From: Prevotella sp. UBA2754
GTDB taxonomy: Bacteria; Bacteroidota; Bacteroidia; Bacteroidales; Bacteroidaceae
Direction: 5' to 3'
Length of the DNA: 64,000 bases
Assembly: GCA_002353295.1 (NCBI GenBank)
Contig: DEJG01000019.1
Span: 104,977 to 168,976, forward strand
Shown here: one piece after another, positions 1 through 64,000 of the stretch
How positions within the stretch are numbered: the stretch's first letter is position 1
Layout of the letters: each line of letters opens with the position of its first letter
Translations under genes and position numbers: made by a program
The notes under the pieces: generated by a model
Told to the model about the DNA's origin: nothing
Databases searched by the model: none
What the model saw: only the letters and a program-made list of their open reading frames with translations

Positions 1-1019
1 ACCTGCGCAATCAGTTTCAGCAGTTCAGCTTTCCGGTGTCCGTCCACTATCTCGCCCACATAGCGACCTGTCAGTTTGCCGTCCTCGCCAATCTCCAGTT
101 CGTTGGCATAGACGTAGTCGATACCGTACTTACGCTGCAGGTATTCACCGAAATAGGTGAATCCACCCGATAGGATGGCAATCTTATAGCCGCAAGTCTT
201 CAGAATACTCATCAGTCGGTCCACACCCTCCGTAATGGGCAGGTGCTCGGCTATATCCTGCATCACACTGACATCCAGTCCCTTCAGCAGCGCCACTCTC
301 CGTGTAAAACTCTCCTTGAAGTCTATCTCGCCACGCATGGCGCTTTCCGTGATGGCACGTACCTCTGCGCCCACACCGTTGCGCTCAGCCAGTTCGTCGA
401 TACACTCCGTCTGGATGAGCGTAGAGTCCATATCGAAACAGATCAGGCGTCGCATTCTGCGGAACATATCGTCGCGCTGGAACGAAAAGTCGATACCCAT
501 TTCTGCTGACAGCTTCAGCAGTTTCGACTGCATGTCCTGTCTGTTGACGGGTTCGCCACGCAGTGAGAACTGGATGCAGGCGCGTGTGTGCTTGTCGAGC
601 TGTTTGATACTCTTACGCCCGGTAAGTCGCAGTATTGAGTCGATATTCAGTCCCTGGTCGGCAATGATACGGGTGGCAGCCGCTATCTGGCGCGCTTCCA
701 ACTGCCGTCCCATCACCATCAGGATGTATCGGTTCTTGCCCTGGTGTCCTACCCAGTTTTCATACTCGTCGTCGCTGATAGGCGAGAAACCGATGTTCAC
801 CCCCAGTTCGGTGGCTTTGAAGAGCAGTTCCTTCATAGCCAGTCCCGATTTCATATCGTCGATACGAATCAAAATACCCAGCGACAGGGTAGAGTGGATG
901 TCTGCCTGGCCAATATCCAGAATCTGGGCATCATATTGGGCAAGAATCGCCATCACCGATGCTGTCAGTCCCGGACGGTCCTGTCCTGTAATACGTACTA
1001 ATATCTGTTCTTCTTTCAT
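1..1019 (-). CDS. serB: Phosphoserine phosphatase SerB with N-terminal ACT domains (3' end runs off the window)
   Basis: Manual translation from ATG at 1019: MKEEQILVRITGQDRPGLTA (ACT), RRLICFDMDSTLIQTECIDELA (HAD motif I), ILSGGF. Start overlaps the upstream stop (ATGA). Absent from the ORF track because it has no stop inside the window. Confidence 0.93.
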   Translation of the reverse strand, partial: MKEEQILVRITGQDRPGLTASVMAILAQYDAQILDIGQADIHSTLSLGILIRIDDMKSGLAMKELLFKATELGVNIGFSPISDDEYENWVGHQGKNRYILMVMGRQLEARQIAAATRIIADQGLNIDSILRLTGRKSIKQLDKHTRACIQFSLRGEPVNRQDMQSKLLKLSAEMGIDFSFQRDDMFRRMRRLICFDMDSTLIQTECIDELAERNGVGAEVRAITESAMRGEIDFKESFTRRVALLKGLDVSVMQDIAEHLPITEGVDRLMSILKTCGYKIAILSGGFTYFGEYLQRKYGIDYVYANELEIGEDGKLTGRYVGEIVDGHRKAELLKLIAQ

Positions 1020-3175
1020 TTCAAATAGTCTTCAAAGTATTGGGTGATACGTTCATGTAGATGAACGCTGGCGTGCCCTCGCATATTATGGAGTTCGCCA
1101 GGGTACACAAAGAAGTCGGGCTGTGTGCCAGCCTCGATACAGGCTTTCAGGAATGCCAGACAGTTCTGCAGCACTACGGTATCGTCGTTATAGCCCGAAA
1201 TAATCTGGAGTTTGCCTTTCAGGTTCTTAGCCTTCGACAGTAACGATGTCTTCTCGTAGCCTTCAGGGTTAGCCTGCGGGGTGTCCATATAGCGTTCGCC
1301 ATACATCACCTCATACAATCTCCAGTCAATGACGGGGCCGCCGGCTACTCCCACTTTAAACACATCGGGATAGTTGGTTATCAGCGAGATGGTCATGAAA
1401 CCGCCGAACGACCACCCGTGGACACCGATTCTGTCGGTGTCAATGTAGGGTAGGGTACGCAGATAGTCCACACCCTTCATCTGGTCTTGCATTTCTATTT
1501 GTCCCAGTTGGCGGAAGGTAGCCTGCTCGAAGTCACGTCCCCTGTTCTCCGAACCGCGATTGTCGAGTACAAAGATGATGTAGCCCTTTTGTGCCATGTA
1601 TGTTTCCCACGACCTGCTGTACCAATGCCACGATGCCTCTATGTTGTGGGCATGTGGTCCGCCATAGACATAGACGACGGTTGGATATTTCTTGGCAGGA
1701 TTGAAGTCGTGCGGCTTTACCATGCGGTAGTAAAGGTCGGTTACCCCATCAGCAGCTTTGATACTTCCACATTCGAAAATGGGTTGCTGGTAACCGTTCC
1801 ATGGGTCGCTGGCGGTTAAGAGGCGAGTTCTGGCAACAGAATTGCCAGACGCTGTGGAGAGTAGGTCAATACAGCGAGGGGTGGTGGGGTTGCTCCAGTT
1901 ATCGACGAGGTAAGCACCCGTCTCCGAGAGCGAACCACTATGCACACCGTCCGTATTCACCAGTTCCTGCATCTTGCCGTCTTTGACGCTGACTGCATAT
2001 AGCCAGCGGTGTAAGGGGTGATATTTGTTGGCGGCTATGATGATGCTCTTTTGTTTCGTGTTGAAACCCAGTACTTCCTGTACTACCCACGGACCGCTGG
2101 TCAACTGCTTGATTAGTTTCCCGTCCTTGCTGTAAAGATACAGGTGGTTATAGCCGTCGCGCTGACTCTGCAGAATGAATTTCTCCTTGTCCCATGGCAG
2201 GAACTGGATGGGGTGCAACGGTTCTACGTATTTGTCGTGAGTCTCTCGATCCAGTTCCGACAAGCGGTTACCCGTTGTTGCATCATAGCTTACCAATCGG
2301 CAGTCGTTCTGGTCGCGATTGAGCTCAAACATGTAGATGGTCTTGCTGTCAGGACCCCATGCGATGTTGGTGAGGTAGGGGACGGAGGTGGCGATGGAGT
2401 CGCCGCTTACGGAACCTTTTGGGGTGTCGAGATAGGTTATTTGGCCCGTGCTGAGGTCATATACGCCTACGGTCACGTGATGCGTGTTTTCGCCTGCCAT
2501 CGGGTATTTCTCGGGTTTGTAAGCAGCAATACGCGTGTCGATATCCACCTGCGGATAGTCTGTCACCTTACTTTGGTCCATGCGGTAGAAAGCCAGTTTC
2601 TGACCATCGGGGCTCCAGTAGGTACCGGCCGTAATACCAAATTCGTATCTGTGTACGGCTGAACCATACACCACACTGGGCGAGCCGTCGGTGGTCAGCT
2701 GGTGCTCCTTGTTATCGGCATCCCTCACGTACAGCTGGTTGTCTTTCACGTAGGCTACAGCCCTCGATGCCTTGTTCCAGTCGCTTGCTGTCTCGCCTTC
2801 GCAAGTCTGTGTCCATACCGTTTTCTTGGTTTCCCAGTTGTATAGAATGCGTTGCTGACTGTTCTTTAGCAGTACCATTGGTTGGTCAGCATACGGATAT
2901 TCAGCATAATAGGCTGTGTGCCATCCTTTGCCGATGTCTTTCAGTTGGAACATACGTTTTCTGTTTCCTTGAGCGTCCATCGTTCCACCCTGGTCGGCAT
3001 CCAGATACATCAGCTGGTCGCCCCACCACGTGAACCATTGGTTCTCGGGTTGGAAGTGGCGGGCATTCGTCCCTCCGTAATTCAGGTCTTCCAGTGTAAA
3101 GAGCTTTTCCTGTGCCATCATTGGGAGAAAAAGAATCAAAAGGACAGAAACAAGGAAGGGTTTAATCTTCGTCAT
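1016..3175 (-). CDS. S9 family dipeptidyl-peptidase IV-like peptidase (DPPIV_N propeller plus alpha/beta hydrolase)
   Basis: GWSFGG nucleophile, DDTV acid, GELH base. Start reassigned to MTKIKPFLVSVLLILFLPMMAQ (signal peptide) at 3175, preceded by AAGGAG. Confidence 0.92.
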   Translation of the reverse strand: MTKIKPFLVSVLLILFLPMMAQEKLFTLEDLNYGGTNARHFQPENQWFTWWGDQLMYLDADQGGTMDAQGNRKRMFQLKDIGKGWHTAYYAEYPYADQPMVLLKNSQQRILYNWETKKTVWTQTCEGETASDWNKASRAVAYVKDNQLYVRDADNKEHQLTTDGSPSVVYGSAVHRYEFGITAGTYWSPDGQKLAFYRMDQSKVTDYPQVDIDTRIAAYKPEKYPMAGENTHHVTVGVYDLSTGQITYLDTPKGSVSGDSIATSVPYLTNIAWGPDSKTIYMFELNRDQNDCRLVSYDATTGNRLSELDRETHDKYVEPLHPIQFLPWDKEKFILQSQRDGYNHLYLYSKDGKLIKQLTSGPWVVQEVLGFNTKQKSIIIAANKYHPLHRWLYAVSVKDGKMQELVNTDGVHSGSLSETGAYLVDNWSNPTTPRCIDLLSTASGNSVARTRLLTASDPWNGYQQPIFECGSIKAADGVTDLYYRMVKPHDFNPAKKYPTVVYVYGGPHAHNIEASWHWYSRSWETYMAQKGYIIFVLDNRGSENRGRDFEQATFRQLGQIEMQDQMKGVDYLRTLPYIDTDRIGVHGWSFGGFMTISLITNYPDVFKVGVAGGPVIDWRLYEVMYGERYMDTPQANPEGYEKTSLLSKAKNLKGKLQIISGYNDDTVVLQNCLAFLKACIEAGTQPDFFVYPGELHNMRGHASVHLHERITQYFEDYLK

Positions 3176-4595
3176 TGTCGAATCTCCTTTTCTTGAATGG
3201 TTTCTTGAAATCCCTCGGTTTTCTGGAATCCCTGGAATCTCTGGATTCTCTGGGCTCTCTGGTGTCCCTGGGTTTTCTGGGCTCTTTGTTCTTTTTCTCC
3301 AGCGAGCGGAATTTGAAGTTGCGGATGTCAGCTCCCTCGTTTTCTTCCTGTTCCTCGAGTCGCTTCTTAAACTCACGATTCTGTTTGAAACGGCGTTTTT
3401 CTGCCATCTGGCGCTTCTCCTCTTCGGTTTTCACCGTTCCCCCATCTTCGCGGAAGACACGCATTTTACCATCAAACATTTGGTATTTGCGGAATTCACA
3501 CTCTAGGCTTCCGTTAAACAATGGAATCTTGATAGAAGGCTTCAGGCCAATCTGCTCGAAACACTCTTCGCGGTAGCTCAGTATCCATGCGTCGTTACCC
3601 GTAAACTGGTGCTTCAGCCGTTCACCGATCATCTTATAAGTGCCTAGCAGGTCAGGTGTTGAGATGCGTTCTCCATAAGGAGGATTTGTTACCATCAGTG
3701 CCTTCTCCTTCGGTTGTGTGAATGTCTTGAAGTCGCGCTCCTCCACAGTGATGTCGTTGGTCAGTCCAGCCGCACGTACATTGAGACGAGCCGTGTTTAC
3801 TGCTTTCACATCGATGTCGTATCCATAGATATGATGTTGGAAATCCCGTTCTTTCGAGTCGTCATTGTAAATTGCGTCAAACAGTTCGCTATCAAAATCT
3901 TTCCATTTCTCAAAGGCAAACTCCTTACGGAACAGTCCGGGTGCCATATTGCGGGCTATCAGAGCTGCCTCTATGAGTAGCGTTCCACTGCCACACATCG
4001 GATCGATGAAATCGGTTTCACCATTCCATCCCGTCATCAGAATCATGCCTGCTGCCAGCACCTCGTTGAGCGGAGCCTCTACCGATTCCTGTCTGTAGCC
4101 GCGTCTGTGCAGCGATTCACCGCTGGAGTCCAGTGAGAGCGTGCATTTATCCTCTGCGATATGGATGTTCAGACGGATGTCGGGATTCGTTACTGAGATG
4201 TTAGGGCGTTTGCCCGTTTTCTCTCTGAACTGGTCGACGATGGCATCCTTCACCTTGTAGGCCACAAATTTGGAATGGCGGAATTCTTCAGAGAATACTA
4301 CCGAGTCGACGGCAAAGGTGGTCTCGAGGTCCAGGTACTGAGTCCAGTCAATACCTTTTACTCCCTCATAGACGTCATCAGCCGAGAGTGCCTTGAAGTG
4401 CTTGATGGGTTTTAAAATACGAATGGCTGTATGCAACTGGAAGTTAGCACGGTACATCATTTCCTTATCACCGGTGAAGGAAACCATGCGGCGTCCTATT
4501 TCAATATTCTTAGCGCCCAATTGCGTCAATTCTTTCGCCAAGACAGGTTCTAGGCCCATGAAGGTCTTAGCGATGAGTTCATAATCTTGTGTCAT
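3162..4595 (-). CDS. THUMP-domain class I SAM-dependent rRNA methyltransferase (RlmL-like) with basic low-complexity tail
   Basis: LSLDSSGESLHRRGYR, APLNEVLAA, DPMCGSGT and NPPYG motifs. Confidence 0.9.
   Translation of the reverse strand: MTQDYELIAKTFMGLEPVLAKELTQLGAKNIEIGRRMVSFTGDKEMMYRANFQLHTAIRILKPIKHFKALSADDVYEGVKGIDWTQYLDLETTFAVDSVVFSEEFRHSKFVAYKVKDAIVDQFREKTGKRPNISVTNPDIRLNIHIAEDKCTLSLDSSGESLHRRGYRQESVEAPLNEVLAAGMILMTGWNGETDFIDPMCGSGTLLIEAALIARNMAPGLFRKEFAFEKWKDFDSELFDAIYNDDSKERDFQHHIYGYDIDVKAVNTARLNVRAAGLTNDITVEERDFKTFTQPKEKALMVTNPPYGERISTPDLLGTYKMIGERLKHQFTGNDAWILSYREECFEQIGLKPSIKIPLFNGSLECEFRKYQMFDGKMRVFREDGGTVKTEEEKRQMAEKRRFKQNREFKKRLEEQEENEGADIRNFKFRSLEKKNKEPRKPRDTREPRESRDSRDSRKPRDFKKPFKKRRFDNDED
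3209..3280. repeat. Eight degenerate 9-bp tandem units inside the methyltransferase 3' end
   Basis: AATCCCTCG GTTTTCTGG AATCCCTGG AATCTCTGG ATTCTCTGG GCTCTCTGG TGTCCCTGG GTTTTCTGG, encoding x-x-R tripeptides (PRKPRDTREPRESRDSRDSRKPRD). Confidence 0.9.
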
Positions 4596-4618
4596 GATGT
4601 ATTTCTATAAATATGGTG

Positions 4619-4708
4619 CAAAGATACGATTAAGTGAGCAAAAAACCAAATAAAGAATCAAATAAATCGGTTTTTTTTTCATTATTCTGAATCTTTTGTG
4701 TAATTTTG
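4619..4708. promoter_or_regulatory. Divergent Bacteroidetes primary-sigma -7 boxes
   Basis: TATCTTTG on minus strand (4619-4626) and TAATTTTG on plus strand (4701-4708), each pointing at a downstream CDS. Confidence 0.7.
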
Positions 4709-4728
4709 CCACCAAACAGACAAGCAAA

Positions 4729-5985
4729 ATGATTTCATGGTCAAAATTACTCTTGGCTGATGTCAGTTTCTTGGAGAGAATTGATGTTTTGATATGGGTG
4801 GTGGCAATACCGGTTATTATTGCCTTTGTCATCATGCTATATCTTCAGGTGAAGCAGTTCTTTCAACTGAAGGACGAACTCGGCAAGTTGAAGCAGATCA
4901 AGCGTCATAACATTGAATATGATTTGGTGCTGAAGGCCATGCGTTTGGCTATCTGGCGCATAGATGTCAAGGAAGGTGTCCTGAATTACGAAAGTGATTT
5001 TCGTAAAACCGACTCTTTCAGCACGTCAAAAGGATATGCTGTAAACGATTCGTACGAATTGATTCATCCAGACAACAGGGAGACTGTCAGGAAAGCCTTA
5101 ACGGGATTGATGGAGGGCCAATATGAGGATTATCACCAGCAGTATCAAGCCCAGGCATCACCCGATTCACCATTCTATTGGGAAGAGACCTTTGCCACCG
5201 TCGAAAAGCGTGATGTCGACGGTAAGCCCCTTACCATCGTAGGTACAAGTAGTCGTATTGACGAACGGAAGGAGATAGAACAGGCACTTATCGAAGCTCG
5301 TAACCATGCAGAAGAGAGCGACCGCTTGAAGACGGCCTTCTTGCAGAATATTACGCATGAAGTACGCACTCCGCTGAATGCCATTGTCGGTTTCAGTGAC
5401 ATCCTGCCTATGGCTCAGAGCGAAGAAGAGCGCAATGAACTCATCAGACTTATCAAGCAGAATAATTCCCATCTGCTCCGTCTCTTTGATGATATGATGA
5501 ATATGTCGAAGTTGGAAGCTGGTACAGCAGGCAACATTGTCAAGGTTGATTTCAAAATAGCCCCTTTGTTGCGCGAACTGGTTGATAAATACGTTACGCT
5601 CTGCATGGAAAAGGGGCTTGAAGTCTTTGTTGATAAGTCGGTCGCCGATGATGTCCTTTACACCGACCGTGACCGTCTTCGCGAGATATTGAACCAGTAT
5701 ATGAATAATGCGGTCAAATTTACTGCAACAGGCAGTATTAGTATCGGCTATGATAAAGGTCCTACAGCCATTCGCGTCTGGGTGAAAGACACAGGTAAGG
5801 GCATCCCTTACGATAAGTGTAATGAACACCTGTTTGAACGTTTTGTGAAAGTCGACGACTATGTGGCTGGTACGGGTTTGGGATTGAGTATTTGCAGGAG
5901 TCTGGCTGATTCGCTTGGTGGGAAGGTCGGGGTAGATTCCATTTTCGGAAAAGGTTCCACGTTTTGGGTAGAGATTCCGCTTTGA
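4729..5985 (+). CDS. Sensor histidine kinase (TM, PAS-like, HisKA, HATPase_c)
   Basis: FLQNITHEVRTPLN H-box, NNAVKF, DTGKGI, GTGLGL. Start placed at ATG 4729, downstream of the -7 box. Confidence 0.9.
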   Translation: MISWSKLLLADVSFLERIDVLIWVVAIPVIIAFVIMLYLQVKQFFQLKDELGKLKQIKRHNIEYDLVLKAMRLAIWRIDVKEGVLNYESDFRKTDSFSTSKGYAVNDSYELIHPDNRETVRKALTGLMEGQYEDYHQQYQAQASPDSPFYWEETFATVEKRDVDGKPLTIVGTSSRIDERKEIEQALIEARNHAEESDRLKTAFLQNITHEVRTPLNAIVGFSDILPMAQSEEERNELIRLIKQNNSHLLRLFDDMMNMSKLEAGTAGNIVKVDFKIAPLLRELVDKYVTLCMEKGLEVFVDKSVADDVLYTDRDRLREILNQYMNNAVKFTATGSISIGYDKGPTAIRVWVKDTGKGIPYDKCNEHLFERFVKVDDYVAGTGLGLSICRSLADSLGGKVGVDSIFGKGSTFWVEIPL

Positions 5986-5995
5986 GATAACGTCC

Positions 5996-8536
5996 ATGAA
6001 GAAATTACTGAGACTTTCCGCCCTTATGTTCTTTTGGATGATGTGTCTGTCTGTGCAGGCGCAATTGTTGTCAGGTGTGATTACCGACCGTGAAACAAAG
6101 ACGCCCGTCGCATCCGTGACAGTGTCGTACAAGGGACATGGTGTTGCCGTAGCATCCAGTCTCAATGGCCGTTATGTCATCCAAAAACGACCTGGGTGGG
6201 CACTTACCTTCAGTGCGGTGGGTTATGTGTCTCAGACGGTGTGGATTGACGACCGTACCGATCCTGTGGTCGATATCGCGTTGCAACCCGATGTCCGACA
6301 GTTGCGTAATGTGACGGTGCGTTCCAAACGCCAGCGGTACAGCCGAAAGAACAACCCTGCCGTTGAACTCATGCGCAAGGTCATTGAACATAAGCGTCTC
6401 ACGGATTTGTCTAACAAGGATTATTACCAGTTCACCAAGTATCAGAAACTCACGCTGGCAGGCAACGATATTACCCCTGAAAAGGTTCGGAACTCCATTT
6501 TCCGTAAGCATAAATGGATTCTCGACCAGATAGAGAACTGTCCGTATAACAACAAACTCATTCTGCCTATTTCGGTGGATGAAACGGTGACCCGCCGTCT
6601 CTACCGCCGCCATCCGCACGATGAGAAGAACATCATCATGGGACAGAACTCCACTGGTGTGGGCGACTTGTTCCAGACGGGCGACATCATGAGCATCATG
6701 ATGAGGGATGTTTTTACTGATGTGAATATCTACGATGACCAAGTGCGTCTGCTGCGACGCCCTTTCACCTCACCGATAGGTCGAGGGGCTATCGGCTTCT
6801 ATCGTTTTTATATTGAAGACACCCTGCAGATTGAACGTGACAGTTGCATCCACTTGCATTTTGTGCCTAACAACATGCAGGACTTCGGTTTCCGTGGTGA
6901 TATCTACATTCTGAAAGACTCCAGTTATCAGGTGAAACGATGCGACTTGTCTATTCCCCGGCAGAGTGATGTCAACTTCGTCGAGAATCTGCGGGTAGTG
7001 CAGGAGTTTTCGCAGTTGCCAACGGGCGAGTGGGTGTTGACGGTCGATGATATGGTGGTTGAGATTTCCATCGTGAGTTTTCTGCAGAAAGCCATAGTGG
7101 TGCGTAACACCCGTCTGGGCGACTATTCCTTCGAACCCTTGGAGGCCTCCTTGTTCAAAGGTAAACGTGATGTCCGCGACCCACAAGCTCTGGAACATAG
7201 TGATCTCTTCTGGAATCAGTATCGCCAGGTGCAACTGACCAAGAGTGAAGAACAGATGAAGGATTTCGTCAAGTCGTTCGAGAAAATGAAGGGCTTTAAA
7301 TATGTCATGTTTGGACTGAAAGCACTGATTGAGAACTATGTCGAAACGGGTAATCCGTCGAAAGTAGATATCGGACCTATCAACAGCATGATTTCTGCCA
7401 ACTATATCGACGGTCTGCGCACGCGAATCTCCGCGCAGACCACCGCCAACCTACATCCTCAGTTATTTTTGAAGGGCTATGTGGCACGAGGCTGGAAATC
7501 GCATAAGAATTACTATCAGGGCGAACTCACCTATTCTTTTAATGCCAAGGAATACACCCCCCGTGAGTTCCCCCAGCGCACCGTCAGTTTCTCTTCGACC
7601 TACGATGTGATGGCACCCTCCGATAAATTCCTCTCCACGGATAAGGATAATGTTTTCACAGCCCTCAAATGGAGCAAGGTCGATGCCATGATGTTCTACA
7701 ACCGTCAGCAGCTGACCGCCGTGCGCGAGGAAGAGACGGGACTGAAAACCACCGTCAGTCTGAAGACCGAAGAAAACGAGCCTTGTGGCAATCTCCGTTT
7801 TAGTCCCCTCAACGCTCCCGAATCCAATGTCCGGCTTCGTACGACGGAATTGAAAGCCGAGGTGGAGTTCTGTCCTGGTGCGCTGTATATTAATACTAAA
7901 CAGCGTCGCCGGCAGGTGAATCGTGAAGCACCGGTCATCCGTCTGGGACATTCCATTGGTATGAAGGGCTTTCTGGGTGGTGATTACAACTATCATTACA
8001 GTGAGGCCAGCATCTCGCAGCGCGTCTGGTTGAACAGCTGGGGTAAGGTAGATATCTATGTCAAGGGAGGCGTGCAGTGGTCAAAGGTGCCTTTCCCCCT
8101 GTTGTGTATGCCCGAGGCTAATCTGTCGTATATCCTGCAGAAAAACATGTTCTCGCTCGTCAATAACATGGAGTTCCTCAACGATCGCTTCGTGTCAGCC
8201 ATCGTCACCTGGGACCTGAATGGCAAACTCTTCAATCGCATCCCCTTGCTGAAGCGCCTGAAGTGGCGTGAATATGTGGGCGTCAAGATGCTGTGGGGCG
8301 CACTCTCCGACAAGAACAATCCCTTCCTCGCGCAGAATGCCGGTGACGGTACGCTGATGGCTTTCCCCGAGCATTCGCATGTGATGAATCCACGTACGCC
8401 CTATGTCGAGGTGTCGGCAGGCATTCACAACATCTTTAAGATCCTGCATGTCGAATACGTGCGTCGCCTGAACTATAACGCTTATCCGTCAGCCCACAAG
8501 CGTGGCATTAGGTTCACCCTCCATTTCACCTTCTAA
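5996..8536 (+). CDS. Carboxypeptidase-regulatory-like domain plus DUF5686 outer-membrane protein
   Basis: Signal peptide, SGVITDRETKTPV..FSAVGY N-domain, YSRKNNPAVELMRKVI, C-terminal beta-barrel-type Phe. Confidence 0.8.
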   Translation: MKKLLRLSALMFFWMMCLSVQAQLLSGVITDRETKTPVASVTVSYKGHGVAVASSLNGRYVIQKRPGWALTFSAVGYVSQTVWIDDRTDPVVDIALQPDVRQLRNVTVRSKRQRYSRKNNPAVELMRKVIEHKRLTDLSNKDYYQFTKYQKLTLAGNDITPEKVRNSIFRKHKWILDQIENCPYNNKLILPISVDETVTRRLYRRHPHDEKNIIMGQNSTGVGDLFQTGDIMSIMMRDVFTDVNIYDDQVRLLRRPFTSPIGRGAIGFYRFYIEDTLQIERDSCIHLHFVPNNMQDFGFRGDIYILKDSSYQVKRCDLSIPRQSDVNFVENLRVVQEFSQLPTGEWVLTVDDMVVEISIVSFLQKAIVVRNTRLGDYSFEPLEASLFKGKRDVRDPQALEHSDLFWNQYRQVQLTKSEEQMKDFVKSFEKMKGFKYVMFGLKALIENYVETGNPSKVDIGPINSMISANYIDGLRTRISAQTTANLHPQLFLKGYVARGWKSHKNYYQGELTYSFNAKEYTPREFPQRTVSFSSTYDVMAPSDKFLSTDKDNVFTALKWSKVDAMMFYNRQQLTAVREEETGLKTTVSLKTEENEPCGNLRFSPLNAPESNVRLRTTELKAEVEFCPGALYINTKQRRRQVNREAPVIRLGHSIGMKGFLGGDYNYHYSEASISQRVWLNSWGKVDIYVKGGVQWSKVPFPLLCMPEANLSYILQKNMFSLVNNMEFLNDRFVSAIVTWDLNGKLFNRIPLLKRLKWREYVGVKMLWGALSDKNNPFLAQNAGDGTLMAFPEHSHVMNPRTPYVEVSAGIHNIFKILHVEYVRRLNYNAYPSAHKRGIRFTLHFTF

Positions 8537-8553
8537 ACTTTTTTGTATCCTTT

Positions 8554-8581
8554 GCAACTTTTCCTCACCTGCTTACGTCTA
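8554..8581 (+). promoter_or_regulatory. Candidate ECF-sigma promoter (GCAAC-N17-CGTCTA)
   Basis: GCAAC 8554-8558 and CGTCT 8576-8580, about 30 nt before the ATG at 8610. Confidence 0.55.
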
Positions 8582-8609
8582 ACAGGTAAATAGTTAAAAT
8601 TGAAGGTTT

Positions 8610-9350
8610 ATGAAAAAGTTAAGTTTGTTTTTAGCACCACTGTTTGTCGTAGGTTTCGCAGCAAGCGTCTATGCTTTTGCTGACAAAGACAAGGTGGAAG
8701 TGAATCGTCAGGTATCGGGTTTCGAACGCATCCGTCTGCAGGGCTCGCCCGACATCAAGTACACCCAGGGTAAGACTTGGTCAGTCCGTGTCAAGGCTCC
8801 CAAAAAGCTCATCGATCGTGTGGTGACGCGTAATGATGGCAACACACTGGTGGTGAGCATGAAGAGTGGCAGCTTCTTTAGAAGCTTGAATGGCGACGAT
8901 GTTACCGTCTATGTCACCTCCCCCGATCTCATTGGCGTAGAGGTACAGGGCTCGGGTGATTTCGAGAGCAAGAGTCGGGTGGATACCGATCATCTCGACC
9001 TTTCGGTACGAGGTTCGGGCGATATCAGTTTCCAGAACATCATCTGCGATCGCATCAAGACCTCCGTTGTCGGTTCTGGCGATATCGACATCAAGTATGT
9101 GGATGCCAAGCTGTCGGACATCGAACTCGTCGGTTCGGGCGATGTGAAAATCCGTCAGAGCAAGGTCAGCCAGACCAAGATAGAACTGAAAGGCTCCGGC
9201 GATGTCAAGGTGTACTGCGACAATTGTGGCACCATCGATTGCCGTCTCGTAGGTTCTGGCGATATCACCCTGTCGGGTTCCATCCGGAAGCTCAACCAGA
9301 CATCCCGCGGCTCTGGTGACATCCATACAGACCAGTTGAAGATCCGGTAA
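8610..9350 (+). CDS. Head GIN domain (DUF2807) beta-helical protein
   Basis: Signal peptide, then about eight GSGD-type repeats with roughly 19-aa periodicity. Confidence 0.88.
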   Translation: MKKLSLFLAPLFVVGFAASVYAFADKDKVEVNRQVSGFERIRLQGSPDIKYTQGKTWSVRVKAPKKLIDRVVTRNDGNTLVVSMKSGSFFRSLNGDDVTVYVTSPDLIGVEVQGSGDFESKSRVDTDHLDLSVRGSGDISFQNIICDRIKTSVVGSGDIDIKYVDAKLSDIELVGSGDVKIRQSKVSQTKIELKGSGDVKVYCDNCGTIDCRLVGSGDITLSGSIRKLNQTSRGSGDIHTDQLKIR

Positions 9351-9412
9351 ACAGGCCATTCCATTTCCTCTTTCCGATTGGCAGCATAAATATAGGGAAA
9401 CCTCATAGCCCT

Positions 9413-9459
9413 TCTCTCAAATCTCATATTTCAAAACTGAAAAACTGAGATTTGAGAGA
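9413..9459. repeat. Perfect 14-bp inverted repeat with 19-nt loop
   Basis: TCTCTCAAATCTCA (9413-9426) and TGAGATTTGAGAGA (9446-9459). Confidence 0.85.
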
Positions 9460-9607
9460 TGTCGCGTTTTTACTGATTCTGTTGACTTATTTCTCTGATA
9501 AAGTTGCCTGCTTTCCTGCTTTTGTTGTCTCTGTTCCCAGGTTAGTGGACTTTGAACTTTATGATTATTTTTTTTGAAACTTGAAAATTGATTTTTGTGA
9601 AAAAAGT

Positions 9608-9638
9608 TTTGTCATTTCAATATAAAAAACTACTTTTG
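9608..9638 (+). promoter_or_regulatory. Primary-sigma promoter of the S8 protease pair
   Basis: TTTG (9608-9611), 19-nt spacer, TACTTTTG (9631-9638). Confidence 0.75.
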
Positions 9639-9669
9639 CAGTCGATATCGAACACAAAAAGAAATATTG

Positions 9670-11922
9670 ATGAAGAAAATATTTTTGATAGCAGCATTCA
9701 TCCTGTCTGTAATAGGTGTGTGGGCACAAAAGGCAGATCCAGACAAGTTGACGTTCTACTTGATGGACAAGGTCAGCGCTTACAACCGACAGGCGGCTGC
9801 AGCCCACCGCGCTGGAGAGACAGCTAAAGACCAGTTACTGCTGGTATTGGTGCAGGCAGATTCTGAGGAAGTGCTGACCGGTGCGGGGTGTATGGTGCTT
9901 GATCATGTGGACGATGTATATTTTACATTACTTTATCTCAGCCAAATAGCAGAACTGACACAGAACGACCGGATCCAGCGCATAGAACTGAATCCCATCG
10001 GGAGAAAACCGCAAATGGATGTCACCTCGGCACTGGTGAAAGCCGACAAAACTACGGATAAGGAAAAAATAGGCTCAGGATTGACCCAGGCTTACGACGG
10101 TACGGGAGTACTGGTTGGCATCTGTGATACGGGATTTGACTTCATGCATCCGATGTTTCATAAAGCCGATGGGACAACGCGCATCAAGTGGGCCTGGGAT
10201 GCCTGCACGGGACGAGGTGCCACAGAGGGCTACCTTGGTATCGGTTCGCTTTATGACACACCCGAGAAACTGGCTAAGGCTCATGGCACGCGTGATTCGA
10301 TGGCATACCATGGGACGCATGTGGCAGGTATCGCAGCAGGAAGTAGCGTAGTGGGGGGCAAATACCGTGGTATAGCCACTGGTGCCGACATCGCCCTATT
10401 CCATAATGAAATGGCCATGCTGAACGGAACGGATTTCATGAATATGTTTTCGGATCAGGTGGAAAAGGAATTGGAAGCCGTGAAGAACAAACAGGAAGTG
10501 AAGGATATCCTGGCCATGGGAAAGACCGAAAAACTGGATTACTCCGTGGTTTACCTCTTGGGTATCAAACATTTTTTCGACTATGCCGACGAACACCACA
10601 TGCCAGCAGTATTGAACTGCAGTTTCGGAAGTATGCAATCGTTGTGGAAAGACGATGAGCTGGAACAGAAAATCTACGATACGATGGCTGCCAAAGAGGG
10701 ACATCTGATAGTGGTAGCTGCAGGCAACAACGGAAACAAAGACTATTATCGCCATAAAAAGGCAGGGGAAGTGCTGAAGGGTGACACTCTGATTAACAGT
10801 GGGAAATTCTACTTTACAGCTCCTACGGGCAAGAACTTCAAACTCATTCTCCGCCTGGATGATGCCAAACATACGGAGATTACGTTTGAACCCAAAGAGT
10901 ATGACGAAGATAAAGATATAGAATTCAAAACGACGGACGTGGCATCGTATTTTTTGAATAGTGTCAAGAAAAAGAAATATAATGACCAGTTGACAGTTTG
11001 GGAAGTGGAATATAGCTTGCCGTTCGCCGGATTCGTGCACGGAGAGCCTGCCGTTGCCCTCACCATTGAAGGCGAAGCGGAAATCATTCTGCATACAGAT
11101 GAAAGGGCTACCTATTTTAAGAATGCCAAGGCGGTGAACTGTCCCTACACTTTGGGAACGCCGGGCAGTTACGACAAGGTGCTGACCGTAGGAGCTACCA
11201 ATCATCGGGCGAACTTTACCAATCTAAAGGGTAAAACTGAAACATCGAACGATAGCAACAAGAATCCTTTCGGGAGTATCATAAGCTGGAGTTCGGCAGG
11301 ACCCACTTTCAAGGGAACCGTCAAGCCCGAAGTCACGGCTCCTGGATTCAATGTCATTTCATGTCTGAACAGTAATCTTCAGAAAGAAATATTCAATAAG
11401 GCGAATATTCAGGACAACCTGATAGAGAAGTGGACGAGTGGAGGTCGCGACTATTACATGATGGCTACGTCGGGCACATCGATGGCAACACCTGTGGTGA
11501 CTGGTATCATGGCACTCTGGTTGCAGGCTGATCCTACGCTGAATTACGACAAGGTGATGAAGATCATTAAATCGACGGCTACGAAACTGGATGCTGCACC
11601 AAGTGAAGTAGGTAGTATTTACGGATATGGCGAAATTGACGCTTATCAGGGACTGCTGAAGGTGCTGGAGGGAAAAGGCGGTACAAATATCGCCCATTTG
11701 TCGAAACATCCAGTTCGGGCAACACTTCAGGGGAACACGCTCCGGATAGAAGGCATCAGCGGACCTACGCAAGTGACACTATACAGTATGTCGGGACGTG
11801 TAGTGATGAAGGTTACGACAGAGAACGGACAAATAGAACTCCCAAGACTTCCTGCTGCGGTCTATGCCGTGCAGGTGGGGAATATGGGGTCAACACTAAT
11901 AAGAGTTGTATCATTTTACTAG
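9670..11922 (+). CDS. S8 subtilisin-like serine peptidase with T9SS-type C-terminal domain
   Basis: ICDTG, HGTHVAG, AAGNNG, GTSMATP; signal peptide; tail with LYSMSGRVV and LPAAVYAVQV. Confidence 0.92.
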   Translation: MKKIFLIAAFILSVIGVWAQKADPDKLTFYLMDKVSAYNRQAAAAHRAGETAKDQLLLVLVQADSEEVLTGAGCMVLDHVDDVYFTLLYLSQIAELTQNDRIQRIELNPIGRKPQMDVTSALVKADKTTDKEKIGSGLTQAYDGTGVLVGICDTGFDFMHPMFHKADGTTRIKWAWDACTGRGATEGYLGIGSLYDTPEKLAKAHGTRDSMAYHGTHVAGIAAGSSVVGGKYRGIATGADIALFHNEMAMLNGTDFMNMFSDQVEKELEAVKNKQEVKDILAMGKTEKLDYSVVYLLGIKHFFDYADEHHMPAVLNCSFGSMQSLWKDDELEQKIYDTMAAKEGHLIVVAAGNNGNKDYYRHKKAGEVLKGDTLINSGKFYFTAPTGKNFKLILRLDDAKHTEITFEPKEYDEDKDIEFKTTDVASYFLNSVKKKKYNDQLTVWEVEYSLPFAGFVHGEPAVALTIEGEAEIILHTDERATYFKNAKAVNCPYTLGTPGSYDKVLTVGATNHRANFTNLKGKTETSNDSNKNPFGSIISWSSAGPTFKGTVKPEVTAPGFNVISCLNSNLQKEIFNKANIQDNLIEKWTSGGRDYYMMATSGTSMATPVVTGIMALWLQADPTLNYDKVMKIIKSTATKLDAAPSEVGSIYGYGEIDAYQGLLKVLEGKGGTNIAHLSKHPVRATLQGNTLRIEGISGPTQVTLYSMSGRVVMKVTTENGQIELPRLPAAVYAVQVGNMGSTLIRVVSFY

Positions 11923-11937
11923 CATGAACGATAAGCA

Positions 11938-14082
11938 ATGAAACATTTACTTTTAATTTTTGCCATGCTGTTGGCAATGAACGGGCTTCAGGCTCAAAAG
12001 GTGGACCAGCGACTGAAAAGGCTGGTGGAACAGACTGCACAACGACGTGCACAAGGACAGAAAGTTAACAATGGGAATATCACGCGACAATTCGCAGTGG
12101 AGCTCGATGCCGATGGCAACATCCAGACACTGGGTGTGCAGGCTTATATGAAGGAAGGGGCTGAGTGTCCTACGGAACGATTGGAGAAGATGGGCATCCG
12201 CGTGCTTTTCACTGTGGGCAACATGGCTGGTTTGGCTGTTCCGGCTGATAAGTTGGGACTGTTGGAGACTATTGATGAGATTTCCTTCGTGTGGGCCGAT
12301 GAGATGAACCAGTATTTCAATGATGCTGCCAGAGCTGAGACGGGTATTGACCAGATCGTGAACGATGGTGCTTCGGCTGGATTACCTTCCAACTATACCG
12401 GTAAGGGCGTCGTGTTAGGCATTATTGATGGTGGTATAGACTTCAACCATGCGGCCTTCTGTCAAGCTGATGGTACAACGCGTGTCAAGAAGGTTATCAT
12501 ATACGAAGATTTATACGGTAAGTTCACGGAATATACCACCGATGAAGCTATCAAGGCACTGACGACTGACGAGACATCAAGCTCGCACGGTACTCACACA
12601 GCAGCTACGGCTGGCGGTTCAGACACTGGCAACGGTCTGCAGGGTGTGGCTCCTGAGGCTGATTTGGTACTGGTAGGCTTGCGTAATCATGCTACTGACG
12701 CTAATATAGCTGATGCCATTCAACGTATTTCTGATTTTGCTGGTGATAAGCCCTGTGTGATTAGCATCAGCCTGGGTACCATCAACCGTCTGCACGACGG
12801 ATCATCGGCTTTAGCCCAGAAAGTCAAGGCTCTGACTCAGTCAGGTACAAAGGCTGGTCGCGCTGTCGTGTTGGCAGCGGGCAACAGTGCTGATATGCAG
12901 CAGTCAATTGTGAAGACGCTGAACAGAGGACAGGCGGTGAAGACGGTGTTGGGTGCTACGGCTACGACAACCGTGTCTGCTCATTATAGGGATCTTTCCC
13001 TCTTTATATATTCAGAGAAGGAAATTGATGGTTTCTCGTTGAAGAAAATCAATATCAAGACAGGTGCGGAAACCGATATTACTTCGTTGGTGACCGATGA
13101 TGACACGCCCAGTGATTTCGAACTGATTCCCGATAAACCAACAGTTTTGGGAAAACAGTGGTATATACTGATGTCTTTGGCTGGCACTCGCACGATTAAA
13201 CTGGATAATCCCGACCAGCGACTGGTACTTAGCGTCTTTGCTAAAGAGGACAATCAGACCATTAAGATTATCAGAAAGGTGGACAATGGTGTAGAGCCCG
13301 CCCTGATGGCTCCGTCAGAATTGACAGGGATGACAGCGGGTAATGGTGACGCAGCGTTCAGTGTGCACGTCTGCGACGATGCCGTAATCAGTGTGGGTGC
13401 CTATATCACCAAAACATCGTGGGACAGTTATAACCTTGGAGTATTGAATTATCAGGAATCGACGGTAACGGGTGCGAAACAGGTCGTGGGCGAGATTGCC
13501 GACTTCTCGAGCTATGGTGTGGACGATAATGGTAAGAATCGACCTGATATTATAGCCCCAGGTATGGCTATCTGTTCGGCAGTGAGCAATTACGATAGTG
13601 AATTGTTCCTGACACCAGGCGAACCCAATACAAGCAAAGACTTAAGTGAGCTGTTGAGTGTCAGCTATATGATAGAAAAGAAGGGACGCAAAAATTGGTA
13701 TGGGCGTATGCAGGGTACGTCCATGTCAACACCGCATGTAGCGGGTATCATCGCACTTTGGATGCAGGCAAAACCGACACTTACCGTCAACGAAATCAAA
13801 GAGGTGTTGAAAGCAACTTGTCATCCCGTAACCGACACGAACATGATACCTTCGAGGAATCCAGTGCAGGCAGGTATGGGAAAGATTGATGCCATAGCCG
13901 GATTGAAGAAAATACTAAATATTACGGGTATCGAGACTATCAGCGTGGGTGGACACCGCGAAGCAACACCTGCTACTATGTACGATGTGGATGCTCCCAT
14001 CTACAACCTACGTGGCGAGCGCGTGGACAAATCGCAGAAGGGTCTGGTTATCTATAAGGGTCGTGTCTATTTGAATAAATAG
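11938..14082 (+). CDS. S8 subtilisin-like serine peptidase with Prevotella-type T9SS tail
   Basis: IIDGG, HGTHTAATAGG, AAGNS, GTSMSTP; tail TGIETIS...IYNLRGERV..KGLVIYKGRVYLNK. Confidence 0.92.
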   Translation: MKHLLLIFAMLLAMNGLQAQKVDQRLKRLVEQTAQRRAQGQKVNNGNITRQFAVELDADGNIQTLGVQAYMKEGAECPTERLEKMGIRVLFTVGNMAGLAVPADKLGLLETIDEISFVWADEMNQYFNDAARAETGIDQIVNDGASAGLPSNYTGKGVVLGIIDGGIDFNHAAFCQADGTTRVKKVIIYEDLYGKFTEYTTDEAIKALTTDETSSSHGTHTAATAGGSDTGNGLQGVAPEADLVLVGLRNHATDANIADAIQRISDFAGDKPCVISISLGTINRLHDGSSALAQKVKALTQSGTKAGRAVVLAAGNSADMQQSIVKTLNRGQAVKTVLGATATTTVSAHYRDLSLFIYSEKEIDGFSLKKINIKTGAETDITSLVTDDDTPSDFELIPDKPTVLGKQWYILMSLAGTRTIKLDNPDQRLVLSVFAKEDNQTIKIIRKVDNGVEPALMAPSELTGMTAGNGDAAFSVHVCDDAVISVGAYITKTSWDSYNLGVLNYQESTVTGAKQVVGEIADFSSYGVDDNGKNRPDIIAPGMAICSAVSNYDSELFLTPGEPNTSKDLSELLSVSYMIEKKGRKNWYGRMQGTSMSTPHVAGIIALWMQAKPTLTVNEIKEVLKATCHPVTDTNMIPSRNPVQAGMGKIDAIAGLKKILNITGIETISVGGHREATPATMYDVDAPIYNLRGERVDKSQKGLVIYKGRVYLNK

Positions 14083-14093
14083 GTTAGAAAGAA

Positions 14094-14735
14094 ATGTATG
14101 TAGTGCTAGCAGATAATCAGGACATCACAAGGGCTGGCATGATGTATGTCTGTCAGGAAATGGAGCATGTGGAAATGCACCGTGCTGAGGATAAGACGGA
14201 GTTGATAGAACAACTCAAACAGCATCATGATGCCGTTGTGGTGATTGACTACACGTTGTTTGACATCAATGACGTGGATGAATTGGAGATTCTCTACCAG
14301 CGCTTTCCAGAAGTACAGTGGGTATTGTTTAGCGTTGACCTTTCCGGCGATTTTGTCAGAAGGGTCATCGCTATTGCCCCTCGCTTTAGTATTCTGTTGA
14401 AAGAGTCATCCATTCAGGAAATTCGTGAATGCTTGATGTTTGCCCAGCGCTACCAACGCTTTATCTGTCAGCGCATGATGGAGATTCTGCTAGCGCCACA
14501 AGTGAAGCGTACGGAAGAAGAAGTGAAATTGACCCGCACGGAGATAGAAATACTGAAGGACATTGCCTTGGGACTGACTACCAAAGAAATTGCTGAACGC
14601 CGCTTCTCCAGTTTTCATACGGTGAATACCCATCGCAAAAATATTTTCAGGAAACTGGGCGTCAATACGGTGCACGAGGCAACGAAGTACGCACTTCGGG
14701 CAGGACTGGTAGATTCGGCAGAATACTATATTTAG
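14094..14735 (+). CDS. LuxR/NarL-family response regulator
   Basis: N-terminal receiver-like domain (VIDY, LLK) and C-terminal LTRTEIEIL..TTKEIAE..SFHTVNTHRKNIFRKL HTH. Confidence 0.9.
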   Translation: MYVVLADNQDITRAGMMYVCQEMEHVEMHRAEDKTELIEQLKQHHDAVVVIDYTLFDINDVDELEILYQRFPEVQWVLFSVDLSGDFVRRVIAIAPRFSILLKESSIQEIRECLMFAQRYQRFICQRMMEILLAPQVKRTEEEVKLTRTEIEILKDIALGLTTKEIAERRFSSFHTVNTHRKNIFRKLGVNTVHEATKYALRAGLVDSAEYYI

Positions 14736-14761
14736 TTGAGAGTTGAGAGGGTGAAAATAAA

Positions 14762-14793
14762 AAATAGGAACTGTCTCACGACAACTCCTATTT
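14762..14793 (-). terminator. Intrinsic terminator-like hairpin (best U-tract on minus strand)
   Basis: AAATAGGA-AC-TGTC-TCAC-GACA-AC-TCCTATTT; on the minus strand the stem is followed by TTTTATTTT. Confidence 0.65.
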
Positions 14794-14849
14794 CAAATTT
14801 CTAACTAACTTATTATCAACTATTCATTACTCATTCAGAATTCACGCTG

Positions 14850-14881
14850 CAAAGGTACGCACTTTTTTTTAAATATGCAAT
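14850..14881 (-). promoter_or_regulatory. Minus-strand sigma promoter divergent from lacI, with no downstream CDS
   Basis: TACCTTTG at 14857-14850; ATTG (one mismatch to TTTG) 20 nt upstream. Confidence 0.6.
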
Positions 14882-14900
14882 AAAAAACTGAAAAAAAATC

Positions 14901-14914
14901 CGTAAACGTTTGCG
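14901..14914. promoter_or_regulatory. LacI-type operator overlapping the lacI -33 box
   Basis: CGTAAACGTTTGCG near-palindrome with CG centre; includes TTTG 14909-14912, which lies 20 nt before TATCTTTG 14933-14940. Confidence 0.7.
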
Positions 14915-14946
14915 TAGTTTCATATTTTTGTCTATCTTTGCACTTG

Positions 14947-15972
14947 ATGAATAGTAAGAAACAACATAGAACCTCCCTTAAAGACCTAGCAAACGAACTC
15001 AATGTCAGCATTGCTACCGTGAGTCGAGCCTTGAGGAGCTCGTCGGAAATCGGTGTGGAAATGCAGCAGAAGGTCAAGGAGTTGGCGAAGAAAATGAACT
15101 ATCGCCCTAATCCCTTTGCGCGCAGTCTGCGCAAAGAGGCTCCTAAAGTTATCGGAGTGGTTGTTCCTAATCTGGAAACTCATTATTATGCTGCCGTATT
15201 GGATGGTATCGAGGATGAGGCTCGACGGGCAGGGTATAGCGTCATCAGTGCTAACAGCCATGAAGATTTTGTTACGGAATCGCAAGCCATCGACAACTTT
15301 ATCAGTCTTCATGTAGAGGGAATTATAGCCTGCCTGGCACAAAACACCACTGATTATGCGCATTTCGAGGAAATAGCCCAAATGGGAATCCCGTTGGTGT
15401 TCTTCGGACGAACCTGTTTGACGGACCGCTTCTCCAGTGTCACAGCCAATGGCGACAAAGCAGCACAAATGGCCACTCAACATTTGATAGATACTGGTAG
15501 CCGGCGTATTGCTTTCATTGGAGGCCCGAACCATCTTGATATGGTGCAGCGCAGAAAGCACGGATATCTGGAAGCCTTGCGTGATAATCGTATTCCGATA
15601 GACCGTGATTTGGTGGTATGCAATAAGATAGACTATCAAATAGCATTGGAGGAAACTGTCAAATTATTGCAAGGACCGAATCGACCTGATGCTATTCTGG
15701 CTTTCAACGATATCATCACGTTCGCTGCCTTTACAGCTGTCAAGCAACAGGGACTGCGCATTCCAGAGGATGTGGCCGTCATAGGATTTACAGATGATGA
15801 ACACGCTGCGTACGTCACTCCTCGTCTGTCTGCTATAGTAGATCAGTCACATTTGATGGGAGTGACGGCCTGTGAGTTGTTGTTAAATCATATTCAAGGT
15901 GCAACAACGGTTTGTAAGAAGATTGTACCACAACAATTGGTCATTCGCGACACGTCCGCAAAAAACATCTGA
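14947..15972 (+). CDS. LacI-family transcriptional regulator
   Basis: TSLKDLANELNVSIATVSRAL HTH, YRPNPFARSL hinge, sugar-binding domain (IPEDVAVIGF). ATG at 14947. Confidence 0.95.
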   Translation: MNSKKQHRTSLKDLANELNVSIATVSRALRSSSEIGVEMQQKVKELAKKMNYRPNPFARSLRKEAPKVIGVVVPNLETHYYAAVLDGIEDEARRAGYSVISANSHEDFVTESQAIDNFISLHVEGIIACLAQNTTDYAHFEEIAQMGIPLVFFGRTCLTDRFSSVTANGDKAAQMATQHLIDTGSRRIAFIGGPNHLDMVQRRKHGYLEALRDNRIPIDRDLVVCNKIDYQIALEETVKLLQGPNRPDAILAFNDIITFAAFTAVKQQGLRIPEDVAVIGFTDDEHAAYVTPRLSAIVDQSHLMGVTACELLLNHIQGATTVCKKIVPQQLVIRDTSAKNI

Positions 15973-15988
15973 AAAAAGAGACGTTTTT

Positions 15989-16020
15989 TTTGGTAATATG
16001 GCAAAAAAATAGTATTTTTG
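15989..16020 (+). promoter_or_regulatory. Primary-sigma promoter
   Basis: TTTG 15989-15992, 20-nt spacer, TATTTTTG 16013-16020. Confidence 0.75.
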
Positions 16021-16103
16021 CAGGGAACTATCTGTAAAGAACATTTCCAATGACTAAAAAGTCTGCCTATAAATTTTTTTGCTATTAACTAATATACGCG
16101 TTG

Positions 16104-19100
16104 ATGAATAAACGAATCATACTCCTTTCTATGATTTTTTGCATGGCGTTGACAGCTCATGCAATGATAGACGATATGAAGTTCAGCCGTTTGGATACTC
16201 GTGATGGTCTGAGTAATTCGCAGATTGTCAGTATCTTTCGTGATTCAAAAGGCTACATGTGGTTTAGTACGCCTTATGGATTGAACCGTTATGACGGGTA
16301 TCGTTTCAAAACTTTCTTTTCTGTAGCAAAAGATACAACAACGTTGCGCAGTAATTATTTGGACGAGGTTTATGAAGCATACGATGGGAAATTATGGATT
16401 CGCCAAAATATGAGTTATGTCATCTACAACCCCGTGACCGAGAAATTTGACCGTCATCCGGAAGTATGGTTGCATGAACATGGAATAAAGGGCGGCATAG
16501 AAAAGTTGTATATTGACTCCCAAAAGGATTTCTGGGTCAAAACGTATGATGAAGGTTTTTGGCACCTGAATCCCCGCACGGGTAAAGTCAAGCAATGGCG
16601 TTTTGGCTATGGTCCTCAAGAATTTCACAATGACTTTGGCGTCAGTACTTTCACAGAATTTGGGAAAAACGTTTTAGTATCGTCCTACAATGGTGAGATT
16701 TTCTGTTTCCATCGTGATGACAACAGGCTCAGTTGGAAGAGCGATTATCTTCGTAAAAAAGGACTGACTAATAATCAAGACTGTAAATTGCGTGTTGACA
16801 GGTGGGGAAATGTCTATGTGGTGACTACACAGACCACCTATGTGAAAACAAATGGCAGAATGTCGCGTTGGTACTACTCGCTGCCAGACTATTTACGTTC
16901 CCTCGGAATTCAAGAAGATCTTTCCGAAGTGGCGAGCGTTTGGGATGTGAAGTTTGATAAAAAGCATCGTATGTGGGTTGCTACCGACCATCATGGACTC
17001 ATCGTAATCGACCTGAAGACAAAAGAATTGCGACAGTTCCTACACGATAAACGTGATAATACAACAATCAGCGATAATACGATCCGTATTATTTATCCCG
17101 ATCAGATGGGACGTATGTGGCTTGGAACTTATGTGAATGGCATCAGCTGTTATACAGAGAGCAGTTCTAATTTCCGTAACTTGGAGTTAGGTAACATCAA
17201 TACTATCTGTGTTGACAAAACTGGTAACTATTGGTTGGGAACTAATGATGCTGGTATTATTTGTTTCAATCCCAAGACAGAGGAGAAAACAGTCTACAAT
17301 AAAGAAAGTCATGGTATTGGTTCCAATACGATGGTTGGTTCACTGGTAGCCAGCGACGGTTCGGTGTGGTTCGGAACTTACGAAGGCGGACTGATACGAA
17401 TCAAGGACGGACAGGTGAAGAACTATCGGGTGACTGGTAAGATGGGGGATTTGGCCAATGACAATATATGGACTATATATGAAGACCAGTGGGGGTATAT
17501 ATGGTTGGGAACGTTAGGAAGCGGTGTACAGCGGCTGAATCCTAAAACTGGTGAGATGAGCGTTCCCGTCAGCACCCAGAACTCACGTATTCCCAGTGAC
17601 TATATCTCCTCCATCACTCGTACGAAGAAAGGTTGGATGATGGTGTCGCACTCACTGTTCTATTCACTGATCAATCCGAAAACACGAAAGGTCATCAATC
17701 GGAATTTGACGGATAATAAGGATAACGTCACCATTACTGAGAATTCAATCAACGCGATGGAGGACAGCCGTGGGCTGGCTTGGCAGGGTTCTTCATCAGG
17801 TGCTACGGTTTGGGACCCCAAGAGCAATAGGGTTTATCTGTTGGATATGCGAAGCGGTTTATACGGTTCTACAGTCAATGGTATCATTGAAGACGAACGG
17901 CATACGATGTGGTTGGTAACAGATCATGGCGTGTCGAATGTCGTGCCTCAGAAGCAGTGGGATGGCAGCTATAAGTTTGTCGTTCGTAGCTATAACAATC
18001 ATGACGGTTTGCAAGATGGCCCGTATAATCAGCGCGCCATCTGTTATACATCTGACGGCAAGCTGTTGATAGGTGGGCAAGGTGGTTTAGACATTATCAA
18101 TCCTCGCAAAATGGGCAAGGGTAAGGGTGTTGAACATCCGATGTTCAGCGGACTGAAATTATTAGGACATGAAGTCGCTGTGGGGGAAAAAGTTAACGGA
18201 AAGGTGGTGTTGTCCAAGGCACTTGATTATAGCCGTGAACTGACGCTGAGTTTTAATGACGAATTCACCATTGAAATGGCCAGCAATAGCGCAGAGCCTC
18301 ATAACAGATCTCGTTTTATCTATAAGATGGCAGGTTACAGTGATATTTGGAAAAGTACAGAAGAAGTTAATCCCAATATCACTTATCAAAGCCTGCGTGC
18401 CGGATTTTACTATCTGTGTGTGCGTATGATGAATGATGATGGTACGATGGGCAGTGCTGAAAGTCGGATAGCCATCACCATTCAGCCACCTATTTGGCGC
18501 ACCCGTTGGATGATACTGCTTTATATGTTGCTGATAGCCATTGCTGCATGGTTCTGGCGTAAGTGGTATATGAAACGCCAGCAGCGAAGGCTGGATGCTG
18601 AAATATTGCTTCGTGAAACAGAAAAGCAATCGTGGATGGCAGAAATGCGTCGTAAGATGGCAGAAGGTCAAGTGGGTGCCACTGAACCTAAGCAACAGAA
18701 AGCTGTTCTGTCACTCCGTCTCCAGCAGGATGATATCGTTGCTTTCATTAAGAAGGTTTGTCGTGAGTTCAAGGCTCCCGATAATCTGCCATATAAATTG
18801 TCTATAGTTGCAGCTGTAGAGCATCTGGAAATGCTTTTCGATCCTGCAGAATTGAAACGAGCTCTTTATATTCTGTTTACTAACTCAGTCAAATTTGCTC
18901 CAACAGACAGTCGTATTAGTGTGGGGATTGCTCGCTTGGCAAATGGTGATGCCCAATTGCAAGTAGCTGATAATGGTATAGGAATTCCAGAACAGGTCAA
19001 AGATAATCTGTTTGATTCGATGAGTGAAGGGGAGGGCATCAGTCTGGATAAGGTAAAAGAGATTATAGATGCCCATCATGGAACCATTCATGTGGAGGAT

Positions 19101-19178
19101 AATCCTGGCGGTGGGTCTATTTTCGTCATAACATTACCTGCTGGTGAAATTATAGAAGAGGCAGAGGTTATAGAATAA
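16104..19178 (+). CDS. HTCS-like beta-propeller/Y_Y_Y sensor with HATPase_c but no HisKA, receiver or AraC domain
   Basis: Reg_prop repeats (GLSNSQIVSIFRDSKGYMWF, IYPDQMGRMWLGT), PPIWRT plus TM helix, then N-box FTNSVKF and DNGIGI; no H-box. Confidence 0.85.
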   Translation: MNKRIILLSMIFCMALTAHAMIDDMKFSRLDTRDGLSNSQIVSIFRDSKGYMWFSTPYGLNRYDGYRFKTFFSVAKDTTTLRSNYLDEVYEAYDGKLWIRQNMSYVIYNPVTEKFDRHPEVWLHEHGIKGGIEKLYIDSQKDFWVKTYDEGFWHLNPRTGKVKQWRFGYGPQEFHNDFGVSTFTEFGKNVLVSSYNGEIFCFHRDDNRLSWKSDYLRKKGLTNNQDCKLRVDRWGNVYVVTTQTTYVKTNGRMSRWYYSLPDYLRSLGIQEDLSEVASVWDVKFDKKHRMWVATDHHGLIVIDLKTKELRQFLHDKRDNTTISDNTIRIIYPDQMGRMWLGTYVNGISCYTESSSNFRNLELGNINTICVDKTGNYWLGTNDAGIICFNPKTEEKTVYNKESHGIGSNTMVGSLVASDGSVWFGTYEGGLIRIKDGQVKNYRVTGKMGDLANDNIWTIYEDQWGYIWLGTLGSGVQRLNPKTGEMSVPVSTQNSRIPSDYISSITRTKKGWMMVSHSLFYSLINPKTRKVINRNLTDNKDNVTITENSINAMEDSRGLAWQGSSSGATVWDPKSNRVYLLDMRSGLYGSTVNGIIEDERHTMWLVTDHGVSNVVPQKQWDGSYKFVVRSYNNHDGLQDGPYNQRAICYTSDGKLLIGGQGGLDIINPRKMGKGKGVEHPMFSGLKLLGHEVAVGEKVNGKVVLSKALDYSRELTLSFNDEFTIEMASNSAEPHNRSRFIYKMAGYSDIWKSTEEVNPNITYQSLRAGFYYLCVRMMNDDGTMGSAESRIAITIQPPIWRTRWMILLYMLLIAIAAWFWRKWYMKRQQRRLDAEILLRETEKQSWMAEMRRKMAEGQVGATEPKQQKAVLSLRLQQDDIVAFIKKVCREFKAPDNLPYKLSIVAAVEHLEMLFDPAELKRALYILFTNSVKFAPTDSRISVGIARLANGDAQLQVADNGIGIPEQVKDNLFDSMSEGEGISLDKVKEIIDAHHGTIHVEDNPGGGSIFVITLPAGEIIEEAEVIE

Positions 19179-19203
19179 TTTAATTAATAATTACATACGT
19201 TAC

Positions 19204-22200
19204 ATGAAAAAATTGAGATTTATAGTGTCGTGCCTATTGGCTGTGTCAGCATCGTCCCTTTGGGCTGCTGACTATACCGTGAATGGCAATTTTATTACGA
19301 TTCCTGTCAAAGATGCTAAAACTGATGGTGCCAAGGTGGTACGTCTGCAAGTAATTAATGACCGAATCATCCGTGTACAGGCCACATGCGAGGACATGTT
19401 CCCTCAGAAGAAAAGTCTGATGATAGTGGAACAAAAAGGCCAAGCTAAGTTTGATGTGAAACAGAAGGACGATAAGGTTTGTGTGAAAGCGCAGCAAGTG
19501 GAAGCTCGTGTTGATGTGGAGTCAGGTGAGATTGTATTCTATGATGCAACGGGCAAACAACTTCTCAAGGAATCTGATCAAGGCAAAAAATTCAAGAAGT
19601 TTACTGTTCCAGAACGTGAATACGGTATAAAAAATGGAGCTTCACTGACTGATGCCATGAAACACGGTATTCAGTGGCAGATGAAGTTTGACAGTCCTGC
19701 TGATGAAGCTTTCTACGGACTGGGTCAGCATCAGTCGGAAGAGTTTAATATGAAAGGAAAGAATGAAGACCTCTTCCAATATAACACCAAGGTATCAGTT
19801 CCCTTCGTACTTTCTAATAAGAATTATGGTATTCTATGGGATTCATATAGTTATTGTCGTTTTGGTAATCCCAATGATTATCTGCAACTGAATCGTGCCT
19901 TTAAACTCTATGACAAACAGGGTAAGGAAGGTCATCTGACAGGTACATATATTAGTAAGGAAGGTAAAAAGATTGTACGTGATGAGGATTCTATTTATTA
20001 CGAATATGGATTCCCTGCTACATCTGAAATTGCTGTAAAGACAGATAATGGCGGTATCAAGAATTTCCCCAAGGGATTGAATCTGCAAGGAGCTAATGTC
20101 GTGTATGAGGGCTTCCTTGAGCCAGAATGTTGTGGTAAGTGTGTCGGTAAAAAGCAGCTATATCAGTTCATACTTTATTATTCTGGCTATGTAAAGGTTT
20201 ATATTGATGGTAAGGAGGTCGTACCGGAGCGTTGGCGTACTGCCTGGAATCCAAACTCCTATAAATTTGCAACAGAATTGGCAAAAGGTAAGAAATCGCA
20301 GGTTCGCATTGAGTGGAAACCTGATGGTGGTGAAGCCTATTGTGGATTGCGTGTGGCAGAACCTCGGAGCGAAGAAGAGCGTGGAAAACTGAGTATCTGG
20401 AGTGAGATGGCTCGTGATATGGATTATTATTTCATTGCAGGTAAGAATTTTGATGAGGTCATCAGTGGCTATCGTACATTGACTGGTAAAGCTTCGCTCT
20501 ATCCTAAATGGGTGCTGGGCTTCTGGCAGAGCCGTGAGCGTTATAAGACGTCGCAGGAAATAGTAGAGACTCTTGCTGAGTTCCGTAAGCGTCATATTCC
20601 TATCGACAATATTGTGCAGGACTGGAATTACTGGAAAGAGGATCAGTGGGGAAGTCATCAGTTTGAATCGGAACGCTATCCAAACCCACAGGAGATGCTT
20701 GACAAGGTTCATGCCATGCATGGACGCTTCATGATCAGTGTATGGCCGAAGTTCTATGTCAATACCGATAACTACAAAGAACTCGATAAGAAGGGATGGA
20801 TGTACACCCAGGCTGTCAAGGACGATATCCACGATTGGGTAGGTCCTGGTTACGTAGGTGGTTTCTATGATGCTTACGATGCAGGGGCTCGTAAGATGTT
20901 CTGGCGCCAGATGGACGAGAATCTCTATACGAAATATAACAAAAATGGTGTAGCTGGTGTGGATGCCTGGTGGATGGATGCTTCAGAGCCCAATGTTCGC
21001 GACTGTACTCCGATGTGGTATCGTAAGGCCCTCTGCGGCCCAACAGCCCTAGGTACTTCTACAGAGTTCTTTAATGCATATTCTACAGTGAATGCTGATG
21101 CTATCTATAACGGGCAGCGTAGTGTCTATAAAGGAAAAGATAACGAGCCTCGTGTATTCCTGCTTACGCGTAGCGGCTTTGCTGGTGAACAGCGTTTCTC
21201 TACTGCAACATGGAGTGGTGATATCGGTACCCGTTGGGAAGATATGCGTGCACAGATGACGGCAGGTCTGAATTACTCAATGTCAGGTATTCCTTTCTGG
21301 GGCATGGACCAAGGTGGTTTCTGTGTAGAGAATCGTTATGTGGCTGCCCAGCAGTTGTTTGATCGTACTGGTCAGGAGAATGAAGACCTGAAGGAATGGC
21401 GTGAGCTGCAGACCCGTTGGAATCAGTTCGGTGCCTTTATTCCACTCTTCCGTGCCCATGGACAATGGCCTTTGCGTGAGATATGGAATATTGCTCCAGA
21501 CAATCATCCTGCTTATAAGTCGTTCGTTTACTACGATAAATTGCGCTATCGTCTGATGCCTTACATCTACTCAATGGCTGGATGGGCTCATTTCAAGGAC
21601 TATACGCTGATGCGTGCCTTGGTGATGGACTTTAACGGTGACAAGCAGGTAGAGAATATCGGTAACCAGTGGATGTTTGGTCCTGCACTGATGGCTTGTC
21701 CCGTCGGCTATTACAAGGCTCGTAACCGTAGCGTGTACTTCCCACAGCAGTGTGGATGGTATAACCTCTACACCAATGAATATGTAGAGGGTGGTCAGAC
21801 ACTCATCGTGGATGCTCCTTATGAGTGTATCCCTGTCTATGTCCGTGAGGGTGCTATCATTCCCTTTGGTCCTGAGATGGAGTGGAGTGATGAGAAACCT
21901 GCAGAACTTATTAACCTTTATGTGTATGCTGGTAAGGATGGCGAGTTCCAACTTTATGAAGATGAAGGAACTAATTATAATTACGAAAAAGGCAAGTATG
22001 CCACTATTGATATCACGTATGATGATACGTCACGCACAGTAAAGATCGGTGCACGCAAAGGTCAGTTCCCTGGTATGCTCAAGCAGCGCCGTTTCAATGT
22101 GGTGCTTATCTCCAAGGATGCTCCCAAAGCTCTCAATCTTGACAACCCAGAGGGAAAACTGGTGCAGTATAATGGTAAGGAAGTCAGTGTGAAGCTCTGA
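19204..22200 (+). CDS. GH31 alpha-xylosidase-like glycosidase with PA14 insertion
   Basis: Signal peptide, YGLGQHQ, IVQDWNYW, WWMDASEP nucleophile, WSGDI, PA14-like WRTAWNP...VRIEW segment. Confidence 0.88.
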   Translation: MKKLRFIVSCLLAVSASSLWAADYTVNGNFITIPVKDAKTDGAKVVRLQVINDRIIRVQATCEDMFPQKKSLMIVEQKGQAKFDVKQKDDKVCVKAQQVEARVDVESGEIVFYDATGKQLLKESDQGKKFKKFTVPEREYGIKNGASLTDAMKHGIQWQMKFDSPADEAFYGLGQHQSEEFNMKGKNEDLFQYNTKVSVPFVLSNKNYGILWDSYSYCRFGNPNDYLQLNRAFKLYDKQGKEGHLTGTYISKEGKKIVRDEDSIYYEYGFPATSEIAVKTDNGGIKNFPKGLNLQGANVVYEGFLEPECCGKCVGKKQLYQFILYYSGYVKVYIDGKEVVPERWRTAWNPNSYKFATELAKGKKSQVRIEWKPDGGEAYCGLRVAEPRSEEERGKLSIWSEMARDMDYYFIAGKNFDEVISGYRTLTGKASLYPKWVLGFWQSRERYKTSQEIVETLAEFRKRHIPIDNIVQDWNYWKEDQWGSHQFESERYPNPQEMLDKVHAMHGRFMISVWPKFYVNTDNYKELDKKGWMYTQAVKDDIHDWVGPGYVGGFYDAYDAGARKMFWRQMDENLYTKYNKNGVAGVDAWWMDASEPNVRDCTPMWYRKALCGPTALGTSTEFFNAYSTVNADAIYNGQRSVYKGKDNEPRVFLLTRSGFAGEQRFSTATWSGDIGTRWEDMRAQMTAGLNYSMSGIPFWGMDQGGFCVENRYVAAQQLFDRTGQENEDLKEWRELQTRWNQFGAFIPLFRAHGQWPLREIWNIAPDNHPAYKSFVYYDKLRYRLMPYIYSMAGWAHFKDYTLMRALVMDFNGDKQVENIGNQWMFGPALMACPVGYYKARNRSVYFPQQCGWYNLYTNEYVEGGQTLIVDAPYECIPVYVREGAIIPFGPEMEWSDEKPAELINLYVYAGKDGEFQLYEDEGTNYNYEKGKYATIDITYDDTSRTVKIGARKGQFPGMLKQRRFNVVLISKDAPKALNLDNPEGKLVQYNGKEVSVKL

Positions 22201-22219
22201 ATAATAGAACCCTAAATAC

Positions 22220-22462
22220 ATGACGCTTATGAAGAAGAAATGGAAAATTCTGGAGAATAGGGCAGTGCTGCAAATCTTGACATGGTTGGGCATTGGCTCC
22301 ACCTCACTCATCTTCATGGCATGCTACGGATCGGCTCCACGCAATTACCAGGTGGTGGAGGAGGAAGACTCTACCGTAGTGATGGTTGGTGACAGTGTCG
22401 TGATGGCTGTTGATGCAGCTGCCGATGTGGCTGCCGCCGATTCCAAAGCTGAGGCTAAGTAA
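22220..22462 (+). CDS. Small radical SAM-associated putative lipoprotein (TIGR04134-like)
   Basis: Basic N-terminus, hydrophobic stretch, IFMA|CYG lipobox (Cys codon 22322-22324); 5 nt upstream of the rSAM gene. Alternative start at 22229. Confidence 0.8.
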   Translation: MTLMKKKWKILENRAVLQILTWLGIGSTSLIFMACYGSAPRNYQVVEEEDSTVVMVGDSVVMAVDAAADVAAADSKAEAK

Positions 22463-22467
22463 AACGC

Positions 22468-23556
22468 ATGGCTATGAAGGCGACCCCACTGGCCCTTAAG
22501 AAGAAATTCGCCTTGGAACTTTGGCGAAAACGTGAACAGAACATGCTGCAGGAACATCCCCTGCAGCAACTGTTTTGGGAGTGTACGCTGCGCTGTAATC
22601 TCCGTTGCAGACATTGTGGCAGTGACTGCAAGACCCTTGCAGACCGTCAGGACATGCCCAAAGAAGACTTCCTGCGGGTACTTGACAGTGTAGCGCGGCG
22701 ATGCAATCCCCATCAAGTGTTCGTGGTTGTATCTGGTGGTGAGCCCTTGATGCGTGAAGACTTGGAGGAGTGTTGTTCTGCCATCTATGCGAAAGGATTT
22801 CCATGGGGAATGGTTACCAATGGTCTGTTACTTTCTGCCGGGCGTCTGGAGCGCCTGTTGAAGGCGGGTATGCACTCTATTACCATTAGTCTTGATGGGT
22901 TGGAGGATGACCACAACTGGATGCGAGGTCATCCGCATAGCTTTCAGTGTGTTGATGAGGCCATCTCCCTGTTGGTTCGGTTGCCGCAGGTATCCTTCGA
23001 TATAGTGACGTGTGTTAATCAGCGTAACTACCCCAAGCTTCCAGAGCTTCGTGACTATCTGATAGCAAAAGGTGTCCGTCATTGGCGCATCTTTACTGTT
23101 TTCCCAGTAGGCCGTGCGGCTCATGATCCGGAATTGCAGCTATCAGATGAGGAGTTCAAAGGCGTCTTCGAGTTTATCCGTTCAACCAGGCGCGAAGGCA
23201 ATATCGGGCTAAATTACGGTTGTGAGGGATTCCTGGGCAATTACGAGGGCGAAGTGCGCGACCATCTCTTCACCTGTCAGGCTGGTGTGACCATTGGCTC
23301 CGTCTTGATTGACGGTTCTATTTCAGCATGTACCAGTATTCGCAGCGACTATCACCAAGGTAATATCTATCACGATGACTTTATGGATGTTTGGGAGCGT
23401 CGTTTCCTCCCTTACAGGAACCATGAATGGATGCGCCGTGACCAGTGTGCCGACTGCTCTTATTTCCGCTATTGTCAAGGCAATGGCATGCATCTGCGTG
23501 ACGGCGATGGCGGTCTGTTGTTGTGTCATGTAAAGCGGCTGAACAGTACCGAGTAA
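22468..23556 (+). CDS. Radical SAM/SPASM enzyme of the rSAM/lipoprotein system (TIGR04133-like)
   Basis: CNLRCRHC (CxxxCxxC), SGGEPL, SPASM region CQAG..SISAC..CADCSYFRYCQG. Confidence 0.88.
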   Translation: MAMKATPLALKKKFALELWRKREQNMLQEHPLQQLFWECTLRCNLRCRHCGSDCKTLADRQDMPKEDFLRVLDSVARRCNPHQVFVVVSGGEPLMREDLEECCSAIYAKGFPWGMVTNGLLLSAGRLERLLKAGMHSITISLDGLEDDHNWMRGHPHSFQCVDEAISLLVRLPQVSFDIVTCVNQRNYPKLPELRDYLIAKGVRHWRIFTVFPVGRAAHDPELQLSDEEFKGVFEFIRSTRREGNIGLNYGCEGFLGNYEGEVRDHLFTCQAGVTIGSVLIDGSISACTSIRSDYHQGNIYHDDFMDVWERRFLPYRNHEWMRRDQCADCSYFRYCQGNGMHLRDGDGGLLLCHVKRLNSTE

Positions 23557-23622
23557 AAATTGTGGGTATTTTTTTACTTGTTTTGCTTCTTTTTATAGAA
23601 TAAAAGATGTATCTTTGCAATC

Positions 23623-25395
23623 ATGAAACTGAAATACCTATTACTAACCTTCCTTGCAGCTACCCAGATGGTGGTGATGCAAGCCGCAAATAAGACTGAC
23701 TATAAGGAATCGAAGGAATTTGTGACTCTTCGAGACTCAGTGCATCATGCTTTCAATAATGACGACAGCATCCGTTTCTTTAAGGCTGTTAAACAATTGG
23801 AGGAATACCTGCTAAAGCAAGATGACATGCACGCCTATTATACGCAGCGTTGCAATGAAATCGTCTTTGAACTGAACAGACAGCGTATATTCGAGGCTTA
23901 TAAGTTGGCTACTCAGTTGTCCAAAGAACTGACGGAGAAGAAACTCGACAAGGAGATGTATATGGCCATCAATATGATGGGACATGTATATAACTATAGT
24001 GGTGACAAAGCCAGTGCCAAGCAGTGCTTCTGGGAGGTGATACGCCGTATGGAGCAGGAAGGGTACAGGGAGAGTCAGCCACCTATTTACATGAATCTGG
24101 TGAATATCCTGATGGACGAAAACCCGCAGGAAGCCTTGCGCTTGATTGACCAGGCAGCATCCATAGCCCAAGAGACTTCACCCGAGCGGTTGTTCGATAT
24201 TGAGACACGCCGCACCCTGGCTTATTACCTGATGGGTGATAAGCAGCGGTTCCTGGAGGGCTATCAAGCCTACCGCGAAGGAGTGGCTAAGGGCTATTCC
24301 TCAGTTCATGGCCGCAGGTTGGAAGTCTATTATCAGGCCACCCTTGGAAATATTGACGAGGCGATTCGCTTAGCAGGAGAAAGTTCGGAGGACCCTCACG
24401 AGACGCAAGCGGAAATATTTGCGGGGGCAGGCAGGTGGCAAGAGGCTTTTGAAGCCCTTAAGAAAGGTACTGCCGAGACCGACTCCATCAACAGCCTGTT
24501 GCTGAGCAGTTCGATGCAGGGTATTCAGAACGAATTAAAGGCCTATGAGACAGAGCGCCAGGCTTTCAGGCGTTGGGTCTATGCCCTTGCATTTATCATC
24601 ATCCTCCTACTGTTGTTGGCACTGGCATTTGTGTATATTGTCCAGATGAGACGGCGTTATTGGCGCGAGATGGAAAAAGCTTACCAGCGAGTGCTGGAGT
24701 CCGACAAAATTAAGACGGCATTCATCCAGAATGTCAGTCATGAGGTACGTACACCGCTGAATATCATTAGCGGTTATGCGCAGATTATTGCAGACCCAGA
24801 CTATGACATTAGTCCCTATGAACGCAAGCGTATGGCCCATACGATGATAGATAACATGCAAGTCATCACTACGATGATTGATGAAGTTTTAGAGATTTCG
24901 CTTAGTGAATCTGCAGGGTTGGAAAAAGATCTGACGAACTATCCCTGCAATGAATTGTTGCGACGTTTGTTGGACGAGTTCAAGAAAACGATAGGAGAGA
25001 CTCCTCTGGCGATTCAATATGAAAGTACCCTCGATGACCAGTTTACCATCTCCACACATGAAGGCATTATGCGTCGCATTATTCATCCACTGATCGATAA
25101 TGCCGTAAAGAATACAAAGAAAGGACAGGTGACTCTGCGCTGTTCCGCCACTCCCAGCCATTTGGTCATCCAAGTGGAAGATACTGGTTGTGGTATCCCA
25201 GCCAATCAGGCAGAACATATATTTGACCGATTCGTAAAACTTGATACTTTTAAAGAAGGCATGGGACTTGGCTTGACATTTAGTCGTGCTATGGCTAATC
25301 GTTTAGGTGGTAATGTGCGTCTTGATACGTCCTATGCAGGACCTGGTGCCCGTTTTGAGGTCATAATTCCATTTGAAAATCAAGAAAAGAAATAA
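23623..25395 (+). CDS. Sensor histidine kinase with helical (TPR-like) periplasmic domain
   Basis: Signal peptide, TM, FIQNVSHEVRTPLN, DNAVK, DTGCGI, GMGLGL. Confidence 0.9.
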   Translation: MKLKYLLLTFLAATQMVVMQAANKTDYKESKEFVTLRDSVHHAFNNDDSIRFFKAVKQLEEYLLKQDDMHAYYTQRCNEIVFELNRQRIFEAYKLATQLSKELTEKKLDKEMYMAINMMGHVYNYSGDKASAKQCFWEVIRRMEQEGYRESQPPIYMNLVNILMDENPQEALRLIDQAASIAQETSPERLFDIETRRTLAYYLMGDKQRFLEGYQAYREGVAKGYSSVHGRRLEVYYQATLGNIDEAIRLAGESSEDPHETQAEIFAGAGRWQEAFEALKKGTAETDSINSLLLSSSMQGIQNELKAYETERQAFRRWVYALAFIIILLLLLALAFVYIVQMRRRYWREMEKAYQRVLESDKIKTAFIQNVSHEVRTPLNIISGYAQIIADPDYDISPYERKRMAHTMIDNMQVITTMIDEVLEISLSESAGLEKDLTNYPCNELLRRLLDEFKKTIGETPLAIQYESTLDDQFTISTHEGIMRRIIHPLIDNAVKNTKKGQVTLRCSATPSHLVIQVEDTGCGIPANQAEHIFDRFVKLDTFKEGMGLGLTFSRAMANRLGGNVRLDTSYAGPGARFEVIIPFENQEKK

Positions 25396-25401
25396 GATGT
25401 C

Positions 25402-27816
25402 ATGAAAAGAATGATTTTTCTATTGGTAGTGCTGTTGACAACTACCATTATCCTACAGGCTCGTCATCGCGAGAATTTTGATAAAGGATGGCGGTTTGTC
25501 CTAGCTGATTCAGCACAGATGTCAAGCCCAACATATAGTGATGCTCATTGGCGTCAACTTAATCTGCCTCATGATTGGGCAGTGGAAGGCGATTTCTTGG
25601 CATCTAACCCCTCGGGAGCTGGCGGAGGAGCACTGCCAGGCGGTATAGGCTGGTATCGGAAAACGTTCACTCTTTCAGGTAATGACGCTCCACAGAGCCG
25701 TTATTTCATCGAGTTTGATGGCGTATATATGAATTCTACGGTCTATGTAAACGGACAGGAAGTAGGCCATCGACCTTATGGCTACAGTTCATTCGAATAT
25801 GAAATAACACAGTTTCTGAAGAAGGGAAGTAATGTGATAGCTGTGCGTGTAGACAATAGTGACCAACCTAATTCACGTTGGTATTCAGGTTGTGGAATCT
25901 ATCGCCATGTGTGGTTTACCAAGACCGGTAAGGTGCGTGTGGCACATTGGGGAACGCATGTAAAAACCCTCCCCGTTGCTATAGCTGACAGGAAGTGGTG
26001 GACGGTGGCAACCTATGTGACGCTTGATGGCGTCACAAACGAGAAGGCACAGGTGGTAAACACACTGTATGATGTCGCAGGAAAAAAGATAGGGAATGCT
26101 AAAGGACTTTCGTCAACCATAAGGGTTACAGAGCCCCAGCTATGGTCACCAGCAGTTCCCCATACTTATAAGCTTCAGACAGAAGTGGTGGTCAATGGAA
26201 AAACTGTTGATACCTACGAGACGCTGACGGCTTTCCGTGACTTCCGTTTCGATGCGCAAACGGGATTCTGGCTTAATGGCAAAAATATGAAGTTGAATGG
26301 CGTTTGCGAACACCATGACTTTGGTTGTTTAGGTGCTGTCATCAACGAGGATGCCATGCATCGCAAACTCTCCAAACTGAAGACGATGGGGGTTAATGCC
26401 ATCCGATCGTCACATAATCCGCCTGCTCCCGAACTGCTGAACATGTGCGACACGATGGGATTCATCGTCATGGATGAGAGTTTTGACATGTGGCGCCGTC
26501 GCAAGACTCAGAACGACTATGCCCGTTTCTTCGATGAGTGGCACGAGCGTGACCTTTCCGATTTAATACTCCGCGACCGCAATCACCCATGTATTCTGAT
26601 GTGGTCGATAGGCAACGAAGTGCTGGAGCAGTGGTCAAGTGCCGATGCAGACACGCTGACACTCGAACAGGCTAACCTTATCCTGAATGCAGGACATGAT
26701 GCTTCCACCCTTGCTAAGGACGGGGAGATGAGTGTTCAAACTCTCTTGGCCGAACACTTGGCGGATATAGTACACCGCTATGACACAACACGTCCTATAA
26801 CAGCTGGTTGTAACGAACCTTCTCCTGGTAATCATTTGTTTAAGGGAAAAGCTCTTGATATCATAGGTTTTAACTACCATCATGAGTGGATTAAGGATGT
26901 TCCGAAGAATTTCCCCAATCGTCCCTTTATCATGACGGAAAGTGTGTCAGCCCTACAAACTACTGGATTCTATATGATGCCTTCCGATAAGATTTTTAAG
27001 GCTCCACAAGAATGGTGGCTACCCTATACCGACCCTTCGATGATGTGTTCGGCTTACGACAATATGCATGCTTCGTGGTCGACAACGCACGAGCAAAACT
27101 GGGATGTCGTGAAGCATACCCCCTATTGTGGCGGACAGTTTATTTGGACAGGATTCGACTATATCGGCGAACCTACGCCCTATAGTTTCCCTGCCCGTAG
27201 CAGCTACTTCGGTATTATCGACTTGGCAGGTCAGCCCAAGGATGTCTATTACATGTATCAGAGCGAATGGACAGAAAAACCGGTACTCCACCTTTTCCCG
27301 CACTGGAATTGGTTGGATGGACAGGAAATAGATATGTGGTGTTATTATAACCAAGCCGATGAGGTGGAACTCTTTATCAACGGCAAATCACAAGGCGTGC
27401 GTGCCAAGAAGGACAGTCACCAGTATCATGTAATGTGGCGTGTCAAGTTCGAGTCAGGTGAAGTGAAGGCAGTGGCTCGCAAAGATGGAAAAATTGTGCG
27501 CGAACAGGTAATCAAAACAGCAGGCCAGCCTGACCGTATCCAACTGTCTGTGGACTATCAGGGTAAGAACACTACATGGGTGAAAGCTACCGTTGTGGAT
27601 AAAGATGGCAACCGATGTCCTTGGGCAGAGAATCAGGTGTTCTTTGAGACCGATGCTACTATCATCGGTGTTGATAATGGTTGTCAGTTCTCCATGGAGC
27701 GCTTCAAGGATGATAAACGTAAGGCATTCTTCGGGCGTTGTTTCGTCGTTCTTAATGGTCATGGTACCCTGACCGCTAAAGCAATAGGATTGAAATCAAA
27801 TACTATCAAACTATGA
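25402..27816 (+). CDS. GH2 beta-galactosidase-like glycosidase
   Basis: LPHDW, GVCEHHD, IRSSHNPP, WSIGNE acid/base, FIWTGFDYIGEP. Confidence 0.9.
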   Translation: MKRMIFLLVVLLTTTIILQARHRENFDKGWRFVLADSAQMSSPTYSDAHWRQLNLPHDWAVEGDFLASNPSGAGGGALPGGIGWYRKTFTLSGNDAPQSRYFIEFDGVYMNSTVYVNGQEVGHRPYGYSSFEYEITQFLKKGSNVIAVRVDNSDQPNSRWYSGCGIYRHVWFTKTGKVRVAHWGTHVKTLPVAIADRKWWTVATYVTLDGVTNEKAQVVNTLYDVAGKKIGNAKGLSSTIRVTEPQLWSPAVPHTYKLQTEVVVNGKTVDTYETLTAFRDFRFDAQTGFWLNGKNMKLNGVCEHHDFGCLGAVINEDAMHRKLSKLKTMGVNAIRSSHNPPAPELLNMCDTMGFIVMDESFDMWRRRKTQNDYARFFDEWHERDLSDLILRDRNHPCILMWSIGNEVLEQWSSADADTLTLEQANLILNAGHDASTLAKDGEMSVQTLLAEHLADIVHRYDTTRPITAGCNEPSPGNHLFKGKALDIIGFNYHHEWIKDVPKNFPNRPFIMTESVSALQTTGFYMMPSDKIFKAPQEWWLPYTDPSMMCSAYDNMHASWSTTHEQNWDVVKHTPYCGGQFIWTGFDYIGEPTPYSFPARSSYFGIIDLAGQPKDVYYMYQSEWTEKPVLHLFPHWNWLDGQEIDMWCYYNQADEVELFINGKSQGVRAKKDSHQYHVMWRVKFESGEVKAVARKDGKIVREQVIKTAGQPDRIQLSVDYQGKNTTWVKATVVDKDGNRCPWAENQVFFETDATIIGVDNGCQFSMERFKDDKRKAFFGRCFVVLNGHGTLTAKAIGLKSNTIKL

Positions 27817-30128
27817 AAAAGTTTTTCTATATTTTAGGATTCATGGGCTTCTCGCTGTGTGCTGAGGCTCAGTTGCAAACTTCTGCAGGAATCCAGTACC
27901 TCCAGTGTATGCCTAAAGACCAATCGGCTGATTTCTCAGACTTGAGTAACACCTATTTCCTGGCTGATTCGTTGGTGTCGTTTGATGCAGCGAAAGGTGA
28001 GGGTAAACTGAATTGGAAGCGTTATCGTCTCTCACCACGTCAAGCGTTTAACCTCAATGGCTATTGGCCAGTTAGGATGCATACGCTGGACTTCCCAGAT
28101 ACGGAATACGATAATGATCCGAACTTATCGTTTAAGATTGATTTTGTGAGTCCTCGTTGTGTGAGAATTCGTTTGGCTACTTCGCCTATTGAGGCTCCGC
28201 GTAAGGACAGCGAAAGTATCATGCTGGCAGGGGCGGTGCCTTCGTCTTCTGCTTGGCGGTTGGTTAGCAACAATAATATTGTTGCATACAAGACAGAATA
28301 TGGCACAGTTGAGATACAGAAATATCCTTGGCGCATTGTGCTGAAGGATAAGAACGGGAAAATCATGACGCAGACCCGTCACCTCATTGATAATGACTCC
28401 TCACAGGTAAAGTTGCTTCCCTTCTCATTTATCAAGCGTGGTTCCGATAATTCGCGCAGCATCAATCCCGTGTTGACCATTGCTCCAGGTGAACGCATCT
28501 ATGGTTGTGGTGAATCCTTCGGAGCATTGAATAAAGTGGGACAGAAAGTTCAAATCATGGTGACTGACCCTCAGGGACCTGAGACAGACGGACAGTACAA
28601 GCCCGTGCCGTTCTTCTTCTCGAACCGTGGCTATGGTGTATTCCTGCATACCTCAGCCCCCATTACCGCCGATTTCGGCGCATCTTATATCGGAGCAGAT
28701 AGGTTGTTCATGGCTGATGAGCAGTTGGATATGTTTGTTTTCTTTGGAGAACCAAAAGATATTCTTAACGAATATACCAACATCACGGGCAAGTCGCCTA
28801 TGTTACCTTTATGGACCTTTGGAACATGGATGAGTCGTATCACCTATTTTTCGCAGGAGGAAGGATTGGAGATAGCCAAGCAACTGCGTCAGCACAAGAT
28901 TCCAAGTGATGTCATTCATTTCGATACAGGATGGTTCGGTGTTGACTGGCAGTGCGACTACGAGTTTGCCAAGGATCGTTTCAAGAATCCCAAGGGCATG
29001 CTCGACCAGATGAAGCGCGACGGCTTCCACACCTGTCTGTGGCAGTTGCCTTACTTCACTCCCAAGAACCGTTTCTTCCGTGAGATCGTTGACGGAGGTA
29101 TGGCTGTTAAGAATGCAGCCGGCAGTCTGCCCTACGAGGATGCAGTACTCGACTTCACCAACCCGAAGACCGTCAGTTGGTATCAGTCGAAGATTGAAGG
29201 ACTCATGAAGTTAGGCGTTGCCACCATCAAGTGCGACTTTGGTGAGGCTGCACCTTATGATGGTTTCTATCACAATGGACGTGGTGGTCTCTATGAGCAT
29301 AATCTTTATCCTGTTCGTTATAATAAAGCTTTATGGGAACAAGTAGAGCGCTCGCATCCAGGCGAGGGCGTCATCTGGGCTCGCAGTGCATGGGCAGGTT
29401 CACAGCGTTATGCCCTCCATTGGGGAGGCGATGCAGCCACCACTAATACGGGTATGCTGGGCGACCTCCGTGGCGGGTTGTCATTCGGACTCAGCGGTTT
29501 CTCCTTCTGGAGTCATGATATGGGTGGTTTTGTGACGGCATCTCCAGAAGATATTTATCGCCGTTGGCTGCCCTTTGGCTTCCTGTCAAGTCATACGCGT
29601 GCTCATGGAGCACCTCCCACCGAACCTTGGCTTATCAGCGAGAGCTTCACGAAGGCTTTCCGTCAGGCTGCCGAGATGAAGTATAAATTGATGCCTTACG
29701 TTTATGCACAAGCTAAGGATTGTACGGAACGAGGACTGCCGATGGTACGTGCACTGTTGGTGGAATTCCCAGAAGATCCAGGTGCTTGGCTTGTAGAGGA
29801 TGAGTATATGTTTGGTTCACAGATACTCGTTGCTCCTTTGCTAGAGTCTGGTGATAGCCGTACTGTCTACTTACCACGCGGCAAATGGATTGACTATCAG
29901 AGTGGAAAAGTTTATGAAGGTGGTTACCAAACCGTCAAAGTGGGAGAGATTCCTGCTGTGATTTTGGTTCGTGACGGCTCATTGATTCCTCATGCACCTC
30001 TTGCTCAGCGTACAGACCAGATTCAGTGGGACAAGGTTGAGATGAAAGTGTATAAGGCTGATGCAAAGACATGCACGGGATTACTCTACAAACCTGGTGA
30101 CAGTCAGTTACAGACGATTACAAACTAA
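27813..30128 (+). CDS. GH31 alpha-xylosidase (YicI-like)
   Basis: IHFDTGW, IKCDFGE nucleophile, WGGD, FWSHDMGGF, HTRAHG. Confidence 0.88.
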   Translation: MKKFFYILGFMGFSLCAEAQLQTSAGIQYLQCMPKDQSADFSDLSNTYFLADSLVSFDAAKGEGKLNWKRYRLSPRQAFNLNGYWPVRMHTLDFPDTEYDNDPNLSFKIDFVSPRCVRIRLATSPIEAPRKDSESIMLAGAVPSSSAWRLVSNNNIVAYKTEYGTVEIQKYPWRIVLKDKNGKIMTQTRHLIDNDSSQVKLLPFSFIKRGSDNSRSINPVLTIAPGERIYGCGESFGALNKVGQKVQIMVTDPQGPETDGQYKPVPFFFSNRGYGVFLHTSAPITADFGASYIGADRLFMADEQLDMFVFFGEPKDILNEYTNITGKSPMLPLWTFGTWMSRITYFSQEEGLEIAKQLRQHKIPSDVIHFDTGWFGVDWQCDYEFAKDRFKNPKGMLDQMKRDGFHTCLWQLPYFTPKNRFFREIVDGGMAVKNAAGSLPYEDAVLDFTNPKTVSWYQSKIEGLMKLGVATIKCDFGEAAPYDGFYHNGRGGLYEHNLYPVRYNKALWEQVERSHPGEGVIWARSAWAGSQRYALHWGGDAATTNTGMLGDLRGGLSFGLSGFSFWSHDMGGFVTASPEDIYRRWLPFGFLSSHTRAHGAPPTEPWLISESFTKAFRQAAEMKYKLMPYVYAQAKDCTERGLPMVRALLVEFPEDPGAWLVEDEYMFGSQILVAPLLESGDSRTVYLPRGKWIDYQSGKVYEGGYQTVKVGEIPAVILVRDGSLIPHAPLAQRTDQIQWDKVEMKVYKADAKTCTGLLYKPGDSQLQTITN

Positions 30129-30133
30129 TATTC

Positions 30134-32005
30134 ATGCATCGAATTATCCTTATTCTCTTGGCTTTGTCGTTGACAGCCTCTGTCATGGGTGCTGACGAAT
30201 CTCTGATTCGAGAGGCAGACCAGCGTCGTAATCGTATAAGTAATCTGTATAACTACGATAAGAACGACTCACTCATCATGTTAGTTCCGGAGGACCTTGC
30301 CTTCTTTAAAGGGCATGGCTTGTGGAACTACTATTATGATACGTGGTTATTGCTGGTGAACACCTATGTGTTCAGTGGAAAGGTCAATACGGGGTTGCAA
30401 GAGGTAAAGCGGATGCATCAGGATGCCACAGACCGTGATGATAAATACGGACTCGCCCTTGCCGACTATGCAATGGGTATTGCCTATCTGAACATGGGAT
30501 ATACGGACGAGGCTATCGCCAGTTATCGGCAGAGCCTGAGACTTATCAAGGAACTGAATGAGTCTCCGTCATGTACCAGTGATATCTTCTCTTACTATTG
30601 TGATGCTTTGGTAGATAAGAAAAGCTATGAGGAGATGAAGGTGGTCACTAAGCAATGGAAAAAGTATCTGATGGATGAAGAAAACAAGAGAAATAGGGGT
30701 GATGCATCGAGTTACAAAGTATGGTATGCCTACTATTTTCTCTCCTGTTCCGAGATGCACCTGGGTCTGGAAATGCTGGATGAGGCGGAGCAGGATATCA
30801 AGGAGGTGGAGAAACGCTCTGACGGAAGTGGCGACTTCATTCCGATGGCGGTACTGCATGCCTATGCCCAGCTTTACCTGCAGCGTAAGGATTATGCTAA
30901 GGCGTATGACTATAGTACCCGTTATTACAATCAGATAATGAACCATGGAGATATCTCTTCTATCATCATAGCCCAGGAACAGCGTGCGGAAATTTTTCAG
31001 GGAATGGGGCGTTATGAGGAAGCAGCGCAGATGTATAAGAGTGTGTATGTGGGAACGGACTCACTATATAAGAGAGATGCCCGTACACAGATTAATGAAT
31101 TGAACACGCTGTTTCGCGTCAGTGAGATGGAGATGGAGCACCAGCTGGAGCGCAGCAGAACATTCCTGTTCACTGCCATTGTCATTGCGATAGCCCTTGC
31201 CCTGCTGGTAGGCTATTGGTATTGGATGAACCATCGTCTCCGCAGGAAGAATGTAGAACTGGCTGCGATGGGCAAGGCCTTGGAAGAGAAAAATGAGGAA
31301 TTGAGTATCGCTCTTGACCGTGCTGGTGAGGCTGACCGTATGAAGACGGATTTTATCCAGAATATGTCTCATGAGATACGAACCCCGTTGAATATCCTCT
31401 CTGGTTTCTCCCAGATGATGGCGAATCCGGACGCCGATCTTCCGGAAGAGGTGAGGAAGGAGGCGAGTATGCAGATTCAGGAGAATACAAACCGCATCAC
31501 AGAGCTCATCAATAAGTTATTGACGCTTTCAGAGACCAGTAGTCGTACGCATATCGACCGGACAGATATTGTCAGTGTCAATCAGCTATGTGCTAACGCC
31601 ATCACCCATAGTGGTATTTCAGAGAAAAGTGACTATCACTTTGATTTTATCACGAGTGTTGATGATACGTTGATGATAAAAACATCTGAGCAGAACGTGG
31701 TGCTTGCACTTTCTCATTTGCTTGACAATGCTGTGAAGTTCACGCCGGCAGGTGGTTCCATTCGTATGTCTTGTGTCCTAGAGGGTGTTTTTGTAAAGAT
31801 GGTAGTGGAGGATACAGGTTGTGGCGTTCCCTCTGATAAAGCAGAGGAGATCTTCGGTGAGTTCGTCCAGTTGGATGAGTTCAAGGACGGTGTGGGTATA
31901 GGACTTTCTTTGAGTCGTAATGTGGCTCGCCGCCTCGGTGGTGACATTACCCTCGATACCCGTTACACGGAGGGTGCCCGTTTTGTCTTCACATTACCTG
32001 TTTAA
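30134..32005 (+). CDS. Sensor histidine kinase with TPR-like periplasmic domain
   Basis: Signal peptide, TM, FIQNMSHEIRTPLN, DNAVKF, DTGCGV, GIGLSL. Confidence 0.9.
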   Translation: MHRIILILLALSLTASVMGADESLIREADQRRNRISNLYNYDKNDSLIMLVPEDLAFFKGHGLWNYYYDTWLLLVNTYVFSGKVNTGLQEVKRMHQDATDRDDKYGLALADYAMGIAYLNMGYTDEAIASYRQSLRLIKELNESPSCTSDIFSYYCDALVDKKSYEEMKVVTKQWKKYLMDEENKRNRGDASSYKVWYAYYFLSCSEMHLGLEMLDEAEQDIKEVEKRSDGSGDFIPMAVLHAYAQLYLQRKDYAKAYDYSTRYYNQIMNHGDISSIIIAQEQRAEIFQGMGRYEEAAQMYKSVYVGTDSLYKRDARTQINELNTLFRVSEMEMEHQLERSRTFLFTAIVIAIALALLVGYWYWMNHRLRRKNVELAAMGKALEEKNEELSIALDRAGEADRMKTDFIQNMSHEIRTPLNILSGFSQMMANPDADLPEEVRKEASMQIQENTNRITELINKLLTLSETSSRTHIDRTDIVSVNQLCANAITHSGISEKSDYHFDFITSVDDTLMIKTSEQNVVLALSHLLDNAVKFTPAGGSIRMSCVLEGVFVKMVVEDTGCGVPSDKAEEIFGEFVQLDEFKDGVGIGLSLSRNVARRLGGDITLDTRYTEGARFVFTLPV

Positions 32006-32012
32006 TCAAAAT

Positions 32013-32048
32013 AATAAAGGGATGCACTACTAAGTGTATCCCTTTATT
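32013..32048. terminator. Bidirectional intrinsic terminator
   Basis: AATAAAGGGATGCACT-ACTA-AGTGTATCCCTTTATT between convergent genes. Confidence 0.85.
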
Positions 32049-32053
32049 GTATT

Positions 32054-33577
32054 TTATTGGTAGCATTCGAAGATGTTGTCTACTTTCTTTTGCTCCATCT
32101 TTTTAGTAAGCAGACTTACTAACCATACCACGGGGAATCCGCCTACCATGGCGATAGCACCGCAGTTAATAGGATTGATGGGATTACCCAGCAGCATGTT
32201 GACAACGGTGATGCCCACGCCCCAGATGAAGCAAGCCCATACACTTGCCGTGGTAACCCCACGCCAGTAGAGTCCTAGCATGAAGGGGGCGAGGAAGGCA
32301 CCGGCAAGAGCACCCCATGAGATACCCATCAGTTGGGCGATGAAGGTGGGAGGATTGAGTGCTATCATAAGCGATATAACGATGAAGAATACGATCAACA
32401 CACGCATTACTACTACCTTACGGCGTTCTATTCGCTCAGCCACGACATCATCGATGGTTCCTTCCTCCACCTCACCGGGAGCCGCTTTCTTGTCACGGTA
32501 GATGAGGTCGAGGGTCATCGTACTGGACGAGGTGAGCACCAGAGAGGCAAGGGTCGACATGGAGGCGGAGAGCACCAGTAATACCACCAGTGCGATAATC
32601 ACGTCGGGTAATGTCACCAGCATAGAGGGGACGATAGAGTCGAATGCCAGTTTCCCATTAGGCAAAACGGGAGGCATGCCGAACAAGCGACCGAAGCCAC
32701 CGAGGAAGTAACAGCCACCAGCTACGATAAACGCAAAAATGGTAGAGATGATGGTGCCGCGCTTGATGGCACTTTCATCGGTGATGGAATAGAACTTACC
32801 CACCATCTGTGGAAGTCCCCATGTGCCAAGGGAGGTGAGAATGACGACACCCAGCAGGTTCCAAGGGTCAGGACCGAACCAGTCGGCGAAGCCACCATTC
32901 ACAGAAGGGTTGCTGTCTGAAGGCAGTACAGCCATTTTCTCTACGGCAGCCGTCAGTCCACCCTGTGTGTTCAGCACGGCAGCGATGACGATGACAATAC
33001 CGAAGAGCATGATGACACCTTGTATGAAGTCGTTCATCGCCGTTGCCTTATAACCTCCGAGGATGACATAGACAGCAGTGAGGATAGCCATGATTACCAC
33101 GCAATACTCGTATGGAATACCAAACCCCATCTCGAAGAGAGTGGAGATGCCTTTATAGACACCTGCGGTATAAGGAATCAGGAAGACGAAAGCGATGACG
33201 GAAGCCACTACGCGCAGTCCCTGACTGTCAAAACGTGTTCCGAAGAAGTCTGGCATGGTACGGCTCTCAATATGCTGTGTCATCAGTTTCGTGCGACGAC
33301 CTAGCAGAATCCAAGCCAGCAAGGAGCCGATGACGGCATTGCCTATGCCAATCCATGTCGCCGACATACCATATTTCCAGCCAAATTGTCCGGCGTAGCC
33401 CACGAAGACCACTGCGGAGAAATAACTCGTGCCATACGCAAAGGCTGTCAACCAAGGGCCTACGGCACGACCGCCCAGAACGAAACCATCCACACTGCTT
33501 GCCTGTTTGCGAGAGTAGACACCCACACCTATCATCACGGCAAAGAAGATGATAGTCAAAAGTATTTTGATAATCAT
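32054..33577 (-). CDS. Sodium:solute symporter (SSS) family transporter
   Basis: About 13 TM helices; FVLGGRAVGPWLTAFAYGTSYFS, TMPDFFGTRF, LSASMST. Confidence 0.9.
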   Translation of the reverse strand: MIIKILLTIIFFAVMIGVGVYSRKQASSVDGFVLGGRAVGPWLTAFAYGTSYFSAVVFVGYAGQFGWKYGMSATWIGIGNAVIGSLLAWILLGRRTKLMTQHIESRTMPDFFGTRFDSQGLRVVASVIAFVFLIPYTAGVYKGISTLFEMGFGIPYEYCVVIMAILTAVYVILGGYKATAMNDFIQGVIMLFGIVIVIAAVLNTQGGLTAAVEKMAVLPSDSNPSVNGGFADWFGPDPWNLLGVVILTSLGTWGLPQMVGKFYSITDESAIKRGTIISTIFAFIVAGGCYFLGGFGRLFGMPPVLPNGKLAFDSIVPSMLVTLPDVIIALVVLLVLSASMSTLASLVLTSSSTMTLDLIYRDKKAAPGEVEEGTIDDVVAERIERRKVVVMRVLIVFFIVISLMIALNPPTFIAQLMGISWGALAGAFLAPFMLGLYWRGVTTASVWACFIWGVGITVVNMLLGNPINPINCGAIAMVGGFPVVWLVSLLTKKMEQKKVDNIFECYQ

Positions 33578-34674
33578 AATGATTTGTTATTTTTCTTTTT
33601 GGAATAATCAAGTCTAACCTGCATTTGTGCCATAATTTGGTTACAAGCACCATGCGTGAATGCGCCGTTGGTAATATAGGCGCTCTTATATACATATTGT
33701 ACTTGGAAACGGCATTTCTTAAAGAACCAATACTGTAAACCTGCAATTACCTTGTGTTGGTCCATTCCAAGTGATGTGTTGAAATTAAAGAAATCGTAGG
33801 AACCTACGAACTCCAATCCCTTATAGAGTGGAATAGAACCAGTCAGATAACCGCCACGGCTGGTGGCTGCTCCGTCTTTACCTTCCAGGTATTCACCATG
33901 AAGATTAAAACGTTTCGATTTATAATCGAATCCCACAGTCCAGCGGTTACGCTTGTAATCATCTCCTGCTTTGATGTCTGGATTGTATAGCGAATTGGCA
34001 ATTGCGTGTCCGCGTCCAAGTTGACCGGTTGCCACTAAGTTAAGTCCCTTCATAGGCCGATATTCTAGTCGGGCTATAAAGTCTTTCTCCTTGTTGCCGT
34101 CTTTTTTATTAATACCTTGTCCGTTCATGACTTGAGCCTCATAGCGGAATTTTCCGTCGTTGGTCTCACCGAAGATAGAGAGACCTAAATCACGTCCGTA
34201 CTGTACTCCCATCAGCGGATCGCTGCCGCATCCTGTCAGATAGGTTACACCTTCTGAATAGACGTCAATCGCTTCCATAGCTGTTGGGGAGAGAGGGTTT
34301 TCGAGCGATACGCCGTTCTTAAATTGTCCAAGGCGAACGGTCAAGACCTTATTGTTGGTAAACCGATAGTCGGTGTAATACTCTTGTACGACGCTCGAAA
34401 AATCGTGCATAAACAAAAACGACCATCTGTCTGTTATTTGGGCATTAGCCCAGAAAAGAATTCGTTTGAGCTCAAAGGTTCCTTTGTCTTCACCATTCTG
34501 ATGAGTGTAGTTGAAGCCACCTTGTGCATATCCATGCAATTCAATACGTTCGGAGGCATCCTTCAACCAGTCAATGACATCCTTCTGCTCATTACGTTGT
34601 CCCATGGCCGCAGTACTGCTGAAAGCAGCCAAAGCTACGGCTAATAAAGCCTCTTTAAAAAATTGTTTTCTCAT
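33574..34674 (-). CDS. OprO/OprP-like porin
   Basis: Signal peptide, amphipathic beta strands, VRLGQFK, GRDLG, DFFNFN; 4-bp overlap with the symporter gene. Confidence 0.75.
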   Translation of the reverse strand: MRKQFFKEALLAVALAAFSSTAAMGQRNEQKDVIDWLKDASERIELHGYAQGGFNYTHQNGEDKGTFELKRILFWANAQITDRWSFLFMHDFSSVVQEYYTDYRFTNNKVLTVRLGQFKNGVSLENPLSPTAMEAIDVYSEGVTYLTGCGSDPLMGVQYGRDLGLSIFGETNDGKFRYEAQVMNGQGINKKDGNKEKDFIARLEYRPMKGLNLVATGQLGRGHAIANSLYNPDIKAGDDYKRNRWTVGFDYKSKRFNLHGEYLEGKDGAATSRGGYLTGSIPLYKGLEFVGSYDFFNFNTSLGMDQHKVIAGLQYWFFKKCRFQVQYVYKSAYITNGAFTHGACNQIMAQMQVRLDYSKKKNNKSL

Positions 34675-34717
34675 TTTAGTTTAATTTTTAATTGGTAAAT
34701 ATTCGATAAATCGATGT

Positions 34718-35449
34718 TTATTTGTATTTCCTGATTCGTACGTCAATGCCACTGCCTGCCAGCAACATCGTTACCTTACGGATTGGAGTGTCGCTATAGT
34801 GATAGGGGAACAAAACCTTTGGCTTTATTACCTTGGCGGCCTTTACCAACTGTTCGGGTGTCATGGTGTATGGTTGGTTGCAGGGTAGGAAAGCGATATC
34901 AATATCTTTCAGATTAGCCATTTCTGGGATATCTTCAGTGTCTCCTGCTACATAGATACGCAAATCTTCGATGGTGAGAATATAGCCGTTATCACGTCCT
35001 TTAGGATGGTATTTCTCACGTCCAGGTGTTGTGTTATAGGCTGGTACAGCCTCAACGGTTATTTGGTCGCATACTTCTGTTTTGTCACCATTGGCCATTG
35101 CATAGCCGCTGCCCCATTGTGCGTATACATTATTATTAGTATATATCACTGTGAAATTCCTCCGCAGTTCAGTTAGTGCCATCGAGTCGAAATGGTCAAA
35201 GTGTTCATGCGTTACGAAGATGTAGTTGGCTTTAGGCCATGAGGTAAAGTCTGTCTGTGGTTCCATACGTGTCACGGGATCGAAATAAATCACCTTCCCG
35301 TCATATTCCACCATGATACTGGCATGTTTGATGCATGTGAACTTAACTGTTTTCCCAGATGTTGTTGTAAACACATCTGTCTCATGTTGTTGTGCCCAGC
35401 ATCCAATGGTCAGGCACATGGTCAATAATATAAAGCTCAGTCTTTTCAT
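34718..35449 (-). CDS. Secreted MBL-fold metallo-hydrolase
   Basis: Signal peptide, THEHFDH (HxHxDH), AGDT, PYH. Confidence 0.88.
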   Translation of the reverse strand: MKRLSFILLTMCLTIGCWAQQHETDVFTTTSGKTVKFTCIKHASIMVEYDGKVIYFDPVTRMEPQTDFTSWPKANYIFVTHEHFDHFDSMALTELRRNFTVIYTNNNVYAQWGSGYAMANGDKTEVCDQITVEAVPAYNTTPGREKYHPKGRDNGYILTIEDLRIYVAGDTEDIPEMANLKDIDIAFLPCNQPYTMTPEQLVKAAKVIKPKVLFPYHYSDTPIRKVTMLLAGSGIDVRIRKYK

Positions 35450-35479
35450 AAGTATTCAAACGTTTTTATTATTCGGCCT

Positions 35480-35570
35480 CAAAGGTACAAATAAATCTGT
35501 AAACTGTAAACGTTTACGCAAGAAAAATAGTATAATTCGAATTATTTCATGCATTTTATTCGTACTTTTG
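35480..35570. promoter_or_regulatory. Divergent promoters with a LacI-type palindrome
   Basis: Minus TACCTTTG 35487-35480; perfect GTAAACGTTTAC 35506-35517; plus TACTTTTG 35563-35570. Confidence 0.7.
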
Positions 35571-35598
35571 CACCCAGTAAAGTAACTAAAACCAATAG

Positions 35599-35949
35599 AT
35601 GATGAGTAAATTTTTACTTTTTTGTGGAATGTGCATGTTGCCGATGATAGCAGTTGCAAATGGAACAGAACCAGAAAAAGTTCAGGCCAGCGAACTTCAA
35701 AAGATTACATTTGAAGGTGACAATGTAATTTTGCATTTCAAGGATGGTTCAAAGGCAGATTTAGTGAAGGACATGACAGAAATTGTCATCGACTTCAGTA
35801 ATCCTACGAATATTGAAACATTACGTCAGATAGAGTCTCTTAAAGGACAATCCGTTTACAATCTCCAAGGTCAGCAGATAGGCCAAGGTGTAGAAGGTTT
35901 GAAGAAGGGGCTTTATATCATTGGTGGCAAGAAGGTGATTATTAAATAA
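35599..35949 (+). CDS. Small secreted protein: signal peptide, ~45-aa beta module, T9SS-type CTD
   Basis: Tail TNIETLRQ..SVYNLQGQQI..LKKGLYIIGGKKVIIK is a typical Prevotella CTD. Confidence 0.8.
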   Translation: MMSKFLLFCGMCMLPMIAVANGTEPEKVQASELQKITFEGDNVILHFKDGSKADLVKDMTEIVIDFSNPTNIETLRQIESLKGQSVYNLQGQQIGQGVEGLKKGLYIIGGKKVIIK

Positions 35950-38861
35950 TGAGAGGAAAACACGCTATGAAAAGACTGATGTCGTTTTTTACGCTGCTTG
36001 TCCTGATGTTGGGACTGAGTCAGAGCATGAATGCACAGACATGGGAATTTGCAATACTTGATGCTAATGATGCAGAATTGATGGATAAGGATGCCAATTG
36101 GTATCACAGCAAAGAATCAAAGAAAAATCGCTATAGTTATACTAAGGCACTTGATAAAGCTGCGGTTACAGCCAATGGTCAGGAAATAGCATATACAAAG
36201 GGTTTGTTATTTTCTATTGACGCAGTTGAATCTGGCGAAGGTAATTTGCGTGCTGGCAACGACACCTCTAACAAGCGTATGTGGTTGGCTGGAAAATCAA
36301 AGATTACTATTCCTGGATTGAAAGCAGGAATGCAAATCACGGTATCTTGTATGTCCTCTAGCAAAACAGAGGCTCGTTGTATTAATACAACTAATATCAC
36401 AGCAGTTTCTGGTGACTTCGGTACAAAGAAAAAGGGTGATGGTTCTGCCTCTACTAATGTTGGTACAGTAACTGCAGATGGAGATGTTGTACTTACTATG
36501 GATGGTGCTATGTATATCTATATGATTAAAGTGGAGGATCCAAATGAGGATGTAGAAGGTGGGAATGATGGCGAAGGTGGAGAAACGACGCCAACCACTA
36601 ACGATCTTTCTACCTCAGCTAACTCTATGAAGAATCAGGCTGTGCTGAAACTCAAGGATGGTACCAACAAGTACTATAACACCGAGTCATTGCAGAGTAT
36701 TGATTTTGATGACAACAAAGTTAAGGTTGTTTATGACGCTCAGACAGCCTATACATTTGAAGATCAGGTTGCTGGTATTGGCTTTAATAAAGCAGAGAAG
36801 CAGCAGTCAGGTGAGGTGGTGAATATTGATGGCAAGGTGAAAATTACAGAGTATAACGGCTGGTTAGAGTCCGCCTATGTGAAGTTCGACTTGCTTGATG
36901 GTGCATCTTCCTATAATGTATATTATAAAGGTGGCGATATAACAACTTATAAGGCTATTGACAATAAGTTGGTACGTAACTATGGCACTTTTGGTCGTGC
37001 TGATGTGGTTGGTTTGAAGGCTGCTGCAGACTATGCTATCAAGGTTGTTCCGGTTAATGCGAACGGTACTGAATTGGTTGATAATGCTAATGAGGTGACA
37101 GGCTTGGTAGTGAAGAGCTATAGTCGCGAGGGCTTTGCCTTCATGAACGGTTTCACACCAGGTGCTTACAATTATGATGGTACATTGAAGAGTGGTGCCA
37201 AGGTACTCTATGTGACTAAGAACACTGCCAAGACTATTTCTACCACTGTGGCAGGGGCTGAGGAGAATCCCTGTGTAGGTATTCAGGCCATTATCGACGC
37301 CTATCAGAAGGGTAAGGACACTACTCCTATTGCTTTCCGTCTTATCGGTTTGATTGAAAAGGACGACCTCGATGGTATCAGTAGCTCTTCTGAGGGTATC
37401 CAGATTAAGGGTAAGAATGCTGATGCGCTGATGCCTATCACCATAGAAGGTGTCGGTGATGACGCCACGGTACGTGGCTTCGGTTTTCTGGTACGCAATT
37501 CTAAGGGCGTTGAGTTCCGTAACTTTGCTGTTATGCGCTGCATGGACGATGGAATCTCTTTGGATACAGACAACTCAAATATCTGGGTTCACCACACAGA
37601 TCAGTTCTATGGTAAGCATGGTTCTGGTGACCATGCTAAGGGTGATGGTGCAGTCGACGTGAAATCTGACTCTAAGTTTGTGACTGTTAGCTACAACCGT
37701 TTTTGGGATACTGGTAAGAGCAATATGTTCGGTATGAAGAGCGAGTCAGGTCCTAACTACATCAGTTACGACCACAACTGGTTCGACCACTCAGACTCTC
37801 GTCATCCACGTGTTCGCACGATGACAGTTCACGTATGGAACAACTACTTTGATAATGTTGCCAAGTATGGTGTTGGTGCTACCACAGGTTCTAGCGTTTT
37901 CGTAGAGAGCAATTACTTCCTGAAGACAAAGAAGCCAATCCTCAGTTCACTTCAAGGTACTGATGGAATGGGTTCCAAGGGTACTTTCTCGGGCGAGAAT
38001 GGCGGTATGATTAAAGCCTATGGAAACTATATGGATAAGTCTGCTGCTCATTTCAGCTACTATAATCAGGATAATCCTTCTGCTAAGGGCTATGATGCTT
38101 ATGAGGTAACCAATCGTAATACCACGATTCCTGAAACGGAGAAGACTTTGGTAGGTGGTACTACCTATAACAATTTTGATACCGATCCTTCTAAGATGTA
38201 CAAGTACACAGCAGTTGAAGCTGAGGATGTTCCTGCTCTCATAACTGGTTACTACGGCGCCGGTCGTATGAATCATGGTGACTTCAAGTATACTTTCAAA
38301 GATAATGTTGGTGTCGATGCAGACGACTCTGCCTATGATGAAATATTGGGTGGTAAGCTCGATAGCTATAAGTCTTCGTTCGTAGGTTTCTTTGGTGAAG
38401 ACAATTCCAGCCAAGGTGGTGACCAAGGCAACCAAGGGGATCATCAGGGAGATGACCAAGGTGGAGAGCAAGGTGGCGAAACTACTCCAGAAGGAACTAT
38501 TTTTGCAAAGTTTGATGGTGCTCCTTCTGTTAGTATGTTCAAAGTAACTGGAGAGTATGGTGATGGAAAGTCGACTTATAAAGGTACTTACGCAAAACAA
38601 GGTGCAAAACTGAATAGCAAAACTACAGTTACTTTTACTCCTGCTAAGAACTATAATATGACTTTGGTATTGTCTACCAGTAAAACGTGTCATGATGTAA
38701 AGTTGAATGGAACATTGACGACTGTTTCTGGAAAGGAATCTACTGAAGGAAAGTATTATGAAATGCAGCCTATTGCCATTTCCGCAAATACTGAATACAG
38801 GATTACTAAGGGGAGCAGTGAAGGAATACTGATGTTTATCGTCCTCGAGCCCATAGAGTAA
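35949..38861 (+). CDS. Multidomain PL1 pectate lyase with probable C-terminal CBM77-like module
   Basis: IWVHH, DGAVDVK, RHPRVR, VHVWNNYF. ATG overlaps the upstream TAA; alternative start 35967. The C-terminal ~115 aa resemble CBM77 from recall. Confidence 0.85.
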   Translation: MRGKHAMKRLMSFFTLLVLMLGLSQSMNAQTWEFAILDANDAELMDKDANWYHSKESKKNRYSYTKALDKAAVTANGQEIAYTKGLLFSIDAVESGEGNLRAGNDTSNKRMWLAGKSKITIPGLKAGMQITVSCMSSSKTEARCINTTNITAVSGDFGTKKKGDGSASTNVGTVTADGDVVLTMDGAMYIYMIKVEDPNEDVEGGNDGEGGETTPTTNDLSTSANSMKNQAVLKLKDGTNKYYNTESLQSIDFDDNKVKVVYDAQTAYTFEDQVAGIGFNKAEKQQSGEVVNIDGKVKITEYNGWLESAYVKFDLLDGASSYNVYYKGGDITTYKAIDNKLVRNYGTFGRADVVGLKAAADYAIKVVPVNANGTELVDNANEVTGLVVKSYSREGFAFMNGFTPGAYNYDGTLKSGAKVLYVTKNTAKTISTTVAGAEENPCVGIQAIIDAYQKGKDTTPIAFRLIGLIEKDDLDGISSSSEGIQIKGKNADALMPITIEGVGDDATVRGFGFLVRNSKGVEFRNFAVMRCMDDGISLDTDNSNIWVHHTDQFYGKHGSGDHAKGDGAVDVKSDSKFVTVSYNRFWDTGKSNMFGMKSESGPNYISYDHNWFDHSDSRHPRVRTMTVHVWNNYFDNVAKYGVGATTGSSVFVESNYFLKTKKPILSSLQGTDGMGSKGTFSGENGGMIKAYGNYMDKSAAHFSYYNQDNPSAKGYDAYEVTNRNTTIPETEKTLVGGTTYNNFDTDPSKMYKYTAVEAEDVPALITGYYGAGRMNHGDFKYTFKDNVGVDADDSAYDEILGGKLDSYKSSFVGFFGEDNSSQGGDQGNQGDHQGDDQGGEQGGETTPEGTIFAKFDGAPSVSMFKVTGEYGDGKSTYKGTYAKQGAKLNSKTTVTFTPAKNYNMTLVLSTSKTCHDVKLNGTLTTVSGKESTEGKYYEMQPIAISANTEYRITKGSSEGILMFIVLEPIE
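38412..38480 (+). repeat. Gly/Gln/Asp linker repeat in the pectate lyase
   Basis: QGGDQGNQGDHQGDDQGGEQGGE; GGETTP also ends the earlier acidic linker. Confidence 0.75.
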
Positions 38862-38912
38862 TGGAACGAAATACATACTAAACAACAACTACTAATTCAA
38901 ATCAAGGAGAGG

Positions 38913-38940
38913 GAGCCACGCGTGATGCGTGGCTCTTTCT
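38913..38940 (+). terminator. Intrinsic terminator
   Basis: GAGCCACGC-GTGAT-GCGTGGCTC followed by TTTCT. Confidence 0.8.
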
Positions 38941-39018
38941 GCATGTTAATGAGTCTAAATTTACGTTATAAAATTTATAAATTCAAGAATGACGAGATGA
39001 ATTTTACTAACTATTTGT

Positions 39019-39026
39019 TATCTTTG
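39019..39026 (+). promoter_or_regulatory. -7 box of the FHA/kinase operon
   Basis: TATCTTTG about 40 nt upstream of the ATG at 39068. Confidence 0.65.
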
Positions 39027-39067
39027 TCTGACATAAATATAGATTAAATAACCAATAATTGAAAAAT

Positions 39068-39766
39068 ATGAAACAAGATGAAACATTCGTAAAGGGTGTA
39101 AATAATCCCTACGCACGTTCTCGTGGTGCACAACGCACAGGTAATGAAACTTATATTCCTGGGATGAATGACGTTTCACCAGGTAGTGCACCTTCACAAG
39201 CATCTCCTCAGGCAAAACCTAATACACCTGTTGTTGGATTCCTGTATTCCATTTCTCGTAAGGGAATAGGTGAGTACTGGCCTCTTCATCTGGGAACCAA
39301 TACTATCGGAAGAGCAGATGATTGTGATATCTGTTTAAAAGAAATGTCGGTGTCAAGTAAGCATGCAACCCTCAGCATTAAGCAGATGAAGAGCACCCAC
39401 AAACTTATTGCCAGTATTCGTGATACTGGGTCGAAAACGGGTATGTATCTGAATGACGAGGAGCTTGACTACGAGAATCATGCATGTAAGGCCAATGATA
39501 TTATTACGGTGGGAGCTAATTATAAGTTATTACTGATACTTATTGATGCTGAGGAATATGGCCTGTCGGTTTCTGATGAGTTTGTAGAAGATAAAGAAGT
39601 TGCTGATGATGGTTTTGACTATCAGACTCAGGGGCGTGGTGGTTTTGATGATGCCACTCATAATAATTTCCGTCCTTATAGTGCCGACCATCGTAATGTT
39701 GATACAGGAACTGTGGATCTGAGTGGTGCAGGTTTTGATGAACCAGGAGGAACAGAAATGATGTAA
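39068..39766 (+). CDS. Soluble FHA-domain protein with disordered N- and C-terminal tails
   Basis: TIGRADDCDI..VSSKHA..DTGSKTGMYLN. Confidence 0.88.
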   Translation: MKQDETFVKGVNNPYARSRGAQRTGNETYIPGMNDVSPGSAPSQASPQAKPNTPVVGFLYSISRKGIGEYWPLHLGTNTIGRADDCDICLKEMSVSSKHATLSIKQMKSTHKLIASIRDTGSKTGMYLNDEELDYENHACKANDIITVGANYKLLLILIDAEEYGLSVSDEFVEDKEVADDGFDYQTQGRGGFDDATHNNFRPYSADHRNVDTGTVDLSGAGFDEPGGTEMM

Positions 39767-39795
39767 AGTATAATTGTATAATTATAAACAAACAA

Positions 39796-41421
39796 ATGTC
39801 ATCTTTAATATATATACAAGGCGAGGAAGAGAAGAAAAACCATATCCATTATGAAGTTGATCCCTCACAGCCTTCTTTAGGTGAAGGTGGTATGGGGCAG
39901 GTATTGAAAGGAGTAAGGGTCAACGAGGCTAATGGTGTGCGTATGGATGTGGCCATTAAATTCTTGTTTGAAGACTTACCTGCACATGCAATTGAAAGGG
40001 CTAAGCGTGAAGCTTCTATTCAGATTCATAATGAGAATTTGGTGGAGATGTTTGGCTTTATAGAAGTCGTGGAGAATGCTCAAAGTGCACATCCAGTCAA
40101 GCGCTATCATGTAGTCAGTGAACTATTGCAGGGCGTCATGCTCTTTGACTTGCTGAATGGTAAAACTACGGATAAGAATGGTCTGGAAGTTCCTTTCGCT
40201 CAAGAATTATATAACAAATATCAGAATGATCGTTTTGGTTTTGCTGTATTTATTGTTAAGAATATCCTTTCAGGTTTAATGGCTCTTCATGATAAGGGTT
40301 ATATTCATCGCGATCTGGATCCCAGTAATATTATGATTACCACTGACCGTAAGGTGAAAATTATAGATTTCGGTATTGCCAAACGGCTCGACAATCTGAA
40401 TACGCAAGACCAGCAACTCACCAGTACTGGACAGTTTATCGGCAAGGCAGCCTATGCTGCACCGGAATTGGTTCTGGGTGATGTGCATAATCAGGATAAA
40501 ACAACAGACATTTACGCTGTTGGCATTATGCTCTTCCAGTTTATCACGGGCAGTTTGCCCTTTGATGGCACGATGGCCGAACTCATCAAGAAGCAACTTA
40601 ATGAGAAAATACCTCTTAAACTGATCCCATACAAAGCCGTGCGCAATATCGTGGCTAAGGCTACTGCTAAGAAACAGACTGACCGTTATCAGTCAGCTAC
40701 AGAGATGCGTGTAGATTTGGAGCATTTGTCGAAAACTGATGCAGTACCTTCTGCAACGAGTGCAGGAGAGATGGTTGCCAGTATTGCAGATGTGAAGAGT
40801 GGCAAGGGGAAACTGATTGGTATAATTGCTGCCGCAGTTGTAGTGATAGGTATCATTTTAGGTTTTGTCTTCGGTGGAGGTTCCGATGCTCCTGTAGCTG
40901 AAACTGCCAAGCCTCAACAACCTGCAGCCTTAACTGATGTTGCTCCAGATGCCGGCGCGCTGATAACTGACGCTATTAAGAAAATGTCAGATCCAAGCAC
41001 TGTGAATGAGGGTGTCAGATTGTTGACAGAGGTAGCAACGAAGTATGGTGACAAGAAAGAAGCTGCAGATGGTTTAGCCCTATTGGCTGCATTGATGCAA
41101 CCTGCAGACATTGAGAATACCACTCAACAGATTAAGACACTCCGTGAGGCTACAGCCAATGACATTTTCCGTGATGTCGATAAGGCTCATGCATACGCTG
41201 AGCAAGCAGTCAAAGCTAATCCAGAGAGTTATAAGGCACTCTATGAGTTGGCTACAGATTATTTGGGTGGTGAGGCCAGAATGAAAAAAGATCCTGATTT
41301 TCCAAAAGCTCAGCAACTGTTTACCAGTGGCTTGAAATATGCTCAAGACAGTGCAGACAAGGAGTATATCGATCTCTTTACCAGTCGTCTTGAATTGGTT
41401 AAAGGTTTGTTGGAGGAGTAA
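39796..41421 (+). CDS. Membrane Hanks-type Ser/Thr kinase with C-terminal helical (Sel1/TPR-like) domain
   Basis: GEGGMG, VAIK, HRDLDPSN, DFG, YAAPE; TM LIGIIAAAVVVIGIILGFVF. Confidence 0.92.
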   Translation: MSSLIYIQGEEEKKNHIHYEVDPSQPSLGEGGMGQVLKGVRVNEANGVRMDVAIKFLFEDLPAHAIERAKREASIQIHNENLVEMFGFIEVVENAQSAHPVKRYHVVSELLQGVMLFDLLNGKTTDKNGLEVPFAQELYNKYQNDRFGFAVFIVKNILSGLMALHDKGYIHRDLDPSNIMITTDRKVKIIDFGIAKRLDNLNTQDQQLTSTGQFIGKAAYAAPELVLGDVHNQDKTTDIYAVGIMLFQFITGSLPFDGTMAELIKKQLNEKIPLKLIPYKAVRNIVAKATAKKQTDRYQSATEMRVDLEHLSKTDAVPSATSAGEMVASIADVKSGKGKLIGIIAAAVVVIGIILGFVFGGGSDAPVAETAKPQQPAALTDVAPDAGALITDAIKKMSDPSTVNEGVRLLTEVATKYGDKKEAADGLALLAALMQPADIENTTQQIKTLREATANDIFRDVDKAHAYAEQAVKANPESYKALYELATDYLGGEARMKKDPDFPKAQQLFTSGLKYAQDSADKEYIDLFTSRLELVKGLLEE

Positions 41422-41438
41422 ATTTTAAAGGAAGCAAC

Positions 41439-42356
41439 ATGCCGGGACAGGTCACCAAGAAGGGAAGCATCATCTATCTGAATGCCTATGGACAATGGTA
41501 TCAGTATGACGAATCGCAGGCTCCGTTAGGAGCAGGCGCCATGGGTGTGGTGTATCTCGGACAGCATTGTCAGACTCGTGAACCTGTAGCTGTTAAACGG
41601 GTGGTTGATCGCTATGCCAACATACCTGAGATTCGTCGCCGAGCCCATCAGGAGGCCGATCTGATGTTCAGTCATCCTAATTTAGTTGAAATGTTGGGTT
41701 GTTGTGAGGTTACTCCAGGACAGGGTCCCATCTTCATCATCAGTCGTTACGTGCGTGGTGAGAATATTGACAAGTTCATCAATGCCCATGTACGTTCACT
41801 CCCTAATGCAGAACACCGCATCTGCGAACTGTTCTTGCCTGTGCTTGATGCCTTGGCCTATATCCATACCAAAGGAATCATTCACATGGATATCAAACCC
41901 TCCAACATCATGATGGAGCAAGGACGTAATGTCCGACTGATGGACTTAGGTATTGCCGATGTGTCGGAAACTATCAACAGCTCTACGTCAGGCATGATGG
42001 GCACCCCGAAGTATGCAGCTCCAGAGCAGTTCTCCGATGTAGCCAGTAAACCGCAACTTACCTCGGCGACAGATATCTATGAGGCAGGAATTACGCTTTA
42101 TGAACTTATCACGAAGCAGAACCCTTTCTCTGCATCCACGGTAGCTGAATCCAAAGCACTTCATCATGGTATGATATTGCCAAAGGTGCAAAGTATCTCA
42201 GATACAGTTTTTGAGGTTACTCGCAAGGCCACAGCAATTCGTCCAGAAGACCGCTACCAAAGTGCCAATGAAATGAAGTCGGCTCTCAAAGAAGCCCTTC
42301 CACCTCGTAATTATACTAAGTTTGACCGTTTCCTTTCGGGAATATTTAAGAAATAA
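41439..42356 (+). CDS. Soluble Hanks-type Ser/Thr kinase (non-RD)
   Basis: GAGAMG, VAVK, HMDIKPSN, DLG, GTPKYAAPE; no TM. Confidence 0.92.
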   Translation: MPGQVTKKGSIIYLNAYGQWYQYDESQAPLGAGAMGVVYLGQHCQTREPVAVKRVVDRYANIPEIRRRAHQEADLMFSHPNLVEMLGCCEVTPGQGPIFIISRYVRGENIDKFINAHVRSLPNAEHRICELFLPVLDALAYIHTKGIIHMDIKPSNIMMEQGRNVRLMDLGIADVSETINSSTSGMMGTPKYAAPEQFSDVASKPQLTSATDIYEAGITLYELITKQNPFSASTVAESKALHHGMILPKVQSISDTVFEVTRKATAIRPEDRYQSANEMKSALKEALPPRNYTKFDRFLSGIFKK

Positions 42357-42364
42357 AAATCATT

Positions 42365-43765
42365 ATGAATGCAATAAAGACATCCTTGCCTTTTGCTGGC
42401 TTTTGGGATACCCGACAAGGAGGCCGCCCGGAGAATCAAGACTCCTGTGGCTTTATTGACACAGAAAAGGGACTCATAGCCGTGGTCTGCGATGGAATGG
42501 GCGGGGGGCCCGGTGGACAGTTGGCCTCCACGATCGCTGTTCAGAAGATTGTGGAGTATGTGGTCGGGGCTCCTCTAGATATGCCATATACGGATATGGT
42601 GGCTCAGGCTATAGAGTATGCCCATCAAGCTATATTGGCTAAAACTGCCGAGCAGCCAGCTCTGCGTGGTATGGGTTCTACAGCTACTGTAGTACTTATC
42701 AATCAACAATCGGCCATCATAGCTCATGTCGGTGATAGTCGCATCTACCAATTTCGTCGTGGTAAGATGATATTCCGTACGGCCGACCATTCGATGGTGG
42801 GTGACTTGGTGCGTAATGGTACATTGACGGAAGAGCAGGCCCGCCTGTCATCACAATCGAACATCATCACCAAAGCCTTAGGCAGCAAACTGTCCAACTT
42901 GGCTGAGGTGACGGAGCGTCCTTACGAGAAAGGCGATCGTTTTATGCTTTGTACAGATGGTATCTGGGGAGCTATGCCTGAACCCAACCTTGTTAAACGG
43001 GTAGCTAAGACTCCCTCTCTCTCTGGAGCCGTTGATAGCATGGTATTGACAGTTGAGGATATAGGGCGGAAGAGTGGTAACCATCACGACAATCTGACGA
43101 TAGCTTTATTAGAAACCAAACAAGATTCATTACTGAAAGAGAAAATGAGCAAGACAACATTACGTATTTTAATCGTGTTGGCAGTTATTTGCCTGCTGAG
43201 TGTTATTCTGAATATTGTGTTGATGACTCGACCTAATACTCCGATAAATAAGGAAGAAGTCGACAATATGGCATTGGAACTCGACAACCGAGGACAGCGC
43301 ATTCGAATCCTTGAAGACTCCATCAATGTCTTGTTAAATAATGTGGCAGGCGCTAAACAAGAGGCCGCAGATGCTACTTTGAAGGTGGCTAAGGAGAAAG
43401 AGGACGCTGCTGAGAAAGCAAAGAATGAGGCTGAGCAGAAGGCTCAGGAGGCCAAGGAAGCAGCAGACAAGGCGAAAGCTGCTGCTGATCAGGCAAAGGC
43501 TGCTGCAGAGTCCATCCAGAAGTCGCGCAATGATGTCATTGCCCAGCTAACTAAGATGAAGGATATGCAGGAGAGTGCCCAGCGCAAGCAGTTGCGTTCT
43601 AATGCTATAGAAACCTTGAAAACATTGGCGGCTAAAGATGTCAAGAACAAGGCGGTCTATGATGATGTTCGTGAGAAACTGGGCAACAAGGTGGCTTTAG
43701 AGAATACGGATATGAGTAAAGGTCATTATAGCATCCTCATCAAGAATCTTCAATCAATTAAATAA
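42365..43765 (+). CDS. PP2C/PPM Ser/Thr phosphatase with TM and Ala/Lys/Glu coiled coil
   Basis: RPENQD, VCDGMGG, HVGDSR, CTDG, DNLT; TM ILIVLAVICLLSVILNIVL. Confidence 0.92.
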   Translation: MNAIKTSLPFAGFWDTRQGGRPENQDSCGFIDTEKGLIAVVCDGMGGGPGGQLASTIAVQKIVEYVVGAPLDMPYTDMVAQAIEYAHQAILAKTAEQPALRGMGSTATVVLINQQSAIIAHVGDSRIYQFRRGKMIFRTADHSMVGDLVRNGTLTEEQARLSSQSNIITKALGSKLSNLAEVTERPYEKGDRFMLCTDGIWGAMPEPNLVKRVAKTPSLSGAVDSMVLTVEDIGRKSGNHHDNLTIALLETKQDSLLKEKMSKTTLRILIVLAVICLLSVILNIVLMTRPNTPINKEEVDNMALELDNRGQRIRILEDSINVLLNNVAGAKQEAADATLKVAKEKEDAAEKAKNEAEQKAQEAKEAADKAKAAADQAKAAAESIQKSRNDVIAQLTKMKDMQESAQRKQLRSNAIETLKTLAAKDVKNKAVYDDVREKLGNKVALENTDMSKGHYSILIKNLQSIK

Positions 43766-43774
43766 TATGTGCCT

Positions 43775-44497
43775 ATGAAGACAATCACTATAGGACGAGG
43801 CGAAGGATGCAATATCTACATCGACGACGAATCAATGAGCCGCCGTCATGCAATTATCAAGATTCCTACCTTTGGGGGTATGGAGATTGTGGACATGAGT
43901 AAGAACGGAACCTTTGTCAATGGGGTTCGCCTGCGTCCTAATGTGCCATTTCCCGTTAAACGTAAGGATGTTGTAAACTTTGCTGATGTCAGGGAGTTAG
44001 ACTGGTCATTGGTGCCCGATCCAATGAAATACTATAAACTGGCTGGCATTATTGTAGGTGGCATCATTGTACTATTATTGGCAGTCTTCCTCTTTAAGAA
44101 CCTGTTTAGCAGTTCAGCAAAAGCACCTGTTACCCCCGCTACTGAACATGTTCAAAAACCTATACGGATGGAAGAATATAAGAAACCTGCTCAGGCGGAA
44201 ACAGAACCTGTCGAAACACCTGCTGAAGAACAGCCGTCATCTCCACCTTCTGCTGCACCTGATGCTACAACAGGTACCGATAACCAGATCATTGATGTTT
44301 ATGGAGCAGCCCGCAGTGCTAAGAAAAAACGTGAGGCTGAGGAGCGTGTTCGTCGGCAGAAGGCCAAAGAAGTGCAGCGACAGAAAGAGCAACAAAAGAA
44401 AGAACAGCAACAAAAAGAGCAGCAAAAACAAGAGGAAAATAAGCAGCCTTCTGATGGAAATTCTTCTAAGAAAGAGTATAAACCCGAAATGATATAA
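43775..44497 (+). CDS. FHA-TM protein with Pro/Ala-rich and Gln/Lys/Glu-rich tail
   Basis: ITIGRGEGCNI..MSRRHA..SKNGTFVNG; TM LAGIIVGGIIVLLLAVFLF. Confidence 0.9.
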   Translation: MKTITIGRGEGCNIYIDDESMSRRHAIIKIPTFGGMEIVDMSKNGTFVNGVRLRPNVPFPVKRKDVVNFADVRELDWSLVPDPMKYYKLAGIIVGGIIVLLLAVFLFKNLFSSSAKAPVTPATEHVQKPIRMEEYKKPAQAETEPVETPAEEQPSSPPSAAPDATTGTDNQIIDVYGAARSAKKKREAEERVRRQKAKEVQRQKEQQKKEQQQKEQQKQEENKQPSDGNSSKKEYKPEMI

Positions 44498-44515
44498 CCT
44501 AAAATTGATAAATAT

Positions 44516-46165
44516 ATGAGAATTATTAAGATTGGTAGTTCGCAATCATGCGACCTCGTATTGGATAGCCAGTACGTCAGCAGTCTACATGCTGAAATGA
44601 CAATTCTTGACGATGGGCAGATTATCCTTGAAGACAAGAACAGTAAGAATGGTACAACCGTAGGTAACAAGAAACTGGAACCAGGTCGTGAAACGAATGT
44701 ACAGCGTGGCGACCGTATTTCCTTTGCTGATGTACCTTTAGTCTGGGCCAAGGTGCCTGTAGCTGAAAAGTTGACGGCTTATAAGTCTGTCTATAACATC
44801 GGCTCTAACTATCGTAACGAGATTATTCTAAACAGCCAGACAGTCAGTCGTTTCCATGCCTCTGTACGTGTAGGTAAGGATGGTAAGGTGTATATCCATG
44901 ACAATGGCAGTCGAAACGGTACAATGGTCAACGGAGCGAAAATTGCCTCCAACAAGGATGTACGCATAAAGAAGGGTGATAATATCGTCTGTGGCACGGA
45001 GGATGTCACCGAACAGATTTTGGCAGTCATGCCTAAGACCAACACCACACTGATTTATGCTATTGCTGGTGCTGCCTGTCTGCTCGTCCTCATGGGTATC
45101 ATTTATGCCGTATGGCCTAAAGGTGGTGATGATCAACCTACAGCCTTTGTCAGCGACTCTACAGCTGTTGTTTCTTCTACTACTTCCAGTGTGTCACCAG
45201 AGAAATATCGCAATACAGTGGTTTACGTCGGGGCGCAGTATCATTATATAGCTGAGTTCGAAGATAACCCCATGCCTGACACTTGGAATGGCAAGATAGA
45301 AGATATTGCTGCACAGCAGCCATATAGTGCCACAGCTTTCTTCCTTGACCGTAAGGGATATTTAGGCACTAACAGACATGTGGCTGTTCCTTGGGAATAC
45401 CGTTCTGGTGAGGAAGACAATCGCGTACGCGAAAGCATTGAATACCGTATTGAACTGATGCGTCGTACATGTATGTTCATGCAGACAGGTGACGAACGCC
45501 TCACACAGAGTAATAAGGGGCGCGATTTCTCTATGCCCACGATGCAGGCTTTTGCCCAGACTGACTTGTTCAAGGCTATCAACGCTCATATCGGGAAGTA
45601 TCCTAATTGGCAGGCAGAACTGAATAAAGTAATCGACCGTCTTAATCGTTCGCGTTATTCTATCTCTGGGGCCATTGATTACATTATGGTAGGTTATGCA
45701 GGTCGCAACTATACGCATCTGGATGAATTCCAGCGTTGTGATGTTGTAGCTGATTCCAAGGATAAAGAAATTGATGTGGCGCTTTTGCAACTTAATGACA
45801 AAAAGACTCCTCAAGATGTTGAACAGGTATTCAGTCCTAGCAGTTTTTCTAATGATCGTCTGGTGCCTTTGAAGGATAAACTTTTCACAATCGGTTATCC
45901 CGCAGGTCTGTCTTGGGCACTTGACAAAAGAGCCAAATCGTTAGAACCCAGTATCAAGGAGACCAAGTGTAGCAAGGAACCAAGTAAGTATGATTTTGAA
46001 CTTCAGGAACAGTCTGTTGGTGGTAGTAGTGGCTCCCCCATCTTCAACGAGGCAGGCCAGTTGGTTGGTGTGTTATGGGGTGGAACAAGTATTGCCGGTG
46101 GATTCACCAAAGCAGTTCATGCTAAGTATCTGAAGAAAATTTATGATGAAGAAGCTGTACAGTAA
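44516..46165 (+). CDS. FHA-FHA-TM-trypsin-like serine protease fusion
   Basis: Two FHA-like repeats (VSSLHA..SKNGT; VSRFHA..SRNGT), TM, triad TNRHVA / IDVALL / GSSGSP. Confidence 0.88.
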   Translation: MRIIKIGSSQSCDLVLDSQYVSSLHAEMTILDDGQIILEDKNSKNGTTVGNKKLEPGRETNVQRGDRISFADVPLVWAKVPVAEKLTAYKSVYNIGSNYRNEIILNSQTVSRFHASVRVGKDGKVYIHDNGSRNGTMVNGAKIASNKDVRIKKGDNIVCGTEDVTEQILAVMPKTNTTLIYAIAGAACLLVLMGIIYAVWPKGGDDQPTAFVSDSTAVVSSTTSSVSPEKYRNTVVYVGAQYHYIAEFEDNPMPDTWNGKIEDIAAQQPYSATAFFLDRKGYLGTNRHVAVPWEYRSGEEDNRVRESIEYRIELMRRTCMFMQTGDERLTQSNKGRDFSMPTMQAFAQTDLFKAINAHIGKYPNWQAELNKVIDRLNRSRYSISGAIDYIMVGYAGRNYTHLDEFQRCDVVADSKDKEIDVALLQLNDKKTPQDVEQVFSPSSFSNDRLVPLKDKLFTIGYPAGLSWALDKRAKSLEPSIKETKCSKEPSKYDFELQEQSVGGSSGSPIFNEAGQLVGVLWGGTSIAGGFTKAVHAKYLKKIYDEEAVQ

Positions 46166-47526
46166 TGAACATTAGGAAAATTATCATATTATTAATAATG
46201 TGTCTTGCCCTGCCTATAGTGGGGCAAGCACAATCTGCTCACTGGGCCATTACACCCACCTATCAGTCTGTGACACCTTTTGCTCCTAATCTGTTCAAGG
46301 TGAAGACCTATGCGAGTGTAGGCATTTGTGATGCTGACGAGAAATGGGTGGTATCGTTGGCTATGGACTCTATCACTAATGTAGTTAATGGCTATGCCCT
46401 TGCACTCTCCAAGTCGAAAGACAAGTATCGTATTACCTATATTATTCGCGAGAATGGTACTCGTGAGGCTGTGAAAGATGAGGTGTACGCAGGCGAATAT
46501 CTTTTCTTTGAAGAAGGTCGTTGCCCGGTGACGAATAAAAAGGGAAAGTATGGTTATATCGATACTTCCGGTGCATTGGTTGTGGAGTGTGATTACACTT
46601 CTGCTCTTCCATTTCTCAACGGACGGGCTCTTGTAACGAAGGAAAAGGGCGGTTTTATCGGACTTCTGAAAAAAGGGAAAGCCAAAGTCTATGAAATAGA
46701 CCTTCAAGGCAAAGCCCGTGAGGTCAGCCAGATCGATCCTTCAGCACTGAAACCCAGTTATATGGAGAAGGTGAATGCGACCTACACACCGAATCCGGAT
46801 CCGTCTTATCAGCGTTATTCAGATGATAAGGAATATGGCTATAGAAAAGGAAACAATGTTATCCTCCCTGCTCAGTTTGAAGCTGCTGGCAGTGTTTCTG
46901 ATGATTGTGCCATCGTGATGGTCAACCATCTTTTTGGAGTCATCCGCTTCAATACTGCCGATGTTGATTGCAAAGTTACAGAGGCAGGTAGTCATCTAAA
47001 GGCGCAGGTTAAGCTTCCTGGTGTGTGGGAAAACAAAGTAGCCACCATTGTACGTGAAGTGAATGGTTCCTCTCGAAAAGAGTTTGAGATGGAGGGTACT
47101 GGACTGGAGCGTTCGCTTGATGTTACTATTGATAAAGAAAGTGGCAAGAAGATCTACGAATTAGTATGCGACAAACTGGTTCTTTGGCGTAGTGTCAACA
47201 AGGCTGGTAGTGGCAGCGACGACAATGATGATAAGGGCGATTCTTCTGGACGCATATCTGTCAGTGTTCCTGCTACCGTCAAGGCCAATGCCAAGAATGT
47301 TTGTTCTGTACCCGTTACAGTAAGGAACCGAGGCGGTTCTGCACGTACCATATCCATTAAGTTAAGTACTGGACAGAGCAGTTCCATCAATGTGGCTGCA
47401 GGAAAGTCGGGTACCGTAACCGTTAAAGTTCCTGTAACAAAGAATACAACATGTAGGATTACTGCATCAGGCGGTGGTTTCTCCAGTTCATGCTCCACTG
47501 CACTGAAAGCAGCCATTAGACTATAA
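46165..47526 (+). CDS. Secreted WG-repeat protein with C-terminal Ig-like beta domain
   Basis: Signal peptide, KKGKYGYIDTSG..ALPFLNGRA and EYGY..VILPAQFEAAGSVSDDCAIV repeats. Confidence 0.78.
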   Translation: MNIRKIIILLIMCLALPIVGQAQSAHWAITPTYQSVTPFAPNLFKVKTYASVGICDADEKWVVSLAMDSITNVVNGYALALSKSKDKYRITYIIRENGTREAVKDEVYAGEYLFFEEGRCPVTNKKGKYGYIDTSGALVVECDYTSALPFLNGRALVTKEKGGFIGLLKKGKAKVYEIDLQGKAREVSQIDPSALKPSYMEKVNATYTPNPDPSYQRYSDDKEYGYRKGNNVILPAQFEAAGSVSDDCAIVMVNHLFGVIRFNTADVDCKVTEAGSHLKAQVKLPGVWENKVATIVREVNGSSRKEFEMEGTGLERSLDVTIDKESGKKIYELVCDKLVLWRSVNKAGSGSDDNDDKGDSSGRISVSVPATVKANAKNVCSVPVTVRNRGGSARTISIKLSTGQSSSINVAAGKSGTVTVKVPVTKNTTCRITASGGGFSSSCSTALKAAIRL

Positions 47527-47535
47527 TATATAATA

Positions 47536-48198
47536 ATGACAATAGAACCTATAGCGTATTTCCACTCGCCGTTCACGTCAAAATTTGGCGTGCCACGGCA
47601 GAGTGGAATTGTTTCTGACTTGAAGGGCAGTGTCGTGTTTGTTCCCCAATATTCCAAGCCTGAGGCTTTGCGGGGTTTGGACAATTATGATTATCTGTGG
47701 CTGATATGGGGATTCTCCGAGAATGAGCAGGCACCCAAACATGCTACTGTCCGACCTCCTTTGTTAGGAGGAAATGAGCGGGTAGGGGTCTGGGCCACGC
47801 GGTCCTCTTTTCGACCTAACAATCTAGCTCTGTCATCTGTTCGCATCCATGAAATCCATCCTGATGTTCCCAGTATCGAGGTGTTGGGGGCCGATTTAAT
47901 GGACGGAACACCCATATACGATGTCAAACCCTATCTGCCATATGTCGATAGCCATCTTGATGCTCGTGGAGGTTTTACAGATAATCATCAGTGGCAACGC
48001 TTGCAGGTAGAGGTTCCTCCCCATCTTCGTTCCTTCTTCTCAGAAGAACAGTGGTCAGTCATCATTGAGGCACTGTCTTTGGATCCGCGTCCGCATTATC
48101 ACACTGACTCCACACGTCAGTATGGCATGCCCTTTGCTGGTCGTGATATTCTTTTTGTTGTATCTGATCAGACACTCTCTGTTATCGCTATTCGGTGA
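47536..48198 (+). CDS. tsaA: tRNA (N6-threonylcarbamoyladenosine(37)-N6)-methyltransferase TrmO/TsaA
   Basis: KFGVPRQSG, VRPPLLGGN..GVWATRSSFRPN, DLMDGTPIYDVKPY. Confidence 0.92.
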   Translation: MTIEPIAYFHSPFTSKFGVPRQSGIVSDLKGSVVFVPQYSKPEALRGLDNYDYLWLIWGFSENEQAPKHATVRPPLLGGNERVGVWATRSSFRPNNLALSSVRIHEIHPDVPSIEVLGADLMDGTPIYDVKPYLPYVDSHLDARGGFTDNHQWQRLQVEVPPHLRSFFSEEQWSVIIEALSLDPRPHYHTDSTRQYGMPFAGRDILFVVSDQTLSVIAIR

Positions 48199-48249
48199 AG
48201 TTGATAAACCTCAATTTTATGAGTCTCTCCATAAAAAAATAGGGAAAAA

Positions 48250-48281
48250 TTTGGAATGTTGAAGAAATATCCATATATTTG
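48250..48281 (+). promoter_or_regulatory. Primary-sigma promoter
   Basis: TTTG 48250-48253, 20-nt spacer, TATATTTG 48274-48281. Confidence 0.75.
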
Positions 48282-48315
48282 CATTCTATTTATTTGAAAA
48301 TGGAGGACTTATGTT

Positions 48316-49110
48316 ATGTCTACACTAATGATCATCATATTGGCTGTTATTGTTTTGGCGCTCATGGGAGCCTTATGGTATATCATGACCTTGAAGAGTC
48401 AACACTATGCGACATCAAAGTCTGAACGCATGAAACTGGCGTTTCTTAACAATATCAACAACGAGATTCGAGCTCCTTTGAAATCTGTGACAGAATTGGC
48501 AGGCATGGTAGCCAAGGAAGATTTGTATCTCTCCAAAAACGAGAAGCGCAATATAGCCGATCAGTTAATCTACAATGCCAACCTCGTTTCAACCTTGATG
48601 GACGAAATCATGATGTTCTCTGATAGTGAGAAAGAAGCTCATCGCCTGCATATTGAGTCTTTCAGTCCTAATGCGCTCTGTCGTCGTTGCTTGGAAGCCA
48701 ATATGCTCAGTCTTTATCATCGGCAAGCTGTCAAATTGAACTTTAAACGCGAGATTAATGATGAGTTCTTTATGAAGAGCGACCGTCATTTGGTTGAACT
48801 GATTCTCAACAAACTGATTCTCAATGCTTGTCGCTTTACCGAGGTGGGTGAAATCGTTGTAGGGTGTAATCTCAGCGAGAATGTCGATTGCTTGACAATC
48901 TTTATAGAGGATACTGGAGTAGGCGTTCCTGAAAATCGTCGCAACAAGTTATTCACCTGGTTTGATCAGCCTGATGACATGCAGGATGAGGTTGAACTTG
49001 ATTTGAGTATTTGTCAGCGCATCTCGCAGAAGATAGGTGGAACACTTTTTATGGACGAGCACTATCAGCGTCGTGGCACTCGCTTTGTGCTTCTACTCCC
49101 GTTGCACTGA
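48316..49110 (+). CDS. Degenerate membrane histidine kinase-like protein (His replaced by Asn)
   Basis: N-terminal TM, FLNNINNEIRAPL at the H-box position, NACRF, DTGVGV, LDLSI in place of GLGLSI. Confidence 0.82.
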   Translation: MSTLMIIILAVIVLALMGALWYIMTLKSQHYATSKSERMKLAFLNNINNEIRAPLKSVTELAGMVAKEDLYLSKNEKRNIADQLIYNANLVSTLMDEIMMFSDSEKEAHRLHIESFSPNALCRRCLEANMLSLYHRQAVKLNFKREINDEFFMKSDRHLVELILNKLILNACRFTEVGEIVVGCNLSENVDCLTIFIEDTGVGVPENRRNKLFTWFDQPDDMQDEVELDLSICQRISQKIGGTLFMDEHYQRRGTRFVLLLPLH

Positions 49111-50470
49111 TCTCTGTATCCTCATCGCTTAGGTCCAATTGCTTATTCCACAGGTACTTGCGGGTCTCATAGACGATGACTCCGCTCAATGCTAATAGGG
49201 ATATGAGGTTCGGAATAGCCATCAGTGCATTCATACAGTCGGCCAGATTCCATACAATTTCCAAGTTCATTACACTTCCTATGAAAACGACGATGATGAA
49301 AGCCAGTCGATAGGCAATTACCCACCGCTTTCCACTTAGATACTCCATCCCCTTTTCGCCATAATAACTCCATCCAAGGATGGTTGAGAAGGCAAAGGTC
49401 AGCAGTCCGAATGTCAGAAGTGGTTTTCCTACTACAGGTATCTTCGAAAAAGCCGCGTGTGTCAGTACCGCCCCGTTATCAAAACTGATGTCGGGATAAG
49501 CTATTACGCTGCTTACAATGACGATACCCGTCATGGCGCAAATCACTACCGTGTCCCAAAATGTGCCGCTGCTTGATACCAGTGCCTGTCTGACTGGATT
49601 GCGAGTCTGGGCTGCTGCAGCCACTATGGGAGCCGAACCCAGTCCCGATTCGTTGCTAAATAGTCCCCTGGCTATACCAAAACGGGCTGCCATCATAACT
49701 GTTGTTCCAACAAAACCACCTCCTGCAGCCTGTGGGCTAAAGGCCGACTCACAAATCAGTTTGATGGCAGGCCACACATACGGTCCATTCACGCAGATGA
49801 TGTATAGACACCCTATGATATAAATTATGGCCATCAGGGGCACCAAAGCCGAGCATACATGAGCGATACTCTTGACGCCGCCCAGTATGACGGCAGCCAC
49901 CATGAGTGCAATGATTGCACCTGATATGTATGGCGATATGTGGTAGGTTTCCTGCGCTACCGTAGAGATAGCATTGGCCTGCACTGTATTGCCTATACCA
50001 AAGGCCGAAATAGCTGTGAAGAGGGCAAACAATACGGCCAGCCATTTCCATCCCAGTCCGTATTCTAGTGCATACATGGGTCCGCCAACAGTTTTCCCAT
50101 TGGGCTTCTTTTGTCTGTACTTAATGGCTAGTAGGCCTTCCGCATATTTGGTGGCTATGCCGAACACACCCGTCAACCAACACCACAATACGGCTCCTGG
50201 TCCGCCCAGTGCAATGGCAGTTGCCACACCGATGATGTTGCCAGTTCCGATGGTGGCAGCCAGAGCTGTAGCCAGTGATGCAAACTGTGAAACGTCGCCT
50301 TGCGCTTCTTTATCTTTCTTTACAGAGAGACTGATGGCTTTGAAAATGTAGCGTTGTGGAAAATGCAGGCGGATGGTCAAAAAAATATGCGTACCCAGTA
50401 GTAAGATAATCATAGGCCATCCCCAAAGGATTCCACTGAAGTCTATAAGCCATTGATTGATTTGTTCCAT
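49049..50470 (-). CDS. Alanine/glycine:cation symporter (AGCS, AlsT-like)
   Basis: ATALAATIGTGNIIGVA, GGPMY, RGLFSNESGLGSAP, LGWSYYGE. Confidence 0.92.
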   Translation of the reverse strand: MEQINQWLIDFSGILWGWPMIILLLGTHIFLTIRLHFPQRYIFKAISLSVKKDKEAQGDVSQFASLATALAATIGTGNIIGVATAIALGGPGAVLWCWLTGVFGIATKYAEGLLAIKYRQKKPNGKTVGGPMYALEYGLGWKWLAVLFALFTAISAFGIGNTVQANAISTVAQETYHISPYISGAIIALMVAAVILGGVKSIAHVCSALVPLMAIIYIIGCLYIICVNGPYVWPAIKLICESAFSPQAAGGGFVGTTVMMAARFGIARGLFSNESGLGSAPIVAAAAQTRNPVRQALVSSSGTFWDTVVICAMTGIVIVSSVIAYPDISFDNGAVLTHAAFSKIPVVGKPLLTFGLLTFAFSTILGWSYYGEKGMEYLSGKRWVIAYRLAFIIVVFIGSVMNLEIVWNLADCMNALMAIPNLISLLALSGVIVYETRKYLWNKQLDLSDEDTEISATGVEAQSECHDADSARP

Positions 50471-50473
50471 ATC

Positions 50474-51070
50474 TTAGTCTTTGTATTGTATCTTGACTTG
50501 TTTGAAGCCCATGCCCTGCATCACCTGACGTACCTGAGCCTCCCCATTCTGTCGGGCAGTCTCTATGTTTTGGGGGGTCAATCCGCGCTGTAGCATACGC
50601 TGATAGGCTCTGCGCATCATGGTCTCGCGGTCTTTGGCTGTCCATGTGCCACTCTCAAAAAAACTCTTTGTACGGGCTTCGTCGATGAAATCTTTGTCCA
50701 GCAGTCCTATCTGTGGCAGTGTTATGTCTAAGGTGTCTTCGTTTACGCTAATCCATCCTGATTCCACTTGTTTCAAGTTGATGCCCAGTCGCATGGTGCC
50801 GTAATAGATTCTCACCAGTTGGTCGTCTGTAAAGATGCCACGACGGATGGTGTCAACCATCTCCTCGTCGCTGATAGCCAAAAACTCCCATTCGCCGATG
50901 GCTTTAATGCTCTGTATCTGCTGTGGGGTGATGTCAATGTGCTGGTCGGCTTCCACTTCCACGTGGCTTGTCTTGACACTGCGCCATATCCATCCTATCA
51001 GTATTACTGCAGCGATGATGACGATAGCATATAGTGCTATGATGTGTTTATTCCCTTTTACCATCTTCAA
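50474..51070 (-). CDS. DUF4230-like membrane-anchored protein
   Basis: N-terminal TM, IGEWEFL, YGTMRLGINL, ITLPQIGLLD. Confidence 0.7.
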   Translation of the reverse strand: MKMVKGNKHIIALYAIVIIAAVILIGWIWRSVKTSHVEVEADQHIDITPQQIQSIKAIGEWEFLAISDEEMVDTIRRGIFTDDQLVRIYYGTMRLGINLKQVESGWISVNEDTLDITLPQIGLLDKDFIDEARTKSFFESGTWTAKDRETMMRRAYQRMLQRGLTPQNIETARQNGEAQVRQVMQGMGFKQVKIQYKD

Positions 51071-51725
51071 TATTCATGTTGATCAGTGTCCGAATGTCTC
51101 TCAGACCATATTCCTTGCGGAACTGGATGGTGATGTCCTGCTCCTTATATCCCATTTGCGCAATCAGGGGCACTAATACACGTGCAGCATTCTCCTGAGC
51201 CATCGCAATGATGCCTAGCTGTGGAATGCTCTCAATGATGGCAGCCCGTCCCTGTTGTTCGTAGTTGGTCATCTCTGCATCAGTGAAATGCGACCTTACC
51301 AGTCCTACATATTCCTTGATGTTTTTTTGGTCTATCTTCGAACTTGTCATCACCACCTTGGGATCAGGCAGAGTAATAATGATTTTACCATCTTCGCGTT
51401 CCACATTCTTTTCCGAAAACTCGCTCATGTCGATGTAGGCCTTCAGGGTGGCATCCATTGGAATGGCTATTTTACGGTCGCCCAATGGCATCTTGATGTT
51501 GAAGTCCTGCCAAAGTACCGACCCCTTGAGTCGAATCACGTCGTCATGGGTCACAATCTTGTGAATCTTGTATTCTGTAGTGTAGATGCGTGAACACTGC
51601 TGAATCTGATTGACCAGAACAGGAATCGAGTCAGACCTTTCCGTCGTCACCTGCACTCTTTCATGCCGACTGCAACTGCAGCAGCATATCACGAAAAACA
51701 ACGATATGTATAGTATTCTCGACAT
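51048..51725 (-). CDS. DUF4230-like protein (possible lipoprotein)
   Basis: Start reassigned to MSRILYISLFFVICCCSC (51725), below the -7 box at 51745-51752; LKAYIDMS, ITLPDPKV. Confidence 0.72.
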   Translation of the reverse strand: MSRILYISLFFVICCCSCSRHERVQVTTERSDSIPVLVNQIQQCSRIYTTEYKIHKIVTHDDVIRLKGSVLWQDFNIKMPLGDRKIAIPMDATLKAYIDMSEFSEKNVEREDGKIIITLPDPKVVMTSSKIDQKNIKEYVGLVRSHFTDAEMTNYEQQGRAAIIESIPQLGIIAMAQENAARVLVPLIAQMGYKEQDITIQFRKEYGLRDIRTLINMNIEDGKRE

Positions 51726-51942
51726 TTTGTCAGCGATTTGACTGCAAAGATAGTTAAAAAATATCAAAATGCTACATTTCTATCATTTTTTTTATCTTGT
51801 TATTAAACTTTTTTTTTGTTTGCGCGTCATATTCATGAAATCAGACATAACGAGTATTATGACTGCTCGACTCTCAACTGACACAAAAGGTAAAAAAGTG
51901 GAACATCATAGTGATTTAGGTTAACATAGTGTTTTTTCATTT

Positions 51943-51966
51943 GGGGGCAAGCGTGCCCCCTTTTTT
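51943..51966 (+). terminator. Intrinsic terminator in intergenic region
   Basis: GGGGGCA-AGCG-TGCCCCC followed by TTTTTT. Confidence 0.8.
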
Positions 51967-52053
51967 GAAGAAAACAGTCGCAATATTTTGGTGTATTCAA
52001 ATTTTTGATGTATTTTTGCATATACATTTAATTATAAACAAAAGAGGTAAATC

Positions 52054-52947
52054 ATGAAAAAATCAACATTCCTTATCCTATGCCTGTTCTGTGTCCTGAT
52101 GGCTGGTGCACAAGACTTTCAAACAGAGATTGCGTTGGTTGAAGTGCCCGACTTCAATGGTAAAACTTTAGCAAAGGCACCTGTCGGTAAGAGCAAGACA
52201 TTGCAACTGACACGTACCAAGTATTCAAGAACCCTTGACAGTTATACAGAATTGGCGCTGCCTTCACTTAAACTGGGCAACATCATCGGACATCCAACAC
52301 TCGGTTGGGACGATACCGATTTCAAAGTTCCCGGGGGTGTGCCTACTATATATGATACAGAATGGACACTGAACGATGTGTTTACCGATGGCGACTTCCC
52401 TGTGGCTACATACGGCAGAACACCGAATGACGAGAAGCTGCCCTGGGGTGAGACAGAAAGGCAAATCTCTTGTCGCGGCAGAGACCCGCATCTGATTATG
52501 CTTTTGGATCCGACGAAGGAAGTAAAGAAGGTGTATAACACCCGCGAACTCACATTTCCTCCACAGGAAAACAACAGACATTCAGTGGAATGGGCCGTCG
52601 TGAAGGATGGTGTACTGTATTTTTCAGTCACGTGTGGCGTGGCACCCAGTAAGAACTCAAAAGGCTATTACATGGTGGCAGTGGATATCAATACCGACAA
52701 GACACTATGGATGAGCAAGCCTCGTACTGTTACCTCGGGCAACTTCCTGATTGTCGATAATTCTATCATCTGTGGTATGGGTGGTTCCGGTATTCCTGAT
52801 TATATTTACGTGCTGAACCGCTATACGGGTGTTAAGACGCATGAGTATTGGATTCCTACAGCTGCCTATTGGTTTGCCATCGGTGAGGACCAGCAGCTTT
52901 ATGCCACCCTTTACGACAGACACTTGTCGTTTAAGATCATAAAATAA
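52054..52947 (+). CDS. Secreted hypothetical protein, partial PQQ-like beta-propeller
   Basis: Signal peptide; AVDINTDKTLW and VLNRYTG blade-like motifs; promoter TTTG 51987, N20, TATTTTTG 52011. Confidence 0.6.
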   Translation: MKKSTFLILCLFCVLMAGAQDFQTEIALVEVPDFNGKTLAKAPVGKSKTLQLTRTKYSRTLDSYTELALPSLKLGNIIGHPTLGWDDTDFKVPGGVPTIYDTEWTLNDVFTDGDFPVATYGRTPNDEKLPWGETERQISCRGRDPHLIMLLDPTKEVKKVYNTRELTFPPQENNRHSVEWAVVKDGVLYFSVTCGVAPSKNSKGYYMVAVDINTDKTLWMSKPRTVTSGNFLIVDNSIICGMGGSGIPDYIYVLNRYTGVKTHEYWIPTAAYWFAIGEDQQLYATLYDRHLSFKIIK

Positions 52948-53043
52948 AGCTATCACCCGTTCAGATTAAGATACAATTACAAAAAAGACAAAAACACTTG
53001 AATAATTTGGTGTTTTGCTCACTTCTTCGTACCTTTGCCAGCC

Positions 53044-55635
53044 ATGAGAGAACAAAAGTACACTGGGCTGAATGAGGAGGAAGTACTCAAGAGTAGGGCA
53101 GAGTATGGTAGAAACGTGTTTTCTGAACCAGACAAGACGTCACTTTGGAAACGGTTTCTGGAGAAATTCTCCGACCCTTTAATCGTGATATTATTGGTGG
53201 CGGGAGCTCTTTCTATAGCAATCTCCTGCTATGAATATTTTTCTTTGGGACTGGACAAGACGGTGTTCTTCGAACCCGTAGGTATCTTTATAGCCATCTT
53301 CCTGGCAACGGGGATGGCTTTTCTTTTTGAAGTCAAAGCAGACAGGGAGTTTGCTATTCTGAATCAGGTGAACGACGAGGAACCTGTGATGGTAATCAGG
53401 AATGGACACCGAAAGCAGATACCAAAGTGTGACGTGGTGGTAGGCGATATCGTGTTACTGGCTACGGGTGACGAGATAGCAGCAGACGGACTGCTGCTGG
53501 AATCGGTCTCACTGCAGGTTGATGAGTCGACACTGACGGGTGAACCGATCTGTCATAAGAGTGAGCGCGAGGAGGATTTCGATACGGAGGCCACGTTCCC
53601 CACTAATCAGGTACTGAAGGGTACGAAAGTGATGGAAGGTCATGGCGTGTTCCGTGTGAGGGCAGTGGGCGATGCCACCGAGAATGGTAAGGTATATGAA
53701 GCTGCCAAAATAGACGATAGTGTGAAAACACCACTGAACGAGCAGCTGGACCGACTGGGTGAGCTGATAGCCAAGATGAGCTATGGCATTGCCTTCCTCG
53801 TGATTGTGGGCAGGGTTCTGATGTTCTTCCTCAACTACGACTTCGAATGGATTCATTTTATCACCTACCTGTTGCAGACTATCATGATAGCTGTGACACT
53901 GATAGTGGTAGCTGTACCGGAAGGTCTGCCGATGGCTGTTACTCTTAGTCTGGCCTATAGCATGCGCCGTATGTTGAAGACCCATAATCTGGTGCGCAAG
54001 ATGCATGCCTGCGAGACGATGGGAGCTACCACGGTAATCTGTACTGATAAAACAGGAACACTGACTCAAAATCAGATGCACGTCTATGAGGCATGCTTCG
54101 AGGGTCAGCCCCAGGAATTGGTGCAACAGGGAATAGCCGTGAATACTACAGCAACCCTGCAAATAGAGGAGGGGAGTAACCCCAGTGTGCTGGGTAATCC
54201 TACAGAGGGTGCTTTGTTGTTGTGGCTATATGATCAGGGAGTGGACTATCGGGTACTGAAAGACGAGGTGACGGTAGAAACCGAGTTGCCTTTCTCTACG
54301 GAACGGAAGATGATGGCTGTGGTGATTAGAGGTAAGGAAGGCAGGCGTCTATACGTGAAGGGAGCCTCTGAAATACTGGCTACTTACTGCACCGTCACGG
54401 AACAACGGCTGGCAACCGTGCAGCAGCAGTTGCTGGGATATCAACAACAAGGCATGCGTACGCTGGGATTTGCCTATAAGCAACTGTCTGAGTCGGAACA
54501 GCCTATCGTTGACCAACAACTGGTTGTCGAGGACATGACGTTCTTGGGCATTGTAGCTATTTCTGACCCTGTGCGTCCTGATGTGCCTGATGCCGTCAGA
54601 GAGTGCCTGGATGCTGGTATTGCCGTTAAAATCGTAACGGGTGATACTGCTGCAACGGCACGCGAGATAGCCCGACAGGTGGGATTGTGGACTGAACACG
54701 ATGGTGAGCGACAAATGATTACCGGAACGGAGTTTGCTGCCCTGAGTGATGAGGAACTGTTGGAGAGGGTGGGCGATTTGAAGGTAATAGCCCGTGCTCG
54801 TCCGATGGATAAGAAACGACTAGTGGAAGCCCTCCAAAAATTAGGACAGGTGGTGGCTGTGACGGGCGACGGAACCAACGATGCACCAGCCCTGAAGGCA
54901 GCGCATGTAGGACTTTCTATGGGCGATGGGACATCGGTGGCTAAGGAGGCTTCTGATATCACCATTATAGACAATTCCTTCAGCAGTATCGGCAGAGCCG
55001 TGATGTGGGGCCGCTCGCTCTACAGGAATATCCAGCGTTTCATCCTGTTCCAGATGACGGTGAATGTGGCTGCCTGTCTGATAGTCCTGGTGGGTGCTTT
55101 CATGGGTACGGATGTACCGCTGACAGTAACGCAGATGCTATGGGTCAACCTGATTATGGATACCTTTGCTGCTATGGCATTGGCATCGTTGCCACCCACG
55201 GAAGCGGTGATGAAGGAAACACCACGCGATCGTAAGGCCTTTATCATCGGCAAACAGATGGCCTGGCAGATAGTAGGGGTAGGTGTACTTTTCTTCGTTA
55301 TACTGCTCTACCTATTATATACGTATGAACAGAAGGGGTGGTCGGCTGAAGAACAGAGCAAATTCTTCACTATTTTTGTCATGTTGCAGTTCTGGAATAT
55401 GTTTAATGCTCGTGCCTTCGCCACTGGCGAGAGTGCCTTGAAGGTGAAAGGCTGCAAAGGTTTTGTGTTCATAGCCCAACTCATTTTCATAGGTCAGATA
55501 CTTATAGTCATGCTGGGTGGTAAGATGTTCAATGTGGTACCACTGCCCCTTACAGAGTGGCTTGAGATTATTATGGCCACGTCTTTCGTGCTGTGGATAG
55601 GTGAAGCCGTCAGATGGTTGAAAAAACGCAGATAA
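53044..55635 (+). CDS. P-type IIB Ca2+-translocating ATPase (PMCA-type)
   Basis: VPEGLP, DKTGTLT, KGASE, TGD, GDGTNDAPAL. ATG at 53044. Confidence 0.93.
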   Translation: MREQKYTGLNEEEVLKSRAEYGRNVFSEPDKTSLWKRFLEKFSDPLIVILLVAGALSIAISCYEYFSLGLDKTVFFEPVGIFIAIFLATGMAFLFEVKADREFAILNQVNDEEPVMVIRNGHRKQIPKCDVVVGDIVLLATGDEIAADGLLLESVSLQVDESTLTGEPICHKSEREEDFDTEATFPTNQVLKGTKVMEGHGVFRVRAVGDATENGKVYEAAKIDDSVKTPLNEQLDRLGELIAKMSYGIAFLVIVGRVLMFFLNYDFEWIHFITYLLQTIMIAVTLIVVAVPEGLPMAVTLSLAYSMRRMLKTHNLVRKMHACETMGATTVICTDKTGTLTQNQMHVYEACFEGQPQELVQQGIAVNTTATLQIEEGSNPSVLGNPTEGALLLWLYDQGVDYRVLKDEVTVETELPFSTERKMMAVVIRGKEGRRLYVKGASEILATYCTVTEQRLATVQQQLLGYQQQGMRTLGFAYKQLSESEQPIVDQQLVVEDMTFLGIVAISDPVRPDVPDAVRECLDAGIAVKIVTGDTAATAREIARQVGLWTEHDGERQMITGTEFAALSDEELLERVGDLKVIARARPMDKKRLVEALQKLGQVVAVTGDGTNDAPALKAAHVGLSMGDGTSVAKEASDITIIDNSFSSIGRAVMWGRSLYRNIQRFILFQMTVNVAACLIVLVGAFMGTDVPLTVTQMLWVNLIMDTFAAMALASLPPTEAVMKETPRDRKAFIIGKQMAWQIVGVGVLFFVILLYLLYTYEQKGWSAEEQSKFFTIFVMLQFWNMFNARAFATGESALKVKGCKGFVFIAQLIFIGQILIVMLGGKMFNVVPLPLTEWLEIIMATSFVLWIGEAVRWLKKRR

Positions 55636-55691
55636 TCTTTGGTATATAAGAGAAAAATGTTAACTTTGCATCATCATATAATTAAAAGCAA

Positions 55692-56267
55692 ATGAAAACA
55701 AACAGAATCTTGACGGTCATGGCGGGATGCCTTGTGCTGACCCTAATGGCTTGTGGCGGAAAGAAACAGAGTAGTGATATTATCGTAACCGATCGGGTGG
55801 AAGTACAGAAGCCCCAGGAGCCTATTAGTCTGCAACCGTATAACGACAGCCGTGATGTGAACTGGATTGGTAAGAAATATCATGTGAACATCAACCGTCA
55901 CCCCAGCGACTCGCTGCCTATGGTGAAGGACGAGATGGGACAGGAGTTCGTCGACAACTACATCACGATGGAAGTGTTGCGCCAGGATGGTTCCAGATTC
56001 TTCAGTCGGAAGTTCACGAAGAAAGATTTTGAGAGGTATCTGGATGATGACTATCGCGCTACCGGCATTTTGGAAGGCTTTGTGTTTGACAAAGCAGATG
56101 GTGACTGGTTGGAATTTGCAGCCAGTGTGTGCCATCCCCAGACGGATGAATATATTCCTTTGATAGTCAGATTGTCGCGTATGGGTGAAGTGACTATCCA
56201 GCGTGACAGTCAGATGGATACCACTTCTATCGAAGAGGAGCAGGGTCAGAAAGAAGACGGAGTATAG
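55692..56267 (+). CDS. DUF4738-like lipoprotein
   Basis: LVLTLMA|C lipobox; ATGILEGFVFD, SVCHPQTDEYIP; promoter TTTG 55638, N19, TAACTTTG 55661. Confidence 0.75.
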   Translation: MKTNRILTVMAGCLVLTLMACGGKKQSSDIIVTDRVEVQKPQEPISLQPYNDSRDVNWIGKKYHVNINRHPSDSLPMVKDEMGQEFVDNYITMEVLRQDGSRFFSRKFTKKDFERYLDDDYRATGILEGFVFDKADGDWLEFAASVCHPQTDEYIPLIVRLSRMGEVTIQRDSQMDTTSIEEEQGQKEDGV

Positions 56268-57000
56268 TCTTCCACTGAGCGCTAAGCTCCTTCATGCTTG
56301 GCATGATGAGATCGGCACCTTGGTTGATGAGTTCTGCATCAGGCAAGGGTCCTGTGTTGACACCAATCGTAAAGCATTGAGCCGCTACTCCGGCTTGTAC
56401 CCCCAGTGGTGCATTCTCGACCACAATTGTTTCCCATGGCTTCGTACCCGTTTTGCGCATTCCTGCCAGATAGGGGTCGGGTGCCGGTTTGCCGTGACTG
56501 ACATCGTAGCTGGTCACAATCAGGTCGGCATGAATAAGCCCCTGGTAGTCGGATGTCAGTTTGTCGAGCAGTGTGTGCTGCCCACTACCCGTCACCACAC
56601 AGATGGTCAGTCCGTCAGCCTTTATCTGTTGCATCAGTTCTTGGGTGCCTTCCATCTTGCGAGCAGGAGGACAATGGCGGAAATAGTCGCACTTGAGATC
56701 ATACATCCGTTTAGCCTCTTCGTCACTGATGTCACGCCCCCATTGCTGACGAGCCTTCAACTTGATGGTCTCCACGCCCCGCATTCCTTCGTAGCGGTAA
56801 GCTTCCTCTGGAGCCATCTCAATGCCAACTTCAGCCATTGATTGATGCCAGGAAAGTGCATGATTGGGCATGGAGTCGTAGATAACTCCATCCATATCGA
56901 AAAGCACGGCTTTCGGACAGAACTGTCCGAAGCCGTGCTTGTTCTTATAATGAGAAATGAGTTGTGAGTAATGATTAACGTTCATTTCGTCATTTTTCAT
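56227..57000 (-). CDS. HAD-family phosphatase (beta-phosphoglucomutase-like)
   Basis: FDMDGVIYDS, VTGS, GKPAPDPY, VENAPLG. Alternative start at 56985. Confidence 0.88.
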   Translation of the reverse strand: MKNDEMNVNHYSQLISHYKNKHGFGQFCPKAVLFDMDGVIYDSMPNHALSWHQSMAEVGIEMAPEEAYRYEGMRGVETIKLKARQQWGRDISDEEAKRMYDLKCDYFRHCPPARKMEGTQELMQQIKADGLTICVVTGSGQHTLLDKLTSDYQGLIHADLIVTSYDVSHGKPAPDPYLAGMRKTGTKPWETIVVENAPLGVQAGVAAQCFTIGVNTGPLPDAELINQGADLIMPSMKELSAQWKTILRLLSDPAPLR

Positions 57001-57019
57001 TTCTCATTTTTCATTTTCA
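56982..57019. repeat. Short TCATTT tandem array at the pgi/HAD junction
   Basis: TCATTTCG TCATTTT TCATTTC TCATTTT TCATTTT CA. Confidence 0.75.
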
Positions 57020-58359
57020 AGGCGTGCCTTGATGGCCTTTGTCTCTTCCTCGTAACCAGGTTTCTCGAGCAGGGCGAACATATTCTTTTTGTAAGCCTCG
57101 ACACCAGGCTGGTTGAATGGATTGACTCCCAGCAGGTTTCCGCTGATACCACAGGCAATCTCGAAGAAGTAGATAAGCTGTCCGATATAGTACTCATTGA
57201 GTTTTGGAACACTGATGTGGATGTTGGGTACACCACCGTCCACGTGAGCCAGACGAGTACCGAGCTCAGCCATCTTATTCACCTCGTCCACACGCTTGCC
57301 AGCCAGGAAATTCAGACCGTCAAGATTCTCCTCGTCCTCTGGGAAGAGCAACTTCTTCTCAGGCTCCTCGATAGAGATCACTGTCTCGTAGATGGTGCGC
57401 TCGCCGTCCTGAATCCACTGACCCATTGAGTGCAGGTCGGTTGTGAAGTCAACACTGGCAGGGAAGATACCCTTCTTGTCTTTGCCCTCAGACTCTCCAT
57501 AGAGCTGTTTCCACCACTCACTGAAGAAGTGGAGCTTGGGCTGGTAGTTCACCATGATCTCAATCTTCTTGCCAGCCTGATAGAGTCCGTTACGAACAGC
57601 AGCATACTGGGCAGCAGGGTTCTCTTCAAATGGAACATCCTTGCCACACTGCTTCTCCATGTCCTGAGCACCCTTTACCAACTGTTTGATATCGAAACCG
57701 GCACAGGCAATAGGAAGTAGGCCTACTGGAGTGAGCACAGAGAAACGACCACCCACATTGTCGGGAATGATAAAGCTCTTGTAACCCTCCTTGTCGGCAC
57801 AAGTACGGGCAGCACCACGCTTAGCATCCGTTACGGCTACAATCACCTTCTTGGCCTCTTCTTTGCCACGTTGAGCCTCACACTGCTTTTTCAGCAGGCG
57901 GAAGGTCAGGGCCGTCTCAGTGGTAGTGCCCGACTTAGAGATGTTGATGACACCAAACTTCTTATTCTTCAAATATTCGGTGAGTTCGAACAGATAGTCT
58001 TCACCAATGTTATTACCAGCAAAGAGGATGGTAGGGTTCTTCTTGTCCTGAATGAGCCAGCCGAAAGAGTTGCTCAGTGCTTCAATCACGGCACGGGCAC
58101 CCAGATAGCTACCACCGATACCTGCCACAACTACAGCCTCGCAATTCTCACGAAGTACATTGGCGCATGCCTGTAACTCGTCCAGGAAAGCAGGAGTGAT
58201 CTCTGTTGGCAGATGCAACCATCCAAGGAAATCGTTACCTGGGCAAGTGCCCTCTTCCAGAGACTGCTGTGCAGCCTTTACCTTTGGCTCAAAAGCCTTC
58301 ACAGCTCCTGCTTCCAAGAAGCAAGCAGCCTTTGTGATGTTAAGTTTGATATTACTCAT
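57004..58359 (-). CDS. pgi: Glucose-6-phosphate isomerase
   Basis: [45 protein letters not shown]. Confidence 0.97.
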
Positions 58360-58383
58360 AGTTTCACTGTTATTGATTTTGTA

Positions 58384-59379
58384 TTATCTAAAACTGTCTG
58401 TAAGTAGTTTGATTTCAATCTGTGGAGAGATGCGCTCGTACAAAATATTATACACAGCATCGAGAATAGGCATATTGACATGACAGTGGCGGTTAATCTC
58501 CTTCATGCACTTCGTGCCGAAGTAGCCCTCTGCAATCATTTCCATCTCTATCTGTGCCGACTTCACGCTATAACCCTTGCCTATCATGGTGCCGAACGTA
58601 CGGTTGCGCGAGAAATTCGAGTAGCCAGTCACGAGCAGATCGCCCAAGTAGACACTATCCACAATATTGCGCTCAATAGGATGCACGACTTTGAGAAAAC
58701 GGGCCATCTCCTGAACGGCATTGGCCATCAGTACAGCCTGGAAGTTATCACCAAACTTCAGCCCGTTACAGATACCTGCTGCAATGGCGTAGACATTTTT
58801 CAGTACGGACGAATATTCAATACCAATCACATCTGAGGATGTCTTGGTCTTGATATACTCGCTAGTCAGGATGTCGGCAAAGGCATCAGCCTTCTCGCGG
58901 TCGGCACAACCCACGGTGAGATAGCTCAGTCGTTCCAATGCCACTTCTTCTGCATGCGAGGGGCCTCCGATACAAGCCAAATTCTCGTATGGCACGTCAT
59001 ACACCTGATGGAAATACTCTGAGCAAACCAAGTTCTCGTCGGGCACAATACCCTTGATGGCTGTCACGATAAATTTATCGCGAATGCGCGTCTTCAGTTT
59101 TTTCAGATGACTCTTCAGGTAGGGTGACGGAGTGACGAATACCAGCGTGTCGTACATCTGTACGATTTTGTTGAGGTCGGACGAGAAGAAAAGTTCGTCC
59201 GTATTGAAATGCACACTCATCAAGTAGGCAGGGTTATGGCCCAGTCGCTTGAAGTCCTCAATACGGTCGTCACGGCGCATATACCATCCGATGTGGTGAG
59301 TCTTGCCCACTACAATCTTGGCAATGGCTGTAGCCCAGCTACCTCCGCCAATGATGGCTATTTTTCCGCAGTCGTACAT
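58384..59379 (-). CDS. gpsA: NAD(P)H-dependent glycerol-3-phosphate dehydrogenase
   Basis: GGGSWATA, GPSHAEEV, LKNVYAIAAG, GDLLVTGYSNFSRNR. Confidence 0.93.
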   Translation of the reverse strand: MYDCGKIAIIGGGSWATAIAKIVVGKTHHIGWYMRRDDRIEDFKRLGHNPAYLMSVHFNTDELFFSSDLNKIVQMYDTLVFVTPSPYLKSHLKKLKTRIRDKFIVTAIKGIVPDENLVCSEYFHQVYDVPYENLACIGGPSHAEEVALERLSYLTVGCADREKADAFADILTSEYIKTKTSSDVIGIEYSSVLKNVYAIAAGICNGLKFGDNFQAVLMANAVQEMARFLKVVHPIERNIVDSVYLGDLLVTGYSNFSRNRTFGTMIGKGYSVKSAQIEMEMIAEGYFGTKCMKEINRHCHVNMPILDAVYNILYERISPQIEIKLLTDSFR

Positions 59380-59453
59380 ATTATCAATTTAAAGACAGAA
59401 TAACAAAATAACTTTTCTGTTTGGCAGTAAATATGTTATTATGTTAATATGTC

Positions 59454-61232
59454 TTATTCTGTTACTTTGTCTATCCAAGTTTGGATGTCGTCCACACTGG
59501 GCTTCTGCATCTCCAGCTTGTATTTCTTCACAATGTCGCCAATCTTCTGTTGCAAGCCCTGAGCCTTCTCGTCCTTGATGTTCGAGATGAGGTTGAAGCC
59601 TGCCTTGCGCAACACGGGAACCCACTCTTCTGCCACACCGATTTCTGCCCATTCTGCTACCGATGACTGAGGAATCTTCTTTTCGGGCTTCATCTGTGGG
59701 AAGAACAGCACCTCCTGAATGAACGTCTTACCCGTCATCAGCATCACCAGACGGTCGATACCGATTCCGATACCCGATGTGGGAGGCATACCGTATTGCA
59801 GGGCACGCAGGAAGTCTTGGTCAATAATCATGGCCTCGTCGTCACCCTTGTCAGCCAGTTTCATCTGTTCAATGAAACGCTCCTCCTGGTCAATGGGGTC
59901 GTTCAACTCCGAGTAGGCATTAGCCAGCTCCTTACCATTCACCATCAACTCGAAACGCTCTGTCAGTCCGGGCTTCGAGCGGTGCATTTTGGTCAGGGGT
60001 GACATCTCCACAGGATAGTCGGTGATGAAGGTAGGCTGGATGAAGGTACCCTCGCAGAACTCCCCGAAGAGTTCGTCAATGAGCTTACCCTTACCCATGG
60101 TCTCGTCCACCTCCATGCCCTTTTCCTTACAGAACGCACGGATTTCCTCCTCCGTCTTGCCGTCGCAGTCGAAACCGGTCTTCTCCTTGATAGCATCGAG
60201 GATAGGCAGACGGCGATAGGGAGCCTTGAACGATACGATATTGCCGTCAATCTCGCGCTCTGGCTTGCCATTCACGGCAATACAGATGGTTTCCAGCAAC
60301 TTCTCCGTGAATGACATCATCCAGTTGTAGTCCTTATATTGAACATAGAGCTCCATACAGGTGAACTCCGGATTGTGGTTGCGGTCCATACCCTCGTTGC
60401 GGAAGTTCTTGCCAATCTCGTAGACACCCTCGAAACCACCCACGATGAGGCGCTTCAGATAGAGCTCGGTGGCAATACGCATATACATATCCTGATCCAG
60501 TGCATTGAAGTGCGTGATAAACGGACGTGCCGAGGCACCGCCTGCAATCATCTGCAGGGTAGGAGTCTCTACCTCCGTATAACCGGCCTCGTCAAGTACT
60601 TTTCTTAAGGTGCGAATCACGGTGGCACGCTGTAAGAAGGTATCCTTCACACCGTCATTCACCACCAAGTCGACATAACGCTGGCGGTAGCGCAGTTCGG
60701 GGTCCTCAAACTTATCGTATGCCACACCGTCCTTGTATTTCACGATGGGCAGTGGCTTCAGCGATTTCGAAAGCAGTGTCAGCTCCTGGGCATGTACACT
60801 GATTTCGCCCGTCTGTGTGCGGAACACGAAACCCTTCACACCGATGAAGTCACCGATGTCCAGCAAGCGCTTGAACACCTTATTATATAAATCTTTATCC
60901 TCGCCCGGACACAAGTCGTCGCGAGAAATATATACTTGGATTCTGCCTTTGCTATCCTGAATCTCTGCAAAACTGGCTTTTCCCATCACGCGACGGCTCA
61001 TCATACGGCCTGCGATGACAACCTGAGGCAATTGGCTGCTGGCCATTGGCTCTTGGCCTTCAGGAGCATCAATCACCCATTCGCCACTTTCTACTTTCTG
61101 ACGGATATCGGTGGAAAAAGCATTGGTGGGATATTCTGCAGCTGGATATGGATTGATTCCCATATCCCGCAACTCTTGCAGACTCTCGCGTCTGCCTATC
61201 TCTTGTTCACTAAGTTCTAAAACATTCATCAT
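59454..61232 (-). CDS. lysS: Lysyl-tRNA synthetase (class II) with C-terminal extension
   Basis: GKASF, YRQRYVDL, YMRIATELYLKRL, FRNEG, GIGIDR. Start reassigned to 61232, below the -7 box at 61259-61266. Confidence 0.97.
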   Translation of the reverse strand: MMNVLELSEQEIGRRESLQELRDMGINPYPAAEYPTNAFSTDIRQKVESGEWVIDAPEGQEPMASSQLPQVVIAGRMMSRRVMGKASFAEIQDSKGRIQVYISRDDLCPGEDKDLYNKVFKRLLDIGDFIGVKGFVFRTQTGEISVHAQELTLLSKSLKPLPIVKYKDGVAYDKFEDPELRYRQRYVDLVVNDGVKDTFLQRATVIRTLRKVLDEAGYTEVETPTLQMIAGGASARPFITHFNALDQDMYMRIATELYLKRLIVGGFEGVYEIGKNFRNEGMDRNHNPEFTCMELYVQYKDYNWMMSFTEKLLETICIAVNGKPEREIDGNIVSFKAPYRRLPILDAIKEKTGFDCDGKTEEEIRAFCKEKGMEVDETMGKGKLIDELFGEFCEGTFIQPTFITDYPVEMSPLTKMHRSKPGLTERFELMVNGKELANAYSELNDPIDQEERFIEQMKLADKGDDEAMIIDQDFLRALQYGMPPTSGIGIGIDRLVMLMTGKTFIQEVLFFPQMKPEKKIPQSSVAEWAEIGVAEEWVPVLRKAGFNLISNIKDEKAQGLQQKIGDIVKKYKLEMQKPSVDDIQTWIDKVTE

Positions 61233-61420
61233 TGTTTTTCTTGTTTGAATAATGGTTGCAAAGTTACTAAAATAATCTGATACAAACTGCATTTTTGCGT
61301 TTTTTTTCATTCGCAAAGCAACGTAGGTTAAATAATTGCTAAAAAAATCGGACAATATTTGCATAGTTGGGGATTTCTTTTTATATTTGCCAAATTATTA
61401 CTAACACCATATCTATATCT

Positions 61421-62401
61421 ATGATTGATTACAATTTTAAAACCAAAGTTGTTGGCGTGGATATTCGTATTGACAGAACCGCATGTGGTGTTGTCAATAT
61501 TCGTGGTGAGATTCTCTCTCGTGACGAGTTTGCCACTATCGACTATCCTGACATCAGCGACTTTGTGACCAAACTAGCAGACTCTATCGTGGCAGTAGCC
61601 CAGGATTCAGGAGGCTTTGAGGATATTCGTTCCGTGGGTATCAGCACACCTAGCGGCAATGTTCATTCGGGATGTATCGAGAATTCTCCCAATTTCCCTT
61701 GGAAGGGTATCGTTCCCCTGGCTGCCATGTTGCGCGACCGTCTGGGTCTTGCTGTGATTATTGATAATAATGCCAATGTCATAGCGATGGCAGAACATGC
61801 TTTCGGAGCTGCTCATGGCATGAAAGACTTTATTTTGGTCAATCTGGGTAGTGGAACAGGTAGTTGTATTTATAGCAAGGGGATGATTCATCAGGGCACG
61901 CATGGTTTTGCAGGTGAGTTAGGTCATACAACCTATATTCCGGGTGGACGTCCCTGTGGCTGTGGTAAGCGTGGCTGTCTGGAAGGCTATACAGCCATCA
62001 AGGGCGTGCTGCAAACTGCTCGCGAGGTGATGGAGGAGAGTGATGCTCCTTCCCTGATGCGTACCGTTCAGCAATTAACGGTGCAGATGATTTCGGAATT
62101 CTGTAACAAGGGTGATGAACTGGCCATCGAAGTGATGCGCCGCACAGGTCATGCCCTGGGTATGGCACTGGCTAACTATGCTACGATAATCAATCCCGAA
62201 GCCATTATTTTGGCAGGTGTGGTAGCGAAGGCAGGCAAGTGGCTGGTAGAACCGGCTAACGAGGTTTTTGAGGCTCATGTGTTCAAGAATATGCAGGGGA
62301 AAGTCAAGATATTGACCTCCAATTATGACGACAAGGAGATTAATGTGCTGGGTGCCAGTGTGTTGGCCTGGGGTGTGAAGGAATATTCTCTCTTTATCTA
62401 A
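61421..62401 (+). CDS. ROK family protein (paralogue 1)
   Basis: GELGH and CGCGKRGCLE zinc motif; start at ATG 61421, downstream of TATATTTG 61382-61389. Confidence 0.9.
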   Translation: MIDYNFKTKVVGVDIRIDRTACGVVNIRGEILSRDEFATIDYPDISDFVTKLADSIVAVAQDSGGFEDIRSVGISTPSGNVHSGCIENSPNFPWKGIVPLAAMLRDRLGLAVIIDNNANVIAMAEHAFGAAHGMKDFILVNLGSGTGSCIYSKGMIHQGTHGFAGELGHTTYIPGGRPCGCGKRGCLEGYTAIKGVLQTAREVMEESDAPSLMRTVQQLTVQMISEFCNKGDELAIEVMRRTGHALGMALANYATIINPEAIILAGVVAKAGKWLVEPANEVFEAHVFKNMQGKVKILTSNYDDKEINVLGASVLAWGVKEYSLFI

Positions 62402-62413
62402 AAACGAAGACCG

Positions 62414-63400
62414 ATGGACGAAAAGATAATCAAAAGGCATGTGGTTGGTATTGACATTAGTACCGAGTTGACCACGTATGCTATTGTAGATATACAAGGT
62501 GGCATATTGGCTAAGGAAAGTTTTTCAACATCCGACTATTCCAATGTTAATGAGTATGTCTCAGTGTTAAGTGATAAGATCGTGATGATGGTAGAGCAGA
62601 ATGGCGGCTACGAGACGATACGCTCAGTAGGCGTGAGTGCTCCGAGCGGCAATTTCTTAACGGGCAGCATGGAGAATGCGTCCAATATGCCATGGAAGGG
62701 GCATGTCCCTTTGGCCGCTATGTTGCGCGATCGCTTAGGACTGGCTGTGGCACTGGGTAATGATGCCCATGTGACAGCTGTTGGAGAGAAGACTTTCGGT
62801 GCTGCTCGTGGCTTGAGTGATTTCGTGATTGTGTCCATCAGCAGTCATGGCGGTGTGGGCAGTTGCATCTATATGGATGGACGTGTTCATCTGGGTTCTG
62901 AAGGTTTTGCCGGGGAGTTCGGTCACATGTGTCTGGTGCAAAACGGTCGTCAGTGCAGTTGTGGGCATAAAGGGTGTGTAGAGGAATATACCTCAGCTCG
63001 TGGCCTGGTGAAGACCGTTCAGGAGATCATGAGTGAATCGGGTAATTCCAGTATCTTGAGCAACTCCGACAATCTGAGCATTAAAGTCATTGCCGATGCC
63101 TGTGAACAGGGTGATGAGGTGGCTATCGAGGCATTTCATCGCACAGGTCAGTATCTGGGAATGGCCCTGGGCACCTATGCATCGCTCATCGATCCTGAGG
63201 CTATTATCCTGACTGGCGACTTGGTGTCACATAGCAAATGGCTGATGGATGACATGAGAGCTTCTTTCCAAGCTCATGTGTTCCAGAATCTGAGAGGCAA
63301 AATCGATCTTCTGATTTCTCCGCTCAACAATAATGAACGCGATCTGCTCGGTGCCAGTGCGTTGGCATGGGAGGTAAAAGAATATTCTTTGTTTAAATAA
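62414..63400 (+). CDS. ROK family protein (paralogue 2)
   Basis: NDAH, GEFGH, CSCGHKGCVE. Confidence 0.9.
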   Translation: MDEKIIKRHVVGIDISTELTTYAIVDIQGGILAKESFSTSDYSNVNEYVSVLSDKIVMMVEQNGGYETIRSVGVSAPSGNFLTGSMENASNMPWKGHVPLAAMLRDRLGLAVALGNDAHVTAVGEKTFGAARGLSDFVIVSISSHGGVGSCIYMDGRVHLGSEGFAGEFGHMCLVQNGRQCSCGHKGCVEEYTSARGLVKTVQEIMSESGNSSILSNSDNLSIKVIADACEQGDEVAIEAFHRTGQYLGMALGTYASLIDPEAIILTGDLVSHSKWLMDDMRASFQAHVFQNLRGKIDLLISPLNNNERDLLGASALAWEVKEYSLFK

Positions 63401-63439
63401 TCATCATTCATTTTAATTAACTATATTATTCATTCATTC

Positions 63440-64000
63440 ATGGGAGAAGATAATATTAAAACTCGAGTCGTGGGTGTCGACATTAGTAATGAGTCGACCA
63501 CTTATGCCATTGTTGACATCCGAGGAAACATTATCGCAGAAAGTAGTTTTGTGACTACAGACTATTTGGACATCAACAATTTTATATCTCATCTTGCCGA
63601 TGCGATTGTAGAGTTGGTGGAAGCTAATGGAGGTTATGAGAAGATCCGGTCGGTGGGCATCAGTTCACCAAGTGCCAGTTTTATCACGGGCAGTATCGTG
63701 AATGCTCCTAACCTGCCGTGGAAGGGTGTTATTCCTGTCGCTGCCATGCTTCGCGACCGTCTGGGTCTTGCTGTGGCAATGGCCAATGATGCTCATATCT
63801 CTGCGTTGGGTGAGCATGCCTTCGGGTCGGCTCATGGTATGAAAGATTTTATTGTCATCAATCTGGGTGTCGGTCTGGGCAGTTGCTTCTTCTCTGCAGG
63901 TCGTGAGCATCAGGGCTTTGAAGGCTTTGCCGGTGAGGTGGGCCATACCACTATAGTGGAGGGTGGTCGCCGTTGTGGCTGTGGCAAGGAGGGTTGCCTG
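63440..64000 (+). CDS. ROK family protein (paralogue 3, runs off the window)
   Basis: Manual translation: MGEDNIKTRVVGVDISNEST...NDAH...GEVGH...CGCGKEGCL. Confidence 0.9.
   Translation, partial: MGEDNIKTRVVGVDISNESTTYAIVDIRGNIIAESSFVTTDYLDINNFISHLADAIVELVEANGGYEKIRSVGISSPSASFITGSIVNAPNLPWKGVIPVAAMLRDRLGLAVAMANDAHISALGEHAFGSAHGMKDFIVINLGVGLGSCFFSAGREHQGFEGFAGEVGHTTIVEGGRRCGCGKEGCL

What the first reader, a model, noticed from the sequence alone, without database searches (positions are those of the whole stretch)
22220..23556. Radical SAM/SPASM enzyme plus mini-lipoprotein with Cys-Tyr-Gly at the lipidation site: candidate splicease-modified lipopeptide
Seen: an 80-aa ORF with lipobox IFMA|C followed directly by YG (mature part about 46 aa: CYGSAPRNYQVVEEEDS...AAADSKAEAK), 5 nt before a CxxxCxxC/SPASM enzyme. 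Known: this pairing corresponds to TIGR04133/TIGR04134, which were defined bioinformatically; PlpX-type rSAM/SPASM spliceases excise tyramine at X-Y-G motifs to give alpha-keto-beta-amino residues, a protease-inhibitor warhead. Inference: the product may be a membrane-anchored ketoamide lipopeptide, for example a tethered protease inhibitor. The mature region here is unusually short, with nothing but an acidic/Ala tail after the motif.
Basis: partly seen in the sequence, partly recalled or inferred. Interest (0 to 1): 0.75.

Follow-up and report, generated by a model that had tools for sequence, protein, structure and literature searches.

The report
Radical SAM enzyme with Tyr-Gly mini-lipoprotein
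A rumen Prevotella carries a two-gene unit, a radical SAM enzyme and a tiny lipoprotein that is almost certainly its substrate, whose only family-wide constant is a Tyr-Gly motif, here placed directly after the lipid-attachment cysteine; the chemistry is untested.

Summary
An 80-aa ORF (22220-22462; conserved start probably 22229, 77 aa) has a rule-passing lipobox F-M-A-C followed by Y-G. It ends 5 nt before a 362-aa rSAM/SPASM gene (22468-23556).

The enzyme is a clear TIGR04133 member (589 bits, cutoff 425). The small ORF is not a TIGR04134 member by HMM. It is a stripped-down equivalent that keeps only the signal peptide and the motif.

In 80 related Bacteroidales loci, 76 adjacent partners were scored. 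Tyr is present in all by selection; Gly follows in 74, Pro 1-3 residues later in all. The residue before Tyr varies (E, C, M, L, V, A).

The enzyme tree groups by partner type. More distant TIGR04133-like enzymes carry the same motif fused in cis. This makes an enzyme-substrate pair very likely.

The small ORF is under purifying selection and is present in metatranscriptome assemblies.

The X-Y-G pattern fits splicease logic. However, the enzyme is only 27% identical to PlpX and is no closer to spliceases than to AhbD/NirJ-type enzymes. Tyramine excision is therefore a reasonable but unproven guess, and the protease-inhibitor role is speculation.

I could not check whether Scott et al. 2022 already lists this family.

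The parts
22220..22462 (+). Small prelipoprotein gene (80 aa from the first ATG; the conserved start is probably Met4 at 22229, giving 77 aa). It is the presumed substrate of the adjacent rSAM enzyme.
   Evidence: ORF and sequence; pN/pS 0.05-0.16 against L002-L004; called as a 77/80-aa 'hypothetical protein' on hundreds of contigs; covered by metatranscriptome contigs.
22220..22321 (+). Signal peptide (residues 1-34): K-rich n-region, a 20-residue hydrophobic region, and lipobox F32-M33-A34 before Cys35. It may also serve as the enzyme's recognition leader (inference).
   Evidence: PS51257-style rule passes in the window and all 10 clade relatives. F-M-A-C is invariant in the clade.
22322..22348 (+). 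Motif C35-Y36-G37-S-A-P40-R-N-Y43: the lipidation Cys directly followed by the family-wide Tyr-Gly, then Pro and an aromatic residue at Y+7.
   Evidence: (76 partners; each site was selected with the pattern Y[GA]-x(0-3)-P, so Tyr and the nearby Pro are selection criteria, not independent counts): G follows Y in 74 and A in 2; first P is 1-3 residues after G in 76; an aromatic residue sits at Y+7 in 64. X is E in 49, C in 12, M in 5, L in 5, V in 4 and A in 1. The same C|YG arrangement recurs in L022 (downstream ORF) and L091.
22349..22459 (+). Acidic Val/Ala/Asp/Glu-rich tail (residues 44-80). It has no recognisable domain and replaces the ~120-aa beta-sandwich of canonical TIGR04134 partners.
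   Evidence: no Pfam or NCBIfam hit; canonical partners hit TIGR04134 and, weakly, CarboxypepD_reg; the tail is variable among clade members.
22463..22467 (+). 5-nt spacer between the small ORF's stop and the rSAM start, implying a bicistronic arrangement.
   Evidence: sequence; spacing of -7 to +25 nt in most related loci. RNA-derived contig X36 spans 22180-23477.
22468..23556 (+). TIGR04133-family radical SAM/SPASM enzyme (362 aa).
   Evidence: TIGR04133 at 589.3 bits, cutoff 425, full-length match 1-349/350. Radical_SAM 70.4 bits, SPASM 27.4 bits.
22594..22617 (+). CxxxCxxC (C43-N-L-R-C47-R-H-C50), the radical SAM [4Fe-4S] cluster-binding motif.
   Evidence: Nearly invariant in the family alignment.
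23221..23526 (+). SPASM-type auxiliary cluster region with seven Cys (C252, C270, C288, C327, C330, C336, C353). It contains C-x12-G-x4-C and C-x2-C-x5-C, but the fourth Cys of the usual C-x3-C is missing (Gly).
   Evidence: Cys positions compared with PlpX, which has the canonical C-x2-C-x5-C-x3-C; conserved Cys columns. Pfam SPASM.

Best explanation
This is a self-contained two-gene maturation module. The TIGR04133 rSAM/SPASM enzyme acts in the cytoplasm on the nascent 77/80-aa prelipoprotein encoded 5 nt upstream. It targets Tyr36 in the invariant Tyr-Gly motif. The modified protein is then exported by Sec and diacylglyceryl-modified on Cys35. LspA cleaves it after Ala34, leaving a ~46-residue acidic lipopeptide anchored in a membrane.

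The most likely chemistry, by analogy with X-Y-G spliceases, is excision of a tyramine equivalent. That would fuse the carbonyl of residue X (here the lipobox Cys) to the Tyr carbonyl as an alpha-keto-beta-amino amide.

Shown: gene pair, family membership, motif conservation, enzyme/partner co-variation, cis-fusions, purifying selection, and presence in RNA-derived assemblies.

Inferred: the substrate relationship (about 0.85), Tyr as the modified residue (about 0.6), lipidation at Cys35 (about 0.7), splicease-type chemistry (about 0.4), and any protease-inhibitor role (low).
For: Enzyme identity: TIGR04133 at 589 bits, with Radical_SAM and SPASM domains.

Partner conservation:
- An adjacent signal-peptide/lipoprotein-like ORF carrying the motif was found in 76 of 81 loci, upstream in 68 and downstream in 8.
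- The C-terminal parts are very different: beta-sandwich, coiled coil, BACON, or a short acidic tail.
- The constants (sites selected as Y[GA]-x(0-3)-P) are Y, then G (74 of 76), then P within 1-3 residues, plus an aromatic residue at Y+7 in 64 of 76. X varies.
- The background YG frequency is 0.0025 per residue.
- Several partners carry 2-3 tandem YG sites (L010, L011, L018, L005/6, L043, L088).

Co-evolution: the NJ tree of the enzymes groups them by partner class, and the window's clade is the C-Y-G short class.

Fusions in TIGR04133-like enzymes, all with TIGR04133 as top family at 267-392 bits:
- P0127/P0212 has three N-terminal V-Y-G..P..F sites.
- P0160/P0213 (Clostridia, at least 6 contigs) has a C-terminal L-Y-G-P-P-P-M-N-Y.
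- P0173 has I-Y-G-P-P.

Distant unfused pairs show the same logic. L088 has a 76-aa lipoprotein with two K-Y-G-P-P sites. L091 has lipobox A-T-C followed directly by Y-G.

Gene reality: pN/pS 0.05-0.16, and RNA-derived contigs span both genes.

Splicease analogy:
- Published spliceases are rSAM/SPASM enzymes acting at X-Y-G with variable X, often at several sites per precursor (PMC11414181, PMC9811515, PMC11626197).
- PlpX's fifth-best NCBIfam family is TIGR04133, at 148 bits over the full length.
- Window rSAM against PlpX gives 100 bits, E 9e-28. That is above any solved structure, where the best is 50 bits.

Precedent for an rSAM/SPASM enzyme modifying Sec-exported proteins before export: anaerobic sulfatase-maturating enzymes (established knowledge, not tested here).
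Against: - There is no experimental datum for this family. NCBIfam (June 2026) still labels both models hypothetical equivalogs, and no open-access paper mentions them.
- The enzyme is not specifically related to spliceases. TIGR04103 scores 113 bits (cutoff 725), on a par with TIGR04053 (121), AhbD (118.5) and NirJ2 (115). In other family members the second-best family varies between AhbD, NirJ2 and TIGR04103.
- The SPASM Cys pattern differs from PlpX.
- The motif is longer than X-Y-G, since Pro and the +7 aromatic are also conserved. That could point to a cross-link or simply to recognition.
- Gly is replaced by Ala in L014 and L067, and in the downstream ORF of L090.
- In this clade, X is the Cys that must also be lipidated. 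Whether Lgt and LspA accept a ketoamide next to it is unknown.
- AlphaFold2 of the cis-fused P0213 left the YG tail unplaced, with pLDDT below 50.
- The Myxococcota relative L085 shows no YG partner on its 5-kb contig.
Confidence: 0.42

Rival explanations
1. The enzyme-substrate pair is the same and Tyr-Gly is still the target, but the chemistry is not tyramine excision. Options are:
- epimerisation to D-Tyr;
- a C-C or C-O cross-link from Tyr36 (ring or C-beta) to the conserved aromatic residue at +7 or to another residue;
- beta-hydroxylation;
- backbone scission at Tyr-Gly.
Any of these would stiffen, protect or process the tether next to the lipid anchor.
For: - The enzyme is no closer to spliceases than to AhbD/NirJ/TIGR04053.
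- The SPASM Cys pattern differs from PlpX.
- The motif extends beyond X-Y-G: Pro lies 1-3 residues after Gly in 76/76 (a selection criterion) and an aromatic residue sits at Y+7 in 64/76.
- Ala occasionally replaces Gly.
- SPASM enzymes are known to perform many different Tyr- or aromatic-directed reactions, for example PqqE, MftC and the cyclophane-forming enzymes (established knowledge).
Against: - The variable-X / constant-Y / near-constant-G pattern with tandem repeats is exactly the published splicease signature (PMC9811515, PMC11626197).
- The +7 aromatic is absent in the coiled-coil class (V-Y-G-G-P-N-M-M-E-E), so an obligatory Tyr-to-aromatic cross-link is unlikely.
- Residue Y+2 can be Gly, which excludes a three-residue cyclophane onto its C-beta.
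Confidence: 0.4
2. The small ORF is not the substrate. It is an accessory partner, for example a membrane tether or regulator, and the enzyme acts on another molecule such as a tetrapyrrole-like cofactor or a different protein.
For: The next-best families include the heme-modifying AhbD and NirJ enzymes. One relative, L085, has no visible YG partner.
Against: - Scores to AhbD and NirJ are far below their cutoffs (118 against 500).
- The motif, not the fold, is what is conserved in partners.
- The motif is fused in cis to the enzyme in three independent lineages that lack a signal peptide.
- Enzyme phylogeny tracks partner class.
- No other gene is conserved next to the pair.
Confidence: 0.08
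3. The small ORF is a decaying remnant of a canonical TIGR04134 gene, and/or Cys35 is not lipidated, so the N-terminus stays as an uncleaved membrane anchor.
For: - The beta-sandwich domain has been lost and the tail is low in complexity.
- The ancestral lipobox position (LGFSSC) has degenerated to LGIGST, and L007 still has both Cys.
- A truncated partner exists in L050.
Against: - Purifying selection is strong.
- The short form is kept in 10 species-level genomes, with F-M-A-C-Y-G invariant.
- It occurs on hundreds of contigs and in RNA-derived assemblies.
- The new Cys passes the lipobox rule.
- C|YG lipoboxes recur independently in L022 and L091.
Confidence: 0.07

Closest known systems
TIGR04133 / TIGR04134 'rSAM/lipoprotein system' of Bacteroidales (bioinformatically defined NCBIfam/TIGRFAMs pair, function unknown)
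   Same: The enzyme is a full-length, above-cutoff TIGR04133 member. It is adjacent to a lipoprotein-type partner. The partner shares the signal peptide and the Tyr-Gly-(x)-Pro...aromatic motif with canonical TIGR04134 proteins.
   Different: - The partner fails the TIGR04134 HMM completely.
- It lacks the ~120-aa CarboxypepD_reg-like beta-sandwich and has a 37-residue acidic tail instead.
- The lipobox Cys sits immediately before Tyr-Gly. In canonical members it lies 8-15 residues upstream (E-Y-G-T-P).
Tyramine spliceases and spliceotides (PlpX/PlpY-PlpA, PcpX, RhaX/RasX; TIGR04103; Morinaka 2018, Scott 2022, PMC11414181, PMC11626197)
   Same: Both are rSAM/SPASM enzymes encoded next to a ribosomal substrate. 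In both the operative motif is X-Y-G with variable X, often repeated. The enzymes align over their full length (27% identity, 100 bits). PlpX scores 148 bits on TIGR04133.
   Different: - The enzyme is not a TIGR04103 or TIGR03913 member (113 and 103 bits against cutoffs of 725 and 592).
- It is no closer to spliceases than to AhbD/NirJ.
- There is no PlpY-like gene and no Nif11/NHLP leader; the N-terminal element is a Sec/lipoprotein signal peptide.
- The SPASM region lacks the C-x3-C cysteine.
- The product would be an exported lipoprotein rather than a released peptide.
- The chemistry is untested.
Anaerobic sulfatase-maturating enzymes (anSME; founding SPASM members)
   Same: A cytoplasmic rSAM/SPASM enzyme modifies a short motif in a protein that carries a Sec signal peptide, before export. 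These enzymes are common in Bacteroidales (established knowledge).
   Different: The motif and residue differ: anSME converts C/S-x-P/A-x-R to formylglycine. One anSME serves many sulfatases, whereas here each enzyme has its own adjacent partner.
Tyr-directed SPASM maturases PqqE and MftC
   Same: These are SPASM enzymes acting on a Tyr in a small ribosomal peptide. They appear among the weaker NCBIfam matches (MftC 97.5 bits, PqqE 62 bits).
   Different: Their motifs differ (Glu...Tyr cross-link in PqqA; C-terminal Val-Tyr decarboxylation in MftA). They need RRE/PqqD-type chaperones, which are absent here. Their products are cofactors, not lipoproteins.

Membership tests
TIGR04133 (rSAM_w_lipo) | Whole-protein HMM score at or above the curated cutoff (425 bits), full-length match | tested here: met
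   589.3 bits, E 2.1e-177, residues 10-358 on profile 1-349/350.
TIGR04133 (rSAM_w_lipo) | Radical SAM CxxxCxxC motif plus a C-terminal SPASM-type Cys-rich domain | tested here: met
   PF04055 70.4 bits and PF13186 27.4 bits. C43/C47/C50 and seven C-terminal Cys.
TIGR04133 (rSAM_w_lipo) | Encoded next to a putative lipoprotein partner | tested here: met
   an ORF passing the lipobox rule lies 5 nt upstream; the same adjacency holds in 76 of 81 loci.
TIGR04134 (lipo_with_rSAM) | HMM score at or above the cutoff (39.8 bits) | tested here: not met
   no hit at E<=10. Positive controls: canonical partners score 163.9 and 113.8 bits, and a 71-aa short form scores 27.9 bits.
TIGR04134 (lipo_with_rSAM) | About 150 aa with a beta-sandwich (CarboxypepD_reg-like) body after the N-terminal tether | tested here: not met
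   The mature part is 46 aa with no domain hit. Canonical partners give weak PF13620 hits.
TIGR04134 (lipo_with_rSAM) | Lipoprotein signal peptide and a conserved Tyr-Gly-x-Pro motif shortly after the lipobox | tested here: met
   (lipobox rule). (motif statistics). The window has C-Y-G-S-A-P-R-N-Y.
Tyramine spliceases (PlpX type, TIGR04103 / related TIGR03913) | Membership of the splicease HMM families, or specific phylogenetic clustering with proven spliceases | tested here: not met
   TIGR04103 113 bits (cutoff 725) and TIGR03913 103 bits (cutoff 592); the enzyme is equidistant to AhbD, NirJ2, TIGR04053 and TIGR04103. No reference-rich tree could be built.
Tyramine spliceases (PlpX type) | Adjacent ribosomal substrate with an X-Y-G site or sites: Y and G conserved, X variable | tested here: met
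   Y in all 76 partners (by selection), G in 74/76, six different X residues, and several partners with 2-3 sites.
Tyramine spliceases (PlpX type) | Loss of a tyramine equivalent (-135.06 Da) giving an alpha-keto-beta-amino amide | not testable with these tools
   This needs co-expression and LC-MS/MS. The published signature is described in PMC11626197.
Tyramine spliceases (PlpX type) | An activating helix from a Y protein (RRE-like) or from the precursor leader that binds the enzyme | tested here: inconclusive
   There is no PlpY-like ORF in the two-gene module. The signal peptide could supply a helix, but the cis-fused relatives lack one. AlphaFold2 of the fused P0213 did not place the tail.

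The most novel reading that the evidence does not exclude
In this Prevotella clade the rSAM would splice at the lipobox itself. Cys35-Tyr36-Gly37 would become an N-terminal S-diacylglyceryl beta-cysteine alpha-ketoamide, that is, an electrophilic warhead welded to the lipid anchor, with the Sec/lipoprotein signal peptide doubling as the maturase leader.

More broadly, TIGR04133-like enzymes (363 clusters at 50% identity with E<=1e-30) would form a separate, multi-phylum family of protein Tyr-Gly-modifying rSAM enzymes. They show cis-fused substrates and JAMM-peptidase fusions, and would be distinct from the PlpX-type spliceases.
Probability: 0.2. Interest if true: 0.85.

Novelty: new variant of a known kind. 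Interest (0 to 1): 0.6.

Why it matters
The TIGR04133/TIGR04134 pair has been an annotated orphan system in gut and rumen Bacteroidales for more than a decade. This analysis points to the enzyme's target as a short Tyr-Gly-(x)-Pro motif, not the lipoprotein's folded body.

The window offers the minimal natural substrate: 46 mature residues with the motif directly at the lipidation site. That makes the chemistry testable with a single co-expression and one mass measurement.

If the chemistry is tyramine splicing, abundant gut and rumen commensals would display backbone-ketoamide lipoproteins on or in their envelopes. That would be a new type of lipoprotein modification, a possible anchored protease trap, and a compact splice tag for protein engineering. 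If it is something else, it is a new Tyr-directed rSAM reaction on exported proteins.

Tried and rejected
- HMM assignment of the small ORF gave nothing (NCBIfam and Pfam, up to E<=10).
- Literature searches for TIGR04133/TIGR04134, the family names, and spliceases in Bacteroidota found nothing relevant. The single 'TIGR04134' hit is a typo for a T9SS C-terminal domain model.
- Scott et al. 2022 (Chem 8:2659) is not held. It mined all rSAM/SPASM proteins for YG-rich neighbours and reported 27 proven and 939 predicted systems. I could not check whether this family is listed there.
- No splicease structure is in the PDB. The best solved relatives are BlsE, MoaA, PqqE, SuiB, SkfB and CteB, at no more than 50 bits.
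- AlphaFold2 of the natural enzyme-motif fusion P0213 gave a good enzyme core (pLDDT 84.5). The YG tail (residues 394-411) was below 50, so there is no docking information.
- Sigma-70 promoter and terminator scans were at background level and are not suited to Bacteroidota.
- Flanking genes (GH31, histidine kinase, GH2, hybrid sensor) are conserved only in the four closest Prevotella relatives. They were rejected as part of the system.
- A three-residue cyclophane was rejected because Y+2 can be Gly.
- A Cys-dependent thioether or formylglycine reaction was rejected because the Cys before or near Tyr is not conserved across the family.
- The Myxococcota relative (L085) and L093 gave no partner on their short contigs.
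Full report
**What is there.** The window holds, on the + strand, an 80-codon ORF at 22220-22462 and, 5 nt later, a 362-codon ORF at 22468-23556.

The small protein reads MTLMKKKWKILENRAVLQILTWLGIGSTSLIFMA-CYGSAPRNYQVVEEEDSTVVMVGDSVVMAVDAAADVAAADSKAEAK. A PROSITE PS51257-style lipobox rule is satisfied with Cys35. Relatives and most public gene calls start at Met4 (22229), giving 77 aa.

The large protein has CNLRCRHC (C43/C47/C50) and seven C-terminal cysteines. It matches Pfam Radical_SAM and SPASM. It scores 589.3 bits on NCBIfam TIGR04133, whose cutoff is 425, over the whole profile.

**Is the small ORF a gene?** Yes, on three grounds.
- Against the orthologues in L002-L004, the first 48 codons show pS 0.5-0.78 but pN/pS of only 0.05-0.16.
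- The exact protein and its near relatives are called on hundreds of public contigs. They are always named 'hypothetical protein', while the neighbour is named 'TIGR04133 family radical SAM/SPASM protein' or 'radical SAM enzyme (rSAM/lipoprotein system)'.
- The locus comes from rumen and gut Prevotella. RNA-derived assemblies contain it: two metatranscriptome contigs span 21700-24000, and one (X36) runs 22180-23477, from just upstream of the small ORF far into the rSAM gene. Contig data cannot exclude DNA carry-over, so this supports co-transcription but does not prove it.

**Relation to TIGR04134.** The model is in the library and works. Canonical partners from Bacteroides clarus (L047) and a Prevotella (L012) score 163.9 and 113.8 bits against a cutoff of 39.8. 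A 71-aa short partner (L024) scores 27.9 bits. The window ORF and its clade relatives give no hit at all.

Canonical partners are about 150 aa. They consist of a signal peptide ending in LGFSSC, a short acidic linker, the motif (C/V/A)-E-Y-G-(T/S)-P, and a weakly CarboxypepD_reg-like beta-sandwich ending in KLKKK. The window protein keeps only the signal peptide and the motif. It is a positional and evolutionary equivalent, not a member by the family's own test.

**What is conserved.** I fetched 80 related loci out of 234 hits among one-genome-per-species contigs. All are Bacteroidales apart from a few bins with implausible labels. I then extracted the ORFs flanking the enzyme. An adjacent hydrophobic-leader (signal-peptide/lipoprotein-like) partner with the motif was found in 76 of the 81 loci (the 80 fetched plus the window): upstream in 68 and downstream in 8. 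L022 and L072 have one on each side.

The bodies of the partners differ completely. They include a beta-sandwich, a coiled coil (L035, L041, L042, L048, L049, L069), a BACON domain (L014), a Pro/Arg-rich form (L043), and short acidic tails (15 partners of 85 aa or less).

Each motif site was picked with the pattern Y[GA]-x(0-3)-P, so Tyr and the nearby Pro are selection criteria rather than independent counts. With that caveat, the constants are:
- Tyr, in 76/76;
- the following Gly, in 74/76 (Ala in L014 and L067);
- a Pro 1-3 residues after Gly, in 76/76;
- an aromatic residue at Y+7, in 64/76.

The residue before Tyr varies: E 49, C 12, M 5, L 5, V 4, A 1. Several partners carry two or three sites in tandem. 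Examples are L011 (DEYGVIPMYGAIAEYGVP), L010, L018, L005/6 and L043. The YG dipeptide occurs at 0.0025 per residue in the window's long ORFs.

**Enzyme and partner belong together.** Three lines of evidence support this.
- A neighbour-joining tree of the 80-odd enzymes groups them by partner class. The window sits in a clade of 11 enzymes (the window, L001-L008, L079 and L014). The first ten have a short partner with F-M-A-C-Y-G invariant. L014 has a 133-aa F-M-A-C-Y-A partner with a BACON domain.
- The flanking genes (GH31, histidine kinases, GH2, a hybrid sensor, and further off an S8 subtilase) are shared only with the four closest Prevotella relatives. The module is therefore the two genes alone.
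- A search of 1.84 billion representative proteins gave 363 clusters at E<=1e-30. Eight sampled members all have TIGR04133 as their top family, at 267-392 bits, below the curated cutoff but far above the next family.

Among these more distant members there are natural fusions:
- P0127/P0212 carries three sites (VVYGCATPRNF, RVYGVATPDFF, EVYGTPSSSFY) N-terminal to the enzyme.
- P0160/P0213, from Clostridia MAGs on at least six contigs, has ...TLYGPPPMNYRF... in a C-terminal tail between CxxC pairs.
- P0173 has ...VIYGPPEM....

Unfused distant pairs repeat the theme:
- L088 has a 76-aa lipoprotein, LMGC-GGFSAKYGPPTSTKYGPPAYN.
- L091 has a 249-aa lipoprotein whose lipobox Cys is followed directly by Tyr-Gly (IYATC-YGVYV), as in the window.
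- L090 has a signal-peptide protein with MYAPPP.

The motif is therefore almost certainly what the enzyme recognises and modifies. The C|Y-G arrangement has arisen more than once.

**How the window's variant arose.** In the clade the ancestral lipobox position reads LGIGST, with the Cys lost. Six hydrophobic residues later, F-M-A-C precedes Y-G. L007 still has both cysteines (LGFSC-TFLFMA-CYG).

The window's Cys thus corresponds to the non-lipobox Cys of canonical C-E-Y-G. The former linker has become part of the hydrophobic core, and a new rule-passing lipobox was created right at the motif. The window differs from all ten clade relatives at one motif position: Y-G-S-A-P instead of Y-G-P-A-P, or Y-A-P-A-M in L014.

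**Chemistry.** Published spliceases (PlpX, PcpX, RhaX/RasX) are rSAM/SPASM enzymes that excise a tyramine equivalent at X-Y-G. X is variable and there are often several sites. The product is an alpha-keto-beta-amino amide with protease-inhibiting activity (PMC11414181, PMC9811515, PMC11626197, PMC11002830). The conservation pattern found here is the same.

To test kinship I recovered PlpX. The route was PlpA3 (sequence from the supplement of PMC10533398), then protein P0001, then locus L081.
- PlpX scores 824 bits on TIGR04103. It then scores 395 on TIGR03913, 168 on AhbD, 152 on TIGR04053 and 148 on TIGR04133.
- The window enzyme scores 121, 118.5, 115, 113 and 103 bits on TIGR04053, AhbD, NirJ2, TIGR04103 and TIGR03913 respectively.
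- The two proteins are 27% identical over 288 residues, at 100 bits.
- Other TIGR04133-like proteins have AhbD, NirJ2 or TIGR04103 as their second family, in no consistent order.
- PlpX has the canonical C-x2-C-x5-C-x3-C. The window enzyme lacks the last Cys and has an extra upstream one.

So the enzyme lies in the same broad SPASM neighbourhood as spliceases but is not specifically allied to them. No solved structure is closer than 50 bits. I rate splicease-type chemistry at about 0.4. Another Tyr-Gly-directed reaction is about equally likely.

**Likely course of events.** Only the gene pair, motif conservation, selection and transcription evidence are shown; every step below is inferred.
1. 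The two genes are transcribed together.
2. The cytoplasmic enzyme binds the unfolded precursor and uses SAM-derived 5'-deoxyadenosyl radical chemistry on Tyr36.
3. The precursor is exported by Sec and lipidated on Cys35.
4. It is cleaved after Ala34.

The acidic cluster starts 11 residues after the Cys. In canonical partners acidic residues follow the lipobox within a few positions. From general knowledge of Bacteroidota lipoprotein export signals, that may mean a different final location. I did not test this.

**Novelty and limits.** The TIGR04133/TIGR04134 pairing is a known, uncharacterised, bioinformatically defined system. NCBIfam of June 2026 still names both generically, and the open literature held here never mentions them.

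Scott et al. 2022 screened all rSAM/SPASM proteins for YG-rich neighbours and reported 27 proven and 939 predicted splicease systems in 189 genera (PMC10849128, PMC10533398). The paper is not held. This family may already be among their predictions; I cannot tell.

What appears new here:
- the minimal C-Y-G lipopeptide class, unannotated in public records;
- its recurrence in distant lineages;
- the cis-fused and JAMM-fused relatives.

I file it as a new variant of a known kind.

Noticed in passing
P0118, P0125, P0126, P0149, P0166, P0168, P0177 (relatives); locus L087: TIGR04133-like rSAM enzymes of about 545-560 aa carry a C-terminal domain with a JAMM/MPN+ metalloprotease signature (H-x-H-P-x6-S-x2-D). 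In L087 the upstream 256-aa repeat protein ends ...SAYYGAPLAN.... This suggests maturation coupled to proteolysis.
   Followed up: partly
P0127/P0212; P0160/P0213 (loci L082-L084); P0173 (locus L086): These are natural fusions of the Tyr-Gly-Pro motif to the enzyme itself. One has three N-terminal sites. Two have a C-terminal tail, which in the Clostridia form lies between zinc-ribbon-like CxxC pairs. All lack a signal peptide, so self-modification or a cytoplasmic role is possible.
   Followed up: partly
P0077, P0121, P0123, P0189, P0194, P0196, P0205: Proteins of 730-850 aa in which a TIGR04133-like rSAM domain is joined to a second large region. In P0077, P0121 and P0123 an N-terminal second CxxxCxxC rSAM domain makes a tandem rSAM-rSAM architecture.
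   Followed up: no
L024 and L048 (both Prevotella sp. UBA4330); L022; L072: One genome can hold two paralogous systems with different partner classes (a short E-Y-G form and a coiled-coil M-Y-G-G-P-N form). In L022 and L072 a single enzyme is flanked by two partners. In L022 these are a canonical one upstream and a 67-aa F-T-A-C-Y-G short one downstream.
   Followed up: partly
window 22328-22333 (Gly37-Ser38): The window has Y-G-S-A-P where nine of the ten clade relatives have Y-G-P-A/R-P and the tenth, L014, has Y-A-P-A-M. It is a single non-synonymous difference inside the otherwise invariant motif.
   Followed up: no
window 22544-22568: An inverted repeat with near-perfect 9-11-bp arms, TGCTGCAGG-AACATCC-CCTGCAGCA, lies about 76 nt into the rSAM coding region (encoding MLQEHPLQQ). 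The terminator scan flagged it on both strands. It may be chance or a regulatory or RNA-stability element.
   Followed up: no
window 22634-23464: One low-depth metatranscriptome contig (run X27, depth 6.2, 29 nt on the short side) joins 22634 to 23464, skipping 829 nt inside the rSAM gene. This is probably an assembly artefact or a rare deletion variant.
   Followed up: no
window 11938-15972: An S8 subtilase (714 aa), a LuxR-type regulator and a LacI-type regulator lie 6-10 kb upstream of the pair. However, this neighbourhood is not conserved with the rSAM module.
   Followed up: partly
window 16101-32005: A carbohydrate-utilisation neighbourhood surrounds the pair: a hybrid sensor with Reg_prop/Y_Y_Y repeats and an HATPase domain, two GH31 genes, a GH2, two TPR-type histidine kinases, and a sodium:solute symporter on the opposite strand. 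The rSAM pair sits between the first GH31 and a kinase, as an apparent insertion shared only by the closest relatives.
   Followed up: partly
L030, L044, L061: Three loci whose enzymes are 61-63% identical to the window's and whose partners match the Alistipes-type loci carry record titles naming Methanomethylophilaceae, Bulleidia and Eggerthellaceae bins. These are probably mis-binned Bacteroidales contigs.
   Followed up: no
L050 (Bacteroides propionicigenes): The partner is cut to 63 aa just after the motif, compared with the near-identical 154-aa partner of B. clarus (L047). This looks like a frameshifted or truncated copy.
   Followed up: no

Follow-up and report, generated by a model that had tools for sequence, protein, structure and literature searches.

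A small protein with a T9SS-type tail may act as the secretion and anchoring partner of a CTD-less pectate lyase in Prevotella

A small gene overlaps the start of a pectate lyase gene

Within the 64,000-nucleotide stretch of DNA that we analyzed (the window), which comes from a rumen Prevotella, a gene for a 116-residue protein (the mini-gene) runs directly into a gene for a pectate lyase (Table 1). The initial annotation had both reading frames right, and the TAATG that joins the stop of the mini-gene to the start of the lyase frame is present in the sequence. Homologues of the lyase align only from residue 7 onwards, so the ATG at 35967 is probably where it really begins. With that start, the gap between the two genes would be 17 nt, which is typical of the family; the mini-gene in the window lies 1-18 nt upstream of the lyase. 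There is no intergenic room for a second promoter between the genes. A candidate -7 box precedes the mini-gene; TAnnTTTG has 61 matches in the window versus 37.6 expected.

Table 1. Features of the mini-gene and the lyase gene (window coordinates; an arrow marks predicted cleavage)
Feature	Position	Strand	Remarks
-7 promoter box, Bacteroidetes-type (TACTTTTG)	35563..35570	+	28 nt before mini-gene start; consensus match only
Mini-gene	35599..35949	+	Signal peptide, 48-aa beta module, and short T9SS CTD
Mini-protein signal peptide, aa 1-20 (MMSKFLLFCGMCMLPMIAVA)	35599..35658	+	Read from sequence
Mini-protein module, aa 21-69	35659..35805	+	Four beta strands: 33-39, 42-47, 52-56, 61-64
Predicted PorU cleavage/attachment motif S-N-P-T↓N-I	35797..35814	+	Family consensus T-T-G-I
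Short-type T9SS CTD, mini-protein aa 70-116	35806..35946	+	Helix 72-80, then four strands
PL1 pectate lyase gene	35949..38861	+	970 aa; type I signal peptide (…SQSMNA↓QT), no Cys, no CTD
Lyase N-terminal beta domain, aa 30-200	36036..36548	+	Missing in many orthologues
Internal "acceptor" module, aa 222-290	36612..36818	+	int.hmm match, 93 bits
FN3-like beta-sandwich, about aa 291-385	36819..37103	+	Start point of paralogues without the mini-gene
PL1 catalytic core, aa 498-657	37440..37919	+	PF00544, 83.2 bits (cut-off 24)
CBM77, aa 852-960	38502..38828	+	PF18283, 46.2 bits (cut-off 25)

The mini-protein was originally described as little more than a signal peptide, a small module, and a CTD, and our reading agrees. 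AF2 gave pLDDT values below 50 over residues 1-25 and of 72-77 for the module in the free mini-protein. We set the end of the module from the NPT↓NIE motif, taking the cleavage motif in PMC11969387 as the analogue; once the CTD is removed, the mature protein is predicted to consist of the module alone. Scans of the mini-protein against Pfam and NCBIfam returned only sub-threshold noise, and a Foldseek search of the PDB with its model found nothing at E < 0.2 (HBP35 of Porphyromonas gingivalis, at rank 4, had a nonsignificant E value of 0.62). The mini-gene has 48 homologues of 100-149 aa, and the family forms 330 clusters at 50% identity. The median dN/dS of the mini-gene is 0.24, so it is under purifying selection.

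We assigned the lyase to PL1 by its PF00544 match, which is above the cut-off; we take NIWVHH and SRHPRVR to be PL1 motifs. Orthologues that lack the N-terminal beta domain begin at about profile position 215, and the equivalent region of a relative, P0121, is modeled by AF2 with pLDDT above 90. In the same model, the internal module has six short strands. The protein ends 10 residues past CBM77. That it has no CTD, as had been claimed, holds even for a cryptic one: TIGR04183 and PF18962 did not match the lyase, and the best domain score from a short-CTD HMM that we built was -1.3, at an internal position. Neither the mini-protein nor the lyase contains a dockerin or a cohesin according to the Pfam scan. 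The mini-protein has no lipobox cysteine before its cleavage region, and cysteine is absent from the cleavage site of both signal peptides (…IAVA↓NG in the mini-protein and …SMNA↓QT in the lyase), so neither protein qualifies as a surface lipoprotein (SPII signal peptide plus lipoprotein export signal). The lyase thus carries no CTD and no lipid anchor, and its pectin-binding CBM77 sits at the free C-terminus.

The mini-protein ends in a probable short T9SS CTD

The tail of the mini-protein contains, in order, NPT↓NIE, VYNLQGQ, KGLYII, and GGKKVIIK, and AF2 models its helix and four strands with pLDDT values of 83-89. The tail scores just 11.5 bits against TIGR04183 (E = 0.22; the cut-off is 23), and the Pfam scan found no match to PF18962 in the mini-protein. 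However, short CTDs are known to escape the curated models, and the authors who described them in Prevotella intermedia made their own HMMs (PMC11969387). In that species, short CTDs undergo cleavage and glycosylation, and they consist of PT/GI, 6-11 aa, motif B (Y..G), 1-6 aa, and then motifs D (GxY-I) and E (K/R) (PMC11969387). In the mini-protein, the stretch between the cleavage motif and motif B is 13 residues long (ETLRQIESLKGQS), and that between motifs B and D is 9 residues long (IGQGVEGLK); both gaps fall between the short-CTD and long-CTD ranges of that study.

Several other observations bear on the tail. It occupies the extreme C-terminus (residues 70-116 of 116) of a protein that begins with a hydrophobic Sec signal, and similar tails lie at the very C-terminus of dozens of large open reading frames across the genus. 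With the short-CTD HMM, at least 30 large open reading frames of the same genome share this tail, 0-4 residues from their ends. An orthologous mini-protein with a long CTD, from genome G013, passes TIGR04183 at 33.7 bits. The genome also encodes SprA (TIGR04189, 2585 bits) and PorU (NF033707, 869 bits plus 144 bits in a single 1179-aa frame). By its motifs and its relatives, the tail is most likely a short Prevotella-type T9SS CTD, although it lies below the TIGR04183 cut-off.

The mini-protein and the lyase contain probably related modules

The initial annotation had noted a resemblance between the core of the mini-protein and positions 36639-36737 in the lyase gene, with the shared elements in permuted order. 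The location proved real, but the similarity is weak and the permutation did not hold up. BLASTP of the mini-protein against the lyase gave nothing significant: the best hit (E = 0.81) was elsewhere in the lyase. Profile-profile alignment paired residues 31-69 of the mini-protein with residues 246-282 of the lyase (E = 0.014). With broader alignments, the E value was 8e-4 and the score was 22.4, versus 9.6 ± 2.1 when the columns were shuffled 200 times; no shuffle scored as high as 22.4. We rejected the permuted order because the profile-profile alignment is collinear; the apparent permutation arises because this copy lacks the family's first strand (QTVTIDG). The two modules are probably distantly related, with modest support (E of about 1e-3).

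The modules have also diverged together. In a mirror-tree comparison, the correlation between the mini-protein and the internal module was 0.77. The partial correlation given the catalytic domain was 0.54 (p = 0.001), part of which could stem from similarly fast rates in two short modules, and the partial correlation of the mini-protein with the catalytic domain given the internal module was just 0.10. Thus, judging from these trees, the mini-protein's module co-diverges with the internal module of the lyase beyond what the catalytic domain accounts for.

The mini-gene accompanies the internal module across genomes

Among 301 genomes of the same genus, 122 contain the mini-gene, and nearly all of these have just one copy; the other 179 genomes lack it. 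The distribution of the mini-gene follows the internal module of the lyase. In the same-genus genomes, the mini-gene is directly upstream of all 119 lyases that bear the internal module, but it is beside none of the 31 lyase paralogues that lack it (Fisher p = 8e-33). Among 24 genomes without the mini-gene, 20 have no such lyase. These counts answer two questions that followed from the original proposal: CTD-less lyases with the module do co-occur with the mini-gene, and the mini-gene is not equally common beside CTD-bearing lyases; most of the 31 module-less paralogues have a C-terminal tail of their own.

We also fetched 60 loci. All of them have a lyase homologue downstream of the mini-gene (59 loci, or one fused to it in the remaining locus), the gap between the two ranges from -23 to +76 nt, and no lyase ends in a CTD. 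The pair is found in at least six unrelated genomic contexts. By comparison, we tallied the tails of 22 distinct module-less paralogues that could be read to the C-terminus: 10 have their own short CTD, 5 have another conserved C-terminal tail, 3 have a dockerin, 3 have an N-terminal mini-like module fused to FN3, and 1 has nothing. Among these lyase sequences, then, a CTD in cis and the internal module are distributed in a complementary way.

Two kinds of exceptions were seen. First, in genomes G363 and G468, the mini-gene precedes proteins that are not lyases (724 and 1308 aa) but that start with a module of the internal type, which implies that the partner of the mini-protein is the module and not the enzyme. 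Second, three weak and divergent mini-like genes (in G041, G193, and G306) have no adjacent partner.

Fusions, dockerin variants, and a second gene pair

Some relatives are natural fusions, with a signal peptide, the module, a dockerin, and the lyase in one protein and no mini-gene upstream. The dockerin (PF00404) was identified in P0075 (31.4 bits), P0115 (40.3 bits), and P0121 (24.9 bits), and it is also present in variants of the mini-protein of 290-370 aa. We considered whether the dockerin-bearing homologues might be Firmicutes genes, but their neighbors and their N-terminal modules are Prevotella-like. Across the family, the N-terminal module of the mini-protein is constant while the C-terminal part varies (a short CTD, a long CTD, or an extra domain and a dockerin), which fits a binding piece with an interchangeable anchor. 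Because fusions and dockerin-type variants lack a CTD, the role of the module does not strictly depend on the T9SS. In the AF2 model of the fusion P0121, the N-terminal module has pLDDT values of 63-73, as compared to 72-77 in the free mini-protein; since it is no more confident in the fusion, the model gives no sign that the module docks in cis. Together with the non-lyase partners, the fusions suggest that the module is the point of contact.

A second pair of genes has the same layout. Both this genome and Segatella copri contain a mini-gene next to a GH26|GH5 mannanase gene, and in 12 of 12 loci, the GH26|GH5 orthologues are preceded by a gene for a 151-aa protein with a signal peptide, a module, and a long CTD. 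The modules of the lyase pair and of the GH26|GH5 pair have weak sequence similarity (hhalign P of 0.002-0.03).

A proposed split cargo and its alternatives

Overall, we propose that the two genes work together as a single unit in which the mini-protein supplies the T9SS signal and the surface anchor in trans (probability of roughly 0.55). Both proteins would reach the periplasm via Sec, and the 48-aa module of the mini-protein would bind the roughly 60-aa internal module of the lyase. The short CTD of the mini-protein would then be recognized by the T9SS (PorV/SprA); PorU would cut off the CTD and the new C-terminus (at about Thr69) would be joined to a surface glycolipid. The lyase would most likely be exported together with its adaptor, as a folded heterodimer, and its N-proximal end would tether it noncovalently to the cell surface. 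We infer the binding, the co-export, the cleavage, and the anchoring. In the AF2 models, each module forms a small beta-sheet on its own, with moderate confidence. The initial annotation had suggested such a partnership in trans through a shared module; the comparative evidence (the CTD scan, the co-occurrence, the fusions, and the non-lyase partners) favors it, apart from the permuted detail. The mechanism that it put forward, beta-strand complementation and a piggy-back ride through the translocon, is hypothetical. In the literature that we searched, with incomplete coverage, we found no description of noncovalent heterodimer export via the T9SS or of a CTD that acts in trans.

We considered four alternatives. 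First, the mini-protein might be exported alone to become a 48-residue glycolipid-linked peg, onto which the lyase docks via its internal module after leaving the cell in another way. The other routes for the lyase could be vesicles, lysis, or an unknown pathway. The co-occurrence data fit an anchor of this kind equally well, the CTD-less dockerin variants and the fusions show that tethering is separable from passage through the T9SS, and we found no earlier case of a heterodimer exported by the T9SS in the literature that we searched. However, no other route across the outer membrane is evident for a 970-aa protein with a type I signal peptide and no lipid anchor. The genes are tightly coupled in translation, with gaps of 3-30 nt or overlaps, which points to assembly of the pair during synthesis or within the periplasm, and folded cargo does pass the SprA translocon (PMC9251779). 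We consider this alternative unlikely.

Second, there might be no physical link: the mini-protein could be an independent small surface protein of the T9SS, such as a binding or decoy peptide connected with pectin, whose gene simply shares a transcript with that of the lyase. The self-contained AF2 folds of both modules are in line with this. But the mini-gene is associated with the internal module and not with pectate lyase function (it accompanies 0 of 31 module-less lyases and does accompany module-bearing proteins that are not lyases), fusions exist, and the two modules co-diverge specifically, so we give this idea little credence.

Third, the mini-protein might be a periplasmic escort, regulator, or signaling ligand of the lyase's module or of a sensor, and its CTD might serve for disposal or signaling. 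The model for this is PorA-PorY of P. gingivalis, and control could be over folding, activity, or expression. PorA is the smallest verified type A cargo, and its CTD is the ligand of the sensor kinase PorY (PMC12152298); also, the fusions carry the module in cis without a CTD. On the other hand, 179 of 301 genomes have no mini-gene, its distribution follows a single cargo module instead of the T9SS or a regulator, it is the N-terminal module that is conserved while the type of CTD is interchangeable, and no sensor kinase is among the conserved neighbors. Such a role seems very improbable.

Finally, both fused and split forms occur, as they would if the mini-gene were a functionless, decaying remnant of gene fission or rearrangement, but this is contradicted by its conservation (330 family clusters at the 50% identity level, one intact copy per genome in 122 genomes, a median dN/dS of 0.24, and signal peptide and CTD motifs that are intact throughout) and is highly improbable.

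More tentatively, and at somewhat less than even odds, the split cargo with a mini-protein in trans may be a general form of T9SS export in Prevotella and Segatella, in which dedicated mini-proteins (a signal peptide, a beta module of about 50 aa, and a CTD) grip a matching small module near the N-terminus of CTD-less CAZymes, pass with them through the SprA translocon as folded heterodimers, and become their glycolipid anchors once the CTD is removed. If so, enzymes could be mounted by their N-terminal ends with their C-terminal binding modules free, which is impossible with a CTD in cis. To our knowledge, a CTD in cis is the only criterion now used to predict T9SS cargo. If the tag can come from a separate partner, then predictions of Bacteroidota secretomes miss a class of surface enzymes, and many "periplasmic" CAZymes with type I signal peptides, from Prevotella and Segatella of the rumen and the human gut, would be reassigned to the surface. 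The GH26|GH5_4 "sentinel" glycanase of S. copri, which is now under study as a target for foods given to malnourished children, would be one such enzyme, and its route to the surface would be explained. The 48-residue peg and its acceptor module might also provide a compact natural display system for Bacteroidota surfaces.

Comparison with known systems

Canonical type A cargo of the T9SS has a signal peptide, a passenger, and a CTD, and depends on the PorV shuttle, the SprA translocon, the PorU sortase, and a glycolipid anchor. The mini-protein resembles the short-CTD class of type A cargo (PMC11969387) in its Sec signal peptide and its short-CTD motifs. Unlike other type A cargo, its passenger is only about 48 residues, and the enzyme is a separate, CTD-less polypeptide encoded immediately downstream. 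PorA of P. gingivalis, a 246-aa regulator of the secretion system (PMC12152298), is likewise a small T9SS cargo whose function is not in an enzymatic passenger. However, the mini-protein is half the size of PorA, most genomes in the genus do not encode it, and it is linked to a single cargo module; its conserved part is the N-terminal module instead of the CTD.

The S. copri GH26|GH5_4 glycanase is similar to the lyase in several respects: it has a type I signal peptide with no cysteine, it lacks both a lipoprotein export signal and a CTD, and it starts with a small module (a 60-aa DUF) (PMC12704710). The enzyme families differ, and sequence similarity between the modules is weak. In the 2025 S. 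copri paper, the DUF is regarded as a spacer, lipid anchorage is guessed, and the enzyme's route to the outside is a matter of speculation; the upstream gene does not appear in the passages that we read (PMC12704710).

Hitchhiker export is established elsewhere: the Tat system co-translocates subunits that have no signal, and peroxisomes import partners without a PTS (PMC9251779). As we propose for the lyase, a folded protein without a tag travels with a signal-bearing partner, but the machine and the membrane are different, and the T9SS case is undescribed in the literature that we searched. The proposed pairing of an enzyme module with an anchor module, held together noncovalently, is also reminiscent of cohesin and dockerin in cellulosomes, including those with CBM77-bearing PL1/PL9 enzymes in Ruminococcus flavefaciens. 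In the Prevotella pair, by contrast, the contact would be between two beta modules of about 50-60 aa, and the anchor would be a mini-protein that is processed by the T9SS.

A pectate lyase without a sorting domain follows a small gene that probably carries one

The mini-gene and the lyase gene directly downstream encode proteins of very different size (see the table). Much as the initial annotation stated, the mini-protein appears to consist of a signal peptide (residues 1-20), a short segment (48 residues), and a C-terminal tail, ending in …VYNLQGQQIGQGVEGLKKGLYIIGGKKVIIK, that resembles the C-terminal domain (CTD) of type IX secretion system (T9SS) cargo. The lyase begins with a predicted type I signal peptide that lacks cysteine (…SQSMNA|QT) and ends 10 residues past its CBM77 match. 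It was also correctly described as lacking a CTD: neither the T9SS sorting-domain models nor a custom HMM for short CTDs, built from the tails of the mini-protein family, matched the lyase. The TAATG overlap of stop and start codons that had been reported is present in the sequence, but it is probably not where the lyase starts. Orthologues align only from residue 7 (Met7) of the lyase, which makes the ATG at 35967 the probable start codon and leaves a gap of 17-18 nt after the mini-gene's stop, the usual spacing in the family. The space between the two genes is too small for a separate lyase promoter.

Features of the gene pair and of other genes in the same genome (window coordinates, or coordinates on contigs C6 and C27, which lie outside the window)
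Feature	Position	Strand	Description
Bacteroidetes -7 box	35563-35570	+	TACTTTTG, ahead of the mini-gene
Mini-gene	35599-35949	+	ORF, 116 aa
Lyase gene	35949-38861	+	ORF, 970 aa, co-oriented with the mini-gene
PL1 pectate lyase domain	lyase aa 498-657	+	Pfam, 83 bits
CBM77	lyase aa 852-960	+	Pfam, 46 bits
Open frame with CTD	9601-11919	+	773 aa; C-terminal TIGR04183 long CTD, 27.2 bits
C27 pair	C27:178782-181546		151-aa protein overlapping a 770-aa GH26+GH5 enzyme by 4 nt
C6 pair	C6:211873-215694	-	164-aa PF18962-CTD protein 10 nt upstream of a 1105-aa SusD-like protein

The mini-protein tail as a T9SS CTD

By the curated model, the window's copy of the mini-protein does not carry the T9SS tail that was claimed for it: the tail scored 11.5 bits (E = 0.22) against TIGR04183, below the cutoff of 23. 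However, evidence beyond the curated model supports its assignment as a putative short CTD. Dozens of large ORFs from the same genus match its last ~50 residues at their very C terminus, and in its own genome, the tail profile matched no fewer than 30 ORFs (300-2980 aa), at 0-4 residues from the end. The long CTD of orthologous mini-proteins from other species does pass TIGR04183 (33.7 bits). A 2025 mass spectrometry study of Prevotella intermedia (PMC11969387) showed cleavage of such "short CTDs" and glycosylation of the mature C terminus; in these domains, motifs B, D, and E come after a cleavage consensus of PT/GI. The window tail reads NPT|NIE…YNLQGQ…KGLYII…GGKKVIIK, and the consensus at the cleavage position across the mini-protein family is T-T-G-I. 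The SprA translocon and the PorU sortase are encoded in the same genome. Processing in the manner of other cargo would leave the 48-aa module alone (residues ~21-69) as the mature mini-protein, with its C terminus linked to a surface glycolipid. The window also encodes ordinary cargo with a CTD in cis, as a long CTD closes the 773-aa frame (table).

Conservation of the pair

A collection of 5.8 billion proteins contained 48 homologues of the mini-protein of 100-149 aa, and a module-only profile retrieved 330 clusters (50% identity). In nearly all of these, a signal peptide is followed by the module at residues ~21-70 and then by a short or long CTD. Every metagenomic or genomic homologue that we looked up, down to 28-34% identity, had a PL1 lyase directly downstream, and the pair occurs in at least six unrelated neighborhoods. 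The median dN/dS of the mini-gene is 0.24 (128 pairs with 0.05 < dS < 1).

We surveyed 301 genomes sampled from a single genus, that of the window. Among the matches listed, 122 of the 301 genomes contained the module, in a single copy in all except one. At all 60 loci fetched, the next gene was a homologue of the window lyase (gap of -23 to +76 nt) or the module was fused to such a homologue, and none of these lyases had a CTD at its C terminus. In the reverse survey, we compared residues 225-400 of the lyase to the same 301 genomes and cross-matched the coordinates with the mini-genes. All 117 listed matches that included the internal module (lyase residues 222-290) had a mini-gene upstream, with two apparent misses resolved by inspection, as did two further matches whose internal module was too divergent for BLAST but was detectable by HMM. 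Overall, among the matches listed, the co-occurrence that the initial annotation had suggested surveying was 119 of 119 with the internal module and 0 of 31 for matches starting after it (Fisher p = 8e-33). The window-type lyase was absent altogether from 20 of 24 genomes without the mini-gene.

Three loci (L107, L108, and L109, from genomes G041, G193, and G306) have divergent mini-like genes (module E of 1e-7 to 1e-10) with a long CTD and no adjoining downstream partner. These genes could be orphans or decayed copies, or their partners may lie at another site.

A module, not an enzyme, as the probable partner

Lyase paralogues without the internal module begin directly with the FN3-like domain. 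Of 22 that were read to the C terminus, 10 have a short CTD of their own, 5 have another conserved tail (…NGKLIIxKNGKxYNAAGxxVK), and 3 have a dockerin. Another 3 have a mini-like module at the N terminus, joined directly to the FN3 domain, and the last one has none of these devices. Equal frequency of the mini-gene beside CTD-bearing enzymes, which had been named as an outcome that would refute the original proposal, was not observed. The mini-gene also precedes two proteins that are not lyases: a 724-aa protein without Pfam domains (G363, L105:999-3170) and a 1308-aa protein with BspA-type LRRs (G468, L106:1010-4933). Both have an internal-type module right behind the signal peptide. It seems that the module pair can be carried by different passengers, and judging from these sequences, the mini-gene's partner is the module rather than the enzyme. 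Taken together, the arrangements suggest that lyases without the module have their CTD in cis, and that for those with the module, the CTD is on the neighboring mini-protein.

The conserved tail had no match in NCBIfam and could act as a further signal for sorting or anchoring. It is found on many secreted polysaccharide lyases (L100, L101, L102, L103, and L123), which are lyase paralogues and neighboring PL genes of G016, G192, and G364. In L115, L116, and L118 (G249, G403, and G426), a mini-like module (…IVKGNVIDRKLTAMTIQTDSVSMAFDD…VVVAF) lies directly before FN3 and replaces the internal module; these lyases have neither a CTD nor a mini-gene.

Natural fusions occur among several close homologues of the lyase (P0075, P0121, P0115; G303); they comprise a signal peptide, a mini-type module, a dockerin (PF00404), and the remaining lyase, including the internal module, with no mini-gene upstream. 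In other genomes, upstream proteins of 290-370 aa combine the same N-terminal module with an extra domain of ~150 aa and a CTD or a double dockerin. Because the C-terminal parts vary while the N-terminal module stays, the module is the constant element, and the C-terminal part would be an interchangeable device for anchoring or targeting. Type I dockerins (PF00404) occur in the Prevotella lyases P0075, P0115, and P0121 and in enlarged mini-protein variants (dockerin loci L054, L076, L083, L085, L090, L091, L096, L098, L113, and L120), which would imply cohesin-like partners in these Bacteroidota.

Relatedness and codivergence of the two modules

The reported resemblance between the mini-protein's core and an internal segment of the lyase is invisible to pairwise BLASTP, which found no match between the modules, but it emerges from profile-profile comparison. 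Residues 31-69 of the mini-protein align with residues 246-282 of the lyase (E = 0.014), and with broad alignments (169 and 99 nonredundant sequences), E fell to 8e-4 with a score of 22.4. Column-shuffled controls scored 9.6 ± 2.1 (maximum 21.9; 0 of 200 reached 22.4), and a reversed alignment scored 14.1. The permuted order of elements that had been described was not borne out: the alignment is collinear (…ITFxGDxVxLxF…DMxxVxIxF versus …IDFxxxxVtV…y…VxxIsF), and the apparent permutation stems from the absence, in the window copy, of QTVTIDG, the first strand of the family.

AlphaFold2 predicted four strands for the mini-protein's module (pLDDT 70-77) and, after it, a helix and a CTD of four strands (83-89). 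For the fusion P0121, it predicted five strands for the N-terminal module (63-73) and six for the internal module (74-89). The predicted strand patterns of the modules are alike in the mini-protein and P0121, and confidence was not raised in the fusion. Foldseek found no significant match to the mini-protein model in the PDB.

Across 58 pairs, distances between mini modules correlated more closely with those between internal modules (r = 0.77) than with those between the catalytic regions of the same lyases (r = 0.65). Given the catalytic region, the partial correlation of the two modules was 0.54 (permutation p = 0.001), versus 0.10 for the converse, although two short, fast-evolving segments may correlate through rate alone.

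Two more pairs in the same genome

By their domain layout, the C27 and C6 pairs (table) are two more pairs of this design. The small C27 protein has a predicted signal peptide, a module, a TSTGI cleavage motif, and a long CTD (PF18962, 27.8 bits); its GH26+GH5 partner has a predicted type I signal peptide, an N-terminal module of ~60 aa, and no CTD. This type of pair was present in all 12 loci examined from other species of the genus (L125-L138). The SusD-like protein of C6 has a predicted type I signal peptide and neither a lipobox nor a CTD.

The C27 enzyme's start, …AQTDGDK…, contains the Q-T-D-G-D motif described for its orthologue in S. copri, the GH26|GH5_4 "sentinel" glycanase. A 2025 PNAS paper (PMC12704710) describes that motif in the S. 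copri enzyme, together with an SPaseI site and a DUF of 60 aa; according to the paper, the enzyme has neither a cysteine nor a lipoprotein export signal, and its export route is left open.

A proposed split T9SS cargo

The evidence for a conserved two-gene unit is good; the mechanism is a proposal. We favor, with a probability of roughly 0.55, a split T9SS cargo in which the mini-protein is the adaptor for the lyase. After Sec export, the mini module would bind the lyase's internal module. The CTD would direct the mini-protein to PorV/SprA, and the folded lyase would most likely travel with it; PorU would then swap the CTD for a glycolipid, so that the lyase would be tethered by its N-proximal part. 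A possible rationale is orientation: CBM77, at the lyase's C terminus, may work better distally, and a CTD in cis would fix the C terminus.

A functional tie between the two gene products by way of their modules is much more likely, and we consider it quite probable. In an alternative that we consider unlikely, the mini-protein would be only an anchor, on which the lyase docks after leaving by another route. A periplasmic escort or regulator, an unrelated cotranscribed protein, and a relic jointly share the remaining probability.

Comparison with known systems

The components (T9SS short CTD, PL1, CBM77, and dockerins) are already known. In the literature that we searched, which was not exhaustive, a CTD supplied by a separate dedicated partner was not described. 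Three known systems come closest to the split cargo: PorA, a small cargo whose role is not that of a passenger; tethering through cohesin and dockerin; and hitch-hiker export, whether by Tat or into peroxisomes.

Follow-up and report, generated by a model that had tools for sequence, protein, structure and literature searches.

Tandem N-terminal FHA domains of the trans-membrane (TM) effector Rv1747 of Mycobacterium tuberculosis regulate it through the cognate kinase PknF, and phosphorylation regulates the effector positively (PMC3138270, PMC8339232). The threonine phosphorylation pathway of the Pseudomonas aeruginosa H1-T6SS, TagQRST-PpkA-PppA-Fha1, relies on a membrane-spanning Hanks kinase that has a periplasmic domain, on PP2C to erase its marks and on an FHA protein to read them; a review gives the genes of this pathway for Pseudomonadota genera only and names no Bacteroidota equivalent (PMC13584744). 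The hallmarks of KKP, the kinase-kinase-phosphatase module of Pf prophages, are the fusions kinase-CSD and kinase-FHA, and the module is carried mostly by prophages (PMC11341870). The actinobacterial fhaA-fhaB-pstP-rodA-pbpA-pknA-pknB cluster encodes two kinases, a TM PP2C, a soluble FHA protein and a TM FHA protein. In the membrane-anchored protease DegS, a regulatory domain gates activity allosterically.

The window analysed here, the whole stretch of 64,000 nucleotides, contains an operon of rumen Prevotella made up of seven + strand ORFs (39059/39068 to 47526). Its features are as follows.

38912..38940, + strand: terminator hairpin and T-run that ends the upstream pectate-lyase gene and forms the 5' boundary of the unit
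39019..39026, + strand: Bacteroidetes-type -7 box TATCTTTG (TAnnTTTG), about 42 nt 5' of the g1 ATG
39068..39766, + strand: g1, soluble FHA protein of 232 aa (Pfam FHA, E 4.6e-13)
39796..41421, + strand: g2, Hanks-type Ser/Thr kinase with one TM segment (Pkinase, E 2.5e-34)
41439..42356, + strand: g3, soluble Ser/Thr kinase of 305 aa (Pkinase, E 3e-41)
42365..43765, + strand: g4, PP2C phosphatase with one TM segment (Pfam PP2C_2/PP2C; PP2C_2, E 2e-16)
43769..44497, + strand: g5, FHA domain, one TM segment and a disordered tail (FHA, E 2.2e-17)
44516..46165, + strand: g6, FHA-FHA-TM-serine protease (Pfam, two FHA and Trypsin_2)
46165..47526, + strand: g7, secreted all-beta WG-repeat protein (WG_beta_rep, E 8.3e-18)
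47536..48198, + strand: TrmO tRNA methyltransferase (TrmO_N, E 1.2e-39), 9 nt after g7

The operon resembles Rv1747-PknF in its TM effector with tandem N-terminal cytoplasmic FHA domains and its adjoining Hanks kinase gene. Rv1747 is an ABC exporter, whereas the g6 effector is a predicted periplasmic S1 protease behind one TM segment; the long Rv1747 linker carries T152 and T210, whereas the g6 inter-FHA linker has about 10 residues and no conserved Thr; and the Prevotella operon also encodes a PP2C and extra FHA proteins. It shares the TM kinase, PP2C and FHA reader of the H1-T6SS pathway, and some of its relatives come nearer to that pathway through an ABC/FtsX pair, an outer-membrane-type protein and a TssR-like lipoprotein (PMC13584744). 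Unlike in that pathway, the FHA proteins are anchored by TM segments, a protease is the putative output, no T6SS genes lie nearby and the variant in the window has neither ABC nor TssR-like genes. The operon parallels the fhaA-pknB cluster in logic as well as in parts, and the cluster's proteins are its best family-level matches, with scores below the equivalog cutoffs, but a PASTA sensor and RodA/PbpA are absent and a protease and secreted beta-rich proteins are present instead. With DegS/HtrA the operon shares the protease fold (Foldseek E ~1e-8), the N-terminal membrane anchor and a predicted periplasmic catalytic domain, but g6 has no PDZ domain (Pfam), its two regulatory FHA domains are on the cytoplasmic side, it carries a helical insert of about 80 aa between the catalytic His and Asp (AF2), and its sequence is nearer to V8-like S1B peptidases. 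As in KKP, adjacent genes encode two Ser/Thr kinases and a PP2C, and FHA is involved (PMC11341870); unlike KKP, the operon lacks CSD, has its FHA domains on separate TM proteins and is chromosomal, and phage copies were not found in IMG/VR or among GenBank phages.

The original prediction described seven tightly spaced genes on one strand, assigned their domains and gave four of the products a common topology, and all of this held. The gaps from g1 to g7 are 29, 17, 8, 3, 18 and -1 nt (the g7 start shares 1 nt with the g6 stop), with the terminator and TAnnTTTG box upstream, Pfam confirmed the domain make-up of all seven genes, and hydropathy gave a single TM segment in g2, g4, g5 and g6. The terminator reads GAGCCACGCG-TGAT-GCGTGGCTC, then TTTCTG, and a scan places its inner stem at 38919-38931. 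The claim of one -7 box stands for the intergenic region (38862-39067), where TATCTTTG is the sole + strand match, but the same 8-mer also occurs within coding sequence on the + strand at 40712, 42317 and 43867; TAnnTTTG is more frequent in the window than expected (61 matches vs 37.6). The start of g1 is likely to be the ATG at 39068, not the listed TTG at 39059, because orthologue alignments begin at that Met. Rumen metatranscriptome contigs, which are low-depth and may contain DNA, cover g1 to g7 and bridge the g1/g2 and g2/g3 junctions. They begin 3' of the -7 box, with zero coverage at 38700-39023, and none lies over TrmO. As TrmO follows g7 on the same strand with no terminator between them, the transcription unit probably extends past 47526, and TrmO is probably co-transcribed with g7. 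TrmO is a lineage-specific neighbour outside the system, and its linkage is confined to close Prevotella relatives (8 loci).

All the enzymes of the operon are predicted to be active, and their catalytic motifs are invariant across 57-79 orthologues. The TM segment of g2 (about aa 340-362 by hydropathy) is followed by an extracytoplasmic domain of about 175 aa, which is probably helical and TPR-like, judging from its composition and a weak TPR_16 match (E 0.0045). VAIK, HRD, D[FY]G and APE of g2 are invariant in 62 orthologues, and the nearest solved kinases are PknB, StkP and PknA. The soluble kinase of the conserved core is g3, with no TM segment by hydropathy. Its copy in the window carries HMD (non-RD) and DLG motifs; among 70 orthologues K53, D151, N156, DLG and APE are invariant, and the position preceding the catalytic Asp is variable (R30/M24/L15). 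The phosphatase g4 has its TM segment at about aa 265-288 (hydropathy) and four metal-binding residues, D26, D43, D198 and D242, that are invariant in 79 sequences; it scores 184 bits against NCBIfam Stp1/IreP, below the cutoff of 230 bits. Composition and a weak MukB-like match suggest that its Ala/Glu/Lys-rich extracytoplasmic tail is coiled-coil-like.

No TM segment was found in g1 by hydropathy, and its FHA domain is flanked by disordered N- and C-terminal arms bearing four Thr motifs conserved in 57 orthologues: T6 'kTxvPG', T28 'gTvvPGM' and, C-terminally, 'GTVxlDG' and 'GGTxxM'. This protein may serve as a phospho-adaptor or as a kinase substrate. In g5, the canonical pThr-binding residues R10, S24, H27 and N46 are conserved in 73 sequences, the TM segment lies at about aa 90-112 (hydropathy), and the Pro/Glu/Lys-rich tail has sub-cutoff matches to the linker regions of TolA and GltJ.

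The protein g6 is the system's putative output. One TM segment (about aa 178-200 by hydropathy; helix 177-199 in the AF2 model, mean pLDDT 88.1) behind cytoplasmic FHA domains makes a periplasmic location of the protease the predicted topology. The protease domain (aa ~228-547) has a chymotrypsin fold. Foldseek matched it to DegS, DegP, Deg2/9, HtrA1 and AlgW (E ~1e-8, TMt 0.65-0.73), and the top PDB sequence match is V8 glutamyl endopeptidase, with the Rv1747 FHA domain also among the PDB sequence matches; g6 is thus HtrA/DegS-like in fold and V8-like in sequence. Two FHA domains are present in 97 of 106 full-length relatives of the protease. The canonical Arg of FHA1 is replaced by Ser in the window (S35/R31 among orthologues) and that of FHA2 is present but displaced by three residues, so that pThr binding by g6 is not certain. 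The catalytic residues H288, D420 and S507 are invariant, as is C408, and C485 is nearly so; this conserved Cys pair fits a periplasmic location.

The last protein, g7, has a signal-like N-terminus and consists of a WG-repeat module and two Ig/CARDB-like domains (AF2 pLDDT 83), for which Foldseek returned generic Ig-like matches and no informative one. It evolves fast (median identity 29%).

Across 72 surveyed Bacteroidales loci the genes are co-conserved. About 70 independent loci show the same genes in the same order, with identity down to 30%, and for this reason we regard the operon as more than a chance arrangement. The order g1 to g7 is found in Prevotella, Phocaeicola, Bacteroides, Parabacteroides, Alloprevotella and Muribaculaceae, and the identities of the seven genes co-vary between loci (Spearman 0.31-0.81). 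The constant core comprises the soluble kinase, TM-PP2C, FHA-TM and FHA-FHA-TM-protease, together with a further secreted protein, c4 (63/72 loci). Kinases occur in every locus (72/72), g1 in 57/72 and g7 in 56/72, and g2 is relocated or missing in some. Where g1, g2 and g7 are swapped, OMP, lipoprotein and S41-peptidase genes stand in for them in some lineages, and a TssR-like lipoprotein with an ABC transporter in others; the partner genes of other loci include OMP_b-brl, lipoprotein, Peptidase_S41, SH3, TssR-like and ABC plus FtsX. Kinase, PP2C, FHA(-TM) and FHA-FHA-TM-protease remain linked despite reordering, as in locus L078 (FHA2-protease, FHA, PP2C, kinase-FHA, kinase), and in distant Bacteroidota a minimal form retains only kinase, PP2C, FHA2-protease and FHA; in L081 and L082 this four-gene form adjoins T9SS-cargo genes. 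The link proposed in the original prediction between a writer/eraser/reader set and a TM-anchored extracytoplasmic trypsin-fold protease is supported, and the searched literature, as had been stated, yielded no published functional account of the system. The self-contained seven-gene circuit did not hold: the core has 4-5 genes, g1, g2 and g7 are accessory, and c4 was not found anywhere in the window. The window has lost this otherwise near-universal gene. In locus L001, c4 lies between g7 and TrmO, and in the window TrmO stands where other loci hold c4. Since a core gene is missing, the copy in the window could be partly decayed or rewired.

The best explanation, to which we give about even credence, is a chromosomal, vertically maintained trans-membrane pThr switch of Bacteroidota that acts through a periplasmic serine protease tethered to the membrane. 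An envelope cue would reach the kinases via the g2 ectodomain and/or secreted partner proteins, and the kinases would then mark Thr motifs in its cytoplasmic segments, for which the four motifs of the g1 arms are the best candidates. Both g5 and g6 would dock at these pThr marks through their FHA domains, assembling or clustering the TM proteins; this would change how active the HtrA-like protease across the membrane is, its oligomeric state or its access to substrates. The PP2C would remove the marks and reset the system. Control of a TM effector through tandem FHA domains and a cognate kinase has a precedent in Rv1747/PknF. The protease may process periplasmic or outer-membrane partners such as g7 or c4, or else the disordered tails that g4 and g5 carry. 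The role is likely to be envelope homeostasis or remodelling, and a role in immunity is not likely; of the defence and envelope functions first suggested, the neighbourhoods (OMP, lipoprotein, S41, TssR-like and FtsX-type ABC genes) favour the envelope and not defence.

The operon might instead encode a post-translational on/off switch, analogous to TagQRST-PpkA-PppA-Fha1, for a trans-envelope machine whose genes lie elsewhere, be it T6SS-iii-like, T9SS/gliding-like or another secretion apparatus, with the protease as a processing or clearing subunit. This is unlikely. Support for it comes from eight loci (L029, L031, L035, L037, L039, L043, L051 and L053) in which an OMP-like gene, two unknowns, a TssR-like gene, an ABC ATPase and an FtsX-type permease lie upstream of the core. 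Their TssR-like protein has 794 aa and matches PF17643 (E 8e-9) and, slightly below cutoff, TssR_C (23.4 bits); TssR, a lipoprotein with a vWA domain, belongs to the membrane complex of the Bacteroidota T6SS (PMC10781749), a role that counts for such a switch. The Pseudomonas pathway likewise joins the ABC-like TagTS and the outer-membrane lipoprotein TagQ to a kinase, a PP2C and an FHA protein (PMC13584744), although it has no protease. The FHA domains have domain-level matches to models of TagH, GltG and SctD, alongside the GltJ/TolA-like tail of g5, but all these NCBIfam matches are far below their own cutoffs. One distant locus lies amid Por_Secre_tail genes. Against this, no T6SS structural genes were found in the window or in the clustered 10-kb flanks, and the window variant has no TssR-like or ABC genes.

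It is distinctly doubtful that in Bacteroidota the operon plays the part of the actinobacterial/Firmicute growth and division module (FhaA-FhaB-PstP-PknA-PknB or PrkC/PrpC), tuning peptidoglycan synthesis or cell shape with a protease that replaces or targets wall-synthesis factors. The parallels are a soluble FHA protein with disordered arms (FhaA/GarA-like), an FHA plus TM protein (FhaB/FipA-like), a TM PP2C (PstP-like) and two kinases, one bearing an ectodomain, and the broad, syntenic, housekeeping-like distribution would fit. PknB/StkP, Stp1/IreP and FhaB_Rv0019c are the top NCBIfam/PDB matches, yet the family matches all fall under the equivalog cutoffs, no PASTA domain was found, nor any RodA/PBP gene in or beside the operon in any locus class, and the accessory genes indicate the outer membrane and periplasm rather than the divisome.

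An anti-phage or conflict system, in which kinases would detect infection and activate a protease effector, perhaps as an abortive response, is highly improbable, and the Bacteroidales defence system raised at the outset has no support: the PADLOC matches (kinases to PD-T4-6 and MADS6, PP2C to candidate PDC-M21C, protease to RT-Protease_XI and LmuA) are domain-level only, to generic kinase, PP2C and protease, with none for the three FHA-only proteins and g7; the kinase-CSD and kinase-FHA fusions that define KKP, an example of how kinase/phosphatase modules can act in defence, are absent from the operon (Pfam; PMC11341870); and the protease effector is predicted to face the periplasm. The accessory gene content is modular across loci, and a tyrosine integrase lies immediately upstream in six Muribaculaceae-type loci, both of which would suit such a system, but synteny spans an order, identity drops with more distant organism labels, and the flanks in the window are housekeeping in character (glycoside hydrolases, transporters, tRNA and central-metabolism genes), the whole 64 kb being core metabolism. 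No relatives were found in viral sequence (IMG/VR, 2.9 million viral contigs; GenBank phages). A plasmid collection gave three matches, two of them FHA-only, and the sole full-length plasmid-labelled copy is a non-mobilizable record from Phocaeicola massiliensis.

Seven + strand genes (g1 to g7, 39068-47526) encode a set of kinase, phosphatase, FHA and protease proteins, and every domain named in the original prediction was confirmed by Pfam. The genes and their surroundings in the window are as follows.

35949-38861, upstream of g1: pectate-lyase gene (PL1 and CBM77 by Pfam)
~38912-38940, at the 3' end of the pectate-lyase gene: GC-rich hairpin followed by a T-run, the upstream boundary
39019-39026, +: Bacteroidetes-type -7 motif, TATCTTTG
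39068-39766, +: g1, soluble FHA protein
39796-41421, +: g2, Pkinase domain, one transmembrane (TM) segment and an outside domain of ~175 aa with a weak TPR_16 match
41439-42356, +: g3, soluble Pkinase
42365-43765, +: g4, PP2C, one TM segment and an Ala/Glu/Lys-rich tail
43769-44497, +: g5, FHA, one TM segment and a Pro/Glu/Lys-rich disordered tail
44516-46165, +: g6, FHA-FHA, one TM segment and Trypsin_2
46165-47526, +: g7, signal-like N-terminus and WG_beta_rep
48274: next intergenic -7 box, ahead of a separate HATPase gene

Hydropathy assigned exactly one TM segment to each of g2, g4, g5 and g6, in agreement with the shared topology predicted for four components.

The genes are tightly packed, with spacings of 29, 17, 8, 3, 18 and -1 nt from g1 through g7. 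A single -7 box had been proposed to precede them. The motif at 39019 is indeed the sole + strand match in the intergenic region, but the same 8-mer recurs within coding sequence at 40712, 42317 and 43867. The copy at 42317-42324 (TAAGTTTG) matches the -7 box consensus and lies inside the end of g3, 48 nt 5' of where the PP2C gene begins; it may serve g4 to g7 as an internal promoter or have arisen by chance. Scans for sigma-70 promoters and for terminators gave no excess over shuffle expectation, and only the upstream hairpin was kept from them. The seven ORFs are real, although the limits of the operon needed adjustment at both ends: g1 probably starts at the ATG at 39068, whose Met is where the orthologue alignment begins, and g7 is followed after 9 nt, with no terminator between, by the tRNA methyltransferase gene TrmO.

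Near-identical contigs across g1 to g7 were found in a sheep-gut metatranscriptome, and two of them bridge the g1/g2 and g2/g3 junctions; none extends 5' of 39024 or over TrmO. These contigs support transcription in vivo and bear out the predicted co-transcription in part, at low depth and with possible DNA carry-over.

Alignments of 57-79 orthologues drawn from related loci were used to assess catalytic and phosphothreonine (pThr)-binding residues. Both kinases appear intact. In g2 (Pkinase E 2.5e-34) the VAIK, HRD, D[FY]G and APE motifs are invariant among 62 orthologues, and the same holds among 70 orthologues of g3 (E 3e-41) for the Lys, the Asp/Asn of the catalytic loop, DLG and APE. The residue preceding the catalytic Asp of g3 varies between R, M and L, and the window copy is therefore a non-RD kinase. 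The metal-binding residues D26, D43, D198 and D242 of g4 (PP2C_2 E 2e-16) are invariant in 79 sequences, as are H288, D420 and S507 (GxSGSP) of the g6 triad in 70 (Trypsin_2 E 1.3e-10). C408 of g6 is also invariant and C485 nearly so, a pair consistent with an oxidising compartment. The FHA domains are less uniform. Their Ser, His and Asn are invariant, unlike the Arg, and only g5 has a fully canonical pThr-binding pocket. Among 57 g1 sequences, 31 retain the Arg; in g6 it is replaced in FHA1 by Ser in the window (35 orthologues have Ser and 31 Arg), and in FHA2 it is displaced three residues downstream in 59 of 70. With its intact kinase and PP2C motifs the operon qualifies as a Hanks-type Ser/Thr kinase/PP2C/FHA cluster, with the g6 FHA pockets as a caveat.

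Outside its FHA domain, g1 has disordered variable arms with four short conserved Thr motifs: T6 'kTxvPG', T28 'gTvvPGM' and, at the C-terminus, 'GTVxlDG' and 'GGTxxM'. These recall the GarA/OdhI-type and FhaA-type proteins, which are known FHA adaptors; matches to the NCBIfam OdhI and FhaB models were weak.

The AF2 model of g6, built from a 70-sequence alignment (mean pLDDT 88.1), begins with FHA sandwiches at 1-80 and 89-160, continues with a TM helix at 177-199 and a disordered tether at 201-222, and ends in a chymotrypsin-fold domain (228-547), whose catalytic His and Asp are separated by a helical insert of ~80 residues (298-378). In Foldseek the HtrA family ranked highest (DegS, DegP, Deg2/9, HtrA1 and AlgW; E ~1e-8 to 1e-9, TM-score 0.65-0.73 for protease-only targets), and the nearest solved proteins by sequence in the PDB are V8-type glutamyl endopeptidases. 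Pfam found no PDZ domain in g6, and the model stops at the C-terminal helix of the protease. With its His-Asp-Ser triad, g6 is a chymotrypsin-fold serine peptidase (clan PA, S1B/V8-like), HtrA-like in fold; lacking PDZ, it falls outside the HtrA/DegP/DegS family (MEROPS S1C) sensu stricto. The g7 model (pLDDT 83) is all-beta, with a WG-repeat module and two Ig/CARDB-like domains. Its Foldseek matches were generic Ig/FN3/CARDB-like neighbours with low TM-scores and therefore gave no functional lead.

A g6 survey of one genome per GTDB species returned 148 relatives, from which 72 informative loci were kept. All are from Bacteroidales, judged by record title or common neighbours, and they cover Prevotella, Phocaeicola, Bacteroides, Parabacteroides, Alloprevotella, Paraprevotella and Xylanibacter as well as Muribaculaceae. 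The predicted co-conservation was borne out: in most loci, even at identities as low as 30%, tblastn and ORF clustering recovered the order g1-g2-g3-g4-g5-g6-g7, and from locus to locus the seven genes co-vary in their identity (Spearman 0.31-0.81). A kinase and a PP2C are present in all 72 loci, g5 and g6 each in 70, g1 in 57 and g7 in 56.

A further gene, c4, is found in 63 of the 72. It encodes a secreted protein of ~330-440 aa with no Pfam family, usually placed after g7 or g6, and neither c4 nor g7 matched the PDB by sequence. In the related locus L001, c4 (13728-14726) lies exactly between g7 and TrmO, its stop overlapping the TrmO start. In the window this interval is reduced to the 9 nt at 47527-47535 ahead of TrmO (47536-48198), and tblastn gave no c4 match below E 0.04, so c4 is truly missing from the 64 kb. 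The three nearest relatives of the window likewise have no c4. The version in the window is therefore a derived one that has lost c4.

Around the central genes the accessory complement changes with lineage. Muribaculaceae and Bacteroides loci have an OMP beta-barrel, a lipoprotein and an S41 peptidase inserted between g7 and c4, and in some an extra FHA-TM or SH3 protein follows c4. Eight loci (L029, L031, L035, L037, L039, L043, L051 and L053) lack g1, g2 and g7; the upstream cassette of this class (L029:1-7799) consists of genes for an OMP-like protein, for two unknown proteins, for a TssR-like protein of 794 aa and for an ABC ATPase and FtsX-type permease. In further loci the TM kinase is relocated downstream, or a second PP2C-kinase pair is added. 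When the full library was searched with the protease domain only, it gave 593 representatives at 50% identity, 268 of them at E <= 1e-10. The best 150 include 106 full-length proteins, in 97 of which local FHA HMMs found two FHA domains. The distant locus L078 has the order FHA2-protease, FHA, PP2C, kinase-FHA, long kinase, and a minimal form (kinase, PP2C, FHA2-protease, FHA) occurs in L081 and L082, surrounded by T9SS-cargo (Por_Secre_tail) genes. Both distant members keep the same partners. The functional unit is thus a core of four to five genes (soluble kinase, PP2C, g5 and g6 among them) with lineage-specific add-ons. This does not sustain the proposal of a self-contained seven-gene circuit.

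Some of the surveyed records are irregular. In L038, from a Bacteroides rodentium isolate, the TM kinase and c4 seem split or truncated (6370-7278 and 16259-16900) with extra ORFs between, which could reflect pseudogenisation or assembly error. Three loci titled 'uncultured Staphylococcus' or 'Pseudoflavonifractor' (L032, L043 and L070) have a Bacteroidales-type operon and Muribaculaceae-like neighbours; mis-binning or mislabelling of MAG contigs is the probable cause.

The operon was also compared with characterised systems, and it belongs to none of the following. The KKP prophage module is defined by fusions of a PfkA-like kinase to a cold-shock domain (CSD) and of a PfkB-like kinase to FHA (PMC11341870); g2 and g3 have no CSD and no FHA fusion. 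The PknB/PASTA growth-control module (FhaA-FhaB-PstP-RodA-PbpA-PknA-PknB) was rejected for want of a PASTA domain and of a RodA/PBP cluster in the flanks; the PknB_PASTA_kin model scored 156-172 bits against a cutoff of 450 on the kinase domain only. The T6SS threonine phosphorylation pathway (TagE/PpkA, TagG/PppA, TagH/Fha1) was also rejected for the window. No accompanying T6SS structural gene cluster was seen: no T6SS family turned up in window ORFs of at least 200 aa or in the scanned recurrent flank clusters; TIGR03354 (TagH) matched the FHA domains of g6 only, with 50.6 bits against a cutoff of 120.25. The exception is the TssR-like protein of the eight loci lacking g1, g2 and g7, a paralogue of a T6SS-iii membrane-complex component with no further T6SS genes among the recurrent flanks. 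The layout of these TssR-like/ABC loci resembles TagQRST-PpkA-PppA-Fha1 by analogy only (PMC13584744, PMC10781749). In NCBIfam, g1 to g7, c4, the TssR-like protein and the FtsX permease all scored below model cutoffs.

The original prediction also raised an anti-phage or conflict role. A tyrosine recombinase gene (Phage_integrase and Arm-DNA-bind_5; L049:3933-5135) lies directly 5' of g1 in L049 and likewise in L050, L054, L056, L069 and L070, all Muribaculaceae-type loci. This was the only hint of a mobile element near the operon. PADLOC-DB v2 returned generic catalytic-domain matches only (PD-T4-6, mad6, PDC-M21C and RT-Protease_XI; for the kinases, among the best 25 of 34-36 matches) and none for g1, g5 or g7, and no relative was found among the 2.9 million contigs of IMG/VR or in GenBank phages. 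The sole full-length plasmid-labelled copy is a 140-kb non-mobilizable record of Phocaeicola massiliensis, a species that also has the locus on a 3.1-Mb scaffold (L017). The gene content of the window is that of core functions (DPP-IV, RlmL, histidine kinases, subtilases, GH2/GH31, transporters, PGI, GpsA and a class II tRNA synthetase), and the flanks are kept among close relatives only, whereas the operon is kept across the whole order. We therefore consider a defence role improbable.

Every accessory cassette is of envelope type, which suggests that the system acts in the periplasm and at the outer membrane. The kinases would phosphorylate Thr on cytoplasmic segments, with g1 as the best candidate acceptor, and these marks would be docking sites for the FHA domains of g5 and g6. 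Docking might then bring the single-pass proteins together and change the HtrA-like protease on the far side of the membrane, and the PP2C would reset the system; the g2 ectodomain could be a sensor or a substrate, as could the secreted g7 and c4. Such tandem-FHA control has a precedent in Rv1747/PknF, where a TM effector with a tandem-FHA N-terminus is controlled via the neighbouring kinase (PMC3138270, PMC8339232). A pThr switch of a membrane-tethered periplasmic protease is a mechanism for and against which we see the case as evenly balanced; our confidence in the annotation, and in the operon as a conserved functional unit, is much higher, its parts, conservation and predicted sidedness having been demonstrated. 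More tentatively, and on balance somewhat doubtfully, the four-gene core may be a Bacteroidota-wide 'inside-out' module in which a tandem-FHA anchor reads cytoplasmic Ser/Thr phosphorylation and directly gates a periplasmic HtrA-like protease, with swappable lineage cassettes (TM kinase and WG protein; OMP, lipoprotein and S41 peptidase; TssR-like and ABC proteins) plugging in. If true, this would be a previously undescribed coupling of eukaryotic-like kinase signalling to extracytoplasmic proteolysis.

Bacteroidales are dominant in gut and rumen communities and, to our knowledge, their Ser/Thr phospho-signalling is almost unstudied. As had been anticipated, no description of an FHA/kinase/PP2C/protease system from Bacteroides, Prevotella or Bacteroidetes was found in the literature covered, which leaves out most subscription journals. 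The cluster type itself is known; the uncharacterised feature is the output, a periplasmic protease anchored by tandem FHA domains. Three well-understood enzyme types are joined here to an unusual output, a protease that a membrane separates from the FHA domains regulating it. The module is conserved between Prevotella and Muribaculaceae, with a core that reaches more distant Bacteroidota. If the mechanism holds, it would offer a new cytoplasmic control route for envelope proteolysis and a tractable entry to envelope homeostasis, and the swapping of accessory cassettes round a fixed core is a natural experiment for finding the cue and substrates.

Other genes of the window were also recorded. 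The HATPase gene downstream of TrmO (48316-49110), with its own -7 box at 48274, encodes a 264-aa protein with an N-terminal TM segment and HATPase_c but no HisKA match; close Prevotella relatives share its synteny with TrmO, and the product may be a histidine kinase that is truncated or has diverged. At 9667-14735, two Peptidase_S8 subtilase genes in tandem (751 and 714 aa) precede a gene for a LuxR/GerE-type regulator. Two neighbouring DUF4230 paralogues (50474-51767, - strand) adjoin a sodium:alanine symporter gene, and this trio is syntenic in close Prevotella relatives.
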